From positions 1-52,358 of the forward strand of contig JBIOWP010000076.1 of NCBI GenBank assembly GCA_044868695.1: a DNA stretch of 52,358 nt, given 5' to 3'. A program made the translations under genes and the position numbers. Source of the stretch: a bacterium (GTDB lineage Bacteria; Sysuimicrobiota; Sysuimicrobiia; Sysuimicrobiales; Kaftiobacteriaceae). Under the pieces are notes generated by a model. The model was given only the letters and a program-made list of their open reading frames with translations. It was not told where the DNA came from and did not search any database. The number at the start of each line of letters is the position of its first letter. Position 1 is the stretch's first letter. Shown piece by piece: positions 1-52,358 of the stretch.

Positions 1-2
1 GG

Positions 3-215
3 GGAAATGTCGTCGGAGTCTTCGAGGAGACCCGAGTCACGTCAGCCGTCGCAACCCTCCTGGCTAAAGAGAACAAGGCCGTCTTCCAGGAGAAAGTCGC
101 TGTCAGCCGTCCCGGCCGGACGATGGCTGCGCAGACCGTCACGTACTATTACAAAGACAAGCGCCTGGTCGCTGAAGGAGAGACCACGATCAAGATTCAG
201 GAAACCCCGCCTTAG
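3..215 (+). CDS. 3' end of an LptA/OstA-like beta-jellyroll protein (partial, runs off the window start)
   Basis: Frame 3 is open from the window start to TAG 213-215: GNVVGVFEETRVTSAVATLLAKENKAVFQEKVAVSRPGRTMAAQTVTYYYKDKRLVAEGETTIKIQETPP. The alternating beta-strand pattern resembles OstA repeats. Not in the ORF track. Confidence 0.55.
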   Translation, partial: GNVVGVFEETRVTSAVATLLAKENKAVFQEKVAVSRPGRTMAAQTVTYYYKDKRLVAEGETTIKIQETPP

Positions 216-225
216 GGAGGCTTCT

Positions 226-1254
226 TTGAAGGCAGTCGTCTACACGGGACATGGAGGTCCAGAGGTCGTTAAGGTCCAGGACATGCCTGAGCCAAGGCTG
301 GGCGCGCGCGATGTATTGGTGCGTGTTCGCGCGGCAGCACTGAACCACATCGACCTGTGGGTCCGCGGTGGGCTCCCGCGGCTTCGCCTCACCTTTCCCC
401 ACATCCCCGGCGCCGACGGGGCCGGCGTCGTCGAGCGGGTCGGCGACGGCGTCACGAAAGTCCGACCAGGCGCCGAGGTCACGATCGCACCCGGAATCAG
501 CTGCGGTGCCTGCAACTACTGCGTATCCGGCCGCGACAACCTTTGCGCCGATTACGGCATTCTGGGAGAGAATCTGCCCGGCACCTACGCCGAATTCGTG
601 ACCGTTCCCGAGCAAAACGTCCTGCCGAAACCCGCCCGCCTCAACTTTGAAGAAGCCGCGTCCATACCGCTGGTCTTCCTCACTGCCTGGAACATGCTGG
701 TCGGCAACGGCCGCCTGCGTTTCGGCGAGACCGTCATGGTCTGGGGCGCCGGCAGCGGGGTCGGCAGCGCGGCGATCCAAATCGCAAAGCTGTTCAGCGC
801 GCGCGTCATCGCTGTGGCCGGCAGCCACTGGAAGCTCGAAAAGGCCAGGGCTCTCGGTGCTGATGACGGCATCGACCACCGCGAGCAGGACGTGCTGGAG
901 GAAATCAGGCGGCTGACCGACAAGCGGGGTGCAGACGTCGTATTCGACCACGTCGGGGCGGCCACATGGCAGACCAGCATCAAGTCGCTCGCCCGCGGCG
1001 GCCGGCTCGTCACCTGCGGCGCAACGTCCGGGTCCGAGGCTCCGACCGACATCCGGTACGTCTACGGCCGCCGGCTTTCCATTCACGGGACCTGGATGGG
1101 AACCAAAGGCGAATTGTACGAACTCATGCGCCTCGTCGAAGCCGGCCGCCTGAAGCCTGTCCTGCACCAGATCTTTCCCCTCGAAGAAGCAGTGAAAGCG
1201 CAGGAAGTCATGGAACGAAGCGAGCAGTTCGGGAAGCTGGTTCTGAAGGTGTAA
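226..1254 (+). CDS. Zinc-binding alcohol dehydrogenase / quinone oxidoreductase (MDR family)
   Basis: GGAGG at 216-220, then TTG 226 (MKAVVYTGHGGPEV). HIPGADGAG, structural Zn CxxCxxC(x7)C, GAGSGVG Rossmann motif and C-terminal GKLVL. Confidence 0.92.
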   Translation: MKAVVYTGHGGPEVVKVQDMPEPRLGARDVLVRVRAAALNHIDLWVRGGLPRLRLTFPHIPGADGAGVVERVGDGVTKVRPGAEVTIAPGISCGACNYCVSGRDNLCADYGILGENLPGTYAEFVTVPEQNVLPKPARLNFEEAASIPLVFLTAWNMLVGNGRLRFGETVMVWGAGSGVGSAAIQIAKLFSARVIAVAGSHWKLEKARALGADDGIDHREQDVLEEIRRLTDKRGADVVFDHVGAATWQTSIKSLARGGRLVTCGATSGSEAPTDIRYVYGRRLSIHGTWMGTKGELYELMRLVEAGRLKPVLHQIFPLEEAVKAQEVMERSEQFGKLVLKV

Positions 1255-1258
1255 TCTC

Positions 1259-1906
1259 TTGAGTGGTACCCGTCGCACACAAGTAGTAGTTGTCTTTTCC
1301 GCGCTCGTAGCGCAATGCCTGAGCTTGGCCGCTGGCGCGAGTGAACCTCTGCCGGCGTTCGCCGAGGTCGTCGCACGACTGGACGCGGTCAACCCGAATC
1401 TGCAGAGCCTGATCGTTGAGCAGAACGCCGACGTGGTGTGGCTGGGGATTTTTCACTTCGGCCTTCGGACGACAGTCTACGCCGCCCGCCCAGCCTTCTA
1501 CAAAGTGGTCGTCCACGAGGCACCCGCGATTCTTAGATCGTTGGGTGACACCTTCTACCTCGTATCTTCTCCGCAGCAGGTTCTCGCAGACTACACCGCA
1601 ACCTCAATCGAGCGGGGCCCTGGCGATACGTTAGTTGTCGCCCTGGTCGGCACCCGGCCCTCGGTCAACCCACCCGAGGGACGCGCCGTAATCGACACCC
1701 GTCGCTGGGTTATTCAGGAGATTACGCTCAACTACCGCTGGGGTGAGCTTCAGGTCGCATATCGCTACGGCGACGCTGAGGGCTTTCTTCTTCCCGCAAC
1801 CGTCGAGGTCGTAGTCCCCGGCTACTCACTTCGCGCCGAGATCCTGTACACCGGATACCAACTCAACGTACCTATTGACCCTGCGATCTTTTCGCAGACC
1901 CGCTAG
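1259..1906 (+). CDS. Exported hypothetical protein, possibly LolA-like / outer-membrane lipoprotein-sorting fold
   Basis: Signal-peptide-like N-terminus (VVVVFSALVAQCLSLAAGA), beta-rich body, and a C-terminal YQLNVPIDPAIF like LolA-family ends. Start uncertain. Confidence 0.5.
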   Translation: MSGTRRTQVVVVFSALVAQCLSLAAGASEPLPAFAEVVARLDAVNPNLQSLIVEQNADVVWLGIFHFGLRTTVYAARPAFYKVVVHEAPAILRSLGDTFYLVSSPQQVLADYTATSIERGPGDTLVVALVGTRPSVNPPEGRAVIDTRRWVIQEITLNYRWGELQVAYRYGDAEGFLLPATVEVVVPGYSLRAEILYTGYQLNVPIDPAIFSQTR

Positions 1907-2645
1907 GGCCCGTCCGCGGCTCCGCCCCGACCCACGTTTCCCCGCCTTCCCAGACTTCTTTCTTCCAAATCGGCACTGTCTGCTTGAGCGTGTCGATGGC
2001 AAACTTCCCTGCCTCAAAGGCCTCTTTGCGGTGGCCGGACGAGACGGCAATGGCAATACTGATTTCTCCGATGTCCAGGTGGCCGAGCCTGTGCACGATG
2101 GCGATGCCGAGGAGTGGCCAACGCCGAGCGGCCTCTTCGGCCACCCGGCGCATCTCCTTTAGCGCCATGGACTGATAAGCTTCATACTCGAGAAACTTCA
2201 CGTGCCGCCCCTGATCGTTATCGCGGACGGTGCCCAAGAACACCACCACCGCGCCTGCCTGCGGATTCCGAACACGCCGGAGCACCGCGTTGATGTCGAC
2301 CGCGCGTTCTACAAGCTCAACCCAGGGTGTCAAACGGGGATCGCCACGGCCCTCCGGGCCTCGCGATGACTGAAAGGTGGGCCCTGGGGGGTCGGCAGCA
2401 CCGCCGCTGACGGGCGGAATGAGCACCAGCTCGTCCCGTTCGCGCAGCGCATGCGTGCCCTGCACATATTCATCGTTGATGGCGAACGCGTGGGGCTGCG
2501 GCAAATCCCCCAGTTTGGGGTATCGGGTGAGCAGCTTATCCCACACCTGGCCGGGCGTAATCCCCTCGGGCACGTCCAGGGCAATGGAGGGCGAACCGAT
2601 GGCCTCACGATAGGACGCGAACGCCCGGACTGAAATACGCATCAT
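1872..2645 (-). CDS. moaE: Fused molybdopterin synthase MoaD-MoaE (MoaX-type)
   Basis: N-terminal ubiquitin-like MoaD ending LIPPVSGG, a linker, then MoaE motifs GAVVVFLGTVRD, LEYEAY, HRLG and KQTVPIWKKE. ATG at 2645 (alternative 2642). Confidence 0.93.
   Translation of the reverse strand: MMRISVRAFASYREAIGSPSIALDVPEGITPGQVWDKLLTRYPKLGDLPQPHAFAINDEYVQGTHALRERDELVLIPPVSGGAADPPGPTFQSSRGPEGRGDPRLTPWVELVERAVDINAVLRRVRNPQAGAVVVFLGTVRDNDQGRHVKFLEYEAYQSMALKEMRRVAEEAARRWPLLGIAIVHRLGHLDIGEISIAIAVSSGHRKEAFEAGKFAIDTLKQTVPIWKKEVWEGGETWVGAEPRTGPSGSAKRSQGQ
2339..2372. repeat. REP-like palindromic unit inside the moaD-moaE linker
   Basis: GATCGCCACGGCCC (2339-2352) and GGGCCTCGCGATGACTG (2356-2372) are identical to 38799-38812 and 38839-38855 in an intergenic repeat cluster. 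Confidence 0.85.
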
Positions 2646-2651
2646 ACCGGG

Positions 2652-2660
2652 ATTGTAGCA
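2652..2660 (-). promoter_or_regulatory. Extended -10 promoter (TGcTACAAT) for a probably leaderless moaD-moaE mRNA
   Basis: Minus strand reads TGCTACAAT-CCCGGT-ATG: 6 nt from -10 to ATG 2645, no Shine-Dalgarno. Confidence 0.65.
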
Positions 2661-2725
2661 AAAGGGAGTGCGAGGAGCAGGCACGCGCTAGGGTTCGACG
2701 GCCGCCACTGCGAAATCAGCCCTTT

Positions 2726-3661
2726 GTGACGTTGAAGATCTTGAATCCCTACGCCGGCCCCGGTTTGTTCCGCAAGGCACAGCTTCACTGCCACACGACC
2801 GAATCCGACGGCCGCTTTCGCCCCGCCGAGCTCCTCCTGATGTACAAAGAAGCGGGATACTCATTTGTCTGCATTACCGACCATAACCGCGTTACCCGCT
2901 GCGACGACCTGAACGATTCCACGTTCCTCGCGATCCCCGGCACCGAGGATACGGTTTCGCGTTTTCTCCCGCCGCTCGGGCCGCACATGGGCCGGGCTTT
3001 TGTTACCGAAGCACTCCGCACGGGCTCGGCGCAAGAGCGGATTGAACGGACCCTGGCCGAGGGCGGCGTGGCGGCGCTGTGTCATCCCTCGTGGAACGGA
3101 AACTTGTGGACGGGGTCGTGGAGCCGTGAGGCCGTGCAGTCGCTCCAGGGATTTCATCTGCTTGAAATTTGGAATCCGCACTCTGACTCCGGGGAGGACG
3201 TGCGCCGGTGGGAGGCCACCCTGCGTACGCGAGGACCTCGGGCGCCGGTCTGGGGCGTGGCTGTCGATGACTGTCACCGCCGGGACCAGTTCAATCGCGG
3301 ATGGATCATGGTGAAGGTTGCGGCGGTGCAGGTACCGGCACTTCGGTCTGCCCTACTGGCGGGCGCATTCTATGCCTCGACCGGTCCGACGGCGGACTTC
3401 CGCGTCGAGGGGGACGCCGTGCGCGCGGAACTGGCGGAGAGCGGCCGGATCCGGTTCTGCGACGTTCACGGCCGAACACGATCAGATGTCGTCAGCAAGG
3501 CGGGACGGTACGCGGTGCGGGGCGATGAGGGGTTCGTACGGGTCGAATGCGTGACAGACCGCGGCCGCGTCTGGTCCCAGCCCTTCTGGATCACGGACGC
3601 CCCGGAGCCTCCTGCGCAGGAGAGGGCTGCCGAGAGCAGGAACATGGGCATGCTGTGCTAA
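2726..3661 (+). CDS. PHP-domain metallohydrolase (CehA/McbA-like)
   Basis: LHCHTTESDG, ITDHN, CHP and VDDCH metal-ligand motifs; C-terminal WSQPFW. Confidence 0.85.
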   Translation: MTLKILNPYAGPGLFRKAQLHCHTTESDGRFRPAELLLMYKEAGYSFVCITDHNRVTRCDDLNDSTFLAIPGTEDTVSRFLPPLGPHMGRAFVTEALRTGSAQERIERTLAEGGVAALCHPSWNGNLWTGSWSREAVQSLQGFHLLEIWNPHSDSGEDVRRWEATLRTRGPRAPVWGVAVDDCHRRDQFNRGWIMVKVAAVQVPALRSALLAGAFYASTGPTADFRVEGDAVRAELAESGRIRFCDVHGRTRSDVVSKAGRYAVRGDEGFVRVECVTDRGRVWSQPFWITDAPEPPAQERAAESRNMGMLC

Positions 3662-3713
3662 GAGGGAAGAGAACTGGCAGGAAGAGAGACCGACGAAGAG
3701 GGGGACGAGATCT

Positions 3714-3791
3714 ATGACAGCTGAACCGCTGATCCTTGTGGCCGCGCTCGTCGCACTCGTGTTCGTCCTCAGGTTGTTGAGCGGACAGTAG
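3714..3791 (+). CDS. Putative 25-aa single-pass membrane peptide
   Basis: GAGGGGG upstream, ATG 3714 to TAG 3791: MTAEPLILVAALVALVFVLRLLSGQ. Below the ORF-track size cutoff. Confidence 0.5.
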   Translation: MTAEPLILVAALVALVFVLRLLSGQ

Positions 3792-3801
3792 CGACTCGCC
3801 G

Positions 3802-3827
3802 GGAACCTTCGTGCCCGCGCCCCCGTC
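3802..3827 (+). promoter_or_regulatory. ECF sigma factor-type promoter
   Basis: GGAACC (3802-3807), 16-nt spacer, CGTC (3824-3827); matches the generic ECF GGAAC-N16/17-CGT consensus. Upstream of CDS 3889. Confidence 0.6.
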
Positions 3828-3888
3828 TTCTAGAGGCGGGGTGTCGCGGGCATATGTTTGGGTAGTCTTTTTGCTGAGGTGACAAGCG

Positions 3889-4776
3889 ATGCGATTAGCG
3901 GTGATCCTCGGTCTCGTTCTTCTCGTTGCGGTGCCGTCTGTACTGTCAGGACCGTCGCTCGCGCAGGAGTCCGGGCGCGATCGCATTGATGCGGATCCAG
4001 AAGGCAAGCCGCCCGGACTGGCCGGGCGCCTCCTCGGCTATTGGATCTGGCGGGACAGCGACGGATACCATCTGCGGGCCACCACTGAGAACAAGCGCCA
4101 CATCTTTAGCGGATGGGTGGAGGTCGATCGCGACTTTGCCCTGCAGCCGTCGTTCAAGCAGGAGGGTAATGACTACGTCCGCAAGACCGGCCGGCGAATC
4201 GAGTTCCGGTTTGCCACCGCGGGGAACCCTGACGGGTTCGATTTCAAAGCCTCGTGGCCGCACCGCACAACCTTCTTCCTCGAAATCGATGGCCGGTCCG
4301 GCGGCGACGTGCTGAACCGCGTGTTCATCGGCGGCCGCAGCGCCCATCCAACGTCGAACCCGTTCGCCATCACTCCGGCGGTGCTGCGCGGGATGGAAGC
4401 GGCGGGCAGGCCGGAGGCCTACCAGTCCGGTGAGCCAAAGGCATTCTGGATCTGGCGCGACAGCGGGGGCTACCACCTGCGCGCCACTACCGGCCGTGAG
4501 CGGCACGTCTTCAGTGGGTGGATCGAAGCAGACAGCGGCCTCGACCTGCGAAAGATTGCCAGCATGGAATCCACGGACTTCGTCGTGAGGGAGGGAAGGC
4601 GCCTGTACTTCCACCTCGCCGTCCGGGGCGCCGAAGACGGGTTCGACTTCTCGGGTTCCGGCCCGGTCATGTTTTTCCTAATGATCGACGGAGTGGGTTC
4701 TGACGACGTGCTGGGTCGGATCTTTGTTGGCCGGAAGGGCGTCCACCCCAGGGATAATCCTTTCAGAGTCAGGTAG
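3889..4776 (+). CDS. Secreted protein with two tandem ~125-aa beta-rich domains of unknown function
   Basis: GAGGTG RBS, signal peptide; repeated WIWRDSxGYHLRATT...RHxFSGW...DGFDF...FFLxIDG...HPxxNPF. Confidence 0.85.
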   Translation: MRLAVILGLVLLVAVPSVLSGPSLAQESGRDRIDADPEGKPPGLAGRLLGYWIWRDSDGYHLRATTENKRHIFSGWVEVDRDFALQPSFKQEGNDYVRKTGRRIEFRFATAGNPDGFDFKASWPHRTTFFLEIDGRSGGDVLNRVFIGGRSAHPTSNPFAITPAVLRGMEAAGRPEAYQSGEPKAFWIWRDSGGYHLRATTGRERHVFSGWIEADSGLDLRKIASMESTDFVVREGRRLYFHLAVRGAEDGFDFSGSGPVMFFLMIDGVGSDDVLGRIFVGRKGVHPRDNPFRVR

Positions 4777-4871
4777 ACGCATAGCCCTGGACCGGGGCTG
4801 ACAGCCTTCGTCTGCAGGGGTTGCCGGCCCCGGCACCGTATACCCTCGTAACCCCCTGGCCCGTCGAAGTC

Positions 4872-4888
4872 TACACGTGTAATACAAT
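4872..4888 (+). promoter_or_regulatory. 10-bp palindrome abutting a TACAAT -10 box
   Basis: TACACGTGTA (4872-4881, perfect palindrome), then TACAAT 4883-4888; GGAGGG RBS and ATG 4917 downstream. Confidence 0.35.
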
Positions 4889-4916
4889 GTCACGGACCAA
4901 AAATGCGGAGGGCAGC

Positions 4917-6557
4917 ATGAATCATCGCCGGATTGGCGCGGCGCGCTGGGTCCTTCTGATGTTCGTCATGGCTCTCCTCCCACTCGGCTCCAGCGGAGGC
5001 GCGCAGATGGGCCGCGCAGCCGCCGCGGCGGTCGCGCCCAAATCCCGCGTACCCAGTCTGGGTCCGCAGGTTGAAAATCAGTGGCAGCAGATTCTCCCGA
5101 AGATCAGCCACCGCCCGGCGGCGCTGCTAGCGACCAAGTATGGGATGACCGCCATTCGCGGCAAGCGCGTTGATCTTGACGAGAAAGTCGGCCCGGCCCG
5201 CTATCGGATGGAAGTGGACAACTCTGTGGGGACATCGTTTCTTTCCTCCGAGAACGAGCCAAGCGTCGCGGCGAACCCGGCCGATGGGTCGCTCGTGGTG
5301 ATCTTTGCGCACAACATCCCCGCCGATCCCTGCCGGGCATGGTTCAGCATTGATAGCGGGGAGACGTTCCAATCCACCTTCTTCGTTGATCTTCCAGTGG
5401 CGGCGGTGGGCGACTTTTGCTCCGACCCTGTCGTGCGCTTCTCACCCGATGGTACGGTCGCCTATTACGCCTACGTGTCAATTCATCTAGGCATGAATCC
5501 GGTCACGGACCCAGACACGTCCAGCGCGGTGGTCTGTACGGCGCCCGGGAGTACCCCATGGGACGTCTGCGTTTCGCCGGCCATCGCGCTCCCATCACTC
5601 GGCAATTTCGTGGATAAGGAGTGGATGGATGTCCATACGTTCGACACGGGCGCCGGTGCAAACGTCGTGTACGTCTCTGCAACCGAGTTCACAACAGGTG
5701 GCTCATGCAACATCATCTTCAACCGATCGCTGGACGCGGGCGTGACGTGGGATCTCGGTACTGCCGGTGAAGGCATCGTGCTCGCCCCCTCCGCAACTTG
5801 CAATCCTGTCCTACACGGCTCCCGGCCCGCGGGGGCACCGGGCGCGAACGTGCTGGTCTGCTGGTACAACTCGGAGGCCGACGGCTGGCTGACGGGCGTA
5901 TTCGACATCCGCTGCCGCCGCAACGCGGACTATGGCTCGACCACCGCCTGGGACGCGCAGGTCACGGCGCTCGATAACCGGGCGTTTGAGACCCCCTTCT
6001 GGTTGTGCCCGAGCGCATCCCTCCACCGGTGGTGGGGCGGGATGTTTCCGGCCATCACCATCGACCATCTGGGGCGGGCGCACCTGACCGTGACATACGA
6101 TCCCACTGCGGGAGCTACGACCACGGAATGCGGCAACGTTCTGTACCGGCGTAGCCTCGCGCCGCCCTACACCGTCTGGGGCACCCCGATTGTTGTGGGT
6201 TCCGACACACTTGGCCGAGCGCAAGGCTATCCCACCGTCGTGGCGCAGCGAGCGGAAGCGACGCTGCCGCGTGTCTACGTCGCTTACTATGGTCACAAGA
6301 ACGCCATTCTGGGCGGCGTGACTGTCCCGAACGGCAGGTATGATGTCTTCTACCGACGGTCCGTCGATGGAGGCACGACGTTTGGCGCCGCCGTGCGGGT
6401 GACCGACGTCAGCTCCGTGAGCGACTTCGTGTTCATCGGCGACTACATCGACTCGTCCGCAACGGTTCGGGTCTTTCATGTGGCATGGACGGATCGCGCC
6501 GACAAGCTCTCCATCGACGATGGCGAGGACGACGTATACCACGACCGATTCCCCTAG
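4917..6557 (+). CDS. Secreted BNR/Asp-box (sialidase-like) beta-propeller protein
   Basis: Signal peptide, ENEPSVAANP, SDPVV, DKEW, Asp-boxes SIDSGETF, SLDAGVTW and SVDGGTTF, FIGDYI, VAWTD; Cys-rich. Confidence 0.85.
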   Translation: MNHRRIGAARWVLLMFVMALLPLGSSGGAQMGRAAAAAVAPKSRVPSLGPQVENQWQQILPKISHRPAALLATKYGMTAIRGKRVDLDEKVGPARYRMEVDNSVGTSFLSSENEPSVAANPADGSLVVIFAHNIPADPCRAWFSIDSGETFQSTFFVDLPVAAVGDFCSDPVVRFSPDGTVAYYAYVSIHLGMNPVTDPDTSSAVVCTAPGSTPWDVCVSPAIALPSLGNFVDKEWMDVHTFDTGAGANVVYVSATEFTTGGSCNIIFNRSLDAGVTWDLGTAGEGIVLAPSATCNPVLHGSRPAGAPGANVLVCWYNSEADGWLTGVFDIRCRRNADYGSTTAWDAQVTALDNRAFETPFWLCPSASLHRWWGGMFPAITIDHLGRAHLTVTYDPTAGATTTECGNVLYRRSLAPPYTVWGTPIVVGSDTLGRAQGYPTVVAQRAEATLPRVYVAYYGHKNAILGGVTVPNGRYDVFYRRSVDGGTTFGAAVRVTDVSSVSDFVFIGDYIDSSATVRVFHVAWTDRADKLSIDDGEDDVYHDRFP

Positions 6558-6579
6558 CCGCCGCGCCCCTCATCCGGCG

Positions 6580-7050
6580 TTGAGGCTGATCGTCTCCGGC
6601 TTCCTCGGCGCGGGATTCTTGGGCCCGCCGATATCGGCTCCTGGAGAATGCGCCGGCTCCTTGCCGGGGGGATACGCGATCGTATTGGAGTCTCTACCTC
6701 AACCCGTGGCGGTCGGCGCGACCCTCAGGTACTGCCTCTACGTCGGCTCGGCGGTCCGTACACTGGGCGTCAGCCTCCACGTCCGCTTCCACCTGCCGCC
6801 TGACACTGAGGTCTCGGGTAGCAGGGCCATAGGGTATCAGTGCCGCGTGGAGGCGGAGCGCCACGATGAATACCAGCGCGCGGCTCACCCGGATGTGGAC
6901 TGCATGAGCATCACCACCGGTGTGCCGTCCGGGGTGGTGAGTGTCTCAGCGGTTGCGCCCGCCAGTCCTGGCATGAAAGAGGCCTGCGCTGTCGTGAACG
7001 CAGGGAAGAATGATCACATCGTGTGCGCGCGGACGGTCGTCAGGCCTTAG
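6580..7050 (+). CDS. Exported hypothetical protein (Ig-like, DUF11-like)
   Basis: Hydrophobic N-terminus, PVAVGATLRYCLYV, paired Cys; fills the gap between two genes. TTG start uncertain. Confidence 0.45.
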   Translation: MRLIVSGFLGAGFLGPPISAPGECAGSLPGGYAIVLESLPQPVAVGATLRYCLYVGSAVRTLGVSLHVRFHLPPDTEVSGSRAIGYQCRVEAERHDEYQRAAHPDVDCMSITTGVPSGVVSVSAVAPASPGMKEACAVVNAGKNDHIVCARTVVRP

Positions 7051-8198
7051 GGGACAGAAGCGAACTGGATCCCTTCGATCTCAACCTGCGGCACTGCGCG
7101 CATGGGGTCGCGCCACCGGACGGTGACGCCCGACGCCGTCCCTGGCGAGATGCCCAGCGATATGATCTGGCGTTCGGCGCGGACCAGAGAATAGCCGTCC
7201 ACAATAACCCGCGCATGCGCGGCGCTGACAGGAAACCCCGCGTCGTCGGCGATCCAGACGCAGAGCAGATGCGAACTCGCCACGCCCTCCGGGACGACGG
7301 ATGCTTTGGCCTTGAGCCTGGACAGCACCAGTCCGTCGTAGAGCTCGGTTGGCACTGTGACCAACACTGCAGGGCGCGGCTCCTCAGGCCGGCGGCCTTG
7401 GTATTCCAGTACCTGAAGCCGGACCCAGATGGGCGGCGGTGCCGTGGGTACGTTGACGGCGAACTCTCGGAGATCGCCGGCCGCCAGGGCTTCCAGGGAA
7501 GTTCGGGTTGACGTCAGCTCGCGCCCGTTGATCCCGTACGCCGTGGCCTGCACCTGGATGCCGGCAATGTGCCGGTCGCTTTGGTTTGACAGTTCGCCGT
7601 CGACATGCACTGCGGCCCCTTCAAGAGAAAACGCCCAACTGGCGATCTCGACGACCGCATCGGCACCCTGCGACACGGGGACGGTCGGGCGGGCGACCCG
7701 AGATGGAGCCGGCGGTCTGGGACACTGGCTGGATGCTAGCCCGGGGGAGCGTGCTCCAGCTGCCTCTCCGAGTGCGGCCAGCCACGCCGAGGCGCTGGCG
7801 TCGTACTCGGTACCGGGCGCGACCGCCTTGGCGCGGGCGAAGGCCTCACGCGCCCGCACGGCGTCGCCCATCCGGGCGTACGTGATGCCCAGAAACAGGT
7901 GGGCGGCAGGGTTCTGAGGGGCGAGGTCGACTGCCCGCCGCAGGGCCTGCACGGCTTCCGGTAGCTGGTTGAGCTGCAGGTACGTCGCGCCCAGCCAGGT
8001 CCAGGTGACCGGATCCTCCGGCGCGTCCTGTGCTCCCAGGACGAACAACTGGAGTGCTTCCGCAAAGCGTCCGGCCTGATAGAGAGGTACCCCGCCCGTC
8101 GGGAACGGTTGCGCCGATGAACGGACGGCGACGGCCAGGAGGGCGCAGAGCAGACCCGCTGCGATGAAGAGCGCTTTTGGCCGGCCTGTCACGAACAT
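7047..8198 (-). CDS. Exported TPR-repeat protein with FxLYD-like Ig domain
   Basis: Signal peptide, about three TPR helix pairs (WTWLGATYLQLNQLPEAVQALRRAVDLAP), Pro-rich linker, VDGELSNQSDR..IQVQATAY. Confidence 0.8.
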   Translation of the reverse strand: MFVTGRPKALFIAAGLLCALLAVAVRSSAQPFPTGGVPLYQAGRFAEALQLFVLGAQDAPEDPVTWTWLGATYLQLNQLPEAVQALRRAVDLAPQNPAAHLFLGITYARMGDAVRAREAFARAKAVAPGTEYDASASAWLAALGEAAGARSPGLASSQCPRPPAPSRVARPTVPVSQGADAVVEIASWAFSLEGAAVHVDGELSNQSDRHIAGIQVQATAYGINGRELTSTRTSLEALAAGDLREFAVNVPTAPPPIWVRLQVLEYQGRRPEEPRPAVLVTVPTELYDGLVLSRLKAKASVVPEGVASSHLLCVWIADDAGFPVSAAHARVIVDGYSLVRAERQIISLGISPGTASGVTVRWRDPMRAVPQVEIEGIQFASVP

Positions 8199-8299
8199 GA
8201 CGCACCAATCGTTGAAGCAACTCCCAAACAGCAGGAAATGGAGGGGAAGTTCGGGACGCGTGCCAAAATCACCTATGAGTTGAAGATAAGGCGCTGAAC

Positions 8300-8977
8300 A
8301 TGATGAGAGTTCAAGAGCGGGCGGACGCGCTCGCGAGAGAGATGTTTGTCGGCGGTCCTGTGAAAGACTTCGAGGCTGTGGGCCGCCTTCAGCTCGTGAC
8401 GCTGATCCACCAGGGCCTGTATCCAGATTCGAAGGTCCTCGACGTCGGATGCGGGTGCCTGCGTGGAGGGTACTGGCTCATTCACTTTCTCGAACCGGGT
8501 TGCTATTTTGGCATCGAGCCAAACGCACGAATGCTGCAAGCAGGTATCGATCGAATCCTGGAGCCAGGCCTTATTGAAGAGAAACGTCCTCAGTTTCACA
8601 CTAACGAGAACTTCGATTTTTCTGTGTTTGGGACCAAGTTCAATTTCATCCTCGCCCGATCGATCTGGACCCATGCCTCAAAGGAACAGGTCCGAGTCAT
8701 GCTGGACTCGTTCCTTGATAGTTCAGAGGAAGAGGCTGCATTCTTGGCCTCGTATCGTCGGGCGGGCCTGCTACGCCGCGATTATCGAGGCGCGGAGTGG
8801 GTCGGGAGAAGCCACACGTCGGACGTCTCCGGAGGGGTTGCCCATAGCCTGCGGTGGATCCGCTCCGAGTGCCGCGGCCGCGGGCTATCGGTCACGGAGT
8901 TACCCGAGGGGATCTACAACCGGCAGGTATGGCTACGGATTGTCAGAGCCTCGAGGTCGCCCAGTGACATCCCGTAA
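8300..8977 (+). CDS. Class I SAM-dependent methyltransferase
   Basis: VLDVGCGCLRGG motif I, YFGIEP, FNFILARSIWTH. Confidence 0.88.
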   Translation: MMRVQERADALAREMFVGGPVKDFEAVGRLQLVTLIHQGLYPDSKVLDVGCGCLRGGYWLIHFLEPGCYFGIEPNARMLQAGIDRILEPGLIEEKRPQFHTNENFDFSVFGTKFNFILARSIWTHASKEQVRVMLDSFLDSSEEEAAFLASYRRAGLLRRDYRGAEWVGRSHTSDVSGGVAHSLRWIRSECRGRGLSVTELPEGIYNRQVWLRIVRASRSPSDIP

Positions 8978-10478
8978 TGTCTCTGTCGCCGCAAGAGGCG
9001 TGGTCGTGGCGCTAGGGGGCGTTATGACAGCTTCGGGATTGGGCTATCTCGCCACTATTGTGGCCGCAGGGAGTTTGGGCGCGAGGACCTTCGGTCTCTA
9101 CACGCTCGCGGTTTCCACCACTACAGCGCTTGCGGCAATGTCGTTGATGGCCGCCGACCGTGGGGTCCTCCGCTACGTCGCCATCCTTCGCGATTCGGGG
9201 AGTCACGCTCGGGAGCACGAGATCGTCCAGGCGACGATCGGGTGGACTCTGGTGACGTCGGCCGCTATGGCTGGCATCCTCTACGCCGCAGCCGGAATCC
9301 TGAGTACGCTTTTCAGGGACAACGGGGCGCTGGCCGCTTTGCTGCGTGTCGCCGCTCTCGTCATCCCACTGATGAATCTGCTGATAGTCCTCAACGCTGT
9401 GACCGATGCGCGCAAGGACATGCGCTACCGGGTGCTGACAAACGACCTGATCCGGAACGGATCGTTCCTCGCGTATCTTCTGGTCGGTCTCATGCTGGCC
9501 CGATTGACCGCCGCAGGCCTGACCTGGGCACTTGTCGTCTCTTATGCGCTGGCTGTTGCCGTCGCCCTCTGGGTGACGCGTGAAAACCTGAAAAGCGCCA
9601 GGTCCCTGGTTGCCTGGCGTTCCCTCACTCCTGTGTTGAAGTTCTCTGTCCCATTTCTGGCTTCTCAAGGGTTGAATCAAGCGGGAGCATATGTGATCAT
9701 CTTTCTCCTGGGGGTCATGGGTACCGCCCGCGACGTAGGGATGTTCAGCGCCGGCATGGCGCTTGCGGCTGGCGTCGGGCTGATTCTCGAAGCCATCTCG
9801 CGAATTTATGCGCCTATGGTGGCCGAACTGGTCGAGCGCAGGGACATGGGAGAGACTGAAGCGCTATTGCGTCACTTCACACGTTGGTCCATCATCTGGG
9901 GTAGCCCGTTTGTCGCTATCGCGATTCTCTTCCGCGAACCCGTCCTGGCTCTGGTGGGCGAAGAGTATGTAGCCGGCGGGCTAGCGCTGGCCGTACTGGT
10001 CCTCGGCCACGCGGTGAACGCGGCCACTGGACCGGTCGGGGTGGTCCTGGTCATGTCGGGACGTGCGTGGCTCAACGTTCTCGATCTCGCCGTGGCCCTT
10101 GGGCTGCGGATCGCACTCGGTATTTGGCTCATCGGGCGATACGGCGTCCTTGGCGCGGCAATCGTCAGCACGATTGCCTTGGCTCTGACCAATGTGCTGC
10201 GAGTTGCGCAGGTTGGCGTGGTCATGCGCGTATGGGGCTATGATTGGGGGGCCCTTCGGCCTGTGGCGGCAGTTGTGCCCGCCGGGATCCTGGGGGTGCT
10301 GGCTGCGACCCGCGTCCCAACGCCAGGCGCCCCCGTCCAACTCGTTCTCGGCAGCGTTGTGTTGCTGACTGTATATGGACTCGGTTTGCTGCTCTTCGGC
10401 CTTGATAGACAGGATTGGGAAGTCCTTCAGGCGGGGTTCCGGAGAGTCAGGCAGTTCGCCCGGCGTCCCATGGCCTGA
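8964..10478 (+). CDS. wzx: Wzx-type oligosaccharide flippase (MOP family)
   Basis: GAGGT RBS and GTG 8964; about 12-14 hydrophobic segments; LGARTFGLY, DVGMFSA, YGVLGAAI. Confidence 0.88.
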   Translation: MTSRNVSVAARGVVVALGGVMTASGLGYLATIVAAGSLGARTFGLYTLAVSTTTALAAMSLMAADRGVLRYVAILRDSGSHAREHEIVQATIGWTLVTSAAMAGILYAAAGILSTLFRDNGALAALLRVAALVIPLMNLLIVLNAVTDARKDMRYRVLTNDLIRNGSFLAYLLVGLMLARLTAAGLTWALVVSYALAVAVALWVTRENLKSARSLVAWRSLTPVLKFSVPFLASQGLNQAGAYVIIFLLGVMGTARDVGMFSAGMALAAGVGLILEAISRIYAPMVAELVERRDMGETEALLRHFTRWSIIWGSPFVAIAILFREPVLALVGEEYVAGGLALAVLVLGHAVNAATGPVGVVLVMSGRAWLNVLDLAVALGLRIALGIWLIGRYGVLGAAIVSTIALALTNVLRVAQVGVVMRVWGYDWGALRPVAAVVPAGILGVLAATRVPTPGAPVQLVLGSVVLLTVYGLGLLLFGLDRQDWEVLQAGFRRVRQFARRPMA

Positions 10479-10530
10479 TCGTGCTCAGTGCCTAGTCTGC
10501 CGGGCGGCGGATAATCTACTGAGGGGTCAC

Positions 10531-12141
10531 ATGGGGCGGGTCCTTATCATTGGAATCGATGGCGCGACCTGGCAACTGCTCGATCCGATGCTGGCTGCCG
10601 GGATGCTGCCGAACCTGCAGCGGTTGATAACCGCGGGAACCCGCGGCGTTGCGCTGTCGACTGAGCCGGCCGAAACACCAGTCGCCTGGGTGACCTTCCA
10701 GACGGGGGTCCCGCCGGAAATGCACGGCGTGTATGGATTCTACAACCTGTACGTCACACGCGGCCGACCGGAGTTCGTTGCGAATAGTTCGGCGTCGATT
10801 CGCATCAAGACCCTGTGGGAATACGCGGGGAATCTGGGCAAGCGCGTGGCGGTCATTTCATGTCCGATCACCTATCCCGCATACTCCGTGAACGGGATCA
10901 TGGTCCCCGGGTTCCCTGCTCCTTCGTCGCGGTGGACGAAGACCTATCCGCCGGCCTTGTGGAAGGAGATTGCCCAACTCGGGATCGGCTGGGTCGTGCC
11001 CGCCAGTCGACTCGATTCCTTCCCAAAGAGCGCATTCAAGAACGACGCTGACATGGCCGCCGCGCTGCGGCACCTGGCGGATCTGATGCGTGGTCGGGTG
11101 ACCCTCGCCTTGCATCTCCTCAACCGGCATCCCTGGGACCTCGGATTCTTTCAGTTCCAGGAGACCGATTGGGTCCAGCACGCCCTGTGGCCGTACCTGG
11201 CGGATGTTGCGAGCCATCCCAGTGGCATCCATCCGGCGCTGCGGGCATTCTACGGCGCCGTAGACGAGGGAGTCGGACAGCTGCTGCGGCTTGCAGGACC
11301 TGATGACCACATCGTACTTGTGTCCGACCATGGATTTCGCGCGTGCAAACGGGAAGTGTTCCCTAACCGCTGGTTGATGCAATGGAATCTCCTCGCTGAA
11401 CGACTGGGTCCACGTGACCGCCTGCTGGCGCTCATCAGCAATCTGCGCCACACTCTTGACTCTCGCGATCTTGTAGTCGGGCGCATTCCGCGGTCGATGC
11501 GGGCCCGACTGGCCAGTCGCGTGAACCTGTCCCGGATCGACACAGAACGGTCGTGCGCCTTCATGTTTGCCGATGGCTCGCCGACCGCGGGCTTGTTTTT
11601 CCTACGCTCCGAGGATGCGCGCAGTGATCACGAGACGGTGCTGGCTTTGCTCAGGGAACTGGCCGATCCGGACAATGGCGAGCGGATCATAGAGGCGATC
11701 ATTCCGCAGCCGCCCGGCGCAGCGGGCGGGAGCCCACACTACTGGGTGCGGTTCAGTCCTGGGTATGCGCCGATGGTCCGGTTCGGCCCAGGGCCGGTCC
11801 TTCGGTCGCGCGTACCCGGCCGGGACATCCAACTGGGGATCCACGATCCTGAGGGTATCTTCCTCGTCGCAGGCCCGGCAGTGCGGAGAGGTGCGACGGC
11901 CCCCAGGGCTTCGTTGATGGACATGGCCCCTACGATCCTCCACCTACTCGGGTTGCCAGTGCCCACATATATGCGAGGGAAAGTGCTCGCCAGCGTATTC
12001 GAGGAACCCGGGTATCGGGCCCGCCCTCCAGCGTATCTCGAAGACGATGGGAGTCGGACAGGTGGACCGCCGGGTGGACTGAGCGCGACCGACGAAGCCG
12101 ACATCACCCGCCGCCTCCGAGACCTCGGGTACGTCGATTGA
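10531..12141 (+). CDS. Alkaline phosphatase superfamily (type I phosphodiesterase/nucleotide pyrophosphatase-like) protein 1
   Basis: GAGGGG RBS; IIGIDGA, PAETPVAW (Thr nucleophile), ETDWVQH, SDHGF, GIH, C-terminal LRDLGY; no signal peptide. Confidence 0.88.
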   Translation: MGRVLIIGIDGATWQLLDPMLAAGMLPNLQRLITAGTRGVALSTEPAETPVAWVTFQTGVPPEMHGVYGFYNLYVTRGRPEFVANSSASIRIKTLWEYAGNLGKRVAVISCPITYPAYSVNGIMVPGFPAPSSRWTKTYPPALWKEIAQLGIGWVVPASRLDSFPKSAFKNDADMAAALRHLADLMRGRVTLALHLLNRHPWDLGFFQFQETDWVQHALWPYLADVASHPSGIHPALRAFYGAVDEGVGQLLRLAGPDDHIVLVSDHGFRACKREVFPNRWLMQWNLLAERLGPRDRLLALISNLRHTLDSRDLVVGRIPRSMRARLASRVNLSRIDTERSCAFMFADGSPTAGLFFLRSEDARSDHETVLALLRELADPDNGERIIEAIIPQPPGAAGGSPHYWVRFSPGYAPMVRFGPGPVLRSRVPGRDIQLGIHDPEGIFLVAGPAVRRGATAPRASLMDMAPTILHLLGLPVPTYMRGKVLASVFEEPGYRARPPAYLEDDGSRTGGPPGGLSATDEADITRRLRDLGYVD

Positions 12142-12153
12142 CGGTCGGCGCAT

Positions 12154-13302
12154 ATGGATGTGCGCACCGGTAGGCCCGGGCCAAAAATCGGCTTTGTGAT
12201 CAATGACTTCCTCGTCGGCGGGGCCGAGGTACTCTTGAGGGATCTCCTGGCGACAGCCCGCCGTCGTTCCAGGTCGGCCGACTGGTGTGTTGTCTACGCG
12301 CTTGATGGCGCAGGCCCCCTGAAGAAAGAGATTCAGGACCTGGGCTACCACATCGTCATCGTGGGGTCCTCGTGGCCATTCAATCCGATCGCCGTCTTCC
12401 GCTTTGCGCGCCGTCTTCGCAGGGACGGAATTGACATTCTCCATTGCCACTTGGCCCGATCGGGGGTGATTGGACGGATCGCGGCGCGCCTGGCAAGGGT
12501 GCCCGTCATTTACACCGAGCACAGCATGTGGGGACACCACCATCCTGTCACGCGGGTGCTCAACCAGCTCACGCTGCACTGGAACGTCAGGGTCATCACT
12601 GTCTCGGAGGCTGTCCGGCAGTATGTGCTGGGTCGGAGCCGCATTGCTCCCGGCAGGGTCATCACGATTCCCAACGGTATAGATCTCTCCAGGCTGGACG
12701 TCGCCTCCCTCGACGATGGGGGGGCCGTACGCAACAGCCTGCAGATCCCCGAGGGGGTCGTCGTGATCGGGACGGTGGGGAATATCAGCCGCGTCAAAGG
12801 CCACGCCTATCTGGTGCAGGCCCTGGCCGATCTTCAACGCCGCGGGCGGGCCGTCCACGGCGTCATCGTCGGGAGGGATCGGGGCGATCTTCCTTCGCTC
12901 CGGGAGCTGATCAATCTCCTCGGTCTTGAGCGTGCCGTGACGATTGCCGGTTTCCGGGAAGATATCCCGGAGGTGCTGCGCGTTTTCGACGTCTTTGTCT
13001 TGCCCTCCGTGCAAGAGGGGTTCGGGATTGCCCTGCTGGAAGCCATGGCGCTCCAGCGCCCGCTGGTCGTCTCCGCGGTCGGAGGCATTCGTGAAATCGT
13101 GCGGCATGAGGTTGAGGGTCTTGTGGTGCCACCGGCCAATAGCCGCGCGTTGGCCGACGCCATTGATATGCTGCTCACGCGTCCAGAGTGGGCCCGTCTT
13201 CTCGGCGAGCGTGCCCGCCAGCGAGTTTCGGCGGAGTTCTCCCTCGACCGCGTGGCGCAGCGATACCAGGAGGCCTACGCGCAGGTGTACGGGGTGGCAT
13301 GA
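12154..13302 (+). CDS. GT4 glycosyltransferase
   Basis: GGAE, YTEH, IPNGID, KGH, DVFVLPS and EGFGIALLEAM (EX7E). Confidence 0.93.
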   Translation: MDVRTGRPGPKIGFVINDFLVGGAEVLLRDLLATARRRSRSADWCVVYALDGAGPLKKEIQDLGYHIVIVGSSWPFNPIAVFRFARRLRRDGIDILHCHLARSGVIGRIAARLARVPVIYTEHSMWGHHHPVTRVLNQLTLHWNVRVITVSEAVRQYVLGRSRIAPGRVITIPNGIDLSRLDVASLDDGGAVRNSLQIPEGVVVIGTVGNISRVKGHAYLVQALADLQRRGRAVHGVIVGRDRGDLPSLRELINLLGLERAVTIAGFREDIPEVLRVFDVFVLPSVQEGFGIALLEAMALQRPLVVSAVGGIREIVRHEVEGLVVPPANSRALADAIDMLLTRPEWARLLGERARQRVSAEFSLDRVAQRYQEAYAQVYGVA

Positions 13303-14648
13303 CGGTCGACTGGCGGCTGGTCATCGGCTGGCTGGTCGAGGTGGGTGTGCTGACTTCAGTTCTCCTCGCGTCCCTGCGCCGCGTAGGAGATCGATCCCTT
13401 CTACTCCTCACGCTGGGTTCCTTCGCCCTGCGGTTGCTCATGGGCGAGGGCCTGTTCATGGTCAGCGCTCTCCGGCTGCCGCTGCTGGCCGACCTTCAGA
13501 TCCCCGGAGGCTTCTGGAAGTTCGGCCCTGATGCCCTCGGGTACCATCGAGAGGCGCAAACAGTCGCCGCGATATTGCGCGGTGCCCCGGCGGGCGTGGG
13601 CGTGACGGAATTGCTCGCATGGCCGGTCGGTGTGGTCTATTGGGTGTTCGGGGAGACTCTGGCCCACGCGCTCGTCCTCAACGCCGCGCTCGGGGCCGGG
13701 TGCGCGGCGCTGGTCTTCCTCACCGGACTGTGGGGAGGTCTCACGAGACGCGCTGCGATCCAGGCCGCAGCTCTTGTAGCCTTCTGGCCTTCGTCGTTCG
13801 CCTGGTCCGGCCAGCTCCTCAAGGAGCCGCTCGAGTGGTTCGGGATACTGGCCGTGTTCGCAGGGTGTGCAGGCCTGCTGCGAACCCGCCCAAGCGCGGC
13901 CCCTCCATTCTTCCTCGGCATGGTCGTCCTTATCGCCGGTGGAACGCATCTCGTCGGGGCGATACAGTTCTTTCAGGCCGCCACACTAACCGCAGCCATT
14001 GGGGCAGGGCTGTTGTTCTGGACCGCCTCTCGGCCCCGGCACTGCGTGATGCAGACGACGGCCAGCGCGGCGGTCGTGCTCCTGGCCATGGCCGCAGGCG
14101 GGTTCTCGGTTCTTCTGTGGCGTCCTTTTCCCCCGCCGCGGCCACTTGTGATGGAATCGGCGTGCCGGCCTGCCACCCCCCTGTTGCGCGTCCGTGAGGC
14201 GTATCGGATGTCCGGTGGCGCGACGCAGGTCGATCCAGGGGTGATTTTGCGCACCTGCGGTGATCTGATCCGGTACATTCCACGGAGCTTGAGCCTGGTC
14301 TTCATCGAACCACTCCCCCACTGGTGGGGCCCCGGCGCGTCCGTCGGGAGCGCGCGCTACCTCTCGGGTCTCGATGCCGTCCTCCTCTGGGTGTTGCTTC
14401 CTGGGTCACTGGCGGGGATTGTGCGGGCTGTGCGTCGGTCGGACGGAGGGAACGCGATCATCATGTTCTCGGTACTCCTCCTGGGGACGATCCTGGGGCT
14501 GATCGTCACGAACTTCGGTACCCTGTTTCGCCTCAGGCTGCAAATCTTGCTTCCGGCCGCGGTCCTCGCCGCCGACGGCTGGGATCTATTGCGTCGGGTG
14601 CGCCACGATTCAAGAGGTGACAGCAGGCCGAACGAGGAGGTACACTAG
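13299..14648 (+). CDS. Polytopic membrane protein, probable Wzy-like polymerase (GT-C)
   Basis: ATGA overlap with the GT4 stop; about 11 TM segments; PDALGYH, LLKE, NFGTLFRLR; sits in a Wzx locus. Confidence 0.6.
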   Translation: MTVDWRLVIGWLVEVGVLTSVLLASLRRVGDRSLLLLTLGSFALRLLMGEGLFMVSALRLPLLADLQIPGGFWKFGPDALGYHREAQTVAAILRGAPAGVGVTELLAWPVGVVYWVFGETLAHALVLNAALGAGCAALVFLTGLWGGLTRRAAIQAAALVAFWPSSFAWSGQLLKEPLEWFGILAVFAGCAGLLRTRPSAAPPFFLGMVVLIAGGTHLVGAIQFFQAATLTAAIGAGLLFWTASRPRHCVMQTTASAAVVLLAMAAGGFSVLLWRPFPPPRPLVMESACRPATPLLRVREAYRMSGGATQVDPGVILRTCGDLIRYIPRSLSLVFIEPLPHWWGPGASVGSARYLSGLDAVLLWVLLPGSLAGIVRAVRRSDGGNAIIMFSVLLLGTILGLIVTNFGTLFRLRLQILLPAAVLAADGWDLLRRVRHDSRGDSRPNEEVH

Positions 14649-14655
14649 GCTGGCT

Positions 14656-16005
14656 GTGTCTAGAAAACTTCTCATCATCGGCCTGGACTGTGTCCCGCCT
14701 GAGTTCGCGTTCCAACGGTTCGACATGCCTGCCCTCCGGTCTGTGATGCGGCGAGGCTCCTACGGTCTGCTGGAGAGCATCATCCCGCCCATCACTGTGC
14801 CCGCCTGGGCATCGATGATGACTGGCCAGGATCCGGGCGCGCTGGGAGTGTATGGTTTTCGCAATCGGACCGACCACACCTACGACCGGCTCAGTATTGC
14901 GACCAGCCAGGCTATCAAGGCCCCCGCGGTCTGGGACCGCTTGGCCGCGACGGGGCGGCAGTCGATCGTCGTCGGGGTTCCCCCATCGTATCCCCCGAAA
15001 CCCATCCAGGGGCAGATGGTGGGGTGCTTCCTCACGCCCAGCGCGAAGTCCGAGTACACGTGGCCGGGGGACCTGAAAGGCGAACTGGAAGACCGGTTTG
15101 GAGAGTACCTGTTCGACGTCACCGATTTCCGAACCGATGACAAGGCATCGCTGCTCCGGCGCATCTACGCTGCCTCCGAGCAGAAGTTTGCCATCGTGCG
15201 GCACCTCATGACCACTAAACCCTGGGACCTCCTCGCGTTCGTGGACATCGCGCCTGACCGCCTCCACCACGGGTTTTGGAAATACTGGGATCCCGAGCAC
15301 GTAAAGCACGAGCCAGGCAATCGATTTCAGAAATCGTTCGAGGAGTACTACGCGGTCCTGGACGGCCAGATCGGCAGCTTGTTGGATCTGGCCCCTGAGG
15401 ACGCCGCCGTCCTGATCGTGTCTGACCACGGGGCCAAGCGCATGGATGGAGCGATCTGCATCAACGAGTGGCTCCGGCGTGAGGGGTACCTGACGCTGAA
15501 GGAAACGCCGCGCGGCGTCCAGCGGCTGGAACCGGCCATGGTTGACTGGGGCCGCACCACCGCGTGGGGAGAAGGGGGTTACTACAGCCGGATCTTTCTA
15601 AATGTCCGAGGGCGGGAGCCTGAGGGAAAAGTGGACAAGGCCGGGTACGATCGCCTGCGCGAGGAGTTGATTCACGGACTGGAGAGTCTCGGCGACGAGC
15701 AGGGCCGGTCGATCGGGACCCGGGTCCACCGGCCGGAGGACCTCTATGCTGTTCGCCGCGGGATCCCACCCGATCTGATCGCGATCTTCGGCGACCTTTA
15801 CTGGCGCGGTGCGGGCAGTATCGGATTCGATTCGGTCTGGACGCACGAGAACGACACCGGCCCGGATGATGCGAACCATGCGCAGTACGGGATGTTTGTC
15901 GCGGCAGGGCTGCCCATGCCGCCCGGCGAGGTCAAGGGCCTCAAGTTGTTGCAGGTCGAGTCTGTTGTCGCCCAATATTTCGGACTGGAGTCACGACATG
16001 GATGA
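14656..16005 (+). CDS. Alkaline phosphatase superfamily (type I phosphodiesterase/nucleotide pyrophosphatase-like) protein 2
   Basis: IIGLDC, PPITVPAW (Thr nucleophile), PDRLHH, SDHG, DDANH; no signal peptide; stop overlaps the sat start. Start 14656 or 14617. Confidence 0.88.
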   Translation: MSRKLLIIGLDCVPPEFAFQRFDMPALRSVMRRGSYGLLESIIPPITVPAWASMMTGQDPGALGVYGFRNRTDHTYDRLSIATSQAIKAPAVWDRLAATGRQSIVVGVPPSYPPKPIQGQMVGCFLTPSAKSEYTWPGDLKGELEDRFGEYLFDVTDFRTDDKASLLRRIYAASEQKFAIVRHLMTTKPWDLLAFVDIAPDRLHHGFWKYWDPEHVKHEPGNRFQKSFEEYYAVLDGQIGSLLDLAPEDAAVLIVSDHGAKRMDGAICINEWLRREGYLTLKETPRGVQRLEPAMVDWGRTTAWGEGGYYSRIFLNVRGREPEGKVDKAGYDRLREELIHGLESLGDEQGRSIGTRVHRPEDLYAVRRGIPPDLIAIFGDLYWRGAGSIGFDSVWTHENDTGPDDANHAQYGMFVAAGLPMPPGEVKGLKLLQVESVVAQYFGLESRHG

Positions 16006-17722
16006 TAGGATCCCTCCGCATGGAGGTGTGCTGAAGCAGCTCGTGGCGGAGGATGAGGACCAGGTCGCCGCCCTCAAGGGGGAGGCGGTCCGGCTGCCCT
16101 CTTGGGATTTGTCCCCGCGCCAGGTCTTCGACATCGAACTGCTCCTGAACGGGGCGTTTTCTCCGCTCGACGGATATCTGGACCGGTCCAATTACGAGTC
16201 TGTTCGCGACAAGATGCAGCTGCGCGGGGGCGCGCTGTGGCCGATGCCGATCGTTCTGGATGTGACCGAGGAATTCGCCAGAAGCCTTCAGCGGCGGACG
16301 CGCATCGCGCTCCGGCATCCTGAGGGGATGGTCCTCGCCCTGATGACCGTGGCGGACGTATGGACTCCTGATCGAGGCCAGGAGGCGGAAGCGGTGTTCG
16401 GTAGTCGCGACGAAACGCACCCGGGGGTGTTCCAACTGTACCACCAGTTCAACCCGGTGTACGTCGGCGGTGCGCTCCAGGGGATCGAGCTGCCGCCGCA
16501 CCACACCTTCAAGCATCTCCGCCATACGCCGGCCGAGCTTCGGCAGCTGTTCCGCAAGCTGGGCTGGAAACGCGTCGTCGCCTTTCAGACACGCAACCCG
16601 ATGCACCGCGCCCATGTGGAACTCACGCGGCGCGCGGCCGCGGAGGCGGAGGCCAATCTGCTGCTGCATCCGGTGGTTGGGCGCACCAGGCCCGGCGACG
16701 TGGATTACTTCGTCCGGGTCCGCTGCTATCAGGCCGTGCTGAAGCACTACCCCGAGCAGACGACGATGCTAAGCCTGCTGCCACTGGCCATGCGGATGGC
16801 CGGGCCGCGCGAGGCGGTGTGGCACGCGATTATCCGGCAGAACTACGGCTGCACGCACTTCATCGTCGGCCGCAATCACGCCGCCCCCGGTCAGAACGCG
16901 CGGGGCGAGGACTTCTACTCCCCGTACGCGGCCCAGGAGCTGCTGAAGACGTATCAGAGGGACCTTGGAATTCAGGTGATGCCCTTCGAGGAGATGGCCT
17001 ACGTCGAGGATCTGGCGCAATATCTACCCCAGTCGGACATTCCTGAGCAGGCGAAGGTCCTCAGCCTGTCAGGGACCGAGCTGCGGCGGCGCCTCCGGGA
17101 AGGCCTGGAGGTGCCGGCCTGGTTCTCCTTCCCCGAGGTCGTGACGGAGTTGCGGCGGTCGTACCCTCCGCGATCACGGCAGGGATTCACCGTATTCTTC
17201 ACGGGACTGTCGGGGGCGGGAAAATCCACGATCGCCCAGATCCTGATGGCCAAACTGATGGAGATGGGAGACCGGCCGGTCACGCTGCTCGATGGAGACA
17301 TTGTCCGCAAGCACCTGTCCAGTGAGCTTGGATTTTCCAAAGAACACCGCGACATCAACATCAAGCGCATCGGGTTTGTGGCGAGCGAGATCACGAAGAA
17401 TCGCGGCATTGCCATCTGCGCACCGATCGCGCCGTACGCGGCGACCCGCCGGGAAGTGCGGGAGTTGATCAACGAATACGGCGCGTTCGTGGAAGTGTAC
17501 GTCTCGACACCGCTTGAAGTCTGCGAAGCTCGGGATAGGAAAGGATTGTACGCGAAGGCGCGGGCGGGATTGATCAAGAACTTCACCGGGGTTGACGACG
17601 TCTACGAACCGCCTCAGAACCCCGACGTGGTGGTCGATACGTCGACGCTCAGTCCCGAGGAAGCGGCGCATCAGGTCCTGCTGCACCTCGAGCGTCAAGG
17701 CTACATTAGCGCGCCGTCGTAG
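15998..17722 (+). CDS. sat/cysC: Bifunctional sulfate adenylyltransferase / adenylylsulfate kinase (PAPS synthase)
   Basis: GGAG RBS; GAFSPL, WPMPI, QTRNPMHRAH, MAGPREA, SGTELR; kinase GLSGAGKST, LLDGD, KGLY, FTGVDDVYE. Confidence 0.95.
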   Translation: MDDRIPPHGGVLKQLVAEDEDQVAALKGEAVRLPSWDLSPRQVFDIELLLNGAFSPLDGYLDRSNYESVRDKMQLRGGALWPMPIVLDVTEEFARSLQRRTRIALRHPEGMVLALMTVADVWTPDRGQEAEAVFGSRDETHPGVFQLYHQFNPVYVGGALQGIELPPHHTFKHLRHTPAELRQLFRKLGWKRVVAFQTRNPMHRAHVELTRRAAAEAEANLLLHPVVGRTRPGDVDYFVRVRCYQAVLKHYPEQTTMLSLLPLAMRMAGPREAVWHAIIRQNYGCTHFIVGRNHAAPGQNARGEDFYSPYAAQELLKTYQRDLGIQVMPFEEMAYVEDLAQYLPQSDIPEQAKVLSLSGTELRRRLREGLEVPAWFSFPEVVTELRRSYPPRSRQGFTVFFTGLSGAGKSTIAQILMAKLMEMGDRPVTLLDGDIVRKHLSSELGFSKEHRDINIKRIGFVASEITKNRGIAICAPIAPYAATRREVRELINEYGAFVEVYVSTPLEVCEARDRKGLYAKARAGLIKNFTGVDDVYEPPQNPDVVVDTSTLSPEEAAHQVLLHLERQGYISAPS

Positions 17723-17730
17723 CGTAACCG

Positions 17731-19332
17731 GTGACTGGTGACCGCTCGACCGCGTGGCTGCTCGCCGCGGCCGCCACATTGCTGCTGGCTGGTGCCCTCC
17801 TCCTTCCGCTGACGGACGGGGACACTGCCCTCTATGCCACGATTGCGCGAGATGCTCTCAGGGCCGGCGAGTGGGTTACGTTCTCGTTTCGGGATGGGCG
17901 GGTCTTCGATAAGCCGCCGCTCACGATCTGGCTGCTGCAGGTGTCCATCGCGCTCGCGGGATCGACGGAATGGGCTGTGCGCCTGTGGCACATCGCCTTT
18001 GCGTTTGCGACGGTGTTCGTGACCTATCGTCTCGCCCGCCTCGCGCTCCCGCCGGGTCAGTCACTATTTGCCGCGCTCGTCTTGCTGACGTCGGGGCAGT
18101 TCTTCTATCAAAGCCTCGTGCCCCAACAGGATGTTCCGCTGACGCTATTCGTCACACTGGCGTTGTACTGGTATTTGAGGTGGGAAACCGGCTGCGGCAC
18201 GCGGATGGCCGTCCTCGCCGGGATCGCTGCCGGGCTGGCGGTGCTGTCCAAGGGGATCGTCGGCGCAGTTATGCCCGCACTGATCGTTGCCGCTCACCTC
18301 GCCCTCAGCCGGCCGAAGTGGCCCCAGGGATGGGGACGGGACGCGGCGCTGAGCCTTGCTGCGCTGCTTCTGGTTGCCGCTCCATGGTTCGCCGCCGCGG
18401 GCCTGCGGCAGGGCAGGGCGTTTGTCGACACCTTCTTTCTCGGCGGCACGCTTGGGGTGGGACGGTTCTTCCGCCCCGCGCTCTCCGCGCCCGGCGGGAC
18501 GCCTGCCTGGTCGAGCTATCTCGCGTACGTGATCTTCTTGCCGCTCGGCATGCTGCCATGGACGGGCTGGCTGTGGGCCGGCCTGAGAGAGGGGTGGAAG
18601 GCCGTGCGTGCCGGCGGGCCTCCCGTGCTCAGGATCTGCGTGGTATGTGTCGGGGCGGTTGTCGTGTTCCTCACCATTTCACCCGGGGACAAAGTGATCC
18701 GATTTCTGCTTCCCGTGTTCCCGGCCGCCGCGGTGCTCGTCGCACATGCGGCTGCCGACGCTCGTTCGATGAAAACCGCGGGCCGGGTGTCGCTTTTCGC
18801 GGGAGGCCTCCTCGCGGCGGCGCTGGTCTGGGTGGTGGGGAGCCCGCTCCCGGCTGATGCGGCCGCGTATCTTCCCCTGGTGGAAGGATTTGTGCTTCCT
18901 CTCGCGGCCGCGCTGGTGGGGGCGGCCCTGATCGGGCGGCAGGGACGCGGACCTCAGGCAGTGCTGTTTCTGGCGGCCCTGACCCTCTTCGCGTATGGGC
19001 TCCTGATCACTGCGACCATCCGGCAGTGGGACCGCATTTCCCCGTGGCGTCCAATTGCGCGGGCGGTTGCCGCAGCCGTTTCGCCGGCCGCGCGGGTCGT
19101 GATCGTTGGTGAGCGGACACCGTTTCCTGAATTCTACATCAACCGTCCGGTCGAGTTCGTCGACCGTGCCGGGTTGCGGGACGCGTGGGGGTCCGGACCG
19201 GTCGTGGCGGTCGTGTCCGTGGATGCGCTGGCATCGCTTGCGCCTGGGCCCGCGCCGGCCGTCGTCGGCAGCGCGCCGGGCCGGCTATTGGTGATTAAGA
19301 ACTTCTCCGGCTTACCTCCCTCTCCCCCTTGA
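17731..19332 (+). CDS. ArnT/PMT-like GT-C glycosyltransferase
   Basis: DGDTALYATIAR, DKPPLTIW, LSKG, APWF, LPW; many TM helices. Confidence 0.85.
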   Translation: MTGDRSTAWLLAAAATLLLAGALLLPLTDGDTALYATIARDALRAGEWVTFSFRDGRVFDKPPLTIWLLQVSIALAGSTEWAVRLWHIAFAFATVFVTYRLARLALPPGQSLFAALVLLTSGQFFYQSLVPQQDVPLTLFVTLALYWYLRWETGCGTRMAVLAGIAAGLAVLSKGIVGAVMPALIVAAHLALSRPKWPQGWGRDAALSLAALLLVAAPWFAAAGLRQGRAFVDTFFLGGTLGVGRFFRPALSAPGGTPAWSSYLAYVIFLPLGMLPWTGWLWAGLREGWKAVRAGGPPVLRICVVCVGAVVVFLTISPGDKVIRFLLPVFPAAAVLVAHAAADARSMKTAGRVSLFAGGLLAAALVWVVGSPLPADAAAYLPLVEGFVLPLAAALVGAALIGRQGRGPQAVLFLAALTLFAYGLLITATIRQWDRISPWRPIARAVAAAVSPAARVVIVGERTPFPEFYINRPVEFVDRAGLRDAWGSGPVVAVVSVDALASLAPGPAPAVVGSAPGRLLVIKNFSGLPPSPP

Positions 19333-19358
19333 AGGGGGAGAGGGTTAGGGCGAGGGGG
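19317..19358. repeat. BoxC/REP-like hairpin repeat at a convergent gene junction; possible bidirectional terminator
   Basis: Perfect 12-bp inverted repeat CCCTCTCCCCCT (19318-19329) / AGGGGGAGAGGG (19333-19344). Minus strand reads CCCCCTCGCCCTAACCCTCTCCCCC, like the CCCTCACCCTAACCCTCTCCC repeat family. Confidence 0.7.
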
Positions 19359-21672
19359 TTCCACCCTCCTGCAGTAGTTCAATGACTGTCTCCGCGATTT
19401 TTTTCACGGCCCCGCGTCCGCCCATCCGCTGCCGTCCGGCCCGGCCCCGCGCCGCCCGTTCTGTAGGATCCTGCAGCAGCTTGACCACGACGCCGGCGGC
19501 ATCTTCCCAATCCCGTGCCGCCACCAGCGCCTCCCCGAGCAGGTCCTTCTGCAGGCGCACGAACTGCGAGGTCATCTGAGCGCCGGATCCGGGAAAGGTG
19601 ACTACCGGCTTGCCCAGTCCGGCCGCCTGCTCGTTCGCGGTCCCGGCCAGACCCACCACAACATCGGCCGCCGCCAGCGCATTCCCAAACGCGCGCGTCA
19701 GCGTTACGGTGATGCCATCGCGGCGCAGGACCTCGCCGGTGGGGGTCCACCCGATCTCCACGGCGACCGCTTTGACACGGTCAAGGTCGATCCCGGGAGC
19801 CAGCGCGCAGAAGAAGGCGGGCTGCAGGCGACCGGCAACCTGCTCGCAGAGTCGCAGGAGCGGTCTCACGTTCGCGTAGGCATCGACCCGGCTCCCGGGC
19901 AGCAGCGTTACGGCCGGCGTCACCCCATTGGAAAGCGCCGGTTCGGTTACACCAATCGTGTCCATCAGCGGATTGCCGACGAAGCGCGCAGGAAGGCCCA
20001 TGTCAGTGAGCGCGTCGGCCGTGACCTGGTCCCGTGCGAAGATGATCCGGGCGTAGCGGCGCATCGGGATCCGTTCCACCCAGCGGTGGCGCTCATTGTA
20101 TTCGGACTTCGCGGTCGCAACAAAGACTGCCGACGTGCCGGTCTGTGCGGCCATCGTCAGACAGTACACGTCACCGATGGCAATGGCGAGATCGTGTCTG
20201 CCGCGTTGCCCGCGGAGAGCGGCGCGCTGCGCACGCCAGTGCGACAGCGCACCTGCGCGGAGATCCGCCCACAGCGCCCGCCCGCGGAGTCCAAATCCTC
20301 CGGACGGGAACTCTCCCCGCGGGTCCAGCAGGGGAACACCGCGGTAGGCTCCGCCAGTCCCGACGAGCGGGTAGGCGGTGACGGTTGCCTGCCGCTGAAG
20401 CGTGGCCGCCAGCGCCATCCCGACGGCGTCTTCGCCGTGGCCGTTGCTGACCATGAGCACCGATGGGTTGGTGCGAGCGCGAGGTGAGGGGGCCCGGTCG
20501 GTGGGATCCGAAGCGGGCTTGGAGCCATTGATCATGAGCGCGCCAGCGAGCAGCCACAACCCCGCGCTGAGATGAACCGAGTTGATCGTGGCGTCAAACT
20601 GCTCGTGCACGAGGATACCGACGAAGGCCGCGAAGACCGCCGCGCTCATGAGGGTCTCATGCGGTGAACGAGCGGCCGTATGCCATCGCCATCCTGCTAC
20701 GAGCGCGAACAGGAGGATGGCGGCAAACGCGGCGAGCCCGAGCACGCCTCCTTCCGCCGCCATATTGAGAAAGATGTTGTGTGCGGACGAATGGGGCCGA
20801 AGCCGGGGAGCGGCGCGCGCCGTATAGCCAGGATGGACGAGAGAGAACGTATTCAGTCCCGTGCCGGTGATTGGATAGTTCGCGAAGATGGCGAGTGCGG
20901 CTTCGGCCAATACCACGCGAGTTTGATTCTCGCCAGGGTCGAAGACGCTGCGCAGGCGCCCGAAAATCCTGGAAGAATAGGGACCGGCCGCGAGCACCGC
21001 GACAACCACTGCGAGGAGTACCACCGCCACTCCCCGCCACGTGCGCCGGACCCCTGCCAGGACGAGGAGGAGGATGATCCCCGCACCATACGCGAACCAC
21101 GCGCCGCGCGAGTCTGTGCGCAGGAGCGCCAGGATCAGTGGAATCTGCCCCGCTGCGATCATCGCGCGGCTCGCGACCCCGCCTGTGCTCAGAAACTGGA
21201 GGCTCAACAGTCCGGCGACCAACAGTGTGGTCGCAAGGGAGTTGCGCTCCAGGAGGTACGGAATGTAGGGGGGCCGTCCGGTGGATTGCGCCACGGCGAG
21301 TCCCCAGGCCGCGGCCGCAATGCCGCCGACTACCCAGGCCCACAAGATGGGTTGGAGGAATCCTGGGTCACGCCGCAGCACCCGGAGCATTGTTCCGTAC
21401 CCGAGGTAGATGGTTAGGAGTGCCAGGACCAGTGAACCCAGCGCGGTGGTCCGATACGGAGACAGCACGCCAGAAATCGCGAAGGCCGCTCCAAACGCCA
21501 GAAATGGCGTGTCGAGCGGACTCCGCACCCAGGGAACGCGGCGCCCCGCAATCCCTTCCCAGACCGTCGCGGCCAAGAGGAGCGTCAGCCCGACAGCTCC
21601 GTACCCCGCAGAAAGTGCGAGGGCGGTGAACAGCAACGCACCACGCTGAAATCGGTCAAGCGTCGTGGGCAT
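19345..21672 (-). CDS. Fusion: O-antigen ligase (WaaL/Wzy_C) plus lipid-A-disaccharide-synthase-related GT-B domain
   Basis: N-half has TM helices with TDSRGAW, PITGTG and SAHNIFL. C-half has SNGHGED, GDVY, ATAKS, ARDQVTA, VGNPLMD, LLPGSR and AGTANEQAAGLGKPV. Start ATG 21672 overlaps the upstream GT2 stop. Confidence 0.85.
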   Translation of the reverse strand: MPTTLDRFQRGALLFTALALSAGYGAVGLTLLLAATVWEGIAGRRVPWVRSPLDTPFLAFGAAFAISGVLSPYRTTALGSLVLALLTIYLGYGTMLRVLRRDPGFLQPILWAWVVGGIAAAAWGLAVAQSTGRPPYIPYLLERNSLATTLLVAGLLSLQFLSTGGVASRAMIAAGQIPLILALLRTDSRGAWFAYGAGIILLLVLAGVRRTWRGVAVVLLAVVVAVLAAGPYSSRIFGRLRSVFDPGENQTRVVLAEAALAIFANYPITGTGLNTFSLVHPGYTARAAPRLRPHSSAHNIFLNMAAEGGVLGLAAFAAILLFALVAGWRWHTAARSPHETLMSAAVFAAFVGILVHEQFDATINSVHLSAGLWLLAGALMINGSKPASDPTDRAPSPRARTNPSVLMVSNGHGEDAVGMALAATLQRQATVTAYPLVGTGGAYRGVPLLDPRGEFPSGGFGLRGRALWADLRAGALSHWRAQRAALRGQRGRHDLAIAIGDVYCLTMAAQTGTSAVFVATAKSEYNERHRWVERIPMRRYARIIFARDQVTADALTDMGLPARFVGNPLMDTIGVTEPALSNGVTPAVTLLPGSRVDAYANVRPLLRLCEQVAGRLQPAFFCALAPGIDLDRVKAVAVEIGWTPTGEVLRRDGITVTLTRAFGNALAAADVVVGLAGTANEQAAGLGKPVVTFPGSGAQMTSQFVRLQKDLLGEALVAARDWEDAAGVVVKLLQDPTERAARGRAGRQRMGGRGAVKKIAETVIELLQEGGTPSP

Positions 21673-22570
21673 CGGTGTCCAACACTGCCTCAAGAGTACG
21701 GAGATAATGCCGGTTGAGTACACCGCGCAGCAACACGGAGGCCAGCGTCTGGCGCCGGCTCCGACGAAGGCGTTCCACGATGGATTCGACTGTCGCAGAA
21801 GTCAGGAGCCCACCTGCGGTCTGCAGCCAGTAGAGTATCCGGTGGACGGGCGTAGCTTGAATGAGCAAACGAGTCTCGAAGGTGGGATGCTTTCGGAAGA
21901 AGTACACCGCGCTCCGGGCGCGCGCCTCTTCTTTTTTCAGCAGGTCGGATACCGGCGCGCGCTGCTCCATCGGATCGACGTGAAACGCGACGGCTGCCCG
22001 GCAGAACACCCGCCTGATGCCGAGCTTCCTGAGCCGGAAGCCCAGATCGAAATCTTCCCAGCCGTACCCTGGGAACCCCTCGTCGAAGAGCCCCGCGCGC
22101 AGGAGCGCGGCCTTCTCCACTGTGACGTTCGCCGTGGTCAGGTAGGCCGGCGAACTCACGACTCGCGGCACCGGCCCGTTCCTCGCCCGGCTCACGTCAG
22201 GCACGTCGATCACGGGGCCCCGCGACAGGATGCCGGCGCCCTGCCGGCGGTGTGTCTGGAGATGAAGCTCCAGGAAGTCAGAGCGCACCAGAATGTCGCT
22301 GTCCACAAGGACGATCAAAGGGGCGCGGGCTTCGCGAATGCCCGCATTGCGCGCCGCGCTACGGCCCCGATTGGCCGGGAACCGGACCATCCGCACGGGC
22401 GGGCTGAACTGGGCCAGGACCGTGGCCGTCCCGTCCGTGGACCCGTCGTCGACGACGACAATCTCAAAGTGTTCGCCCGGCAGCGTTTGACGCGTCAGCG
22501 ATGCCAGGCATTCGTGAAGGAGGTCGGCCTGGTTGTAGGTGGGAATCACAACGCTGAGATCCGGATTCAC
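21656..22570 (-). CDS. GT2 glycosyltransferase
   Basis: SVVIPTYN, VVDDGSTD, ARNAG, DSD, FDEGFPGYGWED. Confidence 0.92.
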   Translation of the reverse strand: MNPDLSVVIPTYNQADLLHECLASLTRQTLPGEHFEIVVVDDGSTDGTATVLAQFSPPVRMVRFPANRGRSAARNAGIREARAPLIVLVDSDILVRSDFLELHLQTHRRQGAGILSRGPVIDVPDVSRARNGPVPRVVSSPAYLTTANVTVEKAALLRAGLFDEGFPGYGWEDFDLGFRLRKLGIRRVFCRAAVAFHVDPMEQRAPVSDLLKKEEARARSAVYFFRKHPTFETRLLIQATPVHRILYWLQTAGGLLTSATVESIVERLRRSRRQTLASVLLRGVLNRHYLRTLEAVLDTDAHDA

Positions 22571-22591
22571 GATTCACTATTCACGATTCAC
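22564..22591. repeat. Four tandem heptamers (G/T)ATTCAC
   Basis: GATTCAC GATTCAC TATTCAC GATTCAC; on the minus strand it spans the ABC transporter TGA stop and the GT2 GTG start. Confidence 0.85.
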
Positions 22592-24309
22592 GAACCCGTC
22601 TCCACCAACTGCAACCGCGCCAGCCTGGCGTAGGCGCCGCCAAGCGTCATGAGTTCGTCGTGGCCTCCCAATTCGGCGATCTGACCGCCCTCCAGGACCA
22701 CGATCCGGTCGGCCTTGCGCACGGTGGAGAGCCGGTGAGCGATGATGAACGTCGTCCGGCCTTCCATGAGCCGGTCGAGGGCTTCCTGGATCAACCGTTC
22801 CGATTCGGCATCCAACGCCGAGGTGGCCTCGTCGAGGATGATGATGCGCGGATTGGTGAGCACCGCGCGCGCAATCGCCAGCCGCTGGCGCTGCCCGCCG
22901 GACAGCTGCACGCCTTCCTCCCCCAGCAGCGTCTCATACCCTTGGGGGAGATTCATGATGAACTCGTGGGCGTTGGCCACGCGCGCCGCGGCGATAACGT
23001 CGTCCTGGGTGGCTTCGGGCCGGGCATAGGCGATGTTGTCGCGGATCGACCCGATGAACAGGACGATGTCCTGCGGGACCAGTCCGATCTGACGCCGGAC
23101 CGACCGCAGCGTGAGGAGACGGAGGTTGCGGCCGTCTACTTCAACCGCGCCGGATGTCGGATCGTAGAACCGGGGGATCAGATTGACCAGGGTGCTTTTC
23201 CCCGCGCCGCTGGTTCCCACGACGGCGATCCGTTCGCCGGCGCGGACCTCCAGCGAGATGTCGCGGAGGACCGTCGTTACACTGTCGTAGGTGAACGAGA
23301 CGTTCTGGAACCGGATGTCCCCACGGAGCGGCGGAGCCTCGACCGCGTGCGGCGCGTCGTTCACACCTTCGGGTACCCCCAGCAACTCCAACACGCGGTC
23401 CAGCGCGCCGAGACCCTGGCGCATCCCTCCGTACAGCCGCGAGAGCGAAATCGCCGGCTCGACAGCCAGGCCGGCATACGCCAGGAACGAGACGAGCGTC
23501 CCGGCGGTAATCTCCGCAGCGGTGACCATCCGGCCTCCCCGCCACAGCACCGCGACTAGGCCGAGGGCGGTGAAGAAGCTGACCACCGGCACCTGGATCG
23601 CGATCAGCTGGCTGATGCGAAGATTCGCCCGGAACGTGCGTTCATTTTCACGGAGGAACCGGCCGATTTCCCGCTCCTCCTGCACGAACGCCCGGATCAC
23701 GCGCGCGCCTCCGAAGGCCTGGCGCAGCAGAGAGGCCAGCCACGCGACGCGTTCCTGAGCCCGCTGGGAGACACGCTGGATCTCATGGCCGAAGATCCGC
23801 GCCGCGCCCAGCAGCAGCGGAATGACGACGAGGGTGAACAGTGCCAGCTTCCACTGCAGGACGAATAGCATCGCGGTGATGCCGGCCACGGTGAGCACCG
23901 TGCCGATGAAGTCGAGCATCCCGACCAGCAGCGCGCTCTGCACCAACTGGGTGTCCTGGAGGCTGCGGGCAATAATGTCACCGCTGGTCCAGGCGGCAAA
24001 GCGGTCCAGCGACCAGCGCTGGACCTTCTGGAAGATGAGACGCCGCAGATCCGCGATCACCCGATGCCCGAGAAACAGGCCGAAATACAGCTGGCCATAT
24101 AAGAGGAGACTGCGCAGCCCGAACGCTGCCAGGATGACCAGCGCCGCGGAGTCGAGCACCTCCAGTTTTCGTGTGCGGATGATATTGTCCACGGTGATGC
24201 CGGCGTATCGCGGCACGAAGAGCTGCGTGCCGGTGAGCAGGATGACGGAGATGAGCCCGGCCCCGAAGTAGGCCCAGTACGGAGCAATGAACGCGGCCAA
24301 ACGTCTCAC
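22588..24309 (-). CDS. msbA: MsbA-like ABC exporter (TMD plus NBD)
   Basis: Six TM helices, GTSGAGKS, LSGGQRQR, IILDEATSALD, IAHRLST. GTG 24309 overlaps the lpxB-like stop. Confidence 0.85.
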   Translation of the reverse strand: MRRLAAFIAPYWAYFGAGLISVILLTGTQLFVPRYAGITVDNIIRTRKLEVLDSAALVILAAFGLRSLLLYGQLYFGLFLGHRVIADLRRLIFQKVQRWSLDRFAAWTSGDIIARSLQDTQLVQSALLVGMLDFIGTVLTVAGITAMLFVLQWKLALFTLVVIPLLLGAARIFGHEIQRVSQRAQERVAWLASLLRQAFGGARVIRAFVQEEREIGRFLRENERTFRANLRISQLIAIQVPVVSFFTALGLVAVLWRGGRMVTAAEITAGTLVSFLAYAGLAVEPAISLSRLYGGMRQGLGALDRVLELLGVPEGVNDAPHAVEAPPLRGDIRFQNVSFTYDSVTTVLRDISLEVRAGERIAVVGTSGAGKSTLVNLIPRFYDPTSGAVEVDGRNLRLLTLRSVRRQIGLVPQDIVLFIGSIRDNIAYARPEATQDDVIAAARVANAHEFIMNLPQGYETLLGEEGVQLSGGQRQRLAIARAVLTNPRIIILDEATSALDAESERLIQEALDRLMEGRTTFIIAHRLSTVRKADRIVVLEGGQIAELGGHDELMTLGGAYARLARLQLVETGS

Positions 24310-25502
24310 GGTTGTCCCACCCCGCGGGCGATTGCGAGTGCCCGTTCCGCGATGGCGCGCGCAGCGCCGCCGGGCGCGGGGTAGACCTCGCGCAGCGCTG
24401 CTCGTATGGCCGCGCGCCGGGGCGCGTCGTCCAGCAACTCCAAGACGCGGTTCGCCAGTTCCGCCGGGGTCCACCTGCCGATCCACTCCGGCACTACCAC
24501 CCGCCCGGCCCGCAGGTTCGGCAACGCCAGCAGGCGCGGCCGGGCGAAGTATCGGTCAGCCGCCACGCGCTTGATCAGCCTGCCGGCCACGGGGATACGG
24601 CCGAGCCACTCCAGCAACCCCTCCGCGGGCACGCGGTCTAGCAGTTCCACGGGTACGATGGCGGCAAACGGCACACCGAGCATCCCCAGTTCCGCGGTGT
24701 TCGTTCCGGGGACGGTGAGAACCAGATCGCTGCGCCGCAGAGCGGGCCAGGGTTCCTTGGTGATCCACTCCACATGGAGAGCGGGCCACCGGCGGTTCAC
24801 ATCATCCTTGCTATAGGCGACGAATCGAGGGGAGAGAAATTGGGAGGCGATGACCTGAAAGGTGAGACCCGGCCTCACGGCCGCCGCGGCCTCGGCGACG
24901 TTCATGAAATACGGCAGGAGTTCGCGGACGTAACGGTCGCGGCTCCCCGGTAAGATCGAGATGATAACCCGATTTCCTTCTCCCCCTGCCGGAGCGGAAG
25001 AGAGGATCTGTCCTACGCCGTCCATAACCGCGTCGACCCGTGGATCTCCCGTCACCATGATCTTGTCTGTAGGCACGCCGTCCGCGCCGAGCTGGCGCGC
25101 CAGCTCCTCCGATGCGGCAAAGATCTTCACGAACCCAGCATGACGGCGCGCCACCAGTGGGGTTTCGGCAAACGCACAGGCGGGTACGCCCAGGCGGCGG
25201 GCGAGCCGCGACGAAAACCACAGATCCCCGCCCAGGTGCACGACGCACGCGGTCCGCGGGACGGCAAGCCGACGCAGTCCCAACGCTACGCGGACCGCGT
25301 CTCGCGGCGGCACGGTCCGGTCGAACAGGTTCCACCCCCGCACCACATCCGGTTCCCTGCCCCCGGCGAACTGCGTCGGGGAGAGGACCAGCGTCAGCCG
25401 GAAATCCGCACCCCCGAGGGCCCGGGCCGCGCGGGCAACGGGCCGTACCCAGCCCGCGAGTTCCCCAGGACCGTTTCCGGCAAGCACGAGTTCTGCGATC
25501 AA
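24306..25502 (-). CDS. Lipid-A-disaccharide synthase (LpxB)-like GT-B
   Basis: NGPGELAGWVRP, HLGGD, VTGDP, ILPGSR, TVPGTNTAE, ALPN; AGGTGG RBS before TTG. Confidence 0.75.
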   Translation of the reverse strand: MIAELVLAGNGPGELAGWVRPVARAARALGGADFRLTLVLSPTQFAGGREPDVVRGWNLFDRTVPPRDAVRVALGLRRLAVPRTACVVHLGGDLWFSSRLARRLGVPACAFAETPLVARRHAGFVKIFAASEELARQLGADGVPTDKIMVTGDPRVDAVMDGVGQILSSAPAGGEGNRVIISILPGSRDRYVRELLPYFMNVAEAAAAVRPGLTFQVIASQFLSPRFVAYSKDDVNRRWPALHVEWITKEPWPALRRSDLVLTVPGTNTAELGMLGVPFAAIVPVELLDRVPAEGLLEWLGRIPVAGRLIKRVAADRYFARPRLLALPNLRAGRVVVPEWIGRWTPAELANRVLELLDDAPRRAAIRAALREVYPAPGGAARAIAERALAIARGVGQP

Positions 25503-25554
25503 TGTCGAACCACCTATGATGAGGGTCCGCAGCTGTGTCCCGGCATGTCTCTCG

Positions 25555-25560
25555 ATTATA
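25555..25560 (-). promoter_or_regulatory. -10 box TATAAT for the lpxB-like operon
   Basis: Perfect TATAAT on the minus strand in the divergent intergenic region, about 50 nt upstream of TTG 25502. Confidence 0.5.
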
Positions 25561-25597
25561 GTGTCCGCGACTGGGGTGGGTAAATGAGGCGACTGCG

Positions 25598-27085
25598 ATG
25601 CTTCGCCTAAGCATCATCGGTGGCCTTGTGGCCTTCATCCTCGCAGGTTCCCCGTCCCCAGTCGCGGCGCAGGAGGCACCTCCGCTGGTGGTGGACGCGG
25701 AGCGGGTGGTGTTTGATGACATCGCGCAGACCGTGGAGGCCACGGGGCACGCCTCAGTCGCCTACCGCGGCGTGCAGGTGAAAGCCGACGTCGTGCGCAT
25801 GTTGTTGCGCGACGAGCGGTTAGAAGCGAGCGGAAATGTCGTGATCATCGACACGACCGGCCGGGAGATGCGCGGAGAGAAGTTGACGTATGATGCGCGC
25901 GAGCAGGTCGTCGAAATCTCGCCCGCCGAAGCGCTCATTGACGGCGTCTACATCCGCAGCGACCGCATGCGGGCACGCCCGGGGTTGATCGTTGCCGGCG
26001 AGAGCATGCTGACAACATGCGACCCGGCTCATCCGGCGTACCGGGTGACGGCGACCCGCATCGAAGTCATCCCTGGAGAGCGAGCGGTCGCGCACGAAGC
26101 CACGCTGTGGGTGGGCCGGCATTGGATTTTTTCCCTGCCGCTGTTCACTGTGTCGCTCCGCAGCCCGGAGGAGACGGCGGGAAGTTTCCCCAGCTTTGGC
26201 TATGATCATATCGACGGCCTGTGGTTTTCCTATCGGTATGGCTTCTTCGTGGGGGTCCCGCTGGCGTACGTCTCCACCACGCTCGGCACGCTGGGCCAGC
26301 TCGCGGAGGTGGGCGTGCTGCTGCCGGAGCGCCCGCTCGGCATCGTGCCGGTCTCTCTCAACGCGGCGGCAAGCGCCGGCTGGCACCACGAGACCGGGCT
26401 GAATATCGAGACGACCCGTCTGCAGTACTCCGTGGGGCTGGAGAGCGTGCCGGTCAGGTTCGGACCCGACACCGACTGGCAGACGACCTGGACCTGGACG
26501 GACGCCGTCTACGGGACCGGCGACCGGCAGGGCATCACGCGTCTGCTCTCGGTCATTACGCATCACCTGGACGCCAAAACCACGCTGTCGCTCGGGTACA
26601 ACGCGCTGCGCGTGTACGGTGCAACCCCGCTGGAGGTGGATGCCGTCGACCCCGACGATCTCGTGGACAAGCTCCGCCTGATGTATGAGAAGACGGGAGT
26701 GCTCGGCGGTGTTATTGTGACGACATTGCGGGCCGGCGGATTCTACGACTACATGACCGGGACGACGTCCGTCACGGCCGCCTACGGAGAACGCATCTCC
26801 ACGCAATACCACTGGGAGGTCGGACCGGAGTACAATCTGGACACCCAGGTCACGACGCTGGTCTCCGATACCGGGGTTTCGGTGGGCGCCGACACGTACT
26901 TCACCGTTCAGGGGCGGTATAATACCGCGACCACGCTGTTCGAGGACCTCGACTACATCGTGACCGCCCGGATCGCCGACTGCTTCGATCTCTCCGTCAA
27001 GTACCGGCAGGTCCGTCAGGAATTGTGGATCTCTGTCGCCCTCGGGGTGTCCCCCCTGGGGCAGACGGACCAGGGAGTCGAGTAG
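25598..27085 (+). CDS. lptD: LptD/OstA-family outer-membrane assembly protein (short)
   Basis: Signal peptide (AxA-Q), OstA jellyroll (VEATGHA, LEASGNV, GEKLTYD), LTTCD..PAYRVTATRI, then amphipathic beta strands ending DCFDLSVKY..ELWISVAL. Confidence 0.72.
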   Translation: MLRLSIIGGLVAFILAGSPSPVAAQEAPPLVVDAERVVFDDIAQTVEATGHASVAYRGVQVKADVVRMLLRDERLEASGNVVIIDTTGREMRGEKLTYDAREQVVEISPAEALIDGVYIRSDRMRARPGLIVAGESMLTTCDPAHPAYRVTATRIEVIPGERAVAHEATLWVGRHWIFSLPLFTVSLRSPEETAGSFPSFGYDHIDGLWFSYRYGFFVGVPLAYVSTTLGTLGQLAEVGVLLPERPLGIVPVSLNAAASAGWHHETGLNIETTRLQYSVGLESVPVRFGPDTDWQTTWTWTDAVYGTGDRQGITRLLSVITHHLDAKTTLSLGYNALRVYGATPLEVDAVDPDDLVDKLRLMYEKTGVLGGVIVTTLRAGGFYDYMTGTTSVTAAYGERISTQYHWEVGPEYNLDTQVTTLVSDTGVSVGADTYFTVQGRYNTATTLFEDLDYIVTARIADCFDLSVKYRQVRQELWISVALGVSPLGQTDQGVE

Positions 27086-27087
27086 CG

Positions 27088-28482
27088 ATGCGGGTTCGCA
27101 TCAACCCGGCCATCTTTCGTGAATACGACATCCGCGGCGTCGTCGGCTCCGATCTGACCCCGGAGGTTGCCGGAGCCATCGCCCGCGCCTACGCCGCATA
27201 TCTGAGGGCCCGGCTCCCGGCTCCCGGTTCCCGGCTCCCGGTCCTTGTCGGCCGGGACAACCGGGAGAGTTCGCCGTGGATCCGCAACGCGGTCGTGTGC
27301 GGGCTCGTAGCCAGTGGATGCGAGGTGATCGACATCGGTACGGTCATTACGCCCGTGTTCTATTTCGCGCGAGTCCACGACGGCATCGACGGAGGCGTCA
27401 TGATTACCGCGAGCCACAATCCGCGCGAATTCAACGGGTTCAAGCTCGCGCATGGGTTTGGCACGATCTACGGGGACGAGATCCAGACGGTCCGCCGCCT
27501 GGCGGACGCCGGAGAGACCGTCTCCGGCAGCGGGAGGGAGGAGGAACGCGACGTCGTCCCCGCGTATCGCACGATGCTGACGGAGAAGATCGCGCTCGGC
27601 CCCCGGAGGCTTCGGGTCGTGCTGGACTGCGGGAACGGGACCGCCAGTCTCATCGCCCCCCGGGTCCTGGAAGACCTCGGCGTCGATCTCGTCCGGCTGT
27701 ACTGCGACTCAGACCCGCGGTTCCCGCATCACCATCCCGACCCCGTGCAACCGGAGAACCTTCAGGATCTGATCGCCACCGTGCGCCGGGAGCGCGCCGA
27801 TGTCGGAATCGGGCTGGACGGCGACGGTGACCGGATCGGTGTCGTCAATGATCGCGGGGAAATCATCTGGGGCGACACACTGATGATCCTCTTCTGGCGT
27901 GAGATTCTGCCGAAACATCCTGGCACGGTGGGGATCGTCGAGGTCAAGTGCTCCCAGATGCTATACGACGAGATTGCCCGGCTGGGTGGCCGGCCTGTTT
28001 TCTACAAGACCGGCCACTCCTTGATCAAAGCAAAGATGAAAGAAGTGGGTGCCGTCTTCACCGGGGAAATGTCGGGCCATATGTTCTTCGCCGACGAGTA
28101 CTATGGCTATGACGATGCCGTCTACGCTGCCGCCCGGCTGCTCAGGATCCTGTCCCACGCGGACCGCCCCTTGTCCGCGCTGCTGGCGGACGTTCCTCGC
28201 TCGCACATCACACCGGAAATCCGCGTGGACTGCCCGGATGAGGCCAAGTTCGATGTTGTGCGGGAAATCGCGGACGTCTTCAGACGCACCCACCACGTCA
28301 TCGATGTGGATGGGGCGCGCGTGCTGTTCGACGAGGGGTGGGGGCTGATCCGGGCGAGTAACACCCAGCCTGCATTGGTGATACGGGCCGAAGCGAGAAC
28401 TGAGGCCGACCTGCAGCACATCAAACGCGTACTGGCGGATACCCTCGCGCGGTTTCCGGTTGCCGGTCGAATTCGGTGGTAG
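27088..28482 (+). CDS. Phosphomannomutase/phosphoglucomutase
   Basis: FREYDIRG, ITASHNP, DGDGDR, GEMSGH, RASNTQP. Confidence 0.95.
   Translation: MRVRINPAIFREYDIRGVVGSDLTPEVAGAIARAYAAYLRARLPAPGSRLPVLVGRDNRESSPWIRNAVVCGLVASGCEVIDIGTVITPVFYFARVHDGIDGGVMITASHNPREFNGFKLAHGFGTIYGDEIQTVRRLADAGETVSGSGREEERDVVPAYRTMLTEKIALGPRRLRVVLDCGNGTASLIAPRVLEDLGVDLVRLYCDSDPRFPHHHPDPVQPENLQDLIATVRRERADVGIGLDGDGDRIGVVNDRGEIIWGDTLMILFWREILPKHPGTVGIVEVKCSQMLYDEIARLGGRPVFYKTGHSLIKAKMKEVGAVFTGEMSGHMFFADEYYGYDDAVYAAARLLRILSHADRPLSALLADVPRSHITPEIRVDCPDEAKFDVVREIADVFRRTHHVIDVDGARVLFDEGWGLIRASNTQPALVIRAEARTEADLQHIKRVLADTLARFPVAGRIRW
27209..27243. repeat. Five tandem heptamers CCCGGYY inside the PMM/PGM CDS
   Basis: CCCGGCT CCCGGCT CCCGGTT CCCGGCT CCCGGTC, encoding RLPAPGSRLPV. 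Confidence 0.85.
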
Positions 28483-28489
28483 GTTTTCG

Positions 28490-29470
28490 ATGCGCGTCCT
28501 GCTGACCGGCGCCGCCGGATTCATCGGGTGGAAGACAACCGAGCTGCTGCTCGATCAGGGCCACGAGGTCGTGGGCCTGGATAATCTCAACACTGCCTAT
28601 GACGTCCGCCTCAAACAGTGGCGGCTGCGACAGCTTGAGGGCCGGGAGCGGTTCGCCTTCCACTGCGTGGACCTCACCGACGCCGCGGGAATGCGGGACA
28701 TCTTTGGGCCTCCAGCATCCCGCCCCGCGTTTGGAGCGGTGATCAACCTCGCTGCTCGCGCGGGAGTGCAACAGAGCCTGGAGGACCCGCAGGCATACTA
28801 TCAGACGAATTTAAGCGGAACCCTTCATCTCCTGGAGCTCTGCCGGGCTCATGGTGTTCCAAAGTTCGTGCAGGCGTCAACCTCCAGCGTGTATGGGCGC
28901 GGCAACATCCCGTTCCGTGAAGGTCAGCCGACCGATCGCCCCCTGTCGCCGTACGCGGCGTCGAAGATGGCGAGCGAGCTGCTGTGTTTTGTCTACCATC
29001 AATCCTGGGGGCTGGACGTTTCGATGCTGCGCTACTTTACGGTGTATGGACCGGGGGGCAGACCCGACATGAGTTTGTTTCGTTTCGTCCAATGGATCAG
29101 CGAGGGTCGACCGGTGTTGGTCTTCGGGGACGGGACGCAGCGGCGTGATTTCACCTACGTGGACGATATTGCGCGCGGGACCTTGGCGGCGCTCGCCCCG
29201 ATGGGCTGGGAGGTCATCAATCTCGGATCTGACGACCCCATTGCGATCAACACGGCGGTTAGGATGATCGAGGATCTCGTCGGCCGGAAAGCAGCCGTAG
29301 AATATCGGCCCGCGCATCCGGCGGATGTCCCGGCCACCTGGGCGGACATCGCAAAGGCGAAGCGGCTGCTGTCCTGGCAGCCCCGTACGCGATTCGCCGA
29401 TGGTGTCGCCGCGCTCGTCCGCTGGTATCAGAGTCACCGCGCCTGGGCCAGCGAGATCCAGACCCTGTGA
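28490..29470 (+). CDS. NAD-dependent epimerase, UDP-glucuronate 4-epimerase-like
   Basis: TGAAGFIG, NLAARAGV, STSSVYG, YAASK, RYFTVYGP.GRPDM, RDFTYVDD. Confidence 0.9.
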   Translation: MRVLLTGAAGFIGWKTTELLLDQGHEVVGLDNLNTAYDVRLKQWRLRQLEGRERFAFHCVDLTDAAGMRDIFGPPASRPAFGAVINLAARAGVQQSLEDPQAYYQTNLSGTLHLLELCRAHGVPKFVQASTSSVYGRGNIPFREGQPTDRPLSPYAASKMASELLCFVYHQSWGLDVSMLRYFTVYGPGGRPDMSLFRFVQWISEGRPVLVFGDGTQRRDFTYVDDIARGTLAALAPMGWEVINLGSDDPIAINTAVRMIEDLVGRKAAVEYRPAHPADVPATWADIAKAKRLLSWQPRTRFADGVAALVRWYQSHRAWASEIQTL

Positions 29471-30663
29471 CGCGTGCCGCGTTTGACGCCAAGGTCGTGC
29501 GCCTGATCACCCGCCTGAACATCGGCGGCCCCGCACAGCATGTGATCCTACTCACCGCGCATCTGCCTGCCCGCGGTTTCCCCTCGATGCTGGTCGCCGG
29601 GCAGGTCGACCAGAACGAAGGTGACATGTCCGACCTCGCGCTTCGCCACCAGTTGGCGGTACGGTGGATTCCGTTTCTGCGCAACGGCGCTCCGATTGTC
29701 AGTGATGTCCGGGCATTTCTTGCCCTGTACCGGCTGTTCAGGCGGGAGCAGCCGAGCATCGTCCATCTGCATCTGCTGAAAGCCCGCGTCCTGGGCGGTC
29801 TTGCAGCCCGCCTTGCCCGTGTGCCAATTGTTGTGGAGACATTCCATGGGACGTTGTTCAGCGGGTACTATGCTCGCATCGGGACCCGGATGATCGTCTG
29901 GATCGAGCGGGGGCTCGCCAGGCTGATGGACGGCGTCATCGCCGTGAGTCAAGAAGTAGCCGCCGAGTTGGTCCGACTGAAGATCGCTCCTGCCGGGAAG
30001 ATTTCGGTCATACTCCTCGGCCTCGATCTGGATCGGTTCATTCGGGACCAGGCCCCACGAGGGGCGTTCCGCAGGGAACTGGGCGTGTCCGATGATGCGC
30101 CGCTCGTGGGGGCCATCGGGCGCCTCGTCGGTATCAAGCGCGTGCCCGACCTACTCCAGGCAATGGTCCACGTGGTCAGGGTGCACCCTGAGAGCGTGCT
30201 CGTCCTTGTCGGAGATGGTCCTGAGCGTTCGACATTGGAACGCCTCGCGCGCCGCCTCGGGCTGACGCGGGAGGTTCGTTTCGCAGGGTGGAGAAAGGAC
30301 CTGGAGCGAGTGTATCCAGATCTCGATGTAGTGGTCCTATCCTCGCTGCACGAGGGGACGCCGGTGTCGGTGATCGAGGCCATGACGGCGGGAAGGTCGG
30401 TCGTGGCCACACGGGTCGGTGGAGTGCCCGACCTCATCGTGGATGGCGTGACGGGTCTGCTGGTTCCCCCAAAAGATCCGGGCGCGCTCGCGGAAGCCGT
30501 CCTCCGGCTCCTCGGCGACGCCGATCTGCGCCGCCGGATGGGGACGGCGGCGCGTGCAGCCGCCTACCCTCGGTTCAGCGCCGAACGGCTCATGAGCGAC
30601 GTGGCAGCGTATTATGAAGGGCTACTGCGAAGCCGAGGGCTGCCCGCGGAGAGGGGGACATGA
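29467..30663 (+). CDS. GT4 glycosyltransferase
   Basis: ITRLNIGGPA, TFHG, IGRL..IK, EGTPVSVIEAM. Confidence 0.93.
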   Translation: MTRAAFDAKVVRLITRLNIGGPAQHVILLTAHLPARGFPSMLVAGQVDQNEGDMSDLALRHQLAVRWIPFLRNGAPIVSDVRAFLALYRLFRREQPSIVHLHLLKARVLGGLAARLARVPIVVETFHGTLFSGYYARIGTRMIVWIERGLARLMDGVIAVSQEVAAELVRLKIAPAGKISVILLGLDLDRFIRDQAPRGAFRRELGVSDDAPLVGAIGRLVGIKRVPDLLQAMVHVVRVHPESVLVLVGDGPERSTLERLARRLGLTREVRFAGWRKDLERVYPDLDVVVLSSLHEGTPVSVIEAMTAGRSVVATRVGGVPDLIVDGVTGLLVPPKDPGALAEAVLRLLGDADLRRRMGTAARAAAYPRFSAERLMSDVAAYYEGLLRSRGLPAERGT

Positions 30664-31640
30664 GGTCGCTTATCACGGGTGGTGCGGGGTTTATCGGCTC
30701 CCACCTCGCGGACGCGTTACTGGCCCAGGGCGACGATGTCGCACTCTTGGATGATTTGTCCACCGGGCGGCTGAACAACATTCGCCACCTGAGGACCAAC
30801 GCTCGAGTGAGATTCACGCAGGGCTCGGTCCAAGACCCCGCGGAGGTCGACGGGGAAGTCCGCATCTGCGACCGTGTGTTCCATCTGGCTGCGGCCGTCG
30901 GCGTGAAGCTCGTGATTGACCAGCCGGTGCGGACGATCGAGACGAATGTGAAAGGAACGGAGGTCGTGCTGGAGGCGGCACTCCGTCACGGCCGGCCGGT
31001 GTTCTTCGCATCAACCTCCGAAGTGTACGGCAAAGACGTCCGGAATAACGGCGGTCGGTTCAAGGAGTCAGATGACCTCACGTTTGGAATGTCGATGCGC
31101 TGGTGCTACGCAGGGTCGAAGGCGCTCGACGAGTACTTGGCGCGAGCGTACCACTCGGAACGGGGCCTGCCGGTGGTGATCGGGCGGTTCTTCAACACGG
31201 TCGGTCCCCGTCAGGTCGGCGCGTACGGGATGGTCGTGCCGCGCTTTGTCAAACAGGCGCTCGCGCGCCAGCCGATCACAGTCTACGGCGATGGGACACA
31301 GGTGCGCAGCTTTGGGTGGGTGGGCGATACCGTGCACGCGGTCTGCGCCCTGATGGAGACTCCTGCCGCCGTGGGAGAGGTTTTCAACATCGGCAGCGAC
31401 GAGCCGACGTCCATCCGTGGCCTGGCCGAGCGCGTGAAGCGAATGACAGAGACTTTATCGGAAATCGTGCATGTGCCCTATGAGGAGGCGTTGGGACGAG
31501 GATTCGAAGACATCTACTACCGGGTCCCGGACATCAGCAAGCTGCGGCAGACCATCGATTATCGGCCGACCAAGACGCTCGACGACATCCTGTGGGCGGT
31601 GATCGCCTATGACGCCGGCGAGGGGGACATGATCGCATGA
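30660..31640 (+). CDS. NAD-dependent nucleotide-sugar epimerase/dehydratase (extended SDR)
   Basis: TGGAGFIG, HLAAAVGV, STSEVYGK, YAGSK, RFFNTVGPRQ. Confidence 0.9.
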   Translation: MRSLITGGAGFIGSHLADALLAQGDDVALLDDLSTGRLNNIRHLRTNARVRFTQGSVQDPAEVDGEVRICDRVFHLAAAVGVKLVIDQPVRTIETNVKGTEVVLEAALRHGRPVFFASTSEVYGKDVRNNGGRFKESDDLTFGMSMRWCYAGSKALDEYLARAYHSERGLPVVIGRFFNTVGPRQVGAYGMVVPRFVKQALARQPITVYGDGTQVRSFGWVGDTVHAVCALMETPAAVGEVFNIGSDEPTSIRGLAERVKRMTETLSEIVHVPYEEALGRGFEDIYYRVPDISKLRQTIDYRPTKTLDDILWAVIAYDAGEGDMIA

Positions 31641-32974
31641 AAGTGGAGCACGCGATGGGCGCCACGGTGCATCTCTTGCGAGAGCGCATTCGCACCCGCC
31701 AGGCGTCGGTGGGCATCATCGGACTGGGCTATGTCGGCCTTCCGCTCGCCGTGGAGTTTGCCCGTGTGGGTTTTTCGGTCATGGGGATCGATGTCGACCG
31801 TCGTCGCGTGGAGGCTGTGGCGCGGGGTCACTCGTATGTGGGTGATGTGCCCGGCCAGGTGGTTGCCCCTCTCGTGGCCCAGCGACGGCTTCAGGTGTCG
31901 AGTGAATTCTCCAGCCTCGCCACCGCTGATGTGGTCGTGATCTGTGTGCAAACGCCTTTCACCGCCACAAAGGAGCCCGACCTGCGATTCGTTATCTCGG
32001 CCCTGCAGGAGGTGGCCCGGCACCTACACGCGGGACAACTGGTCGTACTACAGAGCACTACCTATCCCGGGACGACCGAGGAGGTGGCGCTGCCTCTGCT
32101 GGCTGGCTCCGGGCTCCGCGTGGGCACGGACTACTTCCTGGCGTTTTCACCGGAACGCATCGATCCTGGGAACGCAACCTTCGCCACGAAGGACATCCCC
32201 AAAGTCGTCGGCGGAATAACGCCCGCCTGCACGGCGCTGGCCCAACTGCTGTTTGAACAGGTGGTGGTCTCCGTCCATCCGGTGTCATCGGCGAAAGCGG
32301 CGGAACTGACCAAATTGCTGGAAAATGTGTTCCGCAGCGTCAACATCGCACTTGTCAATGAACTCGCGCATCTCTGTCACCGGATGGGGGTTAACGTCTG
32401 GGAGGTCGTTGATGCGGCCGCGACCAAGCCTTTCGGGTTTATGCCGTTCTACCCTGGCCCAGGCGTAGGTGGACACTGCATCGCAATCGATCCCTACTAT
32501 CTGTCCTGGAAGGCCAAAGAGTTCGACTTCAACACGCGGTTCGTCGCCCTGGCGGCTGAGATCAACGAGAGCATGCCTGACTACGTCGCCGACCGGGTGA
32601 TGGAGGCGATCAATGTGTATGCTCGCAAGAGCGTCCCGGAAGCCCGGGTGTTTGGCCTAGGTGTGGCGTACAAGCACGGCGTCGGCGATGTGCGGGAATC
32701 ACCGGCTCTCAGGGTGCTCGAGCGCCTGGGGCGGCGCGGGGCGGCGATTGCGTACCACGACCCGTTCGTCCCGCGCATCGTGTTGAACGGTGAGGAATAC
32801 CTCTCCGTTCCTCTGACCGGCGAGGCCGTTGGCGGGGCAGACTGCGTCGTGATCCTGACCGACCACGACGGTGTGGATTATGACCTGGTGGCGCGCAACG
32901 CGACGCTCGTATTTGATACCCGGAATGCCACCAGACGGCTAGCCCGGGCCGGCGACCGGATCATCCCGCTCTAG
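31637..32974 (+). CDS. UDP-N-acetylhexosamine 6-dehydrogenase family (WbpA/WecC-like)
   Basis: GLGYVGLP, STTYPGTT, SPERIDPG, KLLEN.FR.VNIA, GVGGHC, DVRESP. Confidence 0.93.
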   Translation: MKVEHAMGATVHLLRERIRTRQASVGIIGLGYVGLPLAVEFARVGFSVMGIDVDRRRVEAVARGHSYVGDVPGQVVAPLVAQRRLQVSSEFSSLATADVVVICVQTPFTATKEPDLRFVISALQEVARHLHAGQLVVLQSTTYPGTTEEVALPLLAGSGLRVGTDYFLAFSPERIDPGNATFATKDIPKVVGGITPACTALAQLLFEQVVVSVHPVSSAKAAELTKLLENVFRSVNIALVNELAHLCHRMGVNVWEVVDAAATKPFGFMPFYPGPGVGGHCIAIDPYYLSWKAKEFDFNTRFVALAAEINESMPDYVADRVMEAINVYARKSVPEARVFGLGVAYKHGVGDVRESPALRVLERLGRRGAAIAYHDPFVPRIVLNGEEYLSVPLTGEAVGGADCVVILTDHDGVDYDLVARNATLVFDTRNATRRLARAGDRIIPL

Positions 32975-32985
32975 CGGAGGGGCGT

Positions 32986-34767
32986 GTGGACGTGCTGGAA
33001 CGCGTCGCGGCGGCCTTGGCCTTCAGTGTCGTCGCGACCGCGCTGCTCACCGCAGCCGCCCGGCGTGTGCTCCTGCGCCTCGGCCGCGTCGATGCGCCGC
33101 GACCCGACCGCTGGCATACGGCCCCCGTACCACGGCCCGGTGGGCCTGCGATTGCTGCTGCGTTGGCAGTTGGTGTGGCCGTATGGGTGCCTCAGCCGTG
33201 GCCGGCGCAAATGTGGGGGCTCGTGATCGGCGGGGCCTTCATTTTCTTGATCGGGCTGATCGATGATCTTGCCGGTCTGGCCAATCCGTCGAAGTTCGCC
33301 CTTCTTATCATCGGCGCGGCGATCCCATTGCTGTTCCGGATTTCGTTCGCGCCGCTTCCGGATCTGCTCGGGATTCCCCTGGCCTTGTTGTGGATTCTGG
33401 CCATCACCAACGCGGTGAACTGGCTGGACAACATGGACGGTCTGGCCTCGGGCGTCGGACTGATCACTGCGGTCGCACTCGGAGCGCTGTCACTCAGGGT
33501 GCACGATTCCTCCGGCGCGATCGTCGCGTTCTTGCTGGCAGGCGCCTGCGCTGGGTTCCTGTTCTTCAACTTCAGTCCCGCGAAAATCTTCATGGGCGAT
33601 TCCGGAAGTGGGCTGTTGGGGTTCACGCTCGCGGTTCTGGCGCTTTGGGGCACGGTGAGGCACGTCACCAATGTTGCACTGGCGCTCATCGTGCCCCTCA
33701 TGGTCTTGAGCATTCCCATCTTCGACTCGACCGTGGTGACACTGGCCCGTCTGTTCAACGGCCGTCGGCTGTTCCAGGGCGGCAAGGATCACCCGTCTCA
33801 TCGCTTGGTCATTCTTGGGTTGTCTGAGCGGCAGGCCGTCATATGGCTGTATACCATGAGCCTGCTCGCGGCGGCCGCCGCCCTGGCCGCGGCGCAACTC
33901 GGCGTGTGGACGGGTCTCGTCCTAGCCGGAGGGCTGGGGTGCGGGCTCGTGGCGGTCGGCGTCGTCCTCACACGCGTCCGAGTGTACCGCGAGGGCGGGT
34001 GGCCCGTAGGGGACCGGATGGTCGTTTTGTGGCAAGTGATGTACAAACGCCGTTTGCTAGAGATGCTGCTGGATTTGACCCTCATCTGCGTTGCCTATCT
34101 TGGAGCGTACCTCTTGCGATTTGAAGCGGACATTCCGCGAAGCATCGCCCGGCGCATGGGGCAGTCGCTTCCATTAATCGTTGGCGTCAAGATTGCCGCC
34201 CTCTATCTGGCCGGTGTCTACCGGGGGGACTGGCGGTACATCGGTTTGCTGGATCTCGTCCCACTGGTCAAAGGAATCACGCTGGGATCGGTTTTCGCGG
34301 CGGGGGTGCTCTTCATGTGGACCCGCTTGATCGACCAGTCCCGCGCCGCCCTTGTTATCGACTGGGTCCTAACACTGGGGCTTCTGGCTGGGATCCGTGT
34401 CTCCATCCGCGTCCTGCAGGAGTATTTCACCACCCTGCGTGCAGGGGGCCGGCGGGTGCTGATCGCCGGAGCCGGACAAGGCGGCGTACTCCTCCTTCAT
34501 GAGATCCGATACAATCCTGCCCTTCGCTATCGCCCCGTCGGCTTTGTGGACGACGATCCGGTCAAACAGGGCGCGATCATTCGCGGGCTGTCGGTATTGG
34601 GAGGTTTTCGCGATATTCCGGCGCTCGCCGCCCAGCACCGGGTCGAGGAAGTGCTGGTTGCGGCTCCCTCACTGCAGCGCGCAGATCTCGACCGGATCGC
34701 GCTGGCGTGCGGCGAAGCGGGTATCCCGATGCGCCCAATGCGCCAGGTCTTGGAGCCCACGGACTGA
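32986..34767 (+). CDS. WecA/MraY-family undecaprenyl-phosphate HexNAc-1-P transferase fused to a CapD/PglF-type N-terminal membrane plus Rossmann-like domain
   Basis: GLIDD, NAVNWLDNMDGL, IFMGDSGS, DHPSHRL; then four TM helices, YRGDWRY, LIAGAGQGG, GFVDDD. Confidence 0.88.
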   Translation: MDVLERVAAALAFSVVATALLTAAARRVLLRLGRVDAPRPDRWHTAPVPRPGGPAIAAALAVGVAVWVPQPWPAQMWGLVIGGAFIFLIGLIDDLAGLANPSKFALLIIGAAIPLLFRISFAPLPDLLGIPLALLWILAITNAVNWLDNMDGLASGVGLITAVALGALSLRVHDSSGAIVAFLLAGACAGFLFFNFSPAKIFMGDSGSGLLGFTLAVLALWGTVRHVTNVALALIVPLMVLSIPIFDSTVVTLARLFNGRRLFQGGKDHPSHRLVILGLSERQAVIWLYTMSLLAAAAALAAAQLGVWTGLVLAGGLGCGLVAVGVVLTRVRVYREGGWPVGDRMVVLWQVMYKRRLLEMLLDLTLICVAYLGAYLLRFEADIPRSIARRMGQSLPLIVGVKIAALYLAGVYRGDWRYIGLLDLVPLVKGITLGSVFAAGVLFMWTRLIDQSRAALVIDWVLTLGLLAGIRVSIRVLQEYFTTLRAGGRRVLIAGAGQGGVLLLHEIRYNPALRYRPVGFVDDDPVKQGAIIRGLSVLGGFRDIPALAAQHRVEEVLVAAPSLQRADLDRIALACGEAGIPMRPMRQVLEPTD

Positions 34768-35750
34768 TGAAGGCCATCATCCCCGCAGCAGGTGTCGGCA
34801 CGCGCCTCCGGCCGCATACGTACACGCAGCCGAAGGCGCTCCTGCAGGTCGCCGGCAAGCCCATCCTGGCGCACATCATCGATGAGCTCACCGCCGTCGG
34901 GGTCGACGAGGTGATCCTGGTGGTCGGGTACCTCGGCGATCAGATCGAGGCATTCGTGCGCGGGCGCTACCGGACGGTGGGGGTGCGCTGTGTTCCGCAG
35001 TCTGAGCCATTGGGCAACGGGCACGCCGTCTACGTGGCCCGGGAACACCTCGACGGGGAACCAGCGGTCGTCATCTTCGGGGACACGATCATCAAGGGGG
35101 ATCTGGCCGGGCTGGTGCGCAGCCCCCAGTCCATGGCCGGCGTGATGGAGGTCGAGGACCCGCGGCGGCTCGGGGTCGTGGAACTGGACGGCTCCGGCCG
35201 CATCCGCCGGATTGTCGAAAAGCCCAGCCAGCCTCCCAGCAAACTGGCCGTCATCGGTGCGTACTACATAAGGAACACCTCGATGCTGCGAACGGCGCTG
35301 GAGCGGCTGGTGTCGGAGGATCGGCGGATGAAGGGAGAGTTCTGGCTGGCGGACGCGCTGCAGTTAATGATCGACGCCGGCGAGCGGATGGGGACGTTTC
35401 CCGTGCAGCACTGGTACGACTGCGGAACGGTGGAGGCGCTCCTGCAGGCGAACCGGGATCTGCTGACATTGGCACCGCCGCCGATCCCGGGCGGGGGAAA
35501 GTCACATGTGATCGCGCCGTCCTACGTCAGCGCGACGGCGGCCCTCGAAGGGTCCGTTGTAGGTCCTCACGCATCGATCGGGGAGGGCGCCCGCGTCGTC
35601 AACTCCCACGTGAAGGACTCCATTGTAGGCGCGTCCGCGGTGGTCGAGGATGCCCGTATCGAGCAGTCAATCGTCGGGGACCGCGCTGTAGTCCGGGGAG
35701 TGACCGGGAAGTTGAACATCGGGGATTCCTCGGTCATCGAGCAAACCTAA
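34767..35750 (+). CDS. Sugar-phosphate nucleotidyltransferase (long-form glucose-1-P thymidylyltransferase-like)
   Basis: TGATG coupling; AAGVGTRLRP, PK, EKP, WYDCG, C-terminal hexapeptide-like repeats. Confidence 0.92.
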   Translation: MKAIIPAAGVGTRLRPHTYTQPKALLQVAGKPILAHIIDELTAVGVDEVILVVGYLGDQIEAFVRGRYRTVGVRCVPQSEPLGNGHAVYVAREHLDGEPAVVIFGDTIIKGDLAGLVRSPQSMAGVMEVEDPRRLGVVELDGSGRIRRIVEKPSQPPSKLAVIGAYYIRNTSMLRTALERLVSEDRRMKGEFWLADALQLMIDAGERMGTFPVQHWYDCGTVEALLQANRDLLTLAPPPIPGGGKSHVIAPSYVSATAALEGSVVGPHASIGEGARVVNSHVKDSIVGASAVVEDARIEQSIVGDRAVVRGVTGKLNIGDSSVIEQT

Positions 35751-35751
35751 A

Positions 35752-35794
35752 GTCTACCCGCTCCCACAGCGGGGGCATGCACCAGATACCACGA
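35752..35794 (+). promoter_or_regulatory. Conserved upstream motif, copy 1 (shared with 37511-37553)
   Basis: GTCTAC-N7-CACAGnGnGGGCATGnnCCnnnTACCACGA, starting 60 nt before ATG 35812. Confidence 0.7.
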
Positions 35795-35811
35795 ACCTTA
35801 CCTTTACTCCA

Positions 35812-36558
35812 ATGAGACCTCTAACGAATGCCGTGCGGGTGTGTCTGTGCGCAGGTGCGCTTGTGGCCCTTGGGGCGGGCACGGCTGCGGCGGACGTTCC
35901 ACAATCTGTGGCACGGGCGGGCCAGCCCGCGCTGATCGCGATTCACCGGGTGCGGCCGGGCGACACGCTGCTGGGGATTGCCTGGCGGTACCGGGTGACC
36001 GTCGAAGCCATCAAGCTCGCCAACGGCCTGTGGACGGACATCATCCTGCCGGGCCAGCGGCTGCTGATTCCCACGCGCGCCGCCGTCGCCGTGCTCGCGC
36101 AGCGCCATCTGCCGGTCCCGAAACCCGTTCCCGTGCCGAAGGTGGCCTTCGTCCGGATCGTCAAGGAGGGGACGCTCGGCGGGAAGATCGTGGCAGAGGC
36201 GATGCGCTACCGCGGCATCCCCTACCTGTGGGGTGGCGAATCCGACCGCGGCCTGGACTGCTCAGGTTTCGTCTATCGCGTATTCGCCCGCTACGTTCCC
36301 TCGCTCGGCCGGCTCCGCTCCTACGAATACTTCCGGGCGGGCAGGCCCGTCGAGCCCCAGGCCCTGCTTCCGGGCGACCTGGTGTTCTTCACGACCGACG
36401 ACCCCGGGCCGTCGCACATGGGGATTTTCGTGGGCGAAGGGATGTTCATCCATGCATCCTCGACGGCGGGCGGGGTCACTGTTACCCCGCTGGACGATTC
36501 CTTCTACGCGGCACGTTTTCTCGGAGTGCGCAGGCTTGTCAACCCCGAAAATCGTTGA
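35812..36558 (+). CDS. LysM plus NlpC/P60 peptidoglycan endopeptidase
   Basis: Signal peptide, HRVRPGDTL LysM, PYLWGG, DCSGF, PGDLVFF, HMGI, FIHASS. Confidence 0.93.
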   Translation: MRPLTNAVRVCLCAGALVALGAGTAAADVPQSVARAGQPALIAIHRVRPGDTLLGIAWRYRVTVEAIKLANGLWTDIILPGQRLLIPTRAAVAVLAQRHLPVPKPVPVPKVAFVRIVKEGTLGGKIVAEAMRYRGIPYLWGGESDRGLDCSGFVYRVFARYVPSLGRLRSYEYFRAGRPVEPQALLPGDLVFFTTDDPGPSHMGIFVGEGMFIHASSTAGGVTVTPLDDSFYAARFLGVRRLVNPENR

Positions 36559-36584
36559 CACTCTGCGCTGGGCGCGGGTAGAAT
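36555..36584 (+). promoter_or_regulatory. Sigma70-type promoter of rplM-rpsI
   Basis: TTGACA (36555-36560), 18-nt spacer, TAGAAT (36579-36584); ATG 11 nt later with no SD. Confidence 0.75.
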
Positions 36585-36595
36585 GGGCTGCGCCG

Positions 36596-37030
36596 ATGAA
36601 GACCTTCCTGCCGACCAGAGAGAACGCGACTCACACATGGCATGTGATTGACGCCGACGGGGCCATTTTGGGCCGGCTGGCGACGCAGATCGCCGTGCTC
36701 CTGCGGGGCAAGCACAAGGCGGAGTTCACGCCCTCCGTAGACACGGGCGACGGTGTCATCGTCATCAATGCTGCGAAGGTGCGCCTCACCGGCCGGAAGG
36801 CCCGGAACAAGATGGTGTACCGGCATTCCGGGTACGCCGGCGGGTTCAAGGCCATCGCCATCGGTGACGTTCTGAAGACCAGGCCGCAAGACGTGATCAC
36901 CGACGCGGTCCGCGGGATGCTCCCCAAGAACGCGATGGGGCGGAAGCTGATTACCCGGCTGAAGGTGTACGGTGGAGCGGAGCACCCGCACTTCGCGCAG
37001 AAACCGAAAAAGTTCGCTTTGAAGGGTTGA
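36596..37030 (+). CDS. rplM: 50S ribosomal protein L13
   Basis: MKTF..WHVIDA..LGRLA..LRGKHK.FTP.VDTGD..RGMLPKN..HPHFAQKP. Confidence 0.98.
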   Translation: MKTFLPTRENATHTWHVIDADGAILGRLATQIAVLLRGKHKAEFTPSVDTGDGVIVINAAKVRLTGRKARNKMVYRHSGYAGGFKAIAIGDVLKTRPQDVITDAVRGMLPKNAMGRKLITRLKVYGGAEHPHFAQKPKKFALKG

Positions 37031-37042
37031 GGGGGGAAGACG

Positions 37043-37438
37043 GTGGCGGTTCAGGCGATCTCGATCGGGACGGGGCGGCGCAAGAACGCGACGGCGCGCG
37101 TGCGGCTCCTCCCGGGCAGCGGCAAGATCCTCGTCAACGGGCGGCCGGTTGAGGAGTACTTTCCCCGGTTGCCGCTCCAGACCATCATCCATCAGCCGCT
37201 CAAGGTGACCAACGCCGAGGGCCGGTTCGACATCCTTGCGACGGTCGACGGCGGCGGCATCTCCGGGCAGGCCGGCGCGGTGCGCCACGGGATCGCGCGG
37301 GCGCTTGCCCGCAACGACGAAACCCTGCGCCCGGCGCTGCATAAAGAAGGGCTGCTCACCCGCGACCCCCGGATGAAGGAACGCAAGAAGTACGGGCACA
37401 AGCGCGCACGGAAGGGGTTCCAGTACTCGAAGCGCTAG
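37043..37438 (+). CDS. rpsI: 30S ribosomal protein S9
   Basis: [35 protein letters not shown]. Confidence 0.98.
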
Positions 37439-37462
37439 TCGGTAGTCGCGTCACGGGAGAGG

Positions 37463-37510
37463 CGCAGGGAGGCATAGACCCACGAGGGTTGTGCCTCCCT
37501 GTGTGTTTGT
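37463..37510 (+). terminator. Probable intrinsic terminator after rpsI
   Basis: CAGGGAGGCA (37465-37474) / TGCCTCCCTG (37492-37501) stem, followed by TGTGTTTGT (imperfect U-tract). Confidence 0.65.
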
Positions 37511-37553
37511 GTCTACGGCGCGTCACAGGGTGGGCATGGTCCTAGTACCACGA
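37511..37553 (+). promoter_or_regulatory. Conserved upstream motif, copy 2 (shared with 35752-35794)
   Basis: Same pattern as copy 1, starting 60 nt before ATG 37571. Confidence 0.7.
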
Positions 37554-37570
37554 CGGGCTCGGACGGAGTC

Positions 37571-38746
37571 ATGCACCGGAAAACAGTAGCGGCCATCATA
37601 CTCGCAAGCGTTATGCTGGTCACCCTCACCCCGACGGGGCATGCGGCCGCGGGCGCGAGCCACGTGGTGCGTCCCGGCGAAACCCTCTACGGCATCGCCC
37701 GCGAGTACGGCGTGACGGTCCATGTGTTGGCGGAGGTCAACGGGCTCAGCGACCCCACGCTCATCAGGCCCGGGCAAGTGCTGAGAATCCCCACGACGGA
37801 AACGCGGATACACCGAGGCACGGAAGCAAAAGCTCAAGCACCCACACCGAAGCAGGCGGCAAAGAAGAAGGCGGCTCCCGCTCGCACGGTGAGCTACCGG
37901 TATTCGGTGGTCAGAGGCGACACGTTGTATGCCATCGCCCGCCGGTTCGGCACGACGGTCGCCGCCCTGAGGAAGGCGACCGCGCTGCAGTCCGACCTGA
38001 TCCGGCCGGGGCAGCGCCTCGTGGTTCCCGGCGTCAAGGTGACCCCCCAGATCCCGCCGCCGGGCCGGACGATCAAGATCAAGGTCCCCATCGACGATGA
38101 AACCGCGCCCTCCGAGCCGGTGCCGATTACCGCTGGCGACACCATTACCACCGAGCGGCCCCTGCGCGTCCGCCGGGGCCCAGGCACCTATTTTGGGACC
38201 CTGGCCCTGGTCGCTCCCCAGACGGAACTATGGGTGACGAAGACATCTCAGGGCTGGTACGAGGTGCAGCTGCCGGGTGGCGACGTGGGATGGGTGCGCG
38301 AGGAGGACGTGCAATCATCTCCGGCGTCCGATCCAACGGAATACGGACGGGCGACCGGAGATGTCATCGTCCGTGAGGCGATGCAGTACCTGGGGACGAG
38401 ATATGTTTGGGGAGGGAAGTCCAGCAGGGGGGTGGACTGTTCGGGCTTCGTCTACGCTGTCTTCTCGGCCTTCTCCCGGGATCTGCTCCGGCTGCGATCC
38501 TACGACTACTACCGGATGGGCGTTCCCGTGGCGCAGGCCGAGCTGCTGCCGGGGGACCTGGTCTTCTTTACGACCTACGCCCCCGGGGCGTCGCACGTTG
38601 GCATCTACGTGGGAGAGCGGAAGTTCGTTCACGCATCGTCCGGCGCCAGGGAAGTCGCAGTCTCTTCCCTTGACGAGTCGTACTACACGACCCGCTACTT
38701 CGGTGCGCGGCGGCTGGCGGAACCGATCCCAAACGCTACACCGTGA
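37571..38746 (+). CDS. 2xLysM plus SH3b plus NlpC/P60 peptidoglycan endopeptidase
   Basis: Signal peptide, HVVRPGETL and YSVVRGDTL LysMs, LRVRRGPG..GWY..GWV SH3b, YVWGG, DCSGF, HVGI, FVHASS. Confidence 0.93.
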   Translation: MHRKTVAAIILASVMLVTLTPTGHAAAGASHVVRPGETLYGIAREYGVTVHVLAEVNGLSDPTLIRPGQVLRIPTTETRIHRGTEAKAQAPTPKQAAKKKAAPARTVSYRYSVVRGDTLYAIARRFGTTVAALRKATALQSDLIRPGQRLVVPGVKVTPQIPPPGRTIKIKVPIDDETAPSEPVPITAGDTITTERPLRVRRGPGTYFGTLALVAPQTELWVTKTSQGWYEVQLPGGDVGWVREEDVQSSPASDPTEYGRATGDVIVREAMQYLGTRYVWGGKSSRGVDCSGFVYAVFSAFSRDLLRLRSYDYYRMGVPVAQAELLPGDLVFFTTYAPGASHVGIYVGERKFVHASSGAREVAVSSLDESYYTTRYFGARRLAEPIPNATP

Positions 38747-38754
38747 TCTTGGCT

Positions 38755-38888
38755 GTCATTGCGAGCCCGGAGGGCGAAGCAATCTCCGGGTGAGTGGAGA
38801 TCGCCACGGCCCAGAGCCTGCCCTGAGCGAGTCGAAGGGGGCCTCGCGATGACTGCTGTGGATGGGGCTGCGGGTCCCTCGCAATGAC
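38755..38888. repeat. Composite REP/REPIN-like cluster with a nested second repeat type
   Basis: GTCATTGCGAG (38755-38765) is the exact reverse complement of CTCGCAATGAC (38878-38888) and nearly of CTCGCGATGAC (38843-38853). CCTGAGCGAGTCGAAGG (38822-38838) is nested in the second unit. Confidence 0.85.
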
Positions 38889-38939
38889 GGTCAAGGGTTT
38901 GTCCACAGGTGCACAGAAGATGGTGGGCCGGAGCCAGCG

Positions 38940-40343
38940 ATGTCGAAGATAAGAGTCCGCCAGCGCGGCACGCGGCATGCCCGCCAGCTTGCGCGTCCGA
39001 GGCGGCCGGCGTCCCGCACCCGGGTCGTCATCCTCGGCGCCGGCGGTCGGGACTTCCACAACTTTAACGTCTACTTCCGCGGGCGTTCCGACTACCAGGT
39101 CGTCGCCTTTACGGCCACCCAGATTCCCGACATCGAGGGGCGGCTCTATCCGCCGCCGCTCGCCGGGCCGCTGTACCCCGACGGCATTCCCATCTACGCG
39201 GAGGACGAACTGCCGGATCTAGTCCACCGGCTGCGCGTGGACCAGGTGGTGTTTGCGTATAGCGACGTCTCCCACGAGCACGTCATGCACCTCGGGTCGA
39301 TCGCGATGGCCGCGGGCGCCGGCCTCGTGCTCCTTGGGCCGAATGCGACGATGCTCGCCGCCCGGGTGCCGGTCGTCAGCATCTGCGCCGTGCGGACGGG
39401 CGCCGGCAAGTCCCAGACGACCCGCCGGGTGACCGGGATCCTGAAGGCGCTGAGCCGCCGCATCGCGGTGATCCGTCACCCGATGGCGTACGGCGACCTT
39501 GTCCGCCAGCGGGCGCAGCGGTTTGCGACCTTCGACGACCTCGACCGCTACGGCGTGACCATTGAAGAGCGTGAGGAGTACGAACCGCACATTGCCGCCG
39601 GCACTGTCGTGTATGCGGGCGTCGACTACGGCGATGTGGTCCGGCAGGCCCAGCGGGAGGCCGACGTCATCGTGTGGGACGGCGGCAACAACGACTTTCC
39701 GTTCCTGCGGTCGGACCTGCAGATTGTGGTGGCGGATCCCCACCGAGCGGGGCACGAGCTGACCTATCACCCCGGTGAGACGAACCTGCGGATGGCGGAC
39801 GTCGTCGTTATCAACAAGGTGGATACGGCCCGCCCCGAGGACGTCGCGCTCGTCCGGGCCAACACCGCGCGGGTCAATCCGCGGGCGGTCATCATCGAAG
39901 CCGCCTCCCCGGTGCGCGTGGACGATCCCGTGCTGATCTCGGATGCGCGCGCGCTGGTCGTGGAGGACGGGCCGACGCTGACGCACGGCGGCATGGCGTA
40001 TGGCGCCGGAGTCATCGCCGCCCGGACGTTCGGGGTGCGCGACCTGGTCGACCCGCGTCCGTACACAGTGGGGTCGATCCGGCAGATCTTCAAGCGGTAC
40101 CCGCACCTGGGCCCGGTCCTGCCCGCGATGGGGTACGGAGAGCGGCAGATGAGGGAGTTGCAGGAGACAATTGACGCCGCCGACTGTGACGTCGTGATCA
40201 TCGGGACGCCGGTGGATCTGCGGCGCGCCATCAGCATCCGCAAGCCGGCCGTCCGTGTACGATACGAATTGCAGGAGACCACGAAACCCGATCTGGAGGA
40301 CGTGGTGAAGGCGTGGGTGTCCAGACAAAAGGTGCCCAGGTGA
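38940..40343 (+). CDS. arcE: P-loop protein of the cyclic 2,3-diphosphoglycerate synthetase-like family; probable arginine synthetase (ArcE)
   Basis: LGAGGRDFHNFN, AFTATQIPDIEGRLYP, VRTGAGKSQT, RHPM.YGDL, TIEEREEYE, WDGGNND, VEDGPTLTHGGM, LPAMGY; GTGA-coupled to OTC. Confidence 0.78.
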   Translation: MSKIRVRQRGTRHARQLARPRRPASRTRVVILGAGGRDFHNFNVYFRGRSDYQVVAFTATQIPDIEGRLYPPPLAGPLYPDGIPIYAEDELPDLVHRLRVDQVVFAYSDVSHEHVMHLGSIAMAAGAGLVLLGPNATMLAARVPVVSICAVRTGAGKSQTTRRVTGILKALSRRIAVIRHPMAYGDLVRQRAQRFATFDDLDRYGVTIEEREEYEPHIAAGTVVYAGVDYGDVVRQAQREADVIVWDGGNNDFPFLRSDLQIVVADPHRAGHELTYHPGETNLRMADVVVINKVDTARPEDVALVRANTARVNPRAVIIEAASPVRVDDPVLISDARALVVEDGPTLTHGGMAYGAGVIAARTFGVRDLVDPRPYTVGSIRQIFKRYPHLGPVLPAMGYGERQMRELQETIDAADCDVVIIGTPVDLRRAISIRKPAVRVRYELQETTKPDLEDVVKAWVSRQKVPR

Positions 40344-41266
40344 ACCTGCGCGGTCGAGATCTCGTGTCGATGGACGACCTCTCGCCCGAGGAAGTCCGTC
40401 TCGTGCTGGACACGGCCGTGGACCTCAAGCGCCGTTCCAAGGCAGGCGACCGGCCGCCTCTCCTGGCCGGCAGGGTCCTTGCCATGATCTTTGAGAAACC
40501 GTCGCTGCGCACGCGCGTGACCTTCGAGACCGGCATGTGGGAACTGGGCGGCTATGCCATCTACCTGGCGCCCCAGGACGTCCAGCTGGGGACCAGAGAA
40601 ACCGTCCCGGACGTTGCCCGCAACCTTGAGCGCTGGGTCCAGGGGATCATGGCCCGGACCTTCGCCCACCGGACCGTGCAGTTGCTGGCCGAGCACGCCC
40701 GCGTCCCGGTCGTCAACGGATTATCGGATCTCGAGCATCCCTGCCAGACGCTGGGCGACCTGCTCACCCTCCGGGAACGGTTTGGGCACCTGGACGGACT
40801 GCGCGTCGCCTGGGTCGGCGACGGGAACAACGTGTGCCACTCCCTCCTGCTGGGGGCCGCCAAGGTCGGCATGCACGTGGCGGTCGCGACGCCGCCGCGC
40901 TACGCTCCCGACCCGGCGATCGTCGCCCGGGCGCGGGAGATCGCTTCCACCTCGGGCAGCCACATCGACGCCGGCGCCGATCCGGCAGCCGCCGCCCGGG
41001 GCGCGGATGCGATCTACACAGACGTCTGGGTCAGCATGGGGCAGGAGGGGGAACGGGCGGCCAAACTCGCCGCGTTTGGGGGATTCCAGGTCAACACCAC
41101 GCTGGTAGCGCGCGCGGCGCCGCACGCCGTCGTGCTCCACTGCCTGCCGGCCCACCGCGGGGAGGAAATTTCCAGCGACGTCCTGGACGGATCACACTCG
41201 ATCGTGCTCGACCAGGCAGAGAACCGGCTCCATGCCCAAAAAGCGCTGCTATCCTTGATATTGTGA
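40340..41266 (+). CDS. argF: Ornithine carbamoyltransferase
   Basis: FEKPSLRT, HPCQ, GDGNNV, TDVWVSMG, HCLPA, QAENR. Confidence 0.96.
   Translation: MNLRGRDLVSMDDLSPEEVRLVLDTAVDLKRRSKAGDRPPLLAGRVLAMIFEKPSLRTRVTFETGMWELGGYAIYLAPQDVQLGTRETVPDVARNLERWVQGIMARTFAHRTVQLLAEHARVPVVNGLSDLEHPCQTLGDLLTLRERFGHLDGLRVAWVGDGNNVCHSLLLGAAKVGMHVAVATPPRYAPDPAIVARAREIASTSGSHIDAGADPAAAARGADAIYTDVWVSMGQEGERAAKLAAFGGFQVNTTLVARAAPHAVVLHCLPAHRGEEISSDVLDGSHSIVLDQAENRLHAQKALLSLIL
41247..41264 (+). promoter_or_regulatory. Two tandem extended -10 boxes, candidate internal promoter for cdaA-cdaR-glmM
   Basis: TGCTATCCT (41247-41255) and TGATATTGT (41256-41264) both fit TGnTAnnnT; GGAG and GTG 41285 follow. Confidence 0.35.
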
Positions 41267-41284
41267 GACACGTGGAGACCTAAA

Positions 41285-42100
41285 GTGCCGTTCGACCTGC
41301 GGATTCTCGACATCCTAGATATTCTGATCGTGACGGCGCTGATCTACCAGCTCCTCCTGCTGATCCGCGGGACGCGGGCGGTGCAGCTGGTGACGGGCGT
41401 GGTTATCCTCATCGGCGCGTACGCCTTCAGCCGCGCCGTGGGGCTGTACACGCTGCAGTATGTGCTGCAGTACCTGGGCGTCGTCATTCCTATTGCGCTG
41501 CTGGTCATCTTCCAGCCGGAGCTGCGCCGGATGCTCGAACAGCTCGGGCGCGGCGGCGTGCTGGTCAGCGGGTTTGTCCCGCACGGGCTGGGCCGTGAGG
41601 AGGCCATCCGTCTGATCAACGACGTCTCCCGCGCCTCGCGCATCCTGGGCCTGCGGAAGATCGGCGGACTCATCGTGCTGGAGCGTCAGACCGGCCTCGC
41701 CGATTTCATCGAGACCGGCATCAAGGTCGATGCGGTCGTGACGGTGCAGCTGCTGATCAGCCTGTTCTTTCCCAACTCGCCGCTGCACGACGGGGCGGCG
41801 ATTATCCGCGGCAACCGCGTGATTGCCGCCGGCTGTCTGCTGCCGCTGTCGGAAAACCCCGCTGTGACCCGGACGCTGGGGACGCGGCACCGGGCCGGGC
41901 TGGGTGTTACTGAACAGACCGACGCCGTCGCCATCATCGTCTCCGAGGAAACCGGGACCGTCACGCTCGCGCGGGAGGGCGACCTCGTCCGCGGGCTGTC
42001 GGAAGAGGAGCTCAAGGCCGCGCTGCTGGAGCTGTTCGCCGCCGAGCCCCGCCGCGGCGCCGCACCCTGGCGCTGGTGGCGGACCATCCGACGCGCATGA
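41285..42100 (+). CDS. cdaA: Diadenylate cyclase CdaA
   Basis: Three N-terminal TM helices, IFQPELR, PLHDGA, LGTRHRA, VSEETG. Confidence 0.96.
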   Translation: MPFDLRILDILDILIVTALIYQLLLLIRGTRAVQLVTGVVILIGAYAFSRAVGLYTLQYVLQYLGVVIPIALLVIFQPELRRMLEQLGRGGVLVSGFVPHGLGREEAIRLINDVSRASRILGLRKIGGLIVLERQTGLADFIETGIKVDAVVTVQLLISLFFPNSPLHDGAAIIRGNRVIAAGCLLPLSENPAVTRTLGTRHRAGLGVTEQTDAVAIIVSEETGTVTLAREGDLVRGLSEEELKAALLELFAAEPRRGAAPWRWWRTIRRA

Positions 42101-42753
42101 GGCCGCGCCGCCTGCTGAATGAGCAACGTCTTCTCCTGCTCTTGTCCTTTGCCATCGCCGTGACGTCGTGGTACTACGTTGTCTCGACGCAGAACCCGCG
42201 GGTCCCGCGCACGACCACGAAGCTCGTGGCCGTCATTCCCGAGATCGCCGGCGAGCCGGCCTACGGCTACAGCCTGCTCGGCGTGCGCGTGACCCCACCG
42301 ACGATCACGGTGTCGGGATTGCCGGAACGGCTGGCGGAGATCGAGATGGTCCGCACCGAGCCCGTTGACATCACCGGTAAGACCGCCGACGTCGTGCGTG
42401 AAGTCGCCCTGGCCGGGTCTCCCGATGTCGTCAGGCCGGTGCGCGTGCGCGTCGCGGTCCAGATTGCGCCCGCGATGGCCGCGAGGGTCGTGGCCCAGGT
42501 CCGGGTCCGCGTGGAGAATACGCCGAACGGCCTGGGGGTGCGCGTGGACCCGGCGGTGGTCGACGTGCAGGTCGAGGGTCCGGTGGCTATCGTGAGCCGC
42601 CTGCGGTCCACCGATCTCGTGGCCCGCGTGGATGGTACGGATTTTTCGGAAGGGCGTCGGCGCGCCCCGCTGCAGATCGATCTGCCGGCGCAGGTGCGAG
42701 TATTGTCCATCCGGCCGAGCACGGTCCTGGTTGTCATCCGGAAAGGGAGTTAA
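42097..42753 (+). CDS. cdaR: CdaR (YbbR-domain) regulator of CdaA
   Basis: ATGA coupling; one TM anchor, two YbbR-like repeats (PPTITVSG, PAVVDVQVEGP); position between cdaA and glmM. Confidence 0.85.
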   Translation: MRPRRLLNEQRLLLLLSFAIAVTSWYYVVSTQNPRVPRTTTKLVAVIPEIAGEPAYGYSLLGVRVTPPTITVSGLPERLAEIEMVRTEPVDITGKTADVVREVALAGSPDVVRPVRVRVAVQIAPAMAARVVAQVRVRVENTPNGLGVRVDPAVVDVQVEGPVAIVSRLRSTDLVARVDGTDFSEGRRRAPLQIDLPAQVRVLSIRPSTVLVVIRKGS

Positions 42754-44097
42754 GTGGGCCGGCTGTTCGGGACTGACGGCGTACGCGGCGTCGCCAACGC
42801 GGACCTGACGCCCGAGCTGGCGTTCCGGCTCGGCCGCGCGGCGGCGCACGTGCTGGCCGCCGAGGGCGGGGGGCGGTTCTTCGTGGGACGCGACACCCGC
42901 CTGTCCGGACCGATGCTCGAAGCGGCGCTGACCGCGGCGGTCTGTGCGGCCGGCGGCATCGTGATGCGCGGCGGCATCCTGCCCACGCCGGCCGTCGCGT
43001 ACCTGACCCGGCATCTCGACGCCTCGGCCGGGATCGTTATCTCCGCGTCGCACAACCCTGTCGAAGACAACGGGATCAAGTTCTTCGCGCGGGACGGATA
43101 CAAACTGCCGGATAGTGTCGAGGACGCCGTCGAGGCGGTCATGGACCGCCACGACCTCCGCCGCGCGGTCGGCCTGCACATCGGCCGTGCCGAGGACCTC
43201 CCGGATGCCGCGGACGTCTACGTGGACCACGTCGCATCACTAGGTCCGGGTTCGTTGGGCGGCCTGCGTGTGGTCGTGGACTGCGCGTATGGCGCGGCCT
43301 GCCGCACAGCGCCGACCCTGTGGGAACAGCTCGGCGCCACGGTGATCGCCATCAACGACGATCCCGACGGCGCCCGTATCAACGTGGGCTGCGGCTCGAC
43401 GAATCCCGGCGTGCTCCAGCAGGCGGTCCAGCAGCACGGCGCAGACGTGGGCTTCGCCCACGACGGCGACGCCGACCGGGTGATCGCGGTCGATGAGACC
43501 GGCCGCATCCTCGACGGCGACGCGATCATGGGCATCTGTGCGATGCACATGGACGCGCACGGGAAGCTGGCGCGCCGGACCGTGGTCGCGACGGTGATGT
43601 CCAACCTGGGCCTCGAGGTGGCGCTGCACCGCGCCGGCATCACGCTGGAACGTACGAGAGTCGGCGACCGCTACGTGCTGGAGCGAATGCGTGAGCTGGG
43701 CGCCAGCCTGGGCGGCGAACAGAGCGGGCATGTCATCTTCCTCGACCACGCGACGACCGGTGACGGCGCCATCACCGCGGTCCAGCTGGTGAACGTCATG
43801 CTGGAGAGCGGGCGGCCGCTGTCCGAGCTCGCCGCGCCGATCGAACGCTTTCCTCAGGTGCTGCTCAACGTCACTGTGGCGGGCCGCACGCCGATGGCGG
43901 ACCGCCCGTCTATTCAGACTGCCATCACCGATGCGGAGCGCACCCTTGGAGCCCGCGGACGCGTCCTCGTCCGGCCGTCCGGCACAGAGCCTCTGGTCCG
44001 TGTGATGGTCGAGGCTGAGGACCAGGGCGAGGCCGAGTCGCTGGCCGGCCACCTGGCCGACGTGATCGCTCACGAACTGGGCGGCCGCCGGACCTGA
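42754..44097 (+). CDS. glmM: Phosphoglucosamine mutase
   Basis: FGTDGVRG, ISASHNP, DGDADR, VGDRYV, GGEQSGH, RPSGTEP. Confidence 0.97.
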   Translation: MGRLFGTDGVRGVANADLTPELAFRLGRAAAHVLAAEGGGRFFVGRDTRLSGPMLEAALTAAVCAAGGIVMRGGILPTPAVAYLTRHLDASAGIVISASHNPVEDNGIKFFARDGYKLPDSVEDAVEAVMDRHDLRRAVGLHIGRAEDLPDAADVYVDHVASLGPGSLGGLRVVVDCAYGAACRTAPTLWEQLGATVIAINDDPDGARINVGCGSTNPGVLQQAVQQHGADVGFAHDGDADRVIAVDETGRILDGDAIMGICAMHMDAHGKLARRTVVATVMSNLGLEVALHRAGITLERTRVGDRYVLERMRELGASLGGEQSGHVIFLDHATTGDGAITAVQLVNVMLESGRPLSELAAPIERFPQVLLNVTVAGRTPMADRPSIQTAITDAERTLGARGRVLVRPSGTEPLVRVMVEAEDQGEAESLAGHLADVIAHELGGRRT

Positions 44098-44105
44098 GGC
44101 GCGGC

Positions 44106-44840
44106 GTGGAGTCGTCTAACATTCTGGGCGTGCGGGTGCACCATCTCACCAGCGCCGGGGCGGTCGAGGCGGTGCGGGCCCTGCTGCGCGACGGTGGTGC
44201 CCACCAGGTCGTGACCGTGAACGGCGTGATGCTCGTGCAGGCCGCCCGCGATGAGCGCATCCGGGGCGTGCTCAACGGGGCGGCGCTTGCCGTTGCCGAC
44301 GGTGCCGGGGTTGCGGTCGCGGCCCGGATCCTGGGACGCCCGGCGCCGGCGCGGGTCCCCGGTGTAGAGCTTGCCGACGACCTGGCCGGTCTTGCGGCGG
44401 CGGAGGGGTATCCGATCTACTTGCTGGGGGCTGCCCCTGGGGTTGCCGAGGAGGCGGCAGATGCGCTCCGCCGGCGGCATCCGGGGCTCGTGGTGGCCGG
44501 CGTGCATCATGGATATGTGCAGGATGACGCGGCCGTCATCGCCGCCATCCATCGGGCCCGGCCCCACATTCTGTTTGTCGGGATGGGCTTTCCCCGCCAG
44601 GAGCTCTGGATTGCCCAACACCTCGACCGCCTGGGCGTGCCGGTGAGCATGGGAGTCGGCGGAACACTCGACGTGCTGGCGGGCCGGGCGCAGCGGGCGC
44701 CTCGCTGGGCGCAGCGGGCCGGGCTGGAGTGGGCATACAGAGTAGTGAGAGAGCCGCGGCGCTGGCGGGTAGCGGCCGGCCTGCCGCGACTGCTCTGGTT
44801 GGCGCTGAGCCAAAGGATGAAGGAACGCGGCAAGGAATAG
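44106..44840 (+). CDS. tagA: WecB/TagA/CpsF (GT26) glycosyltransferase
   Basis: VVTVN, ADGAG, RVPGVEL, HHGY, GMGFPRQE, GVGG, RAP, LEWAYR..EP.R. Confidence 0.92.
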   Translation: MESSNILGVRVHHLTSAGAVEAVRALLRDGGAHQVVTVNGVMLVQAARDERIRGVLNGAALAVADGAGVAVAARILGRPAPARVPGVELADDLAGLAAAEGYPIYLLGAAPGVAEEAADALRRRHPGLVVAGVHHGYVQDDAAVIAAIHRARPHILFVGMGFPRQELWIAQHLDRLGVPVSMGVGGTLDVLAGRAQRAPRWAQRAGLEWAYRVVREPRRWRVAAGLPRLLWLALSQRMKERGKE

Positions 44841-44926
44841 CGGTAGACACGGACATTACGATATGGTCTACTTGGTCTCAAACGGCGTAACTAGGATGGG
44901 AGGTGAGACTGTTTTAGTGGTGCCAT

Positions 44927-45122
44927 AGCGCCTGACCCCTAAACGCGACGGCGGGATTAGGGAGCCTTAATCCCTTGTTCAGCGGTTAGGGGTGACGAGG
45001 GAGGGGAACTCGGACCATCGGCGGGTGACCCTAGGCCTGGATCCGGGCCTGCACCGCTCCGACGCCTGTCGGAGGCAAGCAGCTCACAAACACCGGGGGT
45101 AACCCCGGTCCAGAAGGCTGCT
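44927..45122 (+). ncRNA. glmS ribozyme (GlcN6P-activated self-cleaving riboswitch)
   Basis: AGCGCC at 44927 (cleavage expected A44927/G44928); P1 ACCCCTAA/TTAGGGGT; GACGAGG 44994-45000; ATCGGCGGGTG 45017-45027; P3 AGGCC/GGCCT; P4 AGCAGC/GCTGCT with ACAAA and GTAA-capped ACCGGGG/CCCCGGT; directly upstream of glmS. Confidence 0.92.
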
Positions 45123-45130
45123 AGGACAAC

Positions 45131-45190
45131 ATCGCGGGGAGCAGGAGACGCTGTCGCCGGTCTCCTTCGTTGCCTGCGATTTGCATTTTC
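45131..45190 (+). other. Long hairpin with U-rich tail between the ribozyme and glmS
   Basis: ATCGCGGG/CCTGCGAT outer stem, AGGAGAC/GTCTCCT inner stem, then TTGCATTTTC. Confidence 0.45.
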
Positions 45191-45246
45191 CCAACCGTTC
45201 CAGTATTACAAATCTTCTTGAGCCCGGAAGGGCGACTGGAGAGGTC

Positions 45247-47082
45247 ATGTGCGGCATCATGGGGTACGTGGGGCACCGCAGTGCGCTGCCCATCTTGCTT
45301 GATGGGCTGCGCCGTCTGGAATACCGCGGGTATGACTCGGCCGGTGTGGCCGTGCTGAACGGCGGCCACATCGAAGTGCGCAAGACGGCCGGCAAGCTCG
45401 CGAAGCTCGAGGGGATCGCCACCGGCCCGCACTTGGACGGGACCGTCGGCATCGGCCATACGCGGTGGGCGACGCACGGCCTGCCCACCGACGAGAACGC
45501 CCATCCCCATAGCGACTGTTCAGGCCGAGTCGTCGTCATCCACAACGGCATCATTGAAAACTTCCTGCCGCTGAAGGAAGCGCTACTGGCGCGCGGCCAC
45601 ACGTTCCGCTCTGACACCGACACGGAAGTCCTTGCCCACCTCATCGAGGAGGAACTCAACGGTTCCCAGTTGCCGCTGGAGGATGCGGTGCGCCGCGCCT
45701 TGCGTCAGACGGCAGGAGCGTATGCGATCGTGGTGTTGTGCAGCGACCAGCCCGACCGGATTGTGGCTGTCCGGCAGATCAGCCCGCTGATCATCGGACT
45801 GGGTGAGCGCGAGACAATTCTGGCCTCGGACATTCCGGCGCTGCTCTCGCACACCCGGGACGTGCTGGTGATCGAGGACGGTGAGATGGCGGTGATGACC
45901 GCGCGCGGCGCGAGCATCCAGCGCCTGGACGGGTCGCAGGTGGCGAAGCAACCGATGCACGTCACCTGGGACGCGCAGGCGGCGGAGAAGGGCGGCTACC
46001 CTCACTTCATGCTGAAGGAGATCCACGAACAGCCGCGCGCGCTGCAGGAGACGATGATGGGCCGGCTGGACGCGCCGGGTGCGCCGGAACTGGACGGGGT
46101 CAGATATACGCACGACGATGTGTCGCGGCTGCGTCAGATCTGGATCACCGCGTGCGGGACAGCCTATCATGCGGGGCTGGTCGGACGGTGGCTCCTCGAA
46201 CACTGGGCGCAGATCCCCGCCGAGCCGGAGCTGGCATCGGAGCTGCGCTACCGTGAGCCGCTGATCGGACCGAACACGCTGGCGATTGCGATCAGCCAGT
46301 CCGGAGAGACGGCCGACACTCTCGCCGCCGCCCGTGAAGCGCGCCGCCGGGGCGCGCGGGTCGCGGCGATCACCAATGTCGTCGGCAGCACCCTCAGCCG
46401 CGAGGCGGACGACATCCTGTACATCCGGGCCGGCCCGGAGATCGCGGTGGCCAGCAGCAAAGCGTATCTTACCATGCTCGTCGCGCTCCACATGATGGCG
46501 CTCGACCTGGGCCTGCGCCGCGGAGTGCTCAGCGCTCAGCGGGGCCAGGAGCTTATCGCGGGGCTGAAGGCGCTGCCCGGCAAGGCACAGGCGGCGCTGC
46601 GGCGCGAGGCCGAGGTCGCCGCCCTGGCCGCCCGGCTGGCGGACCGCGAGCACATGTTCTTCATCGGGCGCGGGCTGGACTATGCGGTGGCGATGGAGGG
46701 CTCGCTGAAACTCAAGGAGATTTCCTACGTGCACTCCGAGGCGCTTGCGGCCGGAGAGCTCAAGCACGGAACGCTGGCGCTGGTCTCGCCCGGCGTGCCG
46801 GTGTTCGCGCTGGTGACACAGCGGCCGGTGTATGAGAAGACGCTGTCGAATATCCAGGAAGTCAAAGCCCGCGGCGGCGAGATCATCGCGGTCGCCTACG
46901 ACGGCGACACAGAGATTGCCAAGCACGCGGACGTGGTCCTGCGGATCCCGGATGTGGAGGACGCGCTGGCACCGGTCCTGGCCATGATCCCGCTCCAGCT
47001 CTTTGCCTACTACGTCGCTCGCGAGAGAGGGAATGATATCGATCAACCGAGAAATCTGGCGAAGAGCGTCACCGTAGAATAA
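45247..47082 (+). CDS. glmS: Glutamine--fructose-6-phosphate aminotransferase
   Basis: GGAGAGG RBS; MCGI, LEYRGYDSAG, HTRWATHG, HNGIIEN, SQSGETAD, PRNLAKSVTVE. Confidence 0.98.
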   Translation: MCGIMGYVGHRSALPILLDGLRRLEYRGYDSAGVAVLNGGHIEVRKTAGKLAKLEGIATGPHLDGTVGIGHTRWATHGLPTDENAHPHSDCSGRVVVIHNGIIENFLPLKEALLARGHTFRSDTDTEVLAHLIEEELNGSQLPLEDAVRRALRQTAGAYAIVVLCSDQPDRIVAVRQISPLIIGLGERETILASDIPALLSHTRDVLVIEDGEMAVMTARGASIQRLDGSQVAKQPMHVTWDAQAAEKGGYPHFMLKEIHEQPRALQETMMGRLDAPGAPELDGVRYTHDDVSRLRQIWITACGTAYHAGLVGRWLLEHWAQIPAEPELASELRYREPLIGPNTLAIAISQSGETADTLAAAREARRRGARVAAITNVVGSTLSREADDILYIRAGPEIAVASSKAYLTMLVALHMMALDLGLRRGVLSAQRGQELIAGLKALPGKAQAALRREAEVAALAARLADREHMFFIGRGLDYAVAMEGSLKLKEISYVHSEALAAGELKHGTLALVSPGVPVFALVTQRPVYEKTLSNIQEVKARGGEIIAVAYDGDTEIAKHADVVLRIPDVEDALAPVLAMIPLQLFAYYVARERGNDIDQPRNLAKSVTVE

Positions 47083-47104
47083 CGACTACCCGGTGGGAGT
47101 CCCA

Positions 47105-47263
47105 GTGATCGACGAAGAGTTGCTTCAGATCTTGGCGTGTCCGGTAGACAAAGCCCCCGTTCAGCTGCTGGGTGATAGGCTGGTGTGTTCGAAGTGTGGG
47201 CGGCGCTATCCGGTCCGCGACGGTATCCCCGTCATGCTGGTTGACGAAGCCGAAACACCCTGA
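47105..47263 (+). CDS. Trm112/YcaR-like small zinc-ribbon protein (52 aa)
   Basis: GGGAG RBS, GTG 47105: MIDEELLQILACPVDKAPVQLLGDRLVCSKCGRRYPVRDGIPVMLVDEAETP; TGATG-coupled to acpS. Not in the ORF track. Confidence 0.9.
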   Translation: MIDEELLQILACPVDKAPVQLLGDRLVCSKCGRRYPVRDGIPVMLVDEAETP

Positions 47264-47646
47264 TGCAGATTCGCGGGGTGGGAATTGACATCGTCGAAGT
47301 CGCGCGGATCGAACACGCCCTGGACCGGTGGGGCGACGCCTTCGTTGCCCGGATCTTTACCACTGCCGAAGATGAACGCGCCCGGTCCCCCCGGGCCCGC
47401 GGCGCGCGGCTGGCCGCCCGGTTTGCGGCCAAGGAAGCGGTGATGAAGGCGCTGGGCCTGGGCTGGAGAGCTATGGGCTGGCGCGAGATCGAGATTCTCA
47501 ACGACCCGTTGGGCAAGCCCACGGTGACGCTCCGCGGCGGCGCCAAGCACGCCGCCGACCGCCAGGGAATCGCCACCGTCCTGATCTCCCTCTCGCATAC
47601 CCGCGACCTGGCGTTTGCCAGCGCCCTTGCCATCGAACGGACATAG
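47263..47646 (+). CDS. acpS: Holo-[acyl-carrier-protein] synthase
   Basis: GVGIDIVE, RFAAKEAVMKALG, GKP, ISLSH. Confidence 0.96.
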   Translation: MQIRGVGIDIVEVARIEHALDRWGDAFVARIFTTAEDERARSPRARGARLAARFAAKEAVMKALGLGWRAMGWREIEILNDPLGKPTVTLRGGAKHAADRQGIATVLISLSHTRDLAFASALAIERT

Positions 47647-47682
47647 GTTTCCTCGGTCTCGCCAGTCTCCATAGTCTTCGCT

Positions 47683-47697
47683 CTGGACCAGGTCCAG
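47683..47697. promoter_or_regulatory. Palindrome upstream of the sugar ABC operon (candidate operator or RNA hairpin)
   Basis: CTGGACC-A-GGTCCAG with perfect 7-bp arms. Confidence 0.35.
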
Positions 47698-47772
47698 CTC
47701 GCTTTCCCAGGAGTGGGTGGTGGGAAGGGGGAAGATGACTATGCCCCGACGATGGATGGAGGAGGCGGTAGC

Positions 47773-49077
47773 ATGAGGAGGAGTCAGACGAAGCTGCTCG
47801 TGTTGGTGCTCGGCATGCTGGCGATGGCGTCCACGACGATCGCCGCGCCCGGATTGCCGCCCAAGCCGGCCAAACTCACAATGGCCGTCGTGGCCGGCGG
47901 AGAGACCAAAGGGCTCAAGGCGATCCTCCCGATGTGGGAGCGCGAGATGGGGGTTAAGGTCGAGCTGGTCGAGTTCCCCTATCCTACCCTCTACGAGAAA
48001 CTGGTCACGGCGTTCCAGGCCAATGCCGCCACGTTCGACCTGCTCATCGCCGACGACCCGTGGATGCCGAAATTCGGCTCCGAAGGCTGGCTCGTGCCGT
48101 TGGATTCGACCTTCGGCTACAAGCGTGACAGCGACATCTTCCCGGTGGTCTACGATCTGGGATCCTGGCCGCCTCCGCGGGGCCCGGTGCCGCCCGGTGA
48201 AGCGAGCAAGCCGCGGCACCTCTATGCGATCACGCTGGTGGGCAACGTGGAGTTCTTCCTGTACCGCAAAGATCTCGTCTCCGCGCCCACGACCTGGACC
48301 GATGTCGTGGCGAACGCCAAGAAGGTCAACAATCCCGGCCAGCCCCTCTATGGGTTTGTGATCCGCGGCGCGAAGGGCAACCCGGTCATCTCGGAGTTCA
48401 CGCCGGTCCTGCTTTCCTACGGCGCCCGGATCTTCGACAATAACTGGCGCGTCGTCCTCAACTCCAAATCCGCCGTGGACGCGCTGACCTTCTTCACGCA
48501 AACTCTAAAGTCGTATGCTCCGCCCGGGGTCGCCAACTACGATGCCGCGGAGCGCGCGCGCGAGGTGGCCACTGGCCGCGCGGCCCAGGGCTTCATCTGG
48601 CCCGCCGAGATCACCGACATCGTGGAAAACCCCGCGGTGTCGAAGGTCGTCGGAAAGCTGGGGTACACGTTGGCGCCCGCGGGTCCGGGCGGCAAGCACG
48701 CGCCGCTGATCGGCAACTGGCTGCTGGCCATCCCCAAGGGCAGCAAGAACCAGCGGTGGGCGTACGAATTCATCTTGTGGGCGACCAGCGCGAAAGTGCA
48801 GAAGCCATACGCGATGGGCGGCGGCATCCCCTTCCGCAAGTCGGTGCTGCTCGACGCGCAGATGAACAAGACGTTCCCGTTCTTCAAGGCGATGGCGGAT
48901 TCGCTCGCGGCGCCGCCGGAGTGGCGCCCGCGGACGTCGGAGTGGTTTGCGGTCGAGGCCATCCTCGGCACGCACGTGAACGCCGCGCTGGCGGGGGTGG
49001 AAACCCCGCAGGAAGCCATCAGCAAGGCCGCCCGTGAAATCGAAGCCCATATGAAGGAGGCCGGCTACTATCGCTGA
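47773..49077 (+). CDS. Carbohydrate ABC transporter substrate-binding protein (CUT1)
   Basis: GGAGG RBS, signal peptide, FDLLIADDPW, LYRKDL, PTTW, GNWLLAIP, AYEFILW. Confidence 0.92.
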   Translation: MRRSQTKLLVLVLGMLAMASTTIAAPGLPPKPAKLTMAVVAGGETKGLKAILPMWEREMGVKVELVEFPYPTLYEKLVTAFQANAATFDLLIADDPWMPKFGSEGWLVPLDSTFGYKRDSDIFPVVYDLGSWPPPRGPVPPGEASKPRHLYAITLVGNVEFFLYRKDLVSAPTTWTDVVANAKKVNNPGQPLYGFVIRGAKGNPVISEFTPVLLSYGARIFDNNWRVVLNSKSAVDALTFFTQTLKSYAPPGVANYDAAERAREVATGRAAQGFIWPAEITDIVENPAVSKVVGKLGYTLAPAGPGGKHAPLIGNWLLAIPKGSKNQRWAYEFILWATSAKVQKPYAMGGGIPFRKSVLLDAQMNKTFPFFKAMADSLAAPPEWRPRTSEWFAVEAILGTHVNAALAGVETPQEAISKAAREIEAHMKEAGYYR

Positions 49078-49990
49078 GGCCGAGGCCCGGGGGCTCACCG
49101 CCCCCGGGCCTCTGTCCGCCCGCTCGAGGCGGTCGTGGACGCCCTACCTGCTGGTGGCGCCGCCGGTTCTGCTGCTGGCATCGCTGGTCCTCTACCCGCT
49201 GCTGTACAACGTAAACCTCAGCCTGCGCAACTACAGAACGGGCGAGTTCGTAGGGCTCCACAACTTCGCCCGGGCGCTCGGCGACCCGCAGTTCTTCGCC
49301 TCGCTGCAGGCAACGGCGATCTATGTCGCCGGGGCGCTGGTCACGGAGGTGGCGCTCGGCCTGGGGCTGGCACTGCTGATCCATCGCACGATCCGCAGCG
49401 GGTGGGCGCGGACGCTGGTCTACCTCCTGTTCCTCATCCCGATGGTGACCCCCCCGGTGGCGGCCGGCGTGATCGCACGGCTGATCTACACGCCGACCTA
49501 CGGGGTGCTGAACGTCCTGCTCCTGCGGCTGGGGGTGGTGTCCACCGACGTGTTGTGGCTGTCGGAGCCGGCGACCGCAATGTTCGCAGTGCTCAGCGTG
49601 GACGTCTGGCAGTGGATGCCCTTCGTCTTTCTGGTGTGCTTCGCGGGGCTGCAGGCCGTGCCGCTGGACGCGGTGGAAGCGGCGCGGGTGGACGGCGCCG
49701 GAGGGTGGCGGTTGTTCCGGCACATTGAGTTTCCGTACCTGCAGGCCCTGCTGCTCCTGGTCGTCGTCTTCCGGTTCACCGACACCTTCCGCGTCTTCGA
49801 CCACGTCCAGGTCCTGACCGGCGGGGGCCCGGGAGCCACTACGGAGTTTCTCAGCCTCTACCTGTATAAGATCGCGTTCAAGTTCTTCAACCTCAGCTAC
49901 GCCGCGGCGCTGTCTCTCTTCATCCTCTGTGTGACATCCATCGCGTTTTCGGTTCTCAGCGCTTACTTGGGCCGTGAGGCGACGGCATGA
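49070..49990 (+). CDS. Carbohydrate ABC transporter permease 1 (start uncertain: ATC 49070, CTG 49112 or GTG 49154)
   Basis: PYLLVAP, FVGLHNF, DVWQWMPF, EAARVDGA (EAA loop), LTGGGPG. Confidence 0.9.
   Translation: MAEAEARGLTAPGPLSARSRRSWTPYLLVAPPVLLLASLVLYPLLYNVNLSLRNYRTGEFVGLHNFARALGDPQFFASLQATAIYVAGALVTEVALGLGLALLIHRTIRSGWARTLVYLLFLIPMVTPPVAAGVIARLIYTPTYGVLNVLLLRLGVVSTDVLWLSEPATAMFAVLSVDVWQWMPFVFLVCFAGLQAVPLDAVEAARVDGAGGWRLFRHIEFPYLQALLLLVVVFRFTDTFRVFDHVQVLTGGGPGATTEFLSLYLYKIAFKFFNLSYAAALSLFILCVTSIAFSVLSAYLGREATA
49082..49112 (+). other. 13-bp GC-rich hairpin after the SBP gene (probable mRNA-stabilising stem-loop)
   Basis: GAGGCCCGGGGGC (49082-49094) / GCCCCCGGGCCTC (49100-49112); no U-tract. 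Confidence 0.7.
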
Positions 49991-50832
49991 GGCGGAAGTT
50001 CCCGCCCGCGCAGGTCGCGGCGGTCGGGATCCTGACCGTGTTGACCATCCTGTACCTGTTCCCGTTCTACTGGATGATCGTGACGGCGCTGAAACCGCTG
50101 CCCGAATTCTACCAGTTCCCACCGACGCTGCTCCCGGTGCACGCGACGGCAGGTCCGTTCTTCTCGGTACTGGTCTCCCGCGGATTCGTCGTCCTGCTGC
50201 GCAACAGTCTGTTCGCCTGCCTCAGCGCCGTGGGACTGAGCATCGTCGTCGCGATGCTGATCGCCTATCCGGTTACGCGGCTGCCGGTCTCGCCGGCGTT
50301 CCGCCGGGGGCTGATGAACTGGATTCTCAGCCTGCGGTTCCTGCCGCCGATCGTCGTGGTGATCCCATTCTTCGATATCGTGAGGAGGTTGGGACTGTAC
50401 GATAGCCTGTTCTCCCTCGTCCTGCTGTATTCGATCAGCGGCCTGCCGCTGGCGACGTGGATGCTGCGGGGATCGCTGCTGGAAGTGCCGCTGGAGCAGG
50501 AGGAGGCGGCGCTGGTCGACGGCGCCACGCGCGTGTACGCGTTCTTCAAGATTCTGCTGCCGCAGGTGGCCCCGGCGCTGCTCGCGACCGCGGTCATCTC
50601 CTTCGCGCTCGCGTGGAGCGAGTTCATGTTCGCCTTCATCCTGAGCGCGACGCCCCGGTCCCAGACGTTTCCGATCGGCGTCGCAAGCCTGGTGACGCAG
50701 TTCGAGATCATCTGGAACGAAATGGCCGCGGCGGGCACCATCGCGGCGGTCGTGCCCATCCTGCTGCTGCTGTTCGCCCGGCGGTATGTCCTGGTGGCGC
50801 TGACGTTCGGCGCCGTACGGGAAAAGGCGTGA
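49987..50832 (+). CDS. Carbohydrate ABC transporter permease 2
   Basis: PFYWMIVTALK, EEAALVDGA, WSEFMFA; ATGA coupling. Confidence 0.93.
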   Translation: MRRKFPPAQVAAVGILTVLTILYLFPFYWMIVTALKPLPEFYQFPPTLLPVHATAGPFFSVLVSRGFVVLLRNSLFACLSAVGLSIVVAMLIAYPVTRLPVSPAFRRGLMNWILSLRFLPPIVVVIPFFDIVRRLGLYDSLFSLVLLYSISGLPLATWMLRGSLLEVPLEQEEAALVDGATRVYAFFKILLPQVAPALLATAVISFALAWSEFMFAFILSATPRSQTFPIGVASLVTQFEIIWNEMAAAGTIAAVVPILLLLFARRYVLVALTFGAVREKA

Positions 50833-51608
50833 GCACGGGAATGAGGTGGCGCCTGTGCCCTGGGCTGGATGCGCTCTTCGCCGGGATGCCGGTGGAATCG
50901 GCCCTGCAGCTGGCTGCGGACGAGGGATGCGCCGGCGTCGAGTTTTGGGACTGGCGGGAGCGCGACCTCCACCTCGTGGCGGAGCACACGAGCTCCCTCG
51001 GCCTCGCCGTCACCGCGTTCAGCGGGACGACGTTTGACGAGCCGCTCCTGGATCCATCCGGGCACCCGGCTGCGCTGGCGCACCTCGCGGAGTCGCTGCA
51101 GGTGGCCCGGCGCCTGTCCACATCGCTGCTGGTCGTGCACGTGGGATACACGCAGTCGCACCGCGGGCGCCCGGAGCAGTGGCGGGCGGCGGTGGACGGT
51201 CTCCGGGAGGCGGGGATGCTGGCCGAACGCGCGGGTGTGACCCTTCTTGTGGAGCCGTTGAACTCTTTGATCGATCATCCCGGGTACTTTCTGGACACGC
51301 TGCCGGACGCCCTCGGGCTGCTGGGGGAGGTCAATCATCCGTCGGTGAGATTGCTGCTGGATGTCTACCACATGTGGGTGATGCACCACGACCTGCTGGA
51401 CCGGCTGGCCTCCGCCGCCGCGGCGATCGCGCACGTGCACGCGGCCGACGTCCCGGGCCGCGGGGAACCGGGCAGCGGCGTCATCCCCTGGGACGCCGTG
51501 CTTGAACGGCTGCTGGCGGGCGGGTATTCGGGGGCGATCGGTCTGGAGTGCTGGCCGACGCTCCCGGCGCAGGCCGCGCTGCGCCGGTGCGTCGAGGTGC
51601 TCGCGTGA
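50829..51608 (+). CDS. Hydroxypyruvate isomerase-like TIM barrel
   Basis: GTGA coupling; VEFWDW, LVEPLN..DHPGY, LLDVYH, HVHAADVPGRGEPGSG, GLE. Confidence 0.85.
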   Translation: MSTGMRWRLCPGLDALFAGMPVESALQLAADEGCAGVEFWDWRERDLHLVAEHTSSLGLAVTAFSGTTFDEPLLDPSGHPAALAHLAESLQVARRLSTSLLVVHVGYTQSHRGRPEQWRAAVDGLREAGMLAERAGVTLLVEPLNSLIDHPGYFLDTLPDALGLLGEVNHPSVRLLLDVYHMWVMHHDLLDRLASAAAAIAHVHAADVPGRGEPGSGVIPWDAVLERLLAGGYSGAIGLECWPTLPAQAALRRCVEVLA

Positions 51609-52358
51609 GCCGGCGGTTCGGATTGAACGGCGCCACGACCGGCGCGCACGATCTGCTGACCGACCTCCGGGCTGCGCACGACGCGGGCTACCAGGCCCTG
51701 GAGATCCGCGACACCAAGCTGGAAGCGTACCTGCGCGGGGGCGGATCGATCGACGCGTTCCGGTGCGCGCTGTCGGAGGCGGGGGTCGACGCGGCCAGCC
51801 TCAACGCCCTCGAGCGGTCGACGCTGGTCACGGGCGCGGATCTCGAGGCGGTGCTGCAGCGGTGCCGCGTGCTGTGCCAGTGGGCGGCGGCGCTGCGGTG
51901 TCCGTACGTGGTCGCCGTCCCCAGTTTCCTCGACGGCGTGCGCGATCGCGGCCGGGTGACCGATCTCACGGTGGCCTCACTGCGCGCGATGGCCGGCATC
52001 GGCGCGGCGCACGGGGTGCGCATCGGGTTTGAGTTCTTGGGATTCCCGGCGTGCTCGGTCAACACGCTGGGCGAGGCCCGGCGGATCGTCGAGGCTGTGG
52101 ACGACCGGGGCATCGGCCTGGTGATCGACGCGTTCCATTTCTACGCCGGCGGGTCGACGTGGGCGATGCTGGACGGTCTGCGGCCGGAGCGGCTGTTCCT
52201 CGTCCATCTGGACGATGCGGAGGACCGGCCCCGCGGCACGCTCACCGACGCGCACCGCCTGCTGCCCGGGGATGGGGTGATCCCGCTAGCGGAGCTGGTC
52301 CGGCGGTTGGAGGCGACCGGCTACCGCGGGGTCTACTCGATCGAGCTGTTCAGACCGG
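51605..52358 (+). CDS. iolI: Sugar phosphate isomerase/epimerase, IolI (inosose isomerase)-like; partial
   Basis: GTG 51605, open to the window end: LNGATT, LEIR, LNALE, YVVAVP, FEFLGFPACSVNT, IDAFHF, HLDDAED, LTDAHRLLPGDG, SIELFRP. Not in the ORF track. Confidence 0.8.
   Translation, partial: MSRRFGLNGATTGAHDLLTDLRAAHDAGYQALEIRDTKLEAYLRGGGSIDAFRCALSEAGVDAASLNALERSTLVTGADLEAVLQRCRVLCQWAAALRCPYVVAVPSFLDGVRDRGRVTDLTVASLRAMAGIGAAHGVRIGFEFLGFPACSVNTLGEARRIVEAVDDRGIGLVIDAFHFYAGGSTWAMLDGLRPERLFLVHLDDAEDRPRGTLTDAHRLLPGDGVIPLAELVRRLEATGYRGVYSIELFRP

Follow-up and report, generated by a model that had tools for sequence, protein, structure and literature searches.

The closest described systems are archaeal. 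Agl30 (VNG1056C) and Agl31 (VNG1057C) of Halobacterium salinarum are AlkP-core proteins whose presence is reported to be necessary, and also to suffice, for glycan sulfation in vivo (PMC11980604), and loss of a third AlkP-core protein, Agl7 (HVO_2046) of Haloferax volcanii, strips sulfate from the lipid-linked glycan (PMC11980604, PMC3892788). The available part of PMC11980604 makes no mention of PAPS and describes neither an in vitro assay nor a donor, a loader or a tail. In Pyrococcus yayanosii, the copG-sat-pApase-phosphodiesterase-cysC cluster pych_17520-17560 places a PF01663-type gene between sat and cysC; as far as the accessible portion of PMC8268124 goes, the genome has no known sulfotransferase or sulfite reductase and the cluster was classed as assimilatory sulfate reduction, with a guess of PPi hydrolysis. 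C-terminal tyrosine shuttles (PatA/PatB, DltX/DltB/DltD and OatA; proven for acyl groups in PatA and DltX) rely on an invariant Tyr close to a C-terminus: a loader charges it with an activated group, which is delivered to a Ser/Thr enzyme acting on an envelope polymer, according to the excerpted text of PMC12148441. The four sulfotransferase subclasses of one review include no alkaline-phosphatase type, and the term "alkaline phosphatase" does not occur in the available part of that review (PMC11625862).

Here we analyze a bacterial operon that likely builds a sulfated surface polysaccharide by way of a tyrosine relay. AlkP-fold glycan sulfation is already known from Agl7, Agl30 and Agl31; what is new is a C-terminal RLxxLGY tail and the relay proposed for it. 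Literature searches on LxxLGY-type strings, COG3379 and AlkP sulfotransferases, covering mostly open-access main texts, returned no description of such a relay.

Operon layout and PAPS synthesis

The window, meaning the whole stretch of 52,358 nucleotides analyzed, belongs to the genome designated G000. An earlier note on this DNA had described a tightly packed run from a methyltransferase to sat-cysC, with AlkP-2 overlapping the sat start. Pfam and NCBIfam matches confirm the genes and their packing, and the overlap measures 8 nt. The features are as follows:

8300..8977, + strand, SAM-dependent methyltransferase, accessory (PF13489, 21 bits, E 2.8e-4, under the cut-off)
8964..10478 (start uncertain, 8964-9024), + strand, Wzx-type flippase (PF01943, 37.7 bits; about 10 hydrophobic segments)
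10531..12141, + strand, AlkP-1, long tailed PF01663 protein of 536 amino acids, putative glycan sulfotransferase specific for its acceptor
10675..10677, + strand, codon of Thr49, predicted nucleophile of AlkP-1
12076..12141, + strand, AlkP-1 tail, predicted acidic C-terminal helix ending RLRDLGYVD (Tyr534 codon, 12130-12132)
12154..13302, + strand, GT4 glycosyltransferase (PF00534/PF13439)
13299..14648, + strand, polytopic membrane protein, GT-C-like (candidate Wzy polymerase or GT-C transferase)
14656..16005, + strand, AlkP-2, short tail-less PF01663 protein of 449 amino acids
14794..14796, + strand, codon of Thr47, predicted nucleophile of AlkP-2 and model contact of Tyr534
15998..17722, + strand, fused ATP sulfurylase-APS kinase, Sat-CysC (NF004040, 919 bits)
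17731..19332, + strand, ArnT-like GT-C membrane glycosyltransferase, final gene of the run (PF13231, 68.7 bits)

The ArnT-like gene, overlooked in the earlier note, extends the operon past sat-cysC; it begins 8 nt after that gene and holds the identical position in the syntenic operon of a relative, G030. Wzx and GT4 components of a Wzx/Wzy-type locus were matched, while the polymerase candidate is GT-C-like. Its former "Wzy-like" label remains plausible, given GT-C/PMT-like neighbors in the ESM Atlas (at 0.98, with PF13231 in 12-71% of members), but no Pfam family matched. The earlier note expected a methylated polysaccharide; methylation does not stand as a core feature, the syntenic G030 operon having no detectable counterpart of the methyltransferase. 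Promoter and terminator scans performed at chance level.

The family scan of the window took in 48 of its 195 ORFs of at least 90 amino acids and found neither cysH nor cysI among them, in agreement with the earlier note; across G000, no PF01507 or PF01077 match was detected. The genome has a single Sat (PF01747) and a single CysC (PF01583) match, and the window Sat-CysC is its sole detected PAPS source. The absence of a sulfotransferase holds for the 48 window ORFs but not for the genome, where one canonical PF13469 protein (50.7 bits, the single match) lies on contig C5 inside its own wzx/GT cluster. A six-frame P-loop motif scan of the window gave five matches, none within 8300..17722, and neither AlkP protein matched PF00685 or PF13469. 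PF03567 (0/17) and PF09037 (0/5) matched no control genome and are not counted as evidence of absence.

Fold and active sites of AlkP-1 and AlkP-2

Both proteins fall within PF01663 (AlkP-1, 115 bits; AlkP-2, 146 bits; cut-off, 23), do not match PF00884, and among NCBIfam models match only PhnA, weakly. Foldseek and VIA-align rank NPP/PhnA structures first for both, the closest folds being NPP and PhnA hydrolases (Xac NPP, Z 29.8, rmsd 3.0 over 333). AlkP-2 residues D11, T47, D201, H205, D257, H258 and H408 are invariant in 80/80 rows. The corresponding AlkP-1 residues (D10, T49, D213, H217, D266, H267 and H438) are conserved, with D213, H217, D266 and H267 present in 42/42 rows and position 49 occupied by Thr in 30, Ser in 11 and a gap in 1. 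We take their metal-ligand roles to be those of the NPP counterparts. Thr47 and Thr49 align with the PhnA Thr (Ala in chain 3t02), as expected from the Thr nucleophile named in the earlier note. The sulfatase motif (C/S)-x-P-x-R is missing from both proteins, again as claimed, as well as from three sulfatase-like proteins of contig C56, and Thr is unable to yield formylglycine (PMC5066984, as available in part). Both proteins open straight on their first core strand, and hydropathy reveals no hydrophobic segment in either (Kyte-Doolittle maxima of 1.26 and 1.09), in keeping with the missing signal peptides of the earlier note. They are predicted two-metal Thr enzymes of the NPP/PhnA fold.

EptA and LtaS, previously put forward as models, have a membrane domain absent from AlkP-1 and AlkP-2; NPP/PhnA and Agl30/Agl31 are closer. 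Xac NPP, ENPP4-7 and PhnA share the fold, two-metal ligand set and Thr nucleophile with the window proteins but are tail-less phospho-hydrolases at 11-17% identity. The Agl proteins likewise are AlkP-core proteins in glycan clusters; they are sulfatase-like according to the available part of PMC11980604, as are the C56 proteins (PF00884), whereas AlkP-1 and AlkP-2 are NPP-like (PF01663). The Agl proteins act on an archaeal N-glycan, and the window run would make a bacterial Wzx polysaccharide.

AlkP-1 and AlkP-2 are paralogues. In a tree of 87 rows (28 randomly drawn AlkP-2 rows plus named ones; midpoint rooted, giving no order of origin), AlkP-2 stood apart from a long tailed clade and a short Ser-type clade. 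Of 8,000 candidates scored, 7,999 matched AlkP-2 at E<=1e-20. AlkP-1 and AlkP-2 are not equivalent: AlkP-2 represents a conserved, cysC-linked, tail-less clade and AlkP-1 a variable, tailed one. The difference speaks for a relay in two steps and not for a pair of transferases working in parallel. The earlier proposal that both enzymes move sulfate from PAPS/APS survives in part, as they are likely PAPS consumers in glycan sulfation on the basis of neighbor and genome profiles and the Agl30/Agl31 precedent, but not as equals.

The RLxxLGY tail and a proposed tyrosine sulfate relay

The AlkP-1 tail is a predicted helix (residues 519-531) that follows a low-confidence linker (513-515). In 147 tails collected by a Tyr-blind search, the Tyr position held Tyr 145 times, Val once and Pro once, and never Phe, Trp or His; by contrast, such substitutions occur in 7/7 further AlkP-1 alignment columns where Tyr predominates. 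The conservation favors a relay, as does a fused tail in 14 of the 120 relatives closest to AlkP-2. Agl30 ends in HLEDLGYL and Agl31 in LEELGYT, as read from published cloning primers, so that a C-terminal LxxLGY is common to these proteins and AlkP-1; the VNG1056C primer had 0 matches in metagenomes. Among 89,499 stop-ended frames of G000, five finish in the tail motif, and four of the five are AlkP-fold proteins of glycan loci: AlkP-1 and three sulfatase-like Thr proteins (PF00884) on contig C56. AlkP-2 lacks it. Searches with the tail yielded no notable family in Pfam or NCBIfam, nor any look-alike among solved chains; a likeness to the end of APS kinase chain 7yq0 was not significant (E 0.91).

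A complex model predicts that tail Tyr534 sits on the AlkP-2 nucleophile Thr47 (expected error, 1.1 A). The model scored 0.93 against 0.02 for the best control; the mark applied is reached by 116/157 solved and 2/215 mismatched pairs, counts that are only rough for this case. At least 72% of contacts recurred between runs, the partner pLDDT was 66, and invariant residues make up 17/35 positions at the contact versus 58/414 elsewhere. It is a single model from custom alignments, in which 10/80 AlkP-2 rows extend past the modelled columns into a fused tail. The two enzymes being paralogues, the predicted pose may reflect how the tail binds in AlkP-1's own site. Like the tyrosine shuttles, the system has a near-invariant C-terminal Tyr (145/147 tails) that is predicted to enter a partner site.

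Starting from the observed gene content, metal and nucleophile residues, tail, tail distribution and AlkP-2/cysC linkage, we lean toward a reading in which the tail Tyr is charged by AlkP-2 with sulfate from PAPS, for AlkP-1 to hand on to the glycan. We infer every chemical step, including direction, PAPS rather than APS as donor, acceptor and timing. Sat-CysC would supply PAPS, whose sulfuryl group would move first to Thr47 of AlkP-2 and from there to Tyr534. The tail would then swing into AlkP-1's own site, where Thr49 would accept the group for transfer to a sugar of the lipid-linked repeat, ahead of flipping by Wzx. One conserved AlkP-2 loader could serve every tailed enzyme of the cell, including the three C56 proteins. 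Against the relay, NPP-fold enzymes normally attack phosphorus, and passage from Thr-sulfate to Tyr-sulfate requires metal activation of the Thr leaving group. A sulfo-enzyme was reportedly trapped (Recksiek, 1998) when formylglycine was replaced. AlkP-1 and AlkP-2 would work like tyrosine shuttles without being of the PatA/DltX type. The latter move an acyl group with transmembrane MBOAT and SGNH folds, whereas the window proteins are two soluble, likely cytoplasmic AlkP-fold enzymes with a proposed sulfuryl group and a hypothetical intermediate. P-loop PAPS sulfotransferases (PF00685, PF13469, TPST) and the beta-propeller ASST are alike in overall reaction but unrelated in fold; ASST likewise works through a covalent intermediate and takes sulfate from aryl donors.

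What argues against the relay is that CysC, a CysD-like protein, small ribbon-helix-helix-like (RHH-like) proteins and one epimerase, none with an obvious need for a sulfate carrier, finish in the tail as well. Close to the reading of the earlier note, the tail might instead be only a docking tag that assembles CysC, regulators and transferases or parks in an active site as a pseudo-substrate, with AlkP-1 and AlkP-2 each sulfating directly from PAPS through sulfo-Thr. Both do retain a full two-metal site, and all gene-neighbor evidence for sulfation is equally compatible with this idea. A tag would not account readily for a Tyr never replaced by Phe, nor for a model that puts this Tyr at the nucleophile and not on a side surface; moreover, the window Sat-CysC has no extra tail while the CysC of G030 does, which makes tethering of CysC dispensable. 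We regard the tag as unlikely.

Genome profiles and the probable PAPS consumer

Among 80 genomes of the phylum, cysC occurs in 24 and AlkP-2 in 14 (13 full length, 1 contig-edge fragment); here as in the other profiles, relatives are not independent. AlkP-2 adjoins cysC in 14/14, the two matches lying 28-261 nt apart in the 13 relatives. The 10 cysC genomes without AlkP-2 comprise seven in which a strong cysH lies about 1 kb away from cysC and three with 10-26 PF13469 matches. No strong cysH match was found in the 14 AlkP-2 genomes, five of which have unlinked matches of 22-27 bits. Neither PF13469 nor PF00685 was detected in 8/14. The profiling suggested in the earlier note favors the AlkP enzymes as likely PAPS consumers. 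The other six, G000 included, do have a canonical sulfotransferase, which in G013 lies about 2 kb from AlkP-2 and counts against the relay. In a second phylum (131 genomes), cysC accompanies AlkP-2 in 17/17 genomes versus 54/114 others, and of 50 further AlkP-2 genomes without cysC in the locus, 47 have it elsewhere. The tail profile (E<=1e-4) matched 14/14 AlkP-2 genomes versus 2/66 others in the first phylum; against the relay, the second phylum had no detected tail in 4/17 AlkP-2 genomes and a tail in 9/114 others. Canonical sulfotransferases appeared in 2/80 loci, a weak count from a single query. All-against-all ORF clustering of these loci was set aside, as wrong-frame ORFs dominated it in the high-GC DNA.

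These profiles bear on whether AlkP-2 is a housekeeping hydrolase of PAP, PAPS, APS or PPi, with AlkP-1 adding or removing a phospho-substituent, or whether a nucleotidyl rather than sulfuryl group is moved. The nearest folds are hydrolases, and PPi hydrolysis was speculated for PYCH_17550 in the available part of PMC8268124, a protein likened to AlkP-2 by PF01663 type and gene context. Yet G000 has a PF00459 protein and two DHH proteins as candidates for PAP clearance, a proven pApase is encoded separately in the Pyrococcus cluster, and AlkP-2 is absent from the three genomes with the most canonical sulfotransferases, enzymes that produce PAP. Hydrolysis would also leave eight AlkP-2 genomes making PAPS with no detected consumer, and we consider it quite improbable.

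Stand-alone tailed proteins lead sat/cysC operons in seven phylum relatives and two archaea, one of them with a weak PF01402 match (E 0.011), and archaeal G267 has the run RHH(tail)-AlkP-2-sat-cysC(tail). The Pyrococcus cluster opens with a putative CopG factor, according to the part of PMC8268124 at hand. AlkP-2 could on this evidence be a tyrosine sulfotransferase that sets a regulatory mark on an RHH repressor, CysC or transferases, the glycan being sulfated directly from PAPS; but every acceptor-type enzyme bears the tail on a flexible linker, and no stand-alone tailed protein occurs among the stop-ended frames of G000, so we give this little credence. That the contig C5 enzyme performs the sulfation, with the AlkP genes as passengers, is hardly credible: it would have to draw on the window Sat-CysC, which shares 75-77% identity with its counterparts in sulfotransferase-rich relatives, but it sits in a separate cluster, and G030 keeps the operon with no PF13469, PF00685 or PF14269 match.

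The earlier view of a non-canonical sulfation system is partly supported, as an AlkP-fold route with precedent in Agl7, Agl30 and Agl31. Against the relay, the control lists contained no APS kinase or Sat match for Haloferax volcanii, in which Agl7, Agl30 and Agl31 function; the donor in that species could be something other than PAPS. We see about even chances that the tyrosine relay is widespread in bacteria and archaea, with a conserved AlkP-fold, PAPS (or APS)-dependent enzyme sulfating the Tyr of a 20-residue RLxxLGY tail and that sulfo-Tyr tail serving as donor arm of thousands of proteins that currently go by "alkaline phosphatase family," "phosphodiesterase" or "sulfatase-like," Agl30 and Agl31 among them. 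The tail would then be a sequence tag marking proteins as sulfotransferases. If true, the relay would add a fold to the sulfotransferases, call for re-annotation of a large family and extend tyrosine shuttles from acyl to sulfuryl groups. It would offer a one-residue handle on the mechanism of Agl30 and Agl31, left open in the available part of PMC11980604. Defined sulfated glycans could be made with the help of such soluble enzymes, in which a single loader serves many acceptor-specific partners. The relay would also name the missing PAPS consumer of genomes without cysH or a P-loop sulfotransferase (8/14 here), a point likewise open for Pyrococcus in the available part of PMC8268124.

Operon context and sulfate activation

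The tightly packed plus-strand run described in the earlier note was borne out, comprising genes for a methyltransferase, Wzx, AlkP-1, a GT4 enzyme, a GT-C-like membrane protein, AlkP-2, and a fused Sat-CysC; the claimed AlkP-2/sat overlap measures 8 nt, and the operon extends past Sat-CysC into an ArnT-like gene. The window constitutes contig C76 in a source genome of 2.59 Mb (95% complete). Genome-wide domain searches returned one Sat and one CysC and detected neither cysH nor a sulfite reductase domain, leaving no detected assimilatory outlet for PAPS. The lack of a sulfotransferase claimed earlier does not extend to the genome, where one canonical PF13469 enzyme lies in another wzx cluster on contig C5.

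Features of the source genome
C76, 10531-12141, plus strand: AlkP-1, long tailed PF01663 protein
C76, 14656-16005, plus strand: AlkP-2, short tail-less PF01663 protein
C76, 15998-17722, plus strand: Sat-CysC, fused ATP sulfurylase-APS kinase
C5, 14992-15687 (L001): canonical PF13469 sulfotransferase in a separate wzx/glycosyltransferase cluster, adjoining pilin-like genes
C56, 43203-45486 (L002): AlkP-2 paralogue, 75% identical, adjoining a TauE/SafE permease and an NAD-dependent epimerase
C56, 6577-17941 (L005-L008): three PF00884 sulfatase-like Thr proteins in a second glycan cluster

The window Sat-CysC shares 75-77% identity with fusions of sulfotransferase-rich relatives and only 37%/52% with the split sat/tailed cysC of a syntenic operon in the relative G030 (L089:9972-11847), which suggests replacement in place. 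A PiT/CysP-family transporter (L089:563-1684) occupies the slot of the window methyltransferase in G030. Further envelope genes at 19345-35750 of the window encode an O-antigen-ligase/TIGR03492 fusion, a GT2 enzyme, an ABC exporter, an LpxB-like protein, a phosphomutase, two epimerases, a GT4 enzyme, a nucleotide-sugar dehydrogenase, a WecA-like protein, and a nucleotidyltransferase, and may supply the operon's precursors. A secreted-looking protein of 578 aa, encoded at 4821-6557, carries repeats of SxDxGxTF/W motifs and matches no Pfam family.

Co-occurrence of AlkP-2 with cysC

AlkP-2 was profiled with cysC, as called for in the earlier note. Among all 80 genomes of the phylum with completeness of at least 80%, AlkP-2 orthologues (>400 bits, with a clear gap down to 175; one contig-edge fragment counted additionally) occur in 14, spanning three families, and cysC adjoins in 14/14. 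The phylum holds 24 cysC genomes: these 14, which have AlkP-2 and no strong cysH, seven with cysH next to cysC, and three with 10-26 PF13469 matches. In a sample of 131 genomes from a second phylum, centered on a genome picked because AlkP-2 was present, 17 encode AlkP-2; cysC is found in 17/17 of these versus 54/114 AlkP-2-negative genomes, and the two genes are adjacent in 4/17. Kin are not independent, and the nominal p values therefore overstate the significance.

Among the best 80 AlkP-2 loci of the genome collection, sat or cysC lies within 3 kb in 17. For AlkP-2 genomes lacking sat/cysC in the locus, cysC was present elsewhere in 47 of the 50 searched (of 77 loci wanted), a count with no background rate alongside. 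One unpublished genome, G245 (locus L066), contributes one row to the 47/50 count, the 80-locus counts, tail alignment A3, and the tree.

The C-terminal tail and its modeled partner

AlkP-1 and AlkP-2 are paralogues, yet they differ in behavior: AlkP-2 is the short, conserved one (52-76% identity across 80 rows), and AlkP-1 is longer and variable (mean column identity 32%), with a terminal helix behind a flexible linker in the predicted model. AlkP-1 ends in ...DEADITRRLRDLGYVD. Its acidic RLxxLGY helix is shared with the three C56 proteins, together four of only five matches among the genome's 89,499 stop-ended frames. Across related loci, this tail ends 21/31 AlkP-1-like ORFs, 19/25 sulfatase-like ORFs, 11/15 CysC ORFs (two of the 11 being the natural CysC end), and small stand-alone proteins, and appears in only 2/80 AlkP-2. 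A 28-position tail profile (E≤1e-4) matches 14/14 AlkP-2 genomes of the phylum versus 2/66 others, both of the latter on short or edge contigs; four of the 14 genomes had contributed tails to the training rows, and the remaining 10 matched as well. The link is looser in the second phylum, where the tail was found in 9/17 AlkP-2 genomes by profile (13/17 once loci were read) and in 9/114 AlkP-2-negative genomes. In each of the five of these nine that were examined, a single run combines sat and a flippase with two kinds of AlkP, one divergent, short, and Ser-type and the other long with a WGY tail; four of the five also have canonical sulfotransferases.

CysC proteins of L053, L073, L024, and L029 carry the tail after the natural last APS kinase helix, resembling a tandem copy of it (for example, RKLKELDYL ... 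ERLRSLGYI); the tail may thus have arisen from that helix. The AlkP-TPR fusions P0165, P0169, P0171, P0173, and P0182 hold an internal tail. An added PF13469 domain in the related fusions P0169, P0177, and P0178 could be an alternative loader, the role proposed for AlkP-2 in passing sulfate from PAPS to the tail Tyr.

We modeled a complex of AlkP-2, the C-terminal 38 residues of AlkP-1, and two Zn. It scored 0.93 (best control, 0.02); the mark was reached by 116/157 solved and 2/215 mismatched pairs, counts that apply only roughly to this job. At least 72% of contacts agree between runs (partner pLDDT 66), and Tyr534 contacts AlkP-2 Ile46 and Thr47 with an expected error of 1.1 A. The contact surface is rich in invariant AlkP-2 residues (17/35 versus 58/414 elsewhere). 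A search for solved chains resembling the tail found none, so the prediction is unlikely to reproduce a similar known complex. Binding of the tail to AlkP-2 is supported by the model, although the pose may echo how the tail binds AlkP-1's own site; on chemistry and direction of transfer the model is silent. Docking as the tail's sole function is an alternative to weigh, and we consider it improbable; in a search that disregarded the last residue, Tyr occurred in 145/147 distinct tails, and Phe, Trp, or His at this position in none of the 147.

A candidate sulfuryl relay and its alternatives

Glycan sulfation by AlkP-fold Thr enzymes is likely. Our best reading, which we favor by a modest degree, is a relay, every chemical step of which we infer: AlkP-2 Thr47 would first take the sulfuryl group of PAPS and hand it to the tail Tyr of AlkP-1, from which it would pass to AlkP-1 Thr49 and on to the sugar. 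Literature searches for such a relay or the tail motif found no description. In the three C56 sulfatase-like proteins, Thr (PWTVPSH) replaces the formylglycine motif and each ends in the tail; they are likely further clients of AlkP-2 and bear the closest resemblance to archaeal Agl30/Agl31.

Agl30 and Agl31 give AlkP-fold glycan sulfation an archaeal precedent. Excerpts of PMC11980604 report that Halobacterium Agl30 and Agl31 have AlkP cores, that their deletion removes glycan sulfate, and that their expression in Haloferax adds it; the same excerpts give neither donor nor mechanism. Judged from translated cloning primers, they end in HLEDLGYL and LEELGYT, an LxxLGY-type end in common with AlkP-1. 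VNG1063H ends in KELGYIE and, in the same excerpts, has no sulfation phenotype. Haloferax Agl7 is required for lipid-linked hexose sulfation (PMC3892788, in part), and Pyrococcus has a copG-sat-pApase-phosphodiesterase-cysC cluster with no known PAPS consumer (PMC8268124, in part). In PatA and DltX, a C-terminal Tyr carries acyl groups, according to part of PMC12148441.

AlkP-1 and AlkP-2 are both PF01663 proteins with predicted NPP/PhnA folds (pLDDT 95 for AlkP-2 and 89 for AlkP-1, the latter built from P0121, with Val for Met64 of the window protein) and keep the two-metal ligand set. The Thr claimed earlier as nucleophile aligns in both with the PhnA residue that is Ala in 3t02. Hydrolysis or transfer of another group by the AlkP enzymes is unlikely, and a regulatory role for Tyr sulfation seems more doubtful still.

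Beyond the Thr enzymes, a second short tail-less AlkP clade has Ser at the nucleophile position (L137-L141, L018, L029, L053, L073, L135, L143, L144) and adjoins sat, a CysD-like gene, or a pyrophosphatase; it may be a loader that uses APS. The long proteins partnered with it terminate, in one clade, in KLKGWGY. On a Halopiger xanaduensis plasmid (L144:6697-8886), the CysD-like protein itself bears a terminal tail, and its gene adjoins a CysP-like permease, short and tailed AlkPs, sulfatase-like genes, and GT4s. This haloarchaeal plasmid shows the same arrangement logic as the short/long AlkP runs.

Profiling against PF13469/PF00685 found neither family in 8/14 AlkP-2 genomes and at least one in 6/14, the source genome included. 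That a canonical sulfotransferase performs the sulfation is very improbable. Alongside the proposed relay, the canonical route seems to run in the same cell, both drawing on one Sat-CysC.
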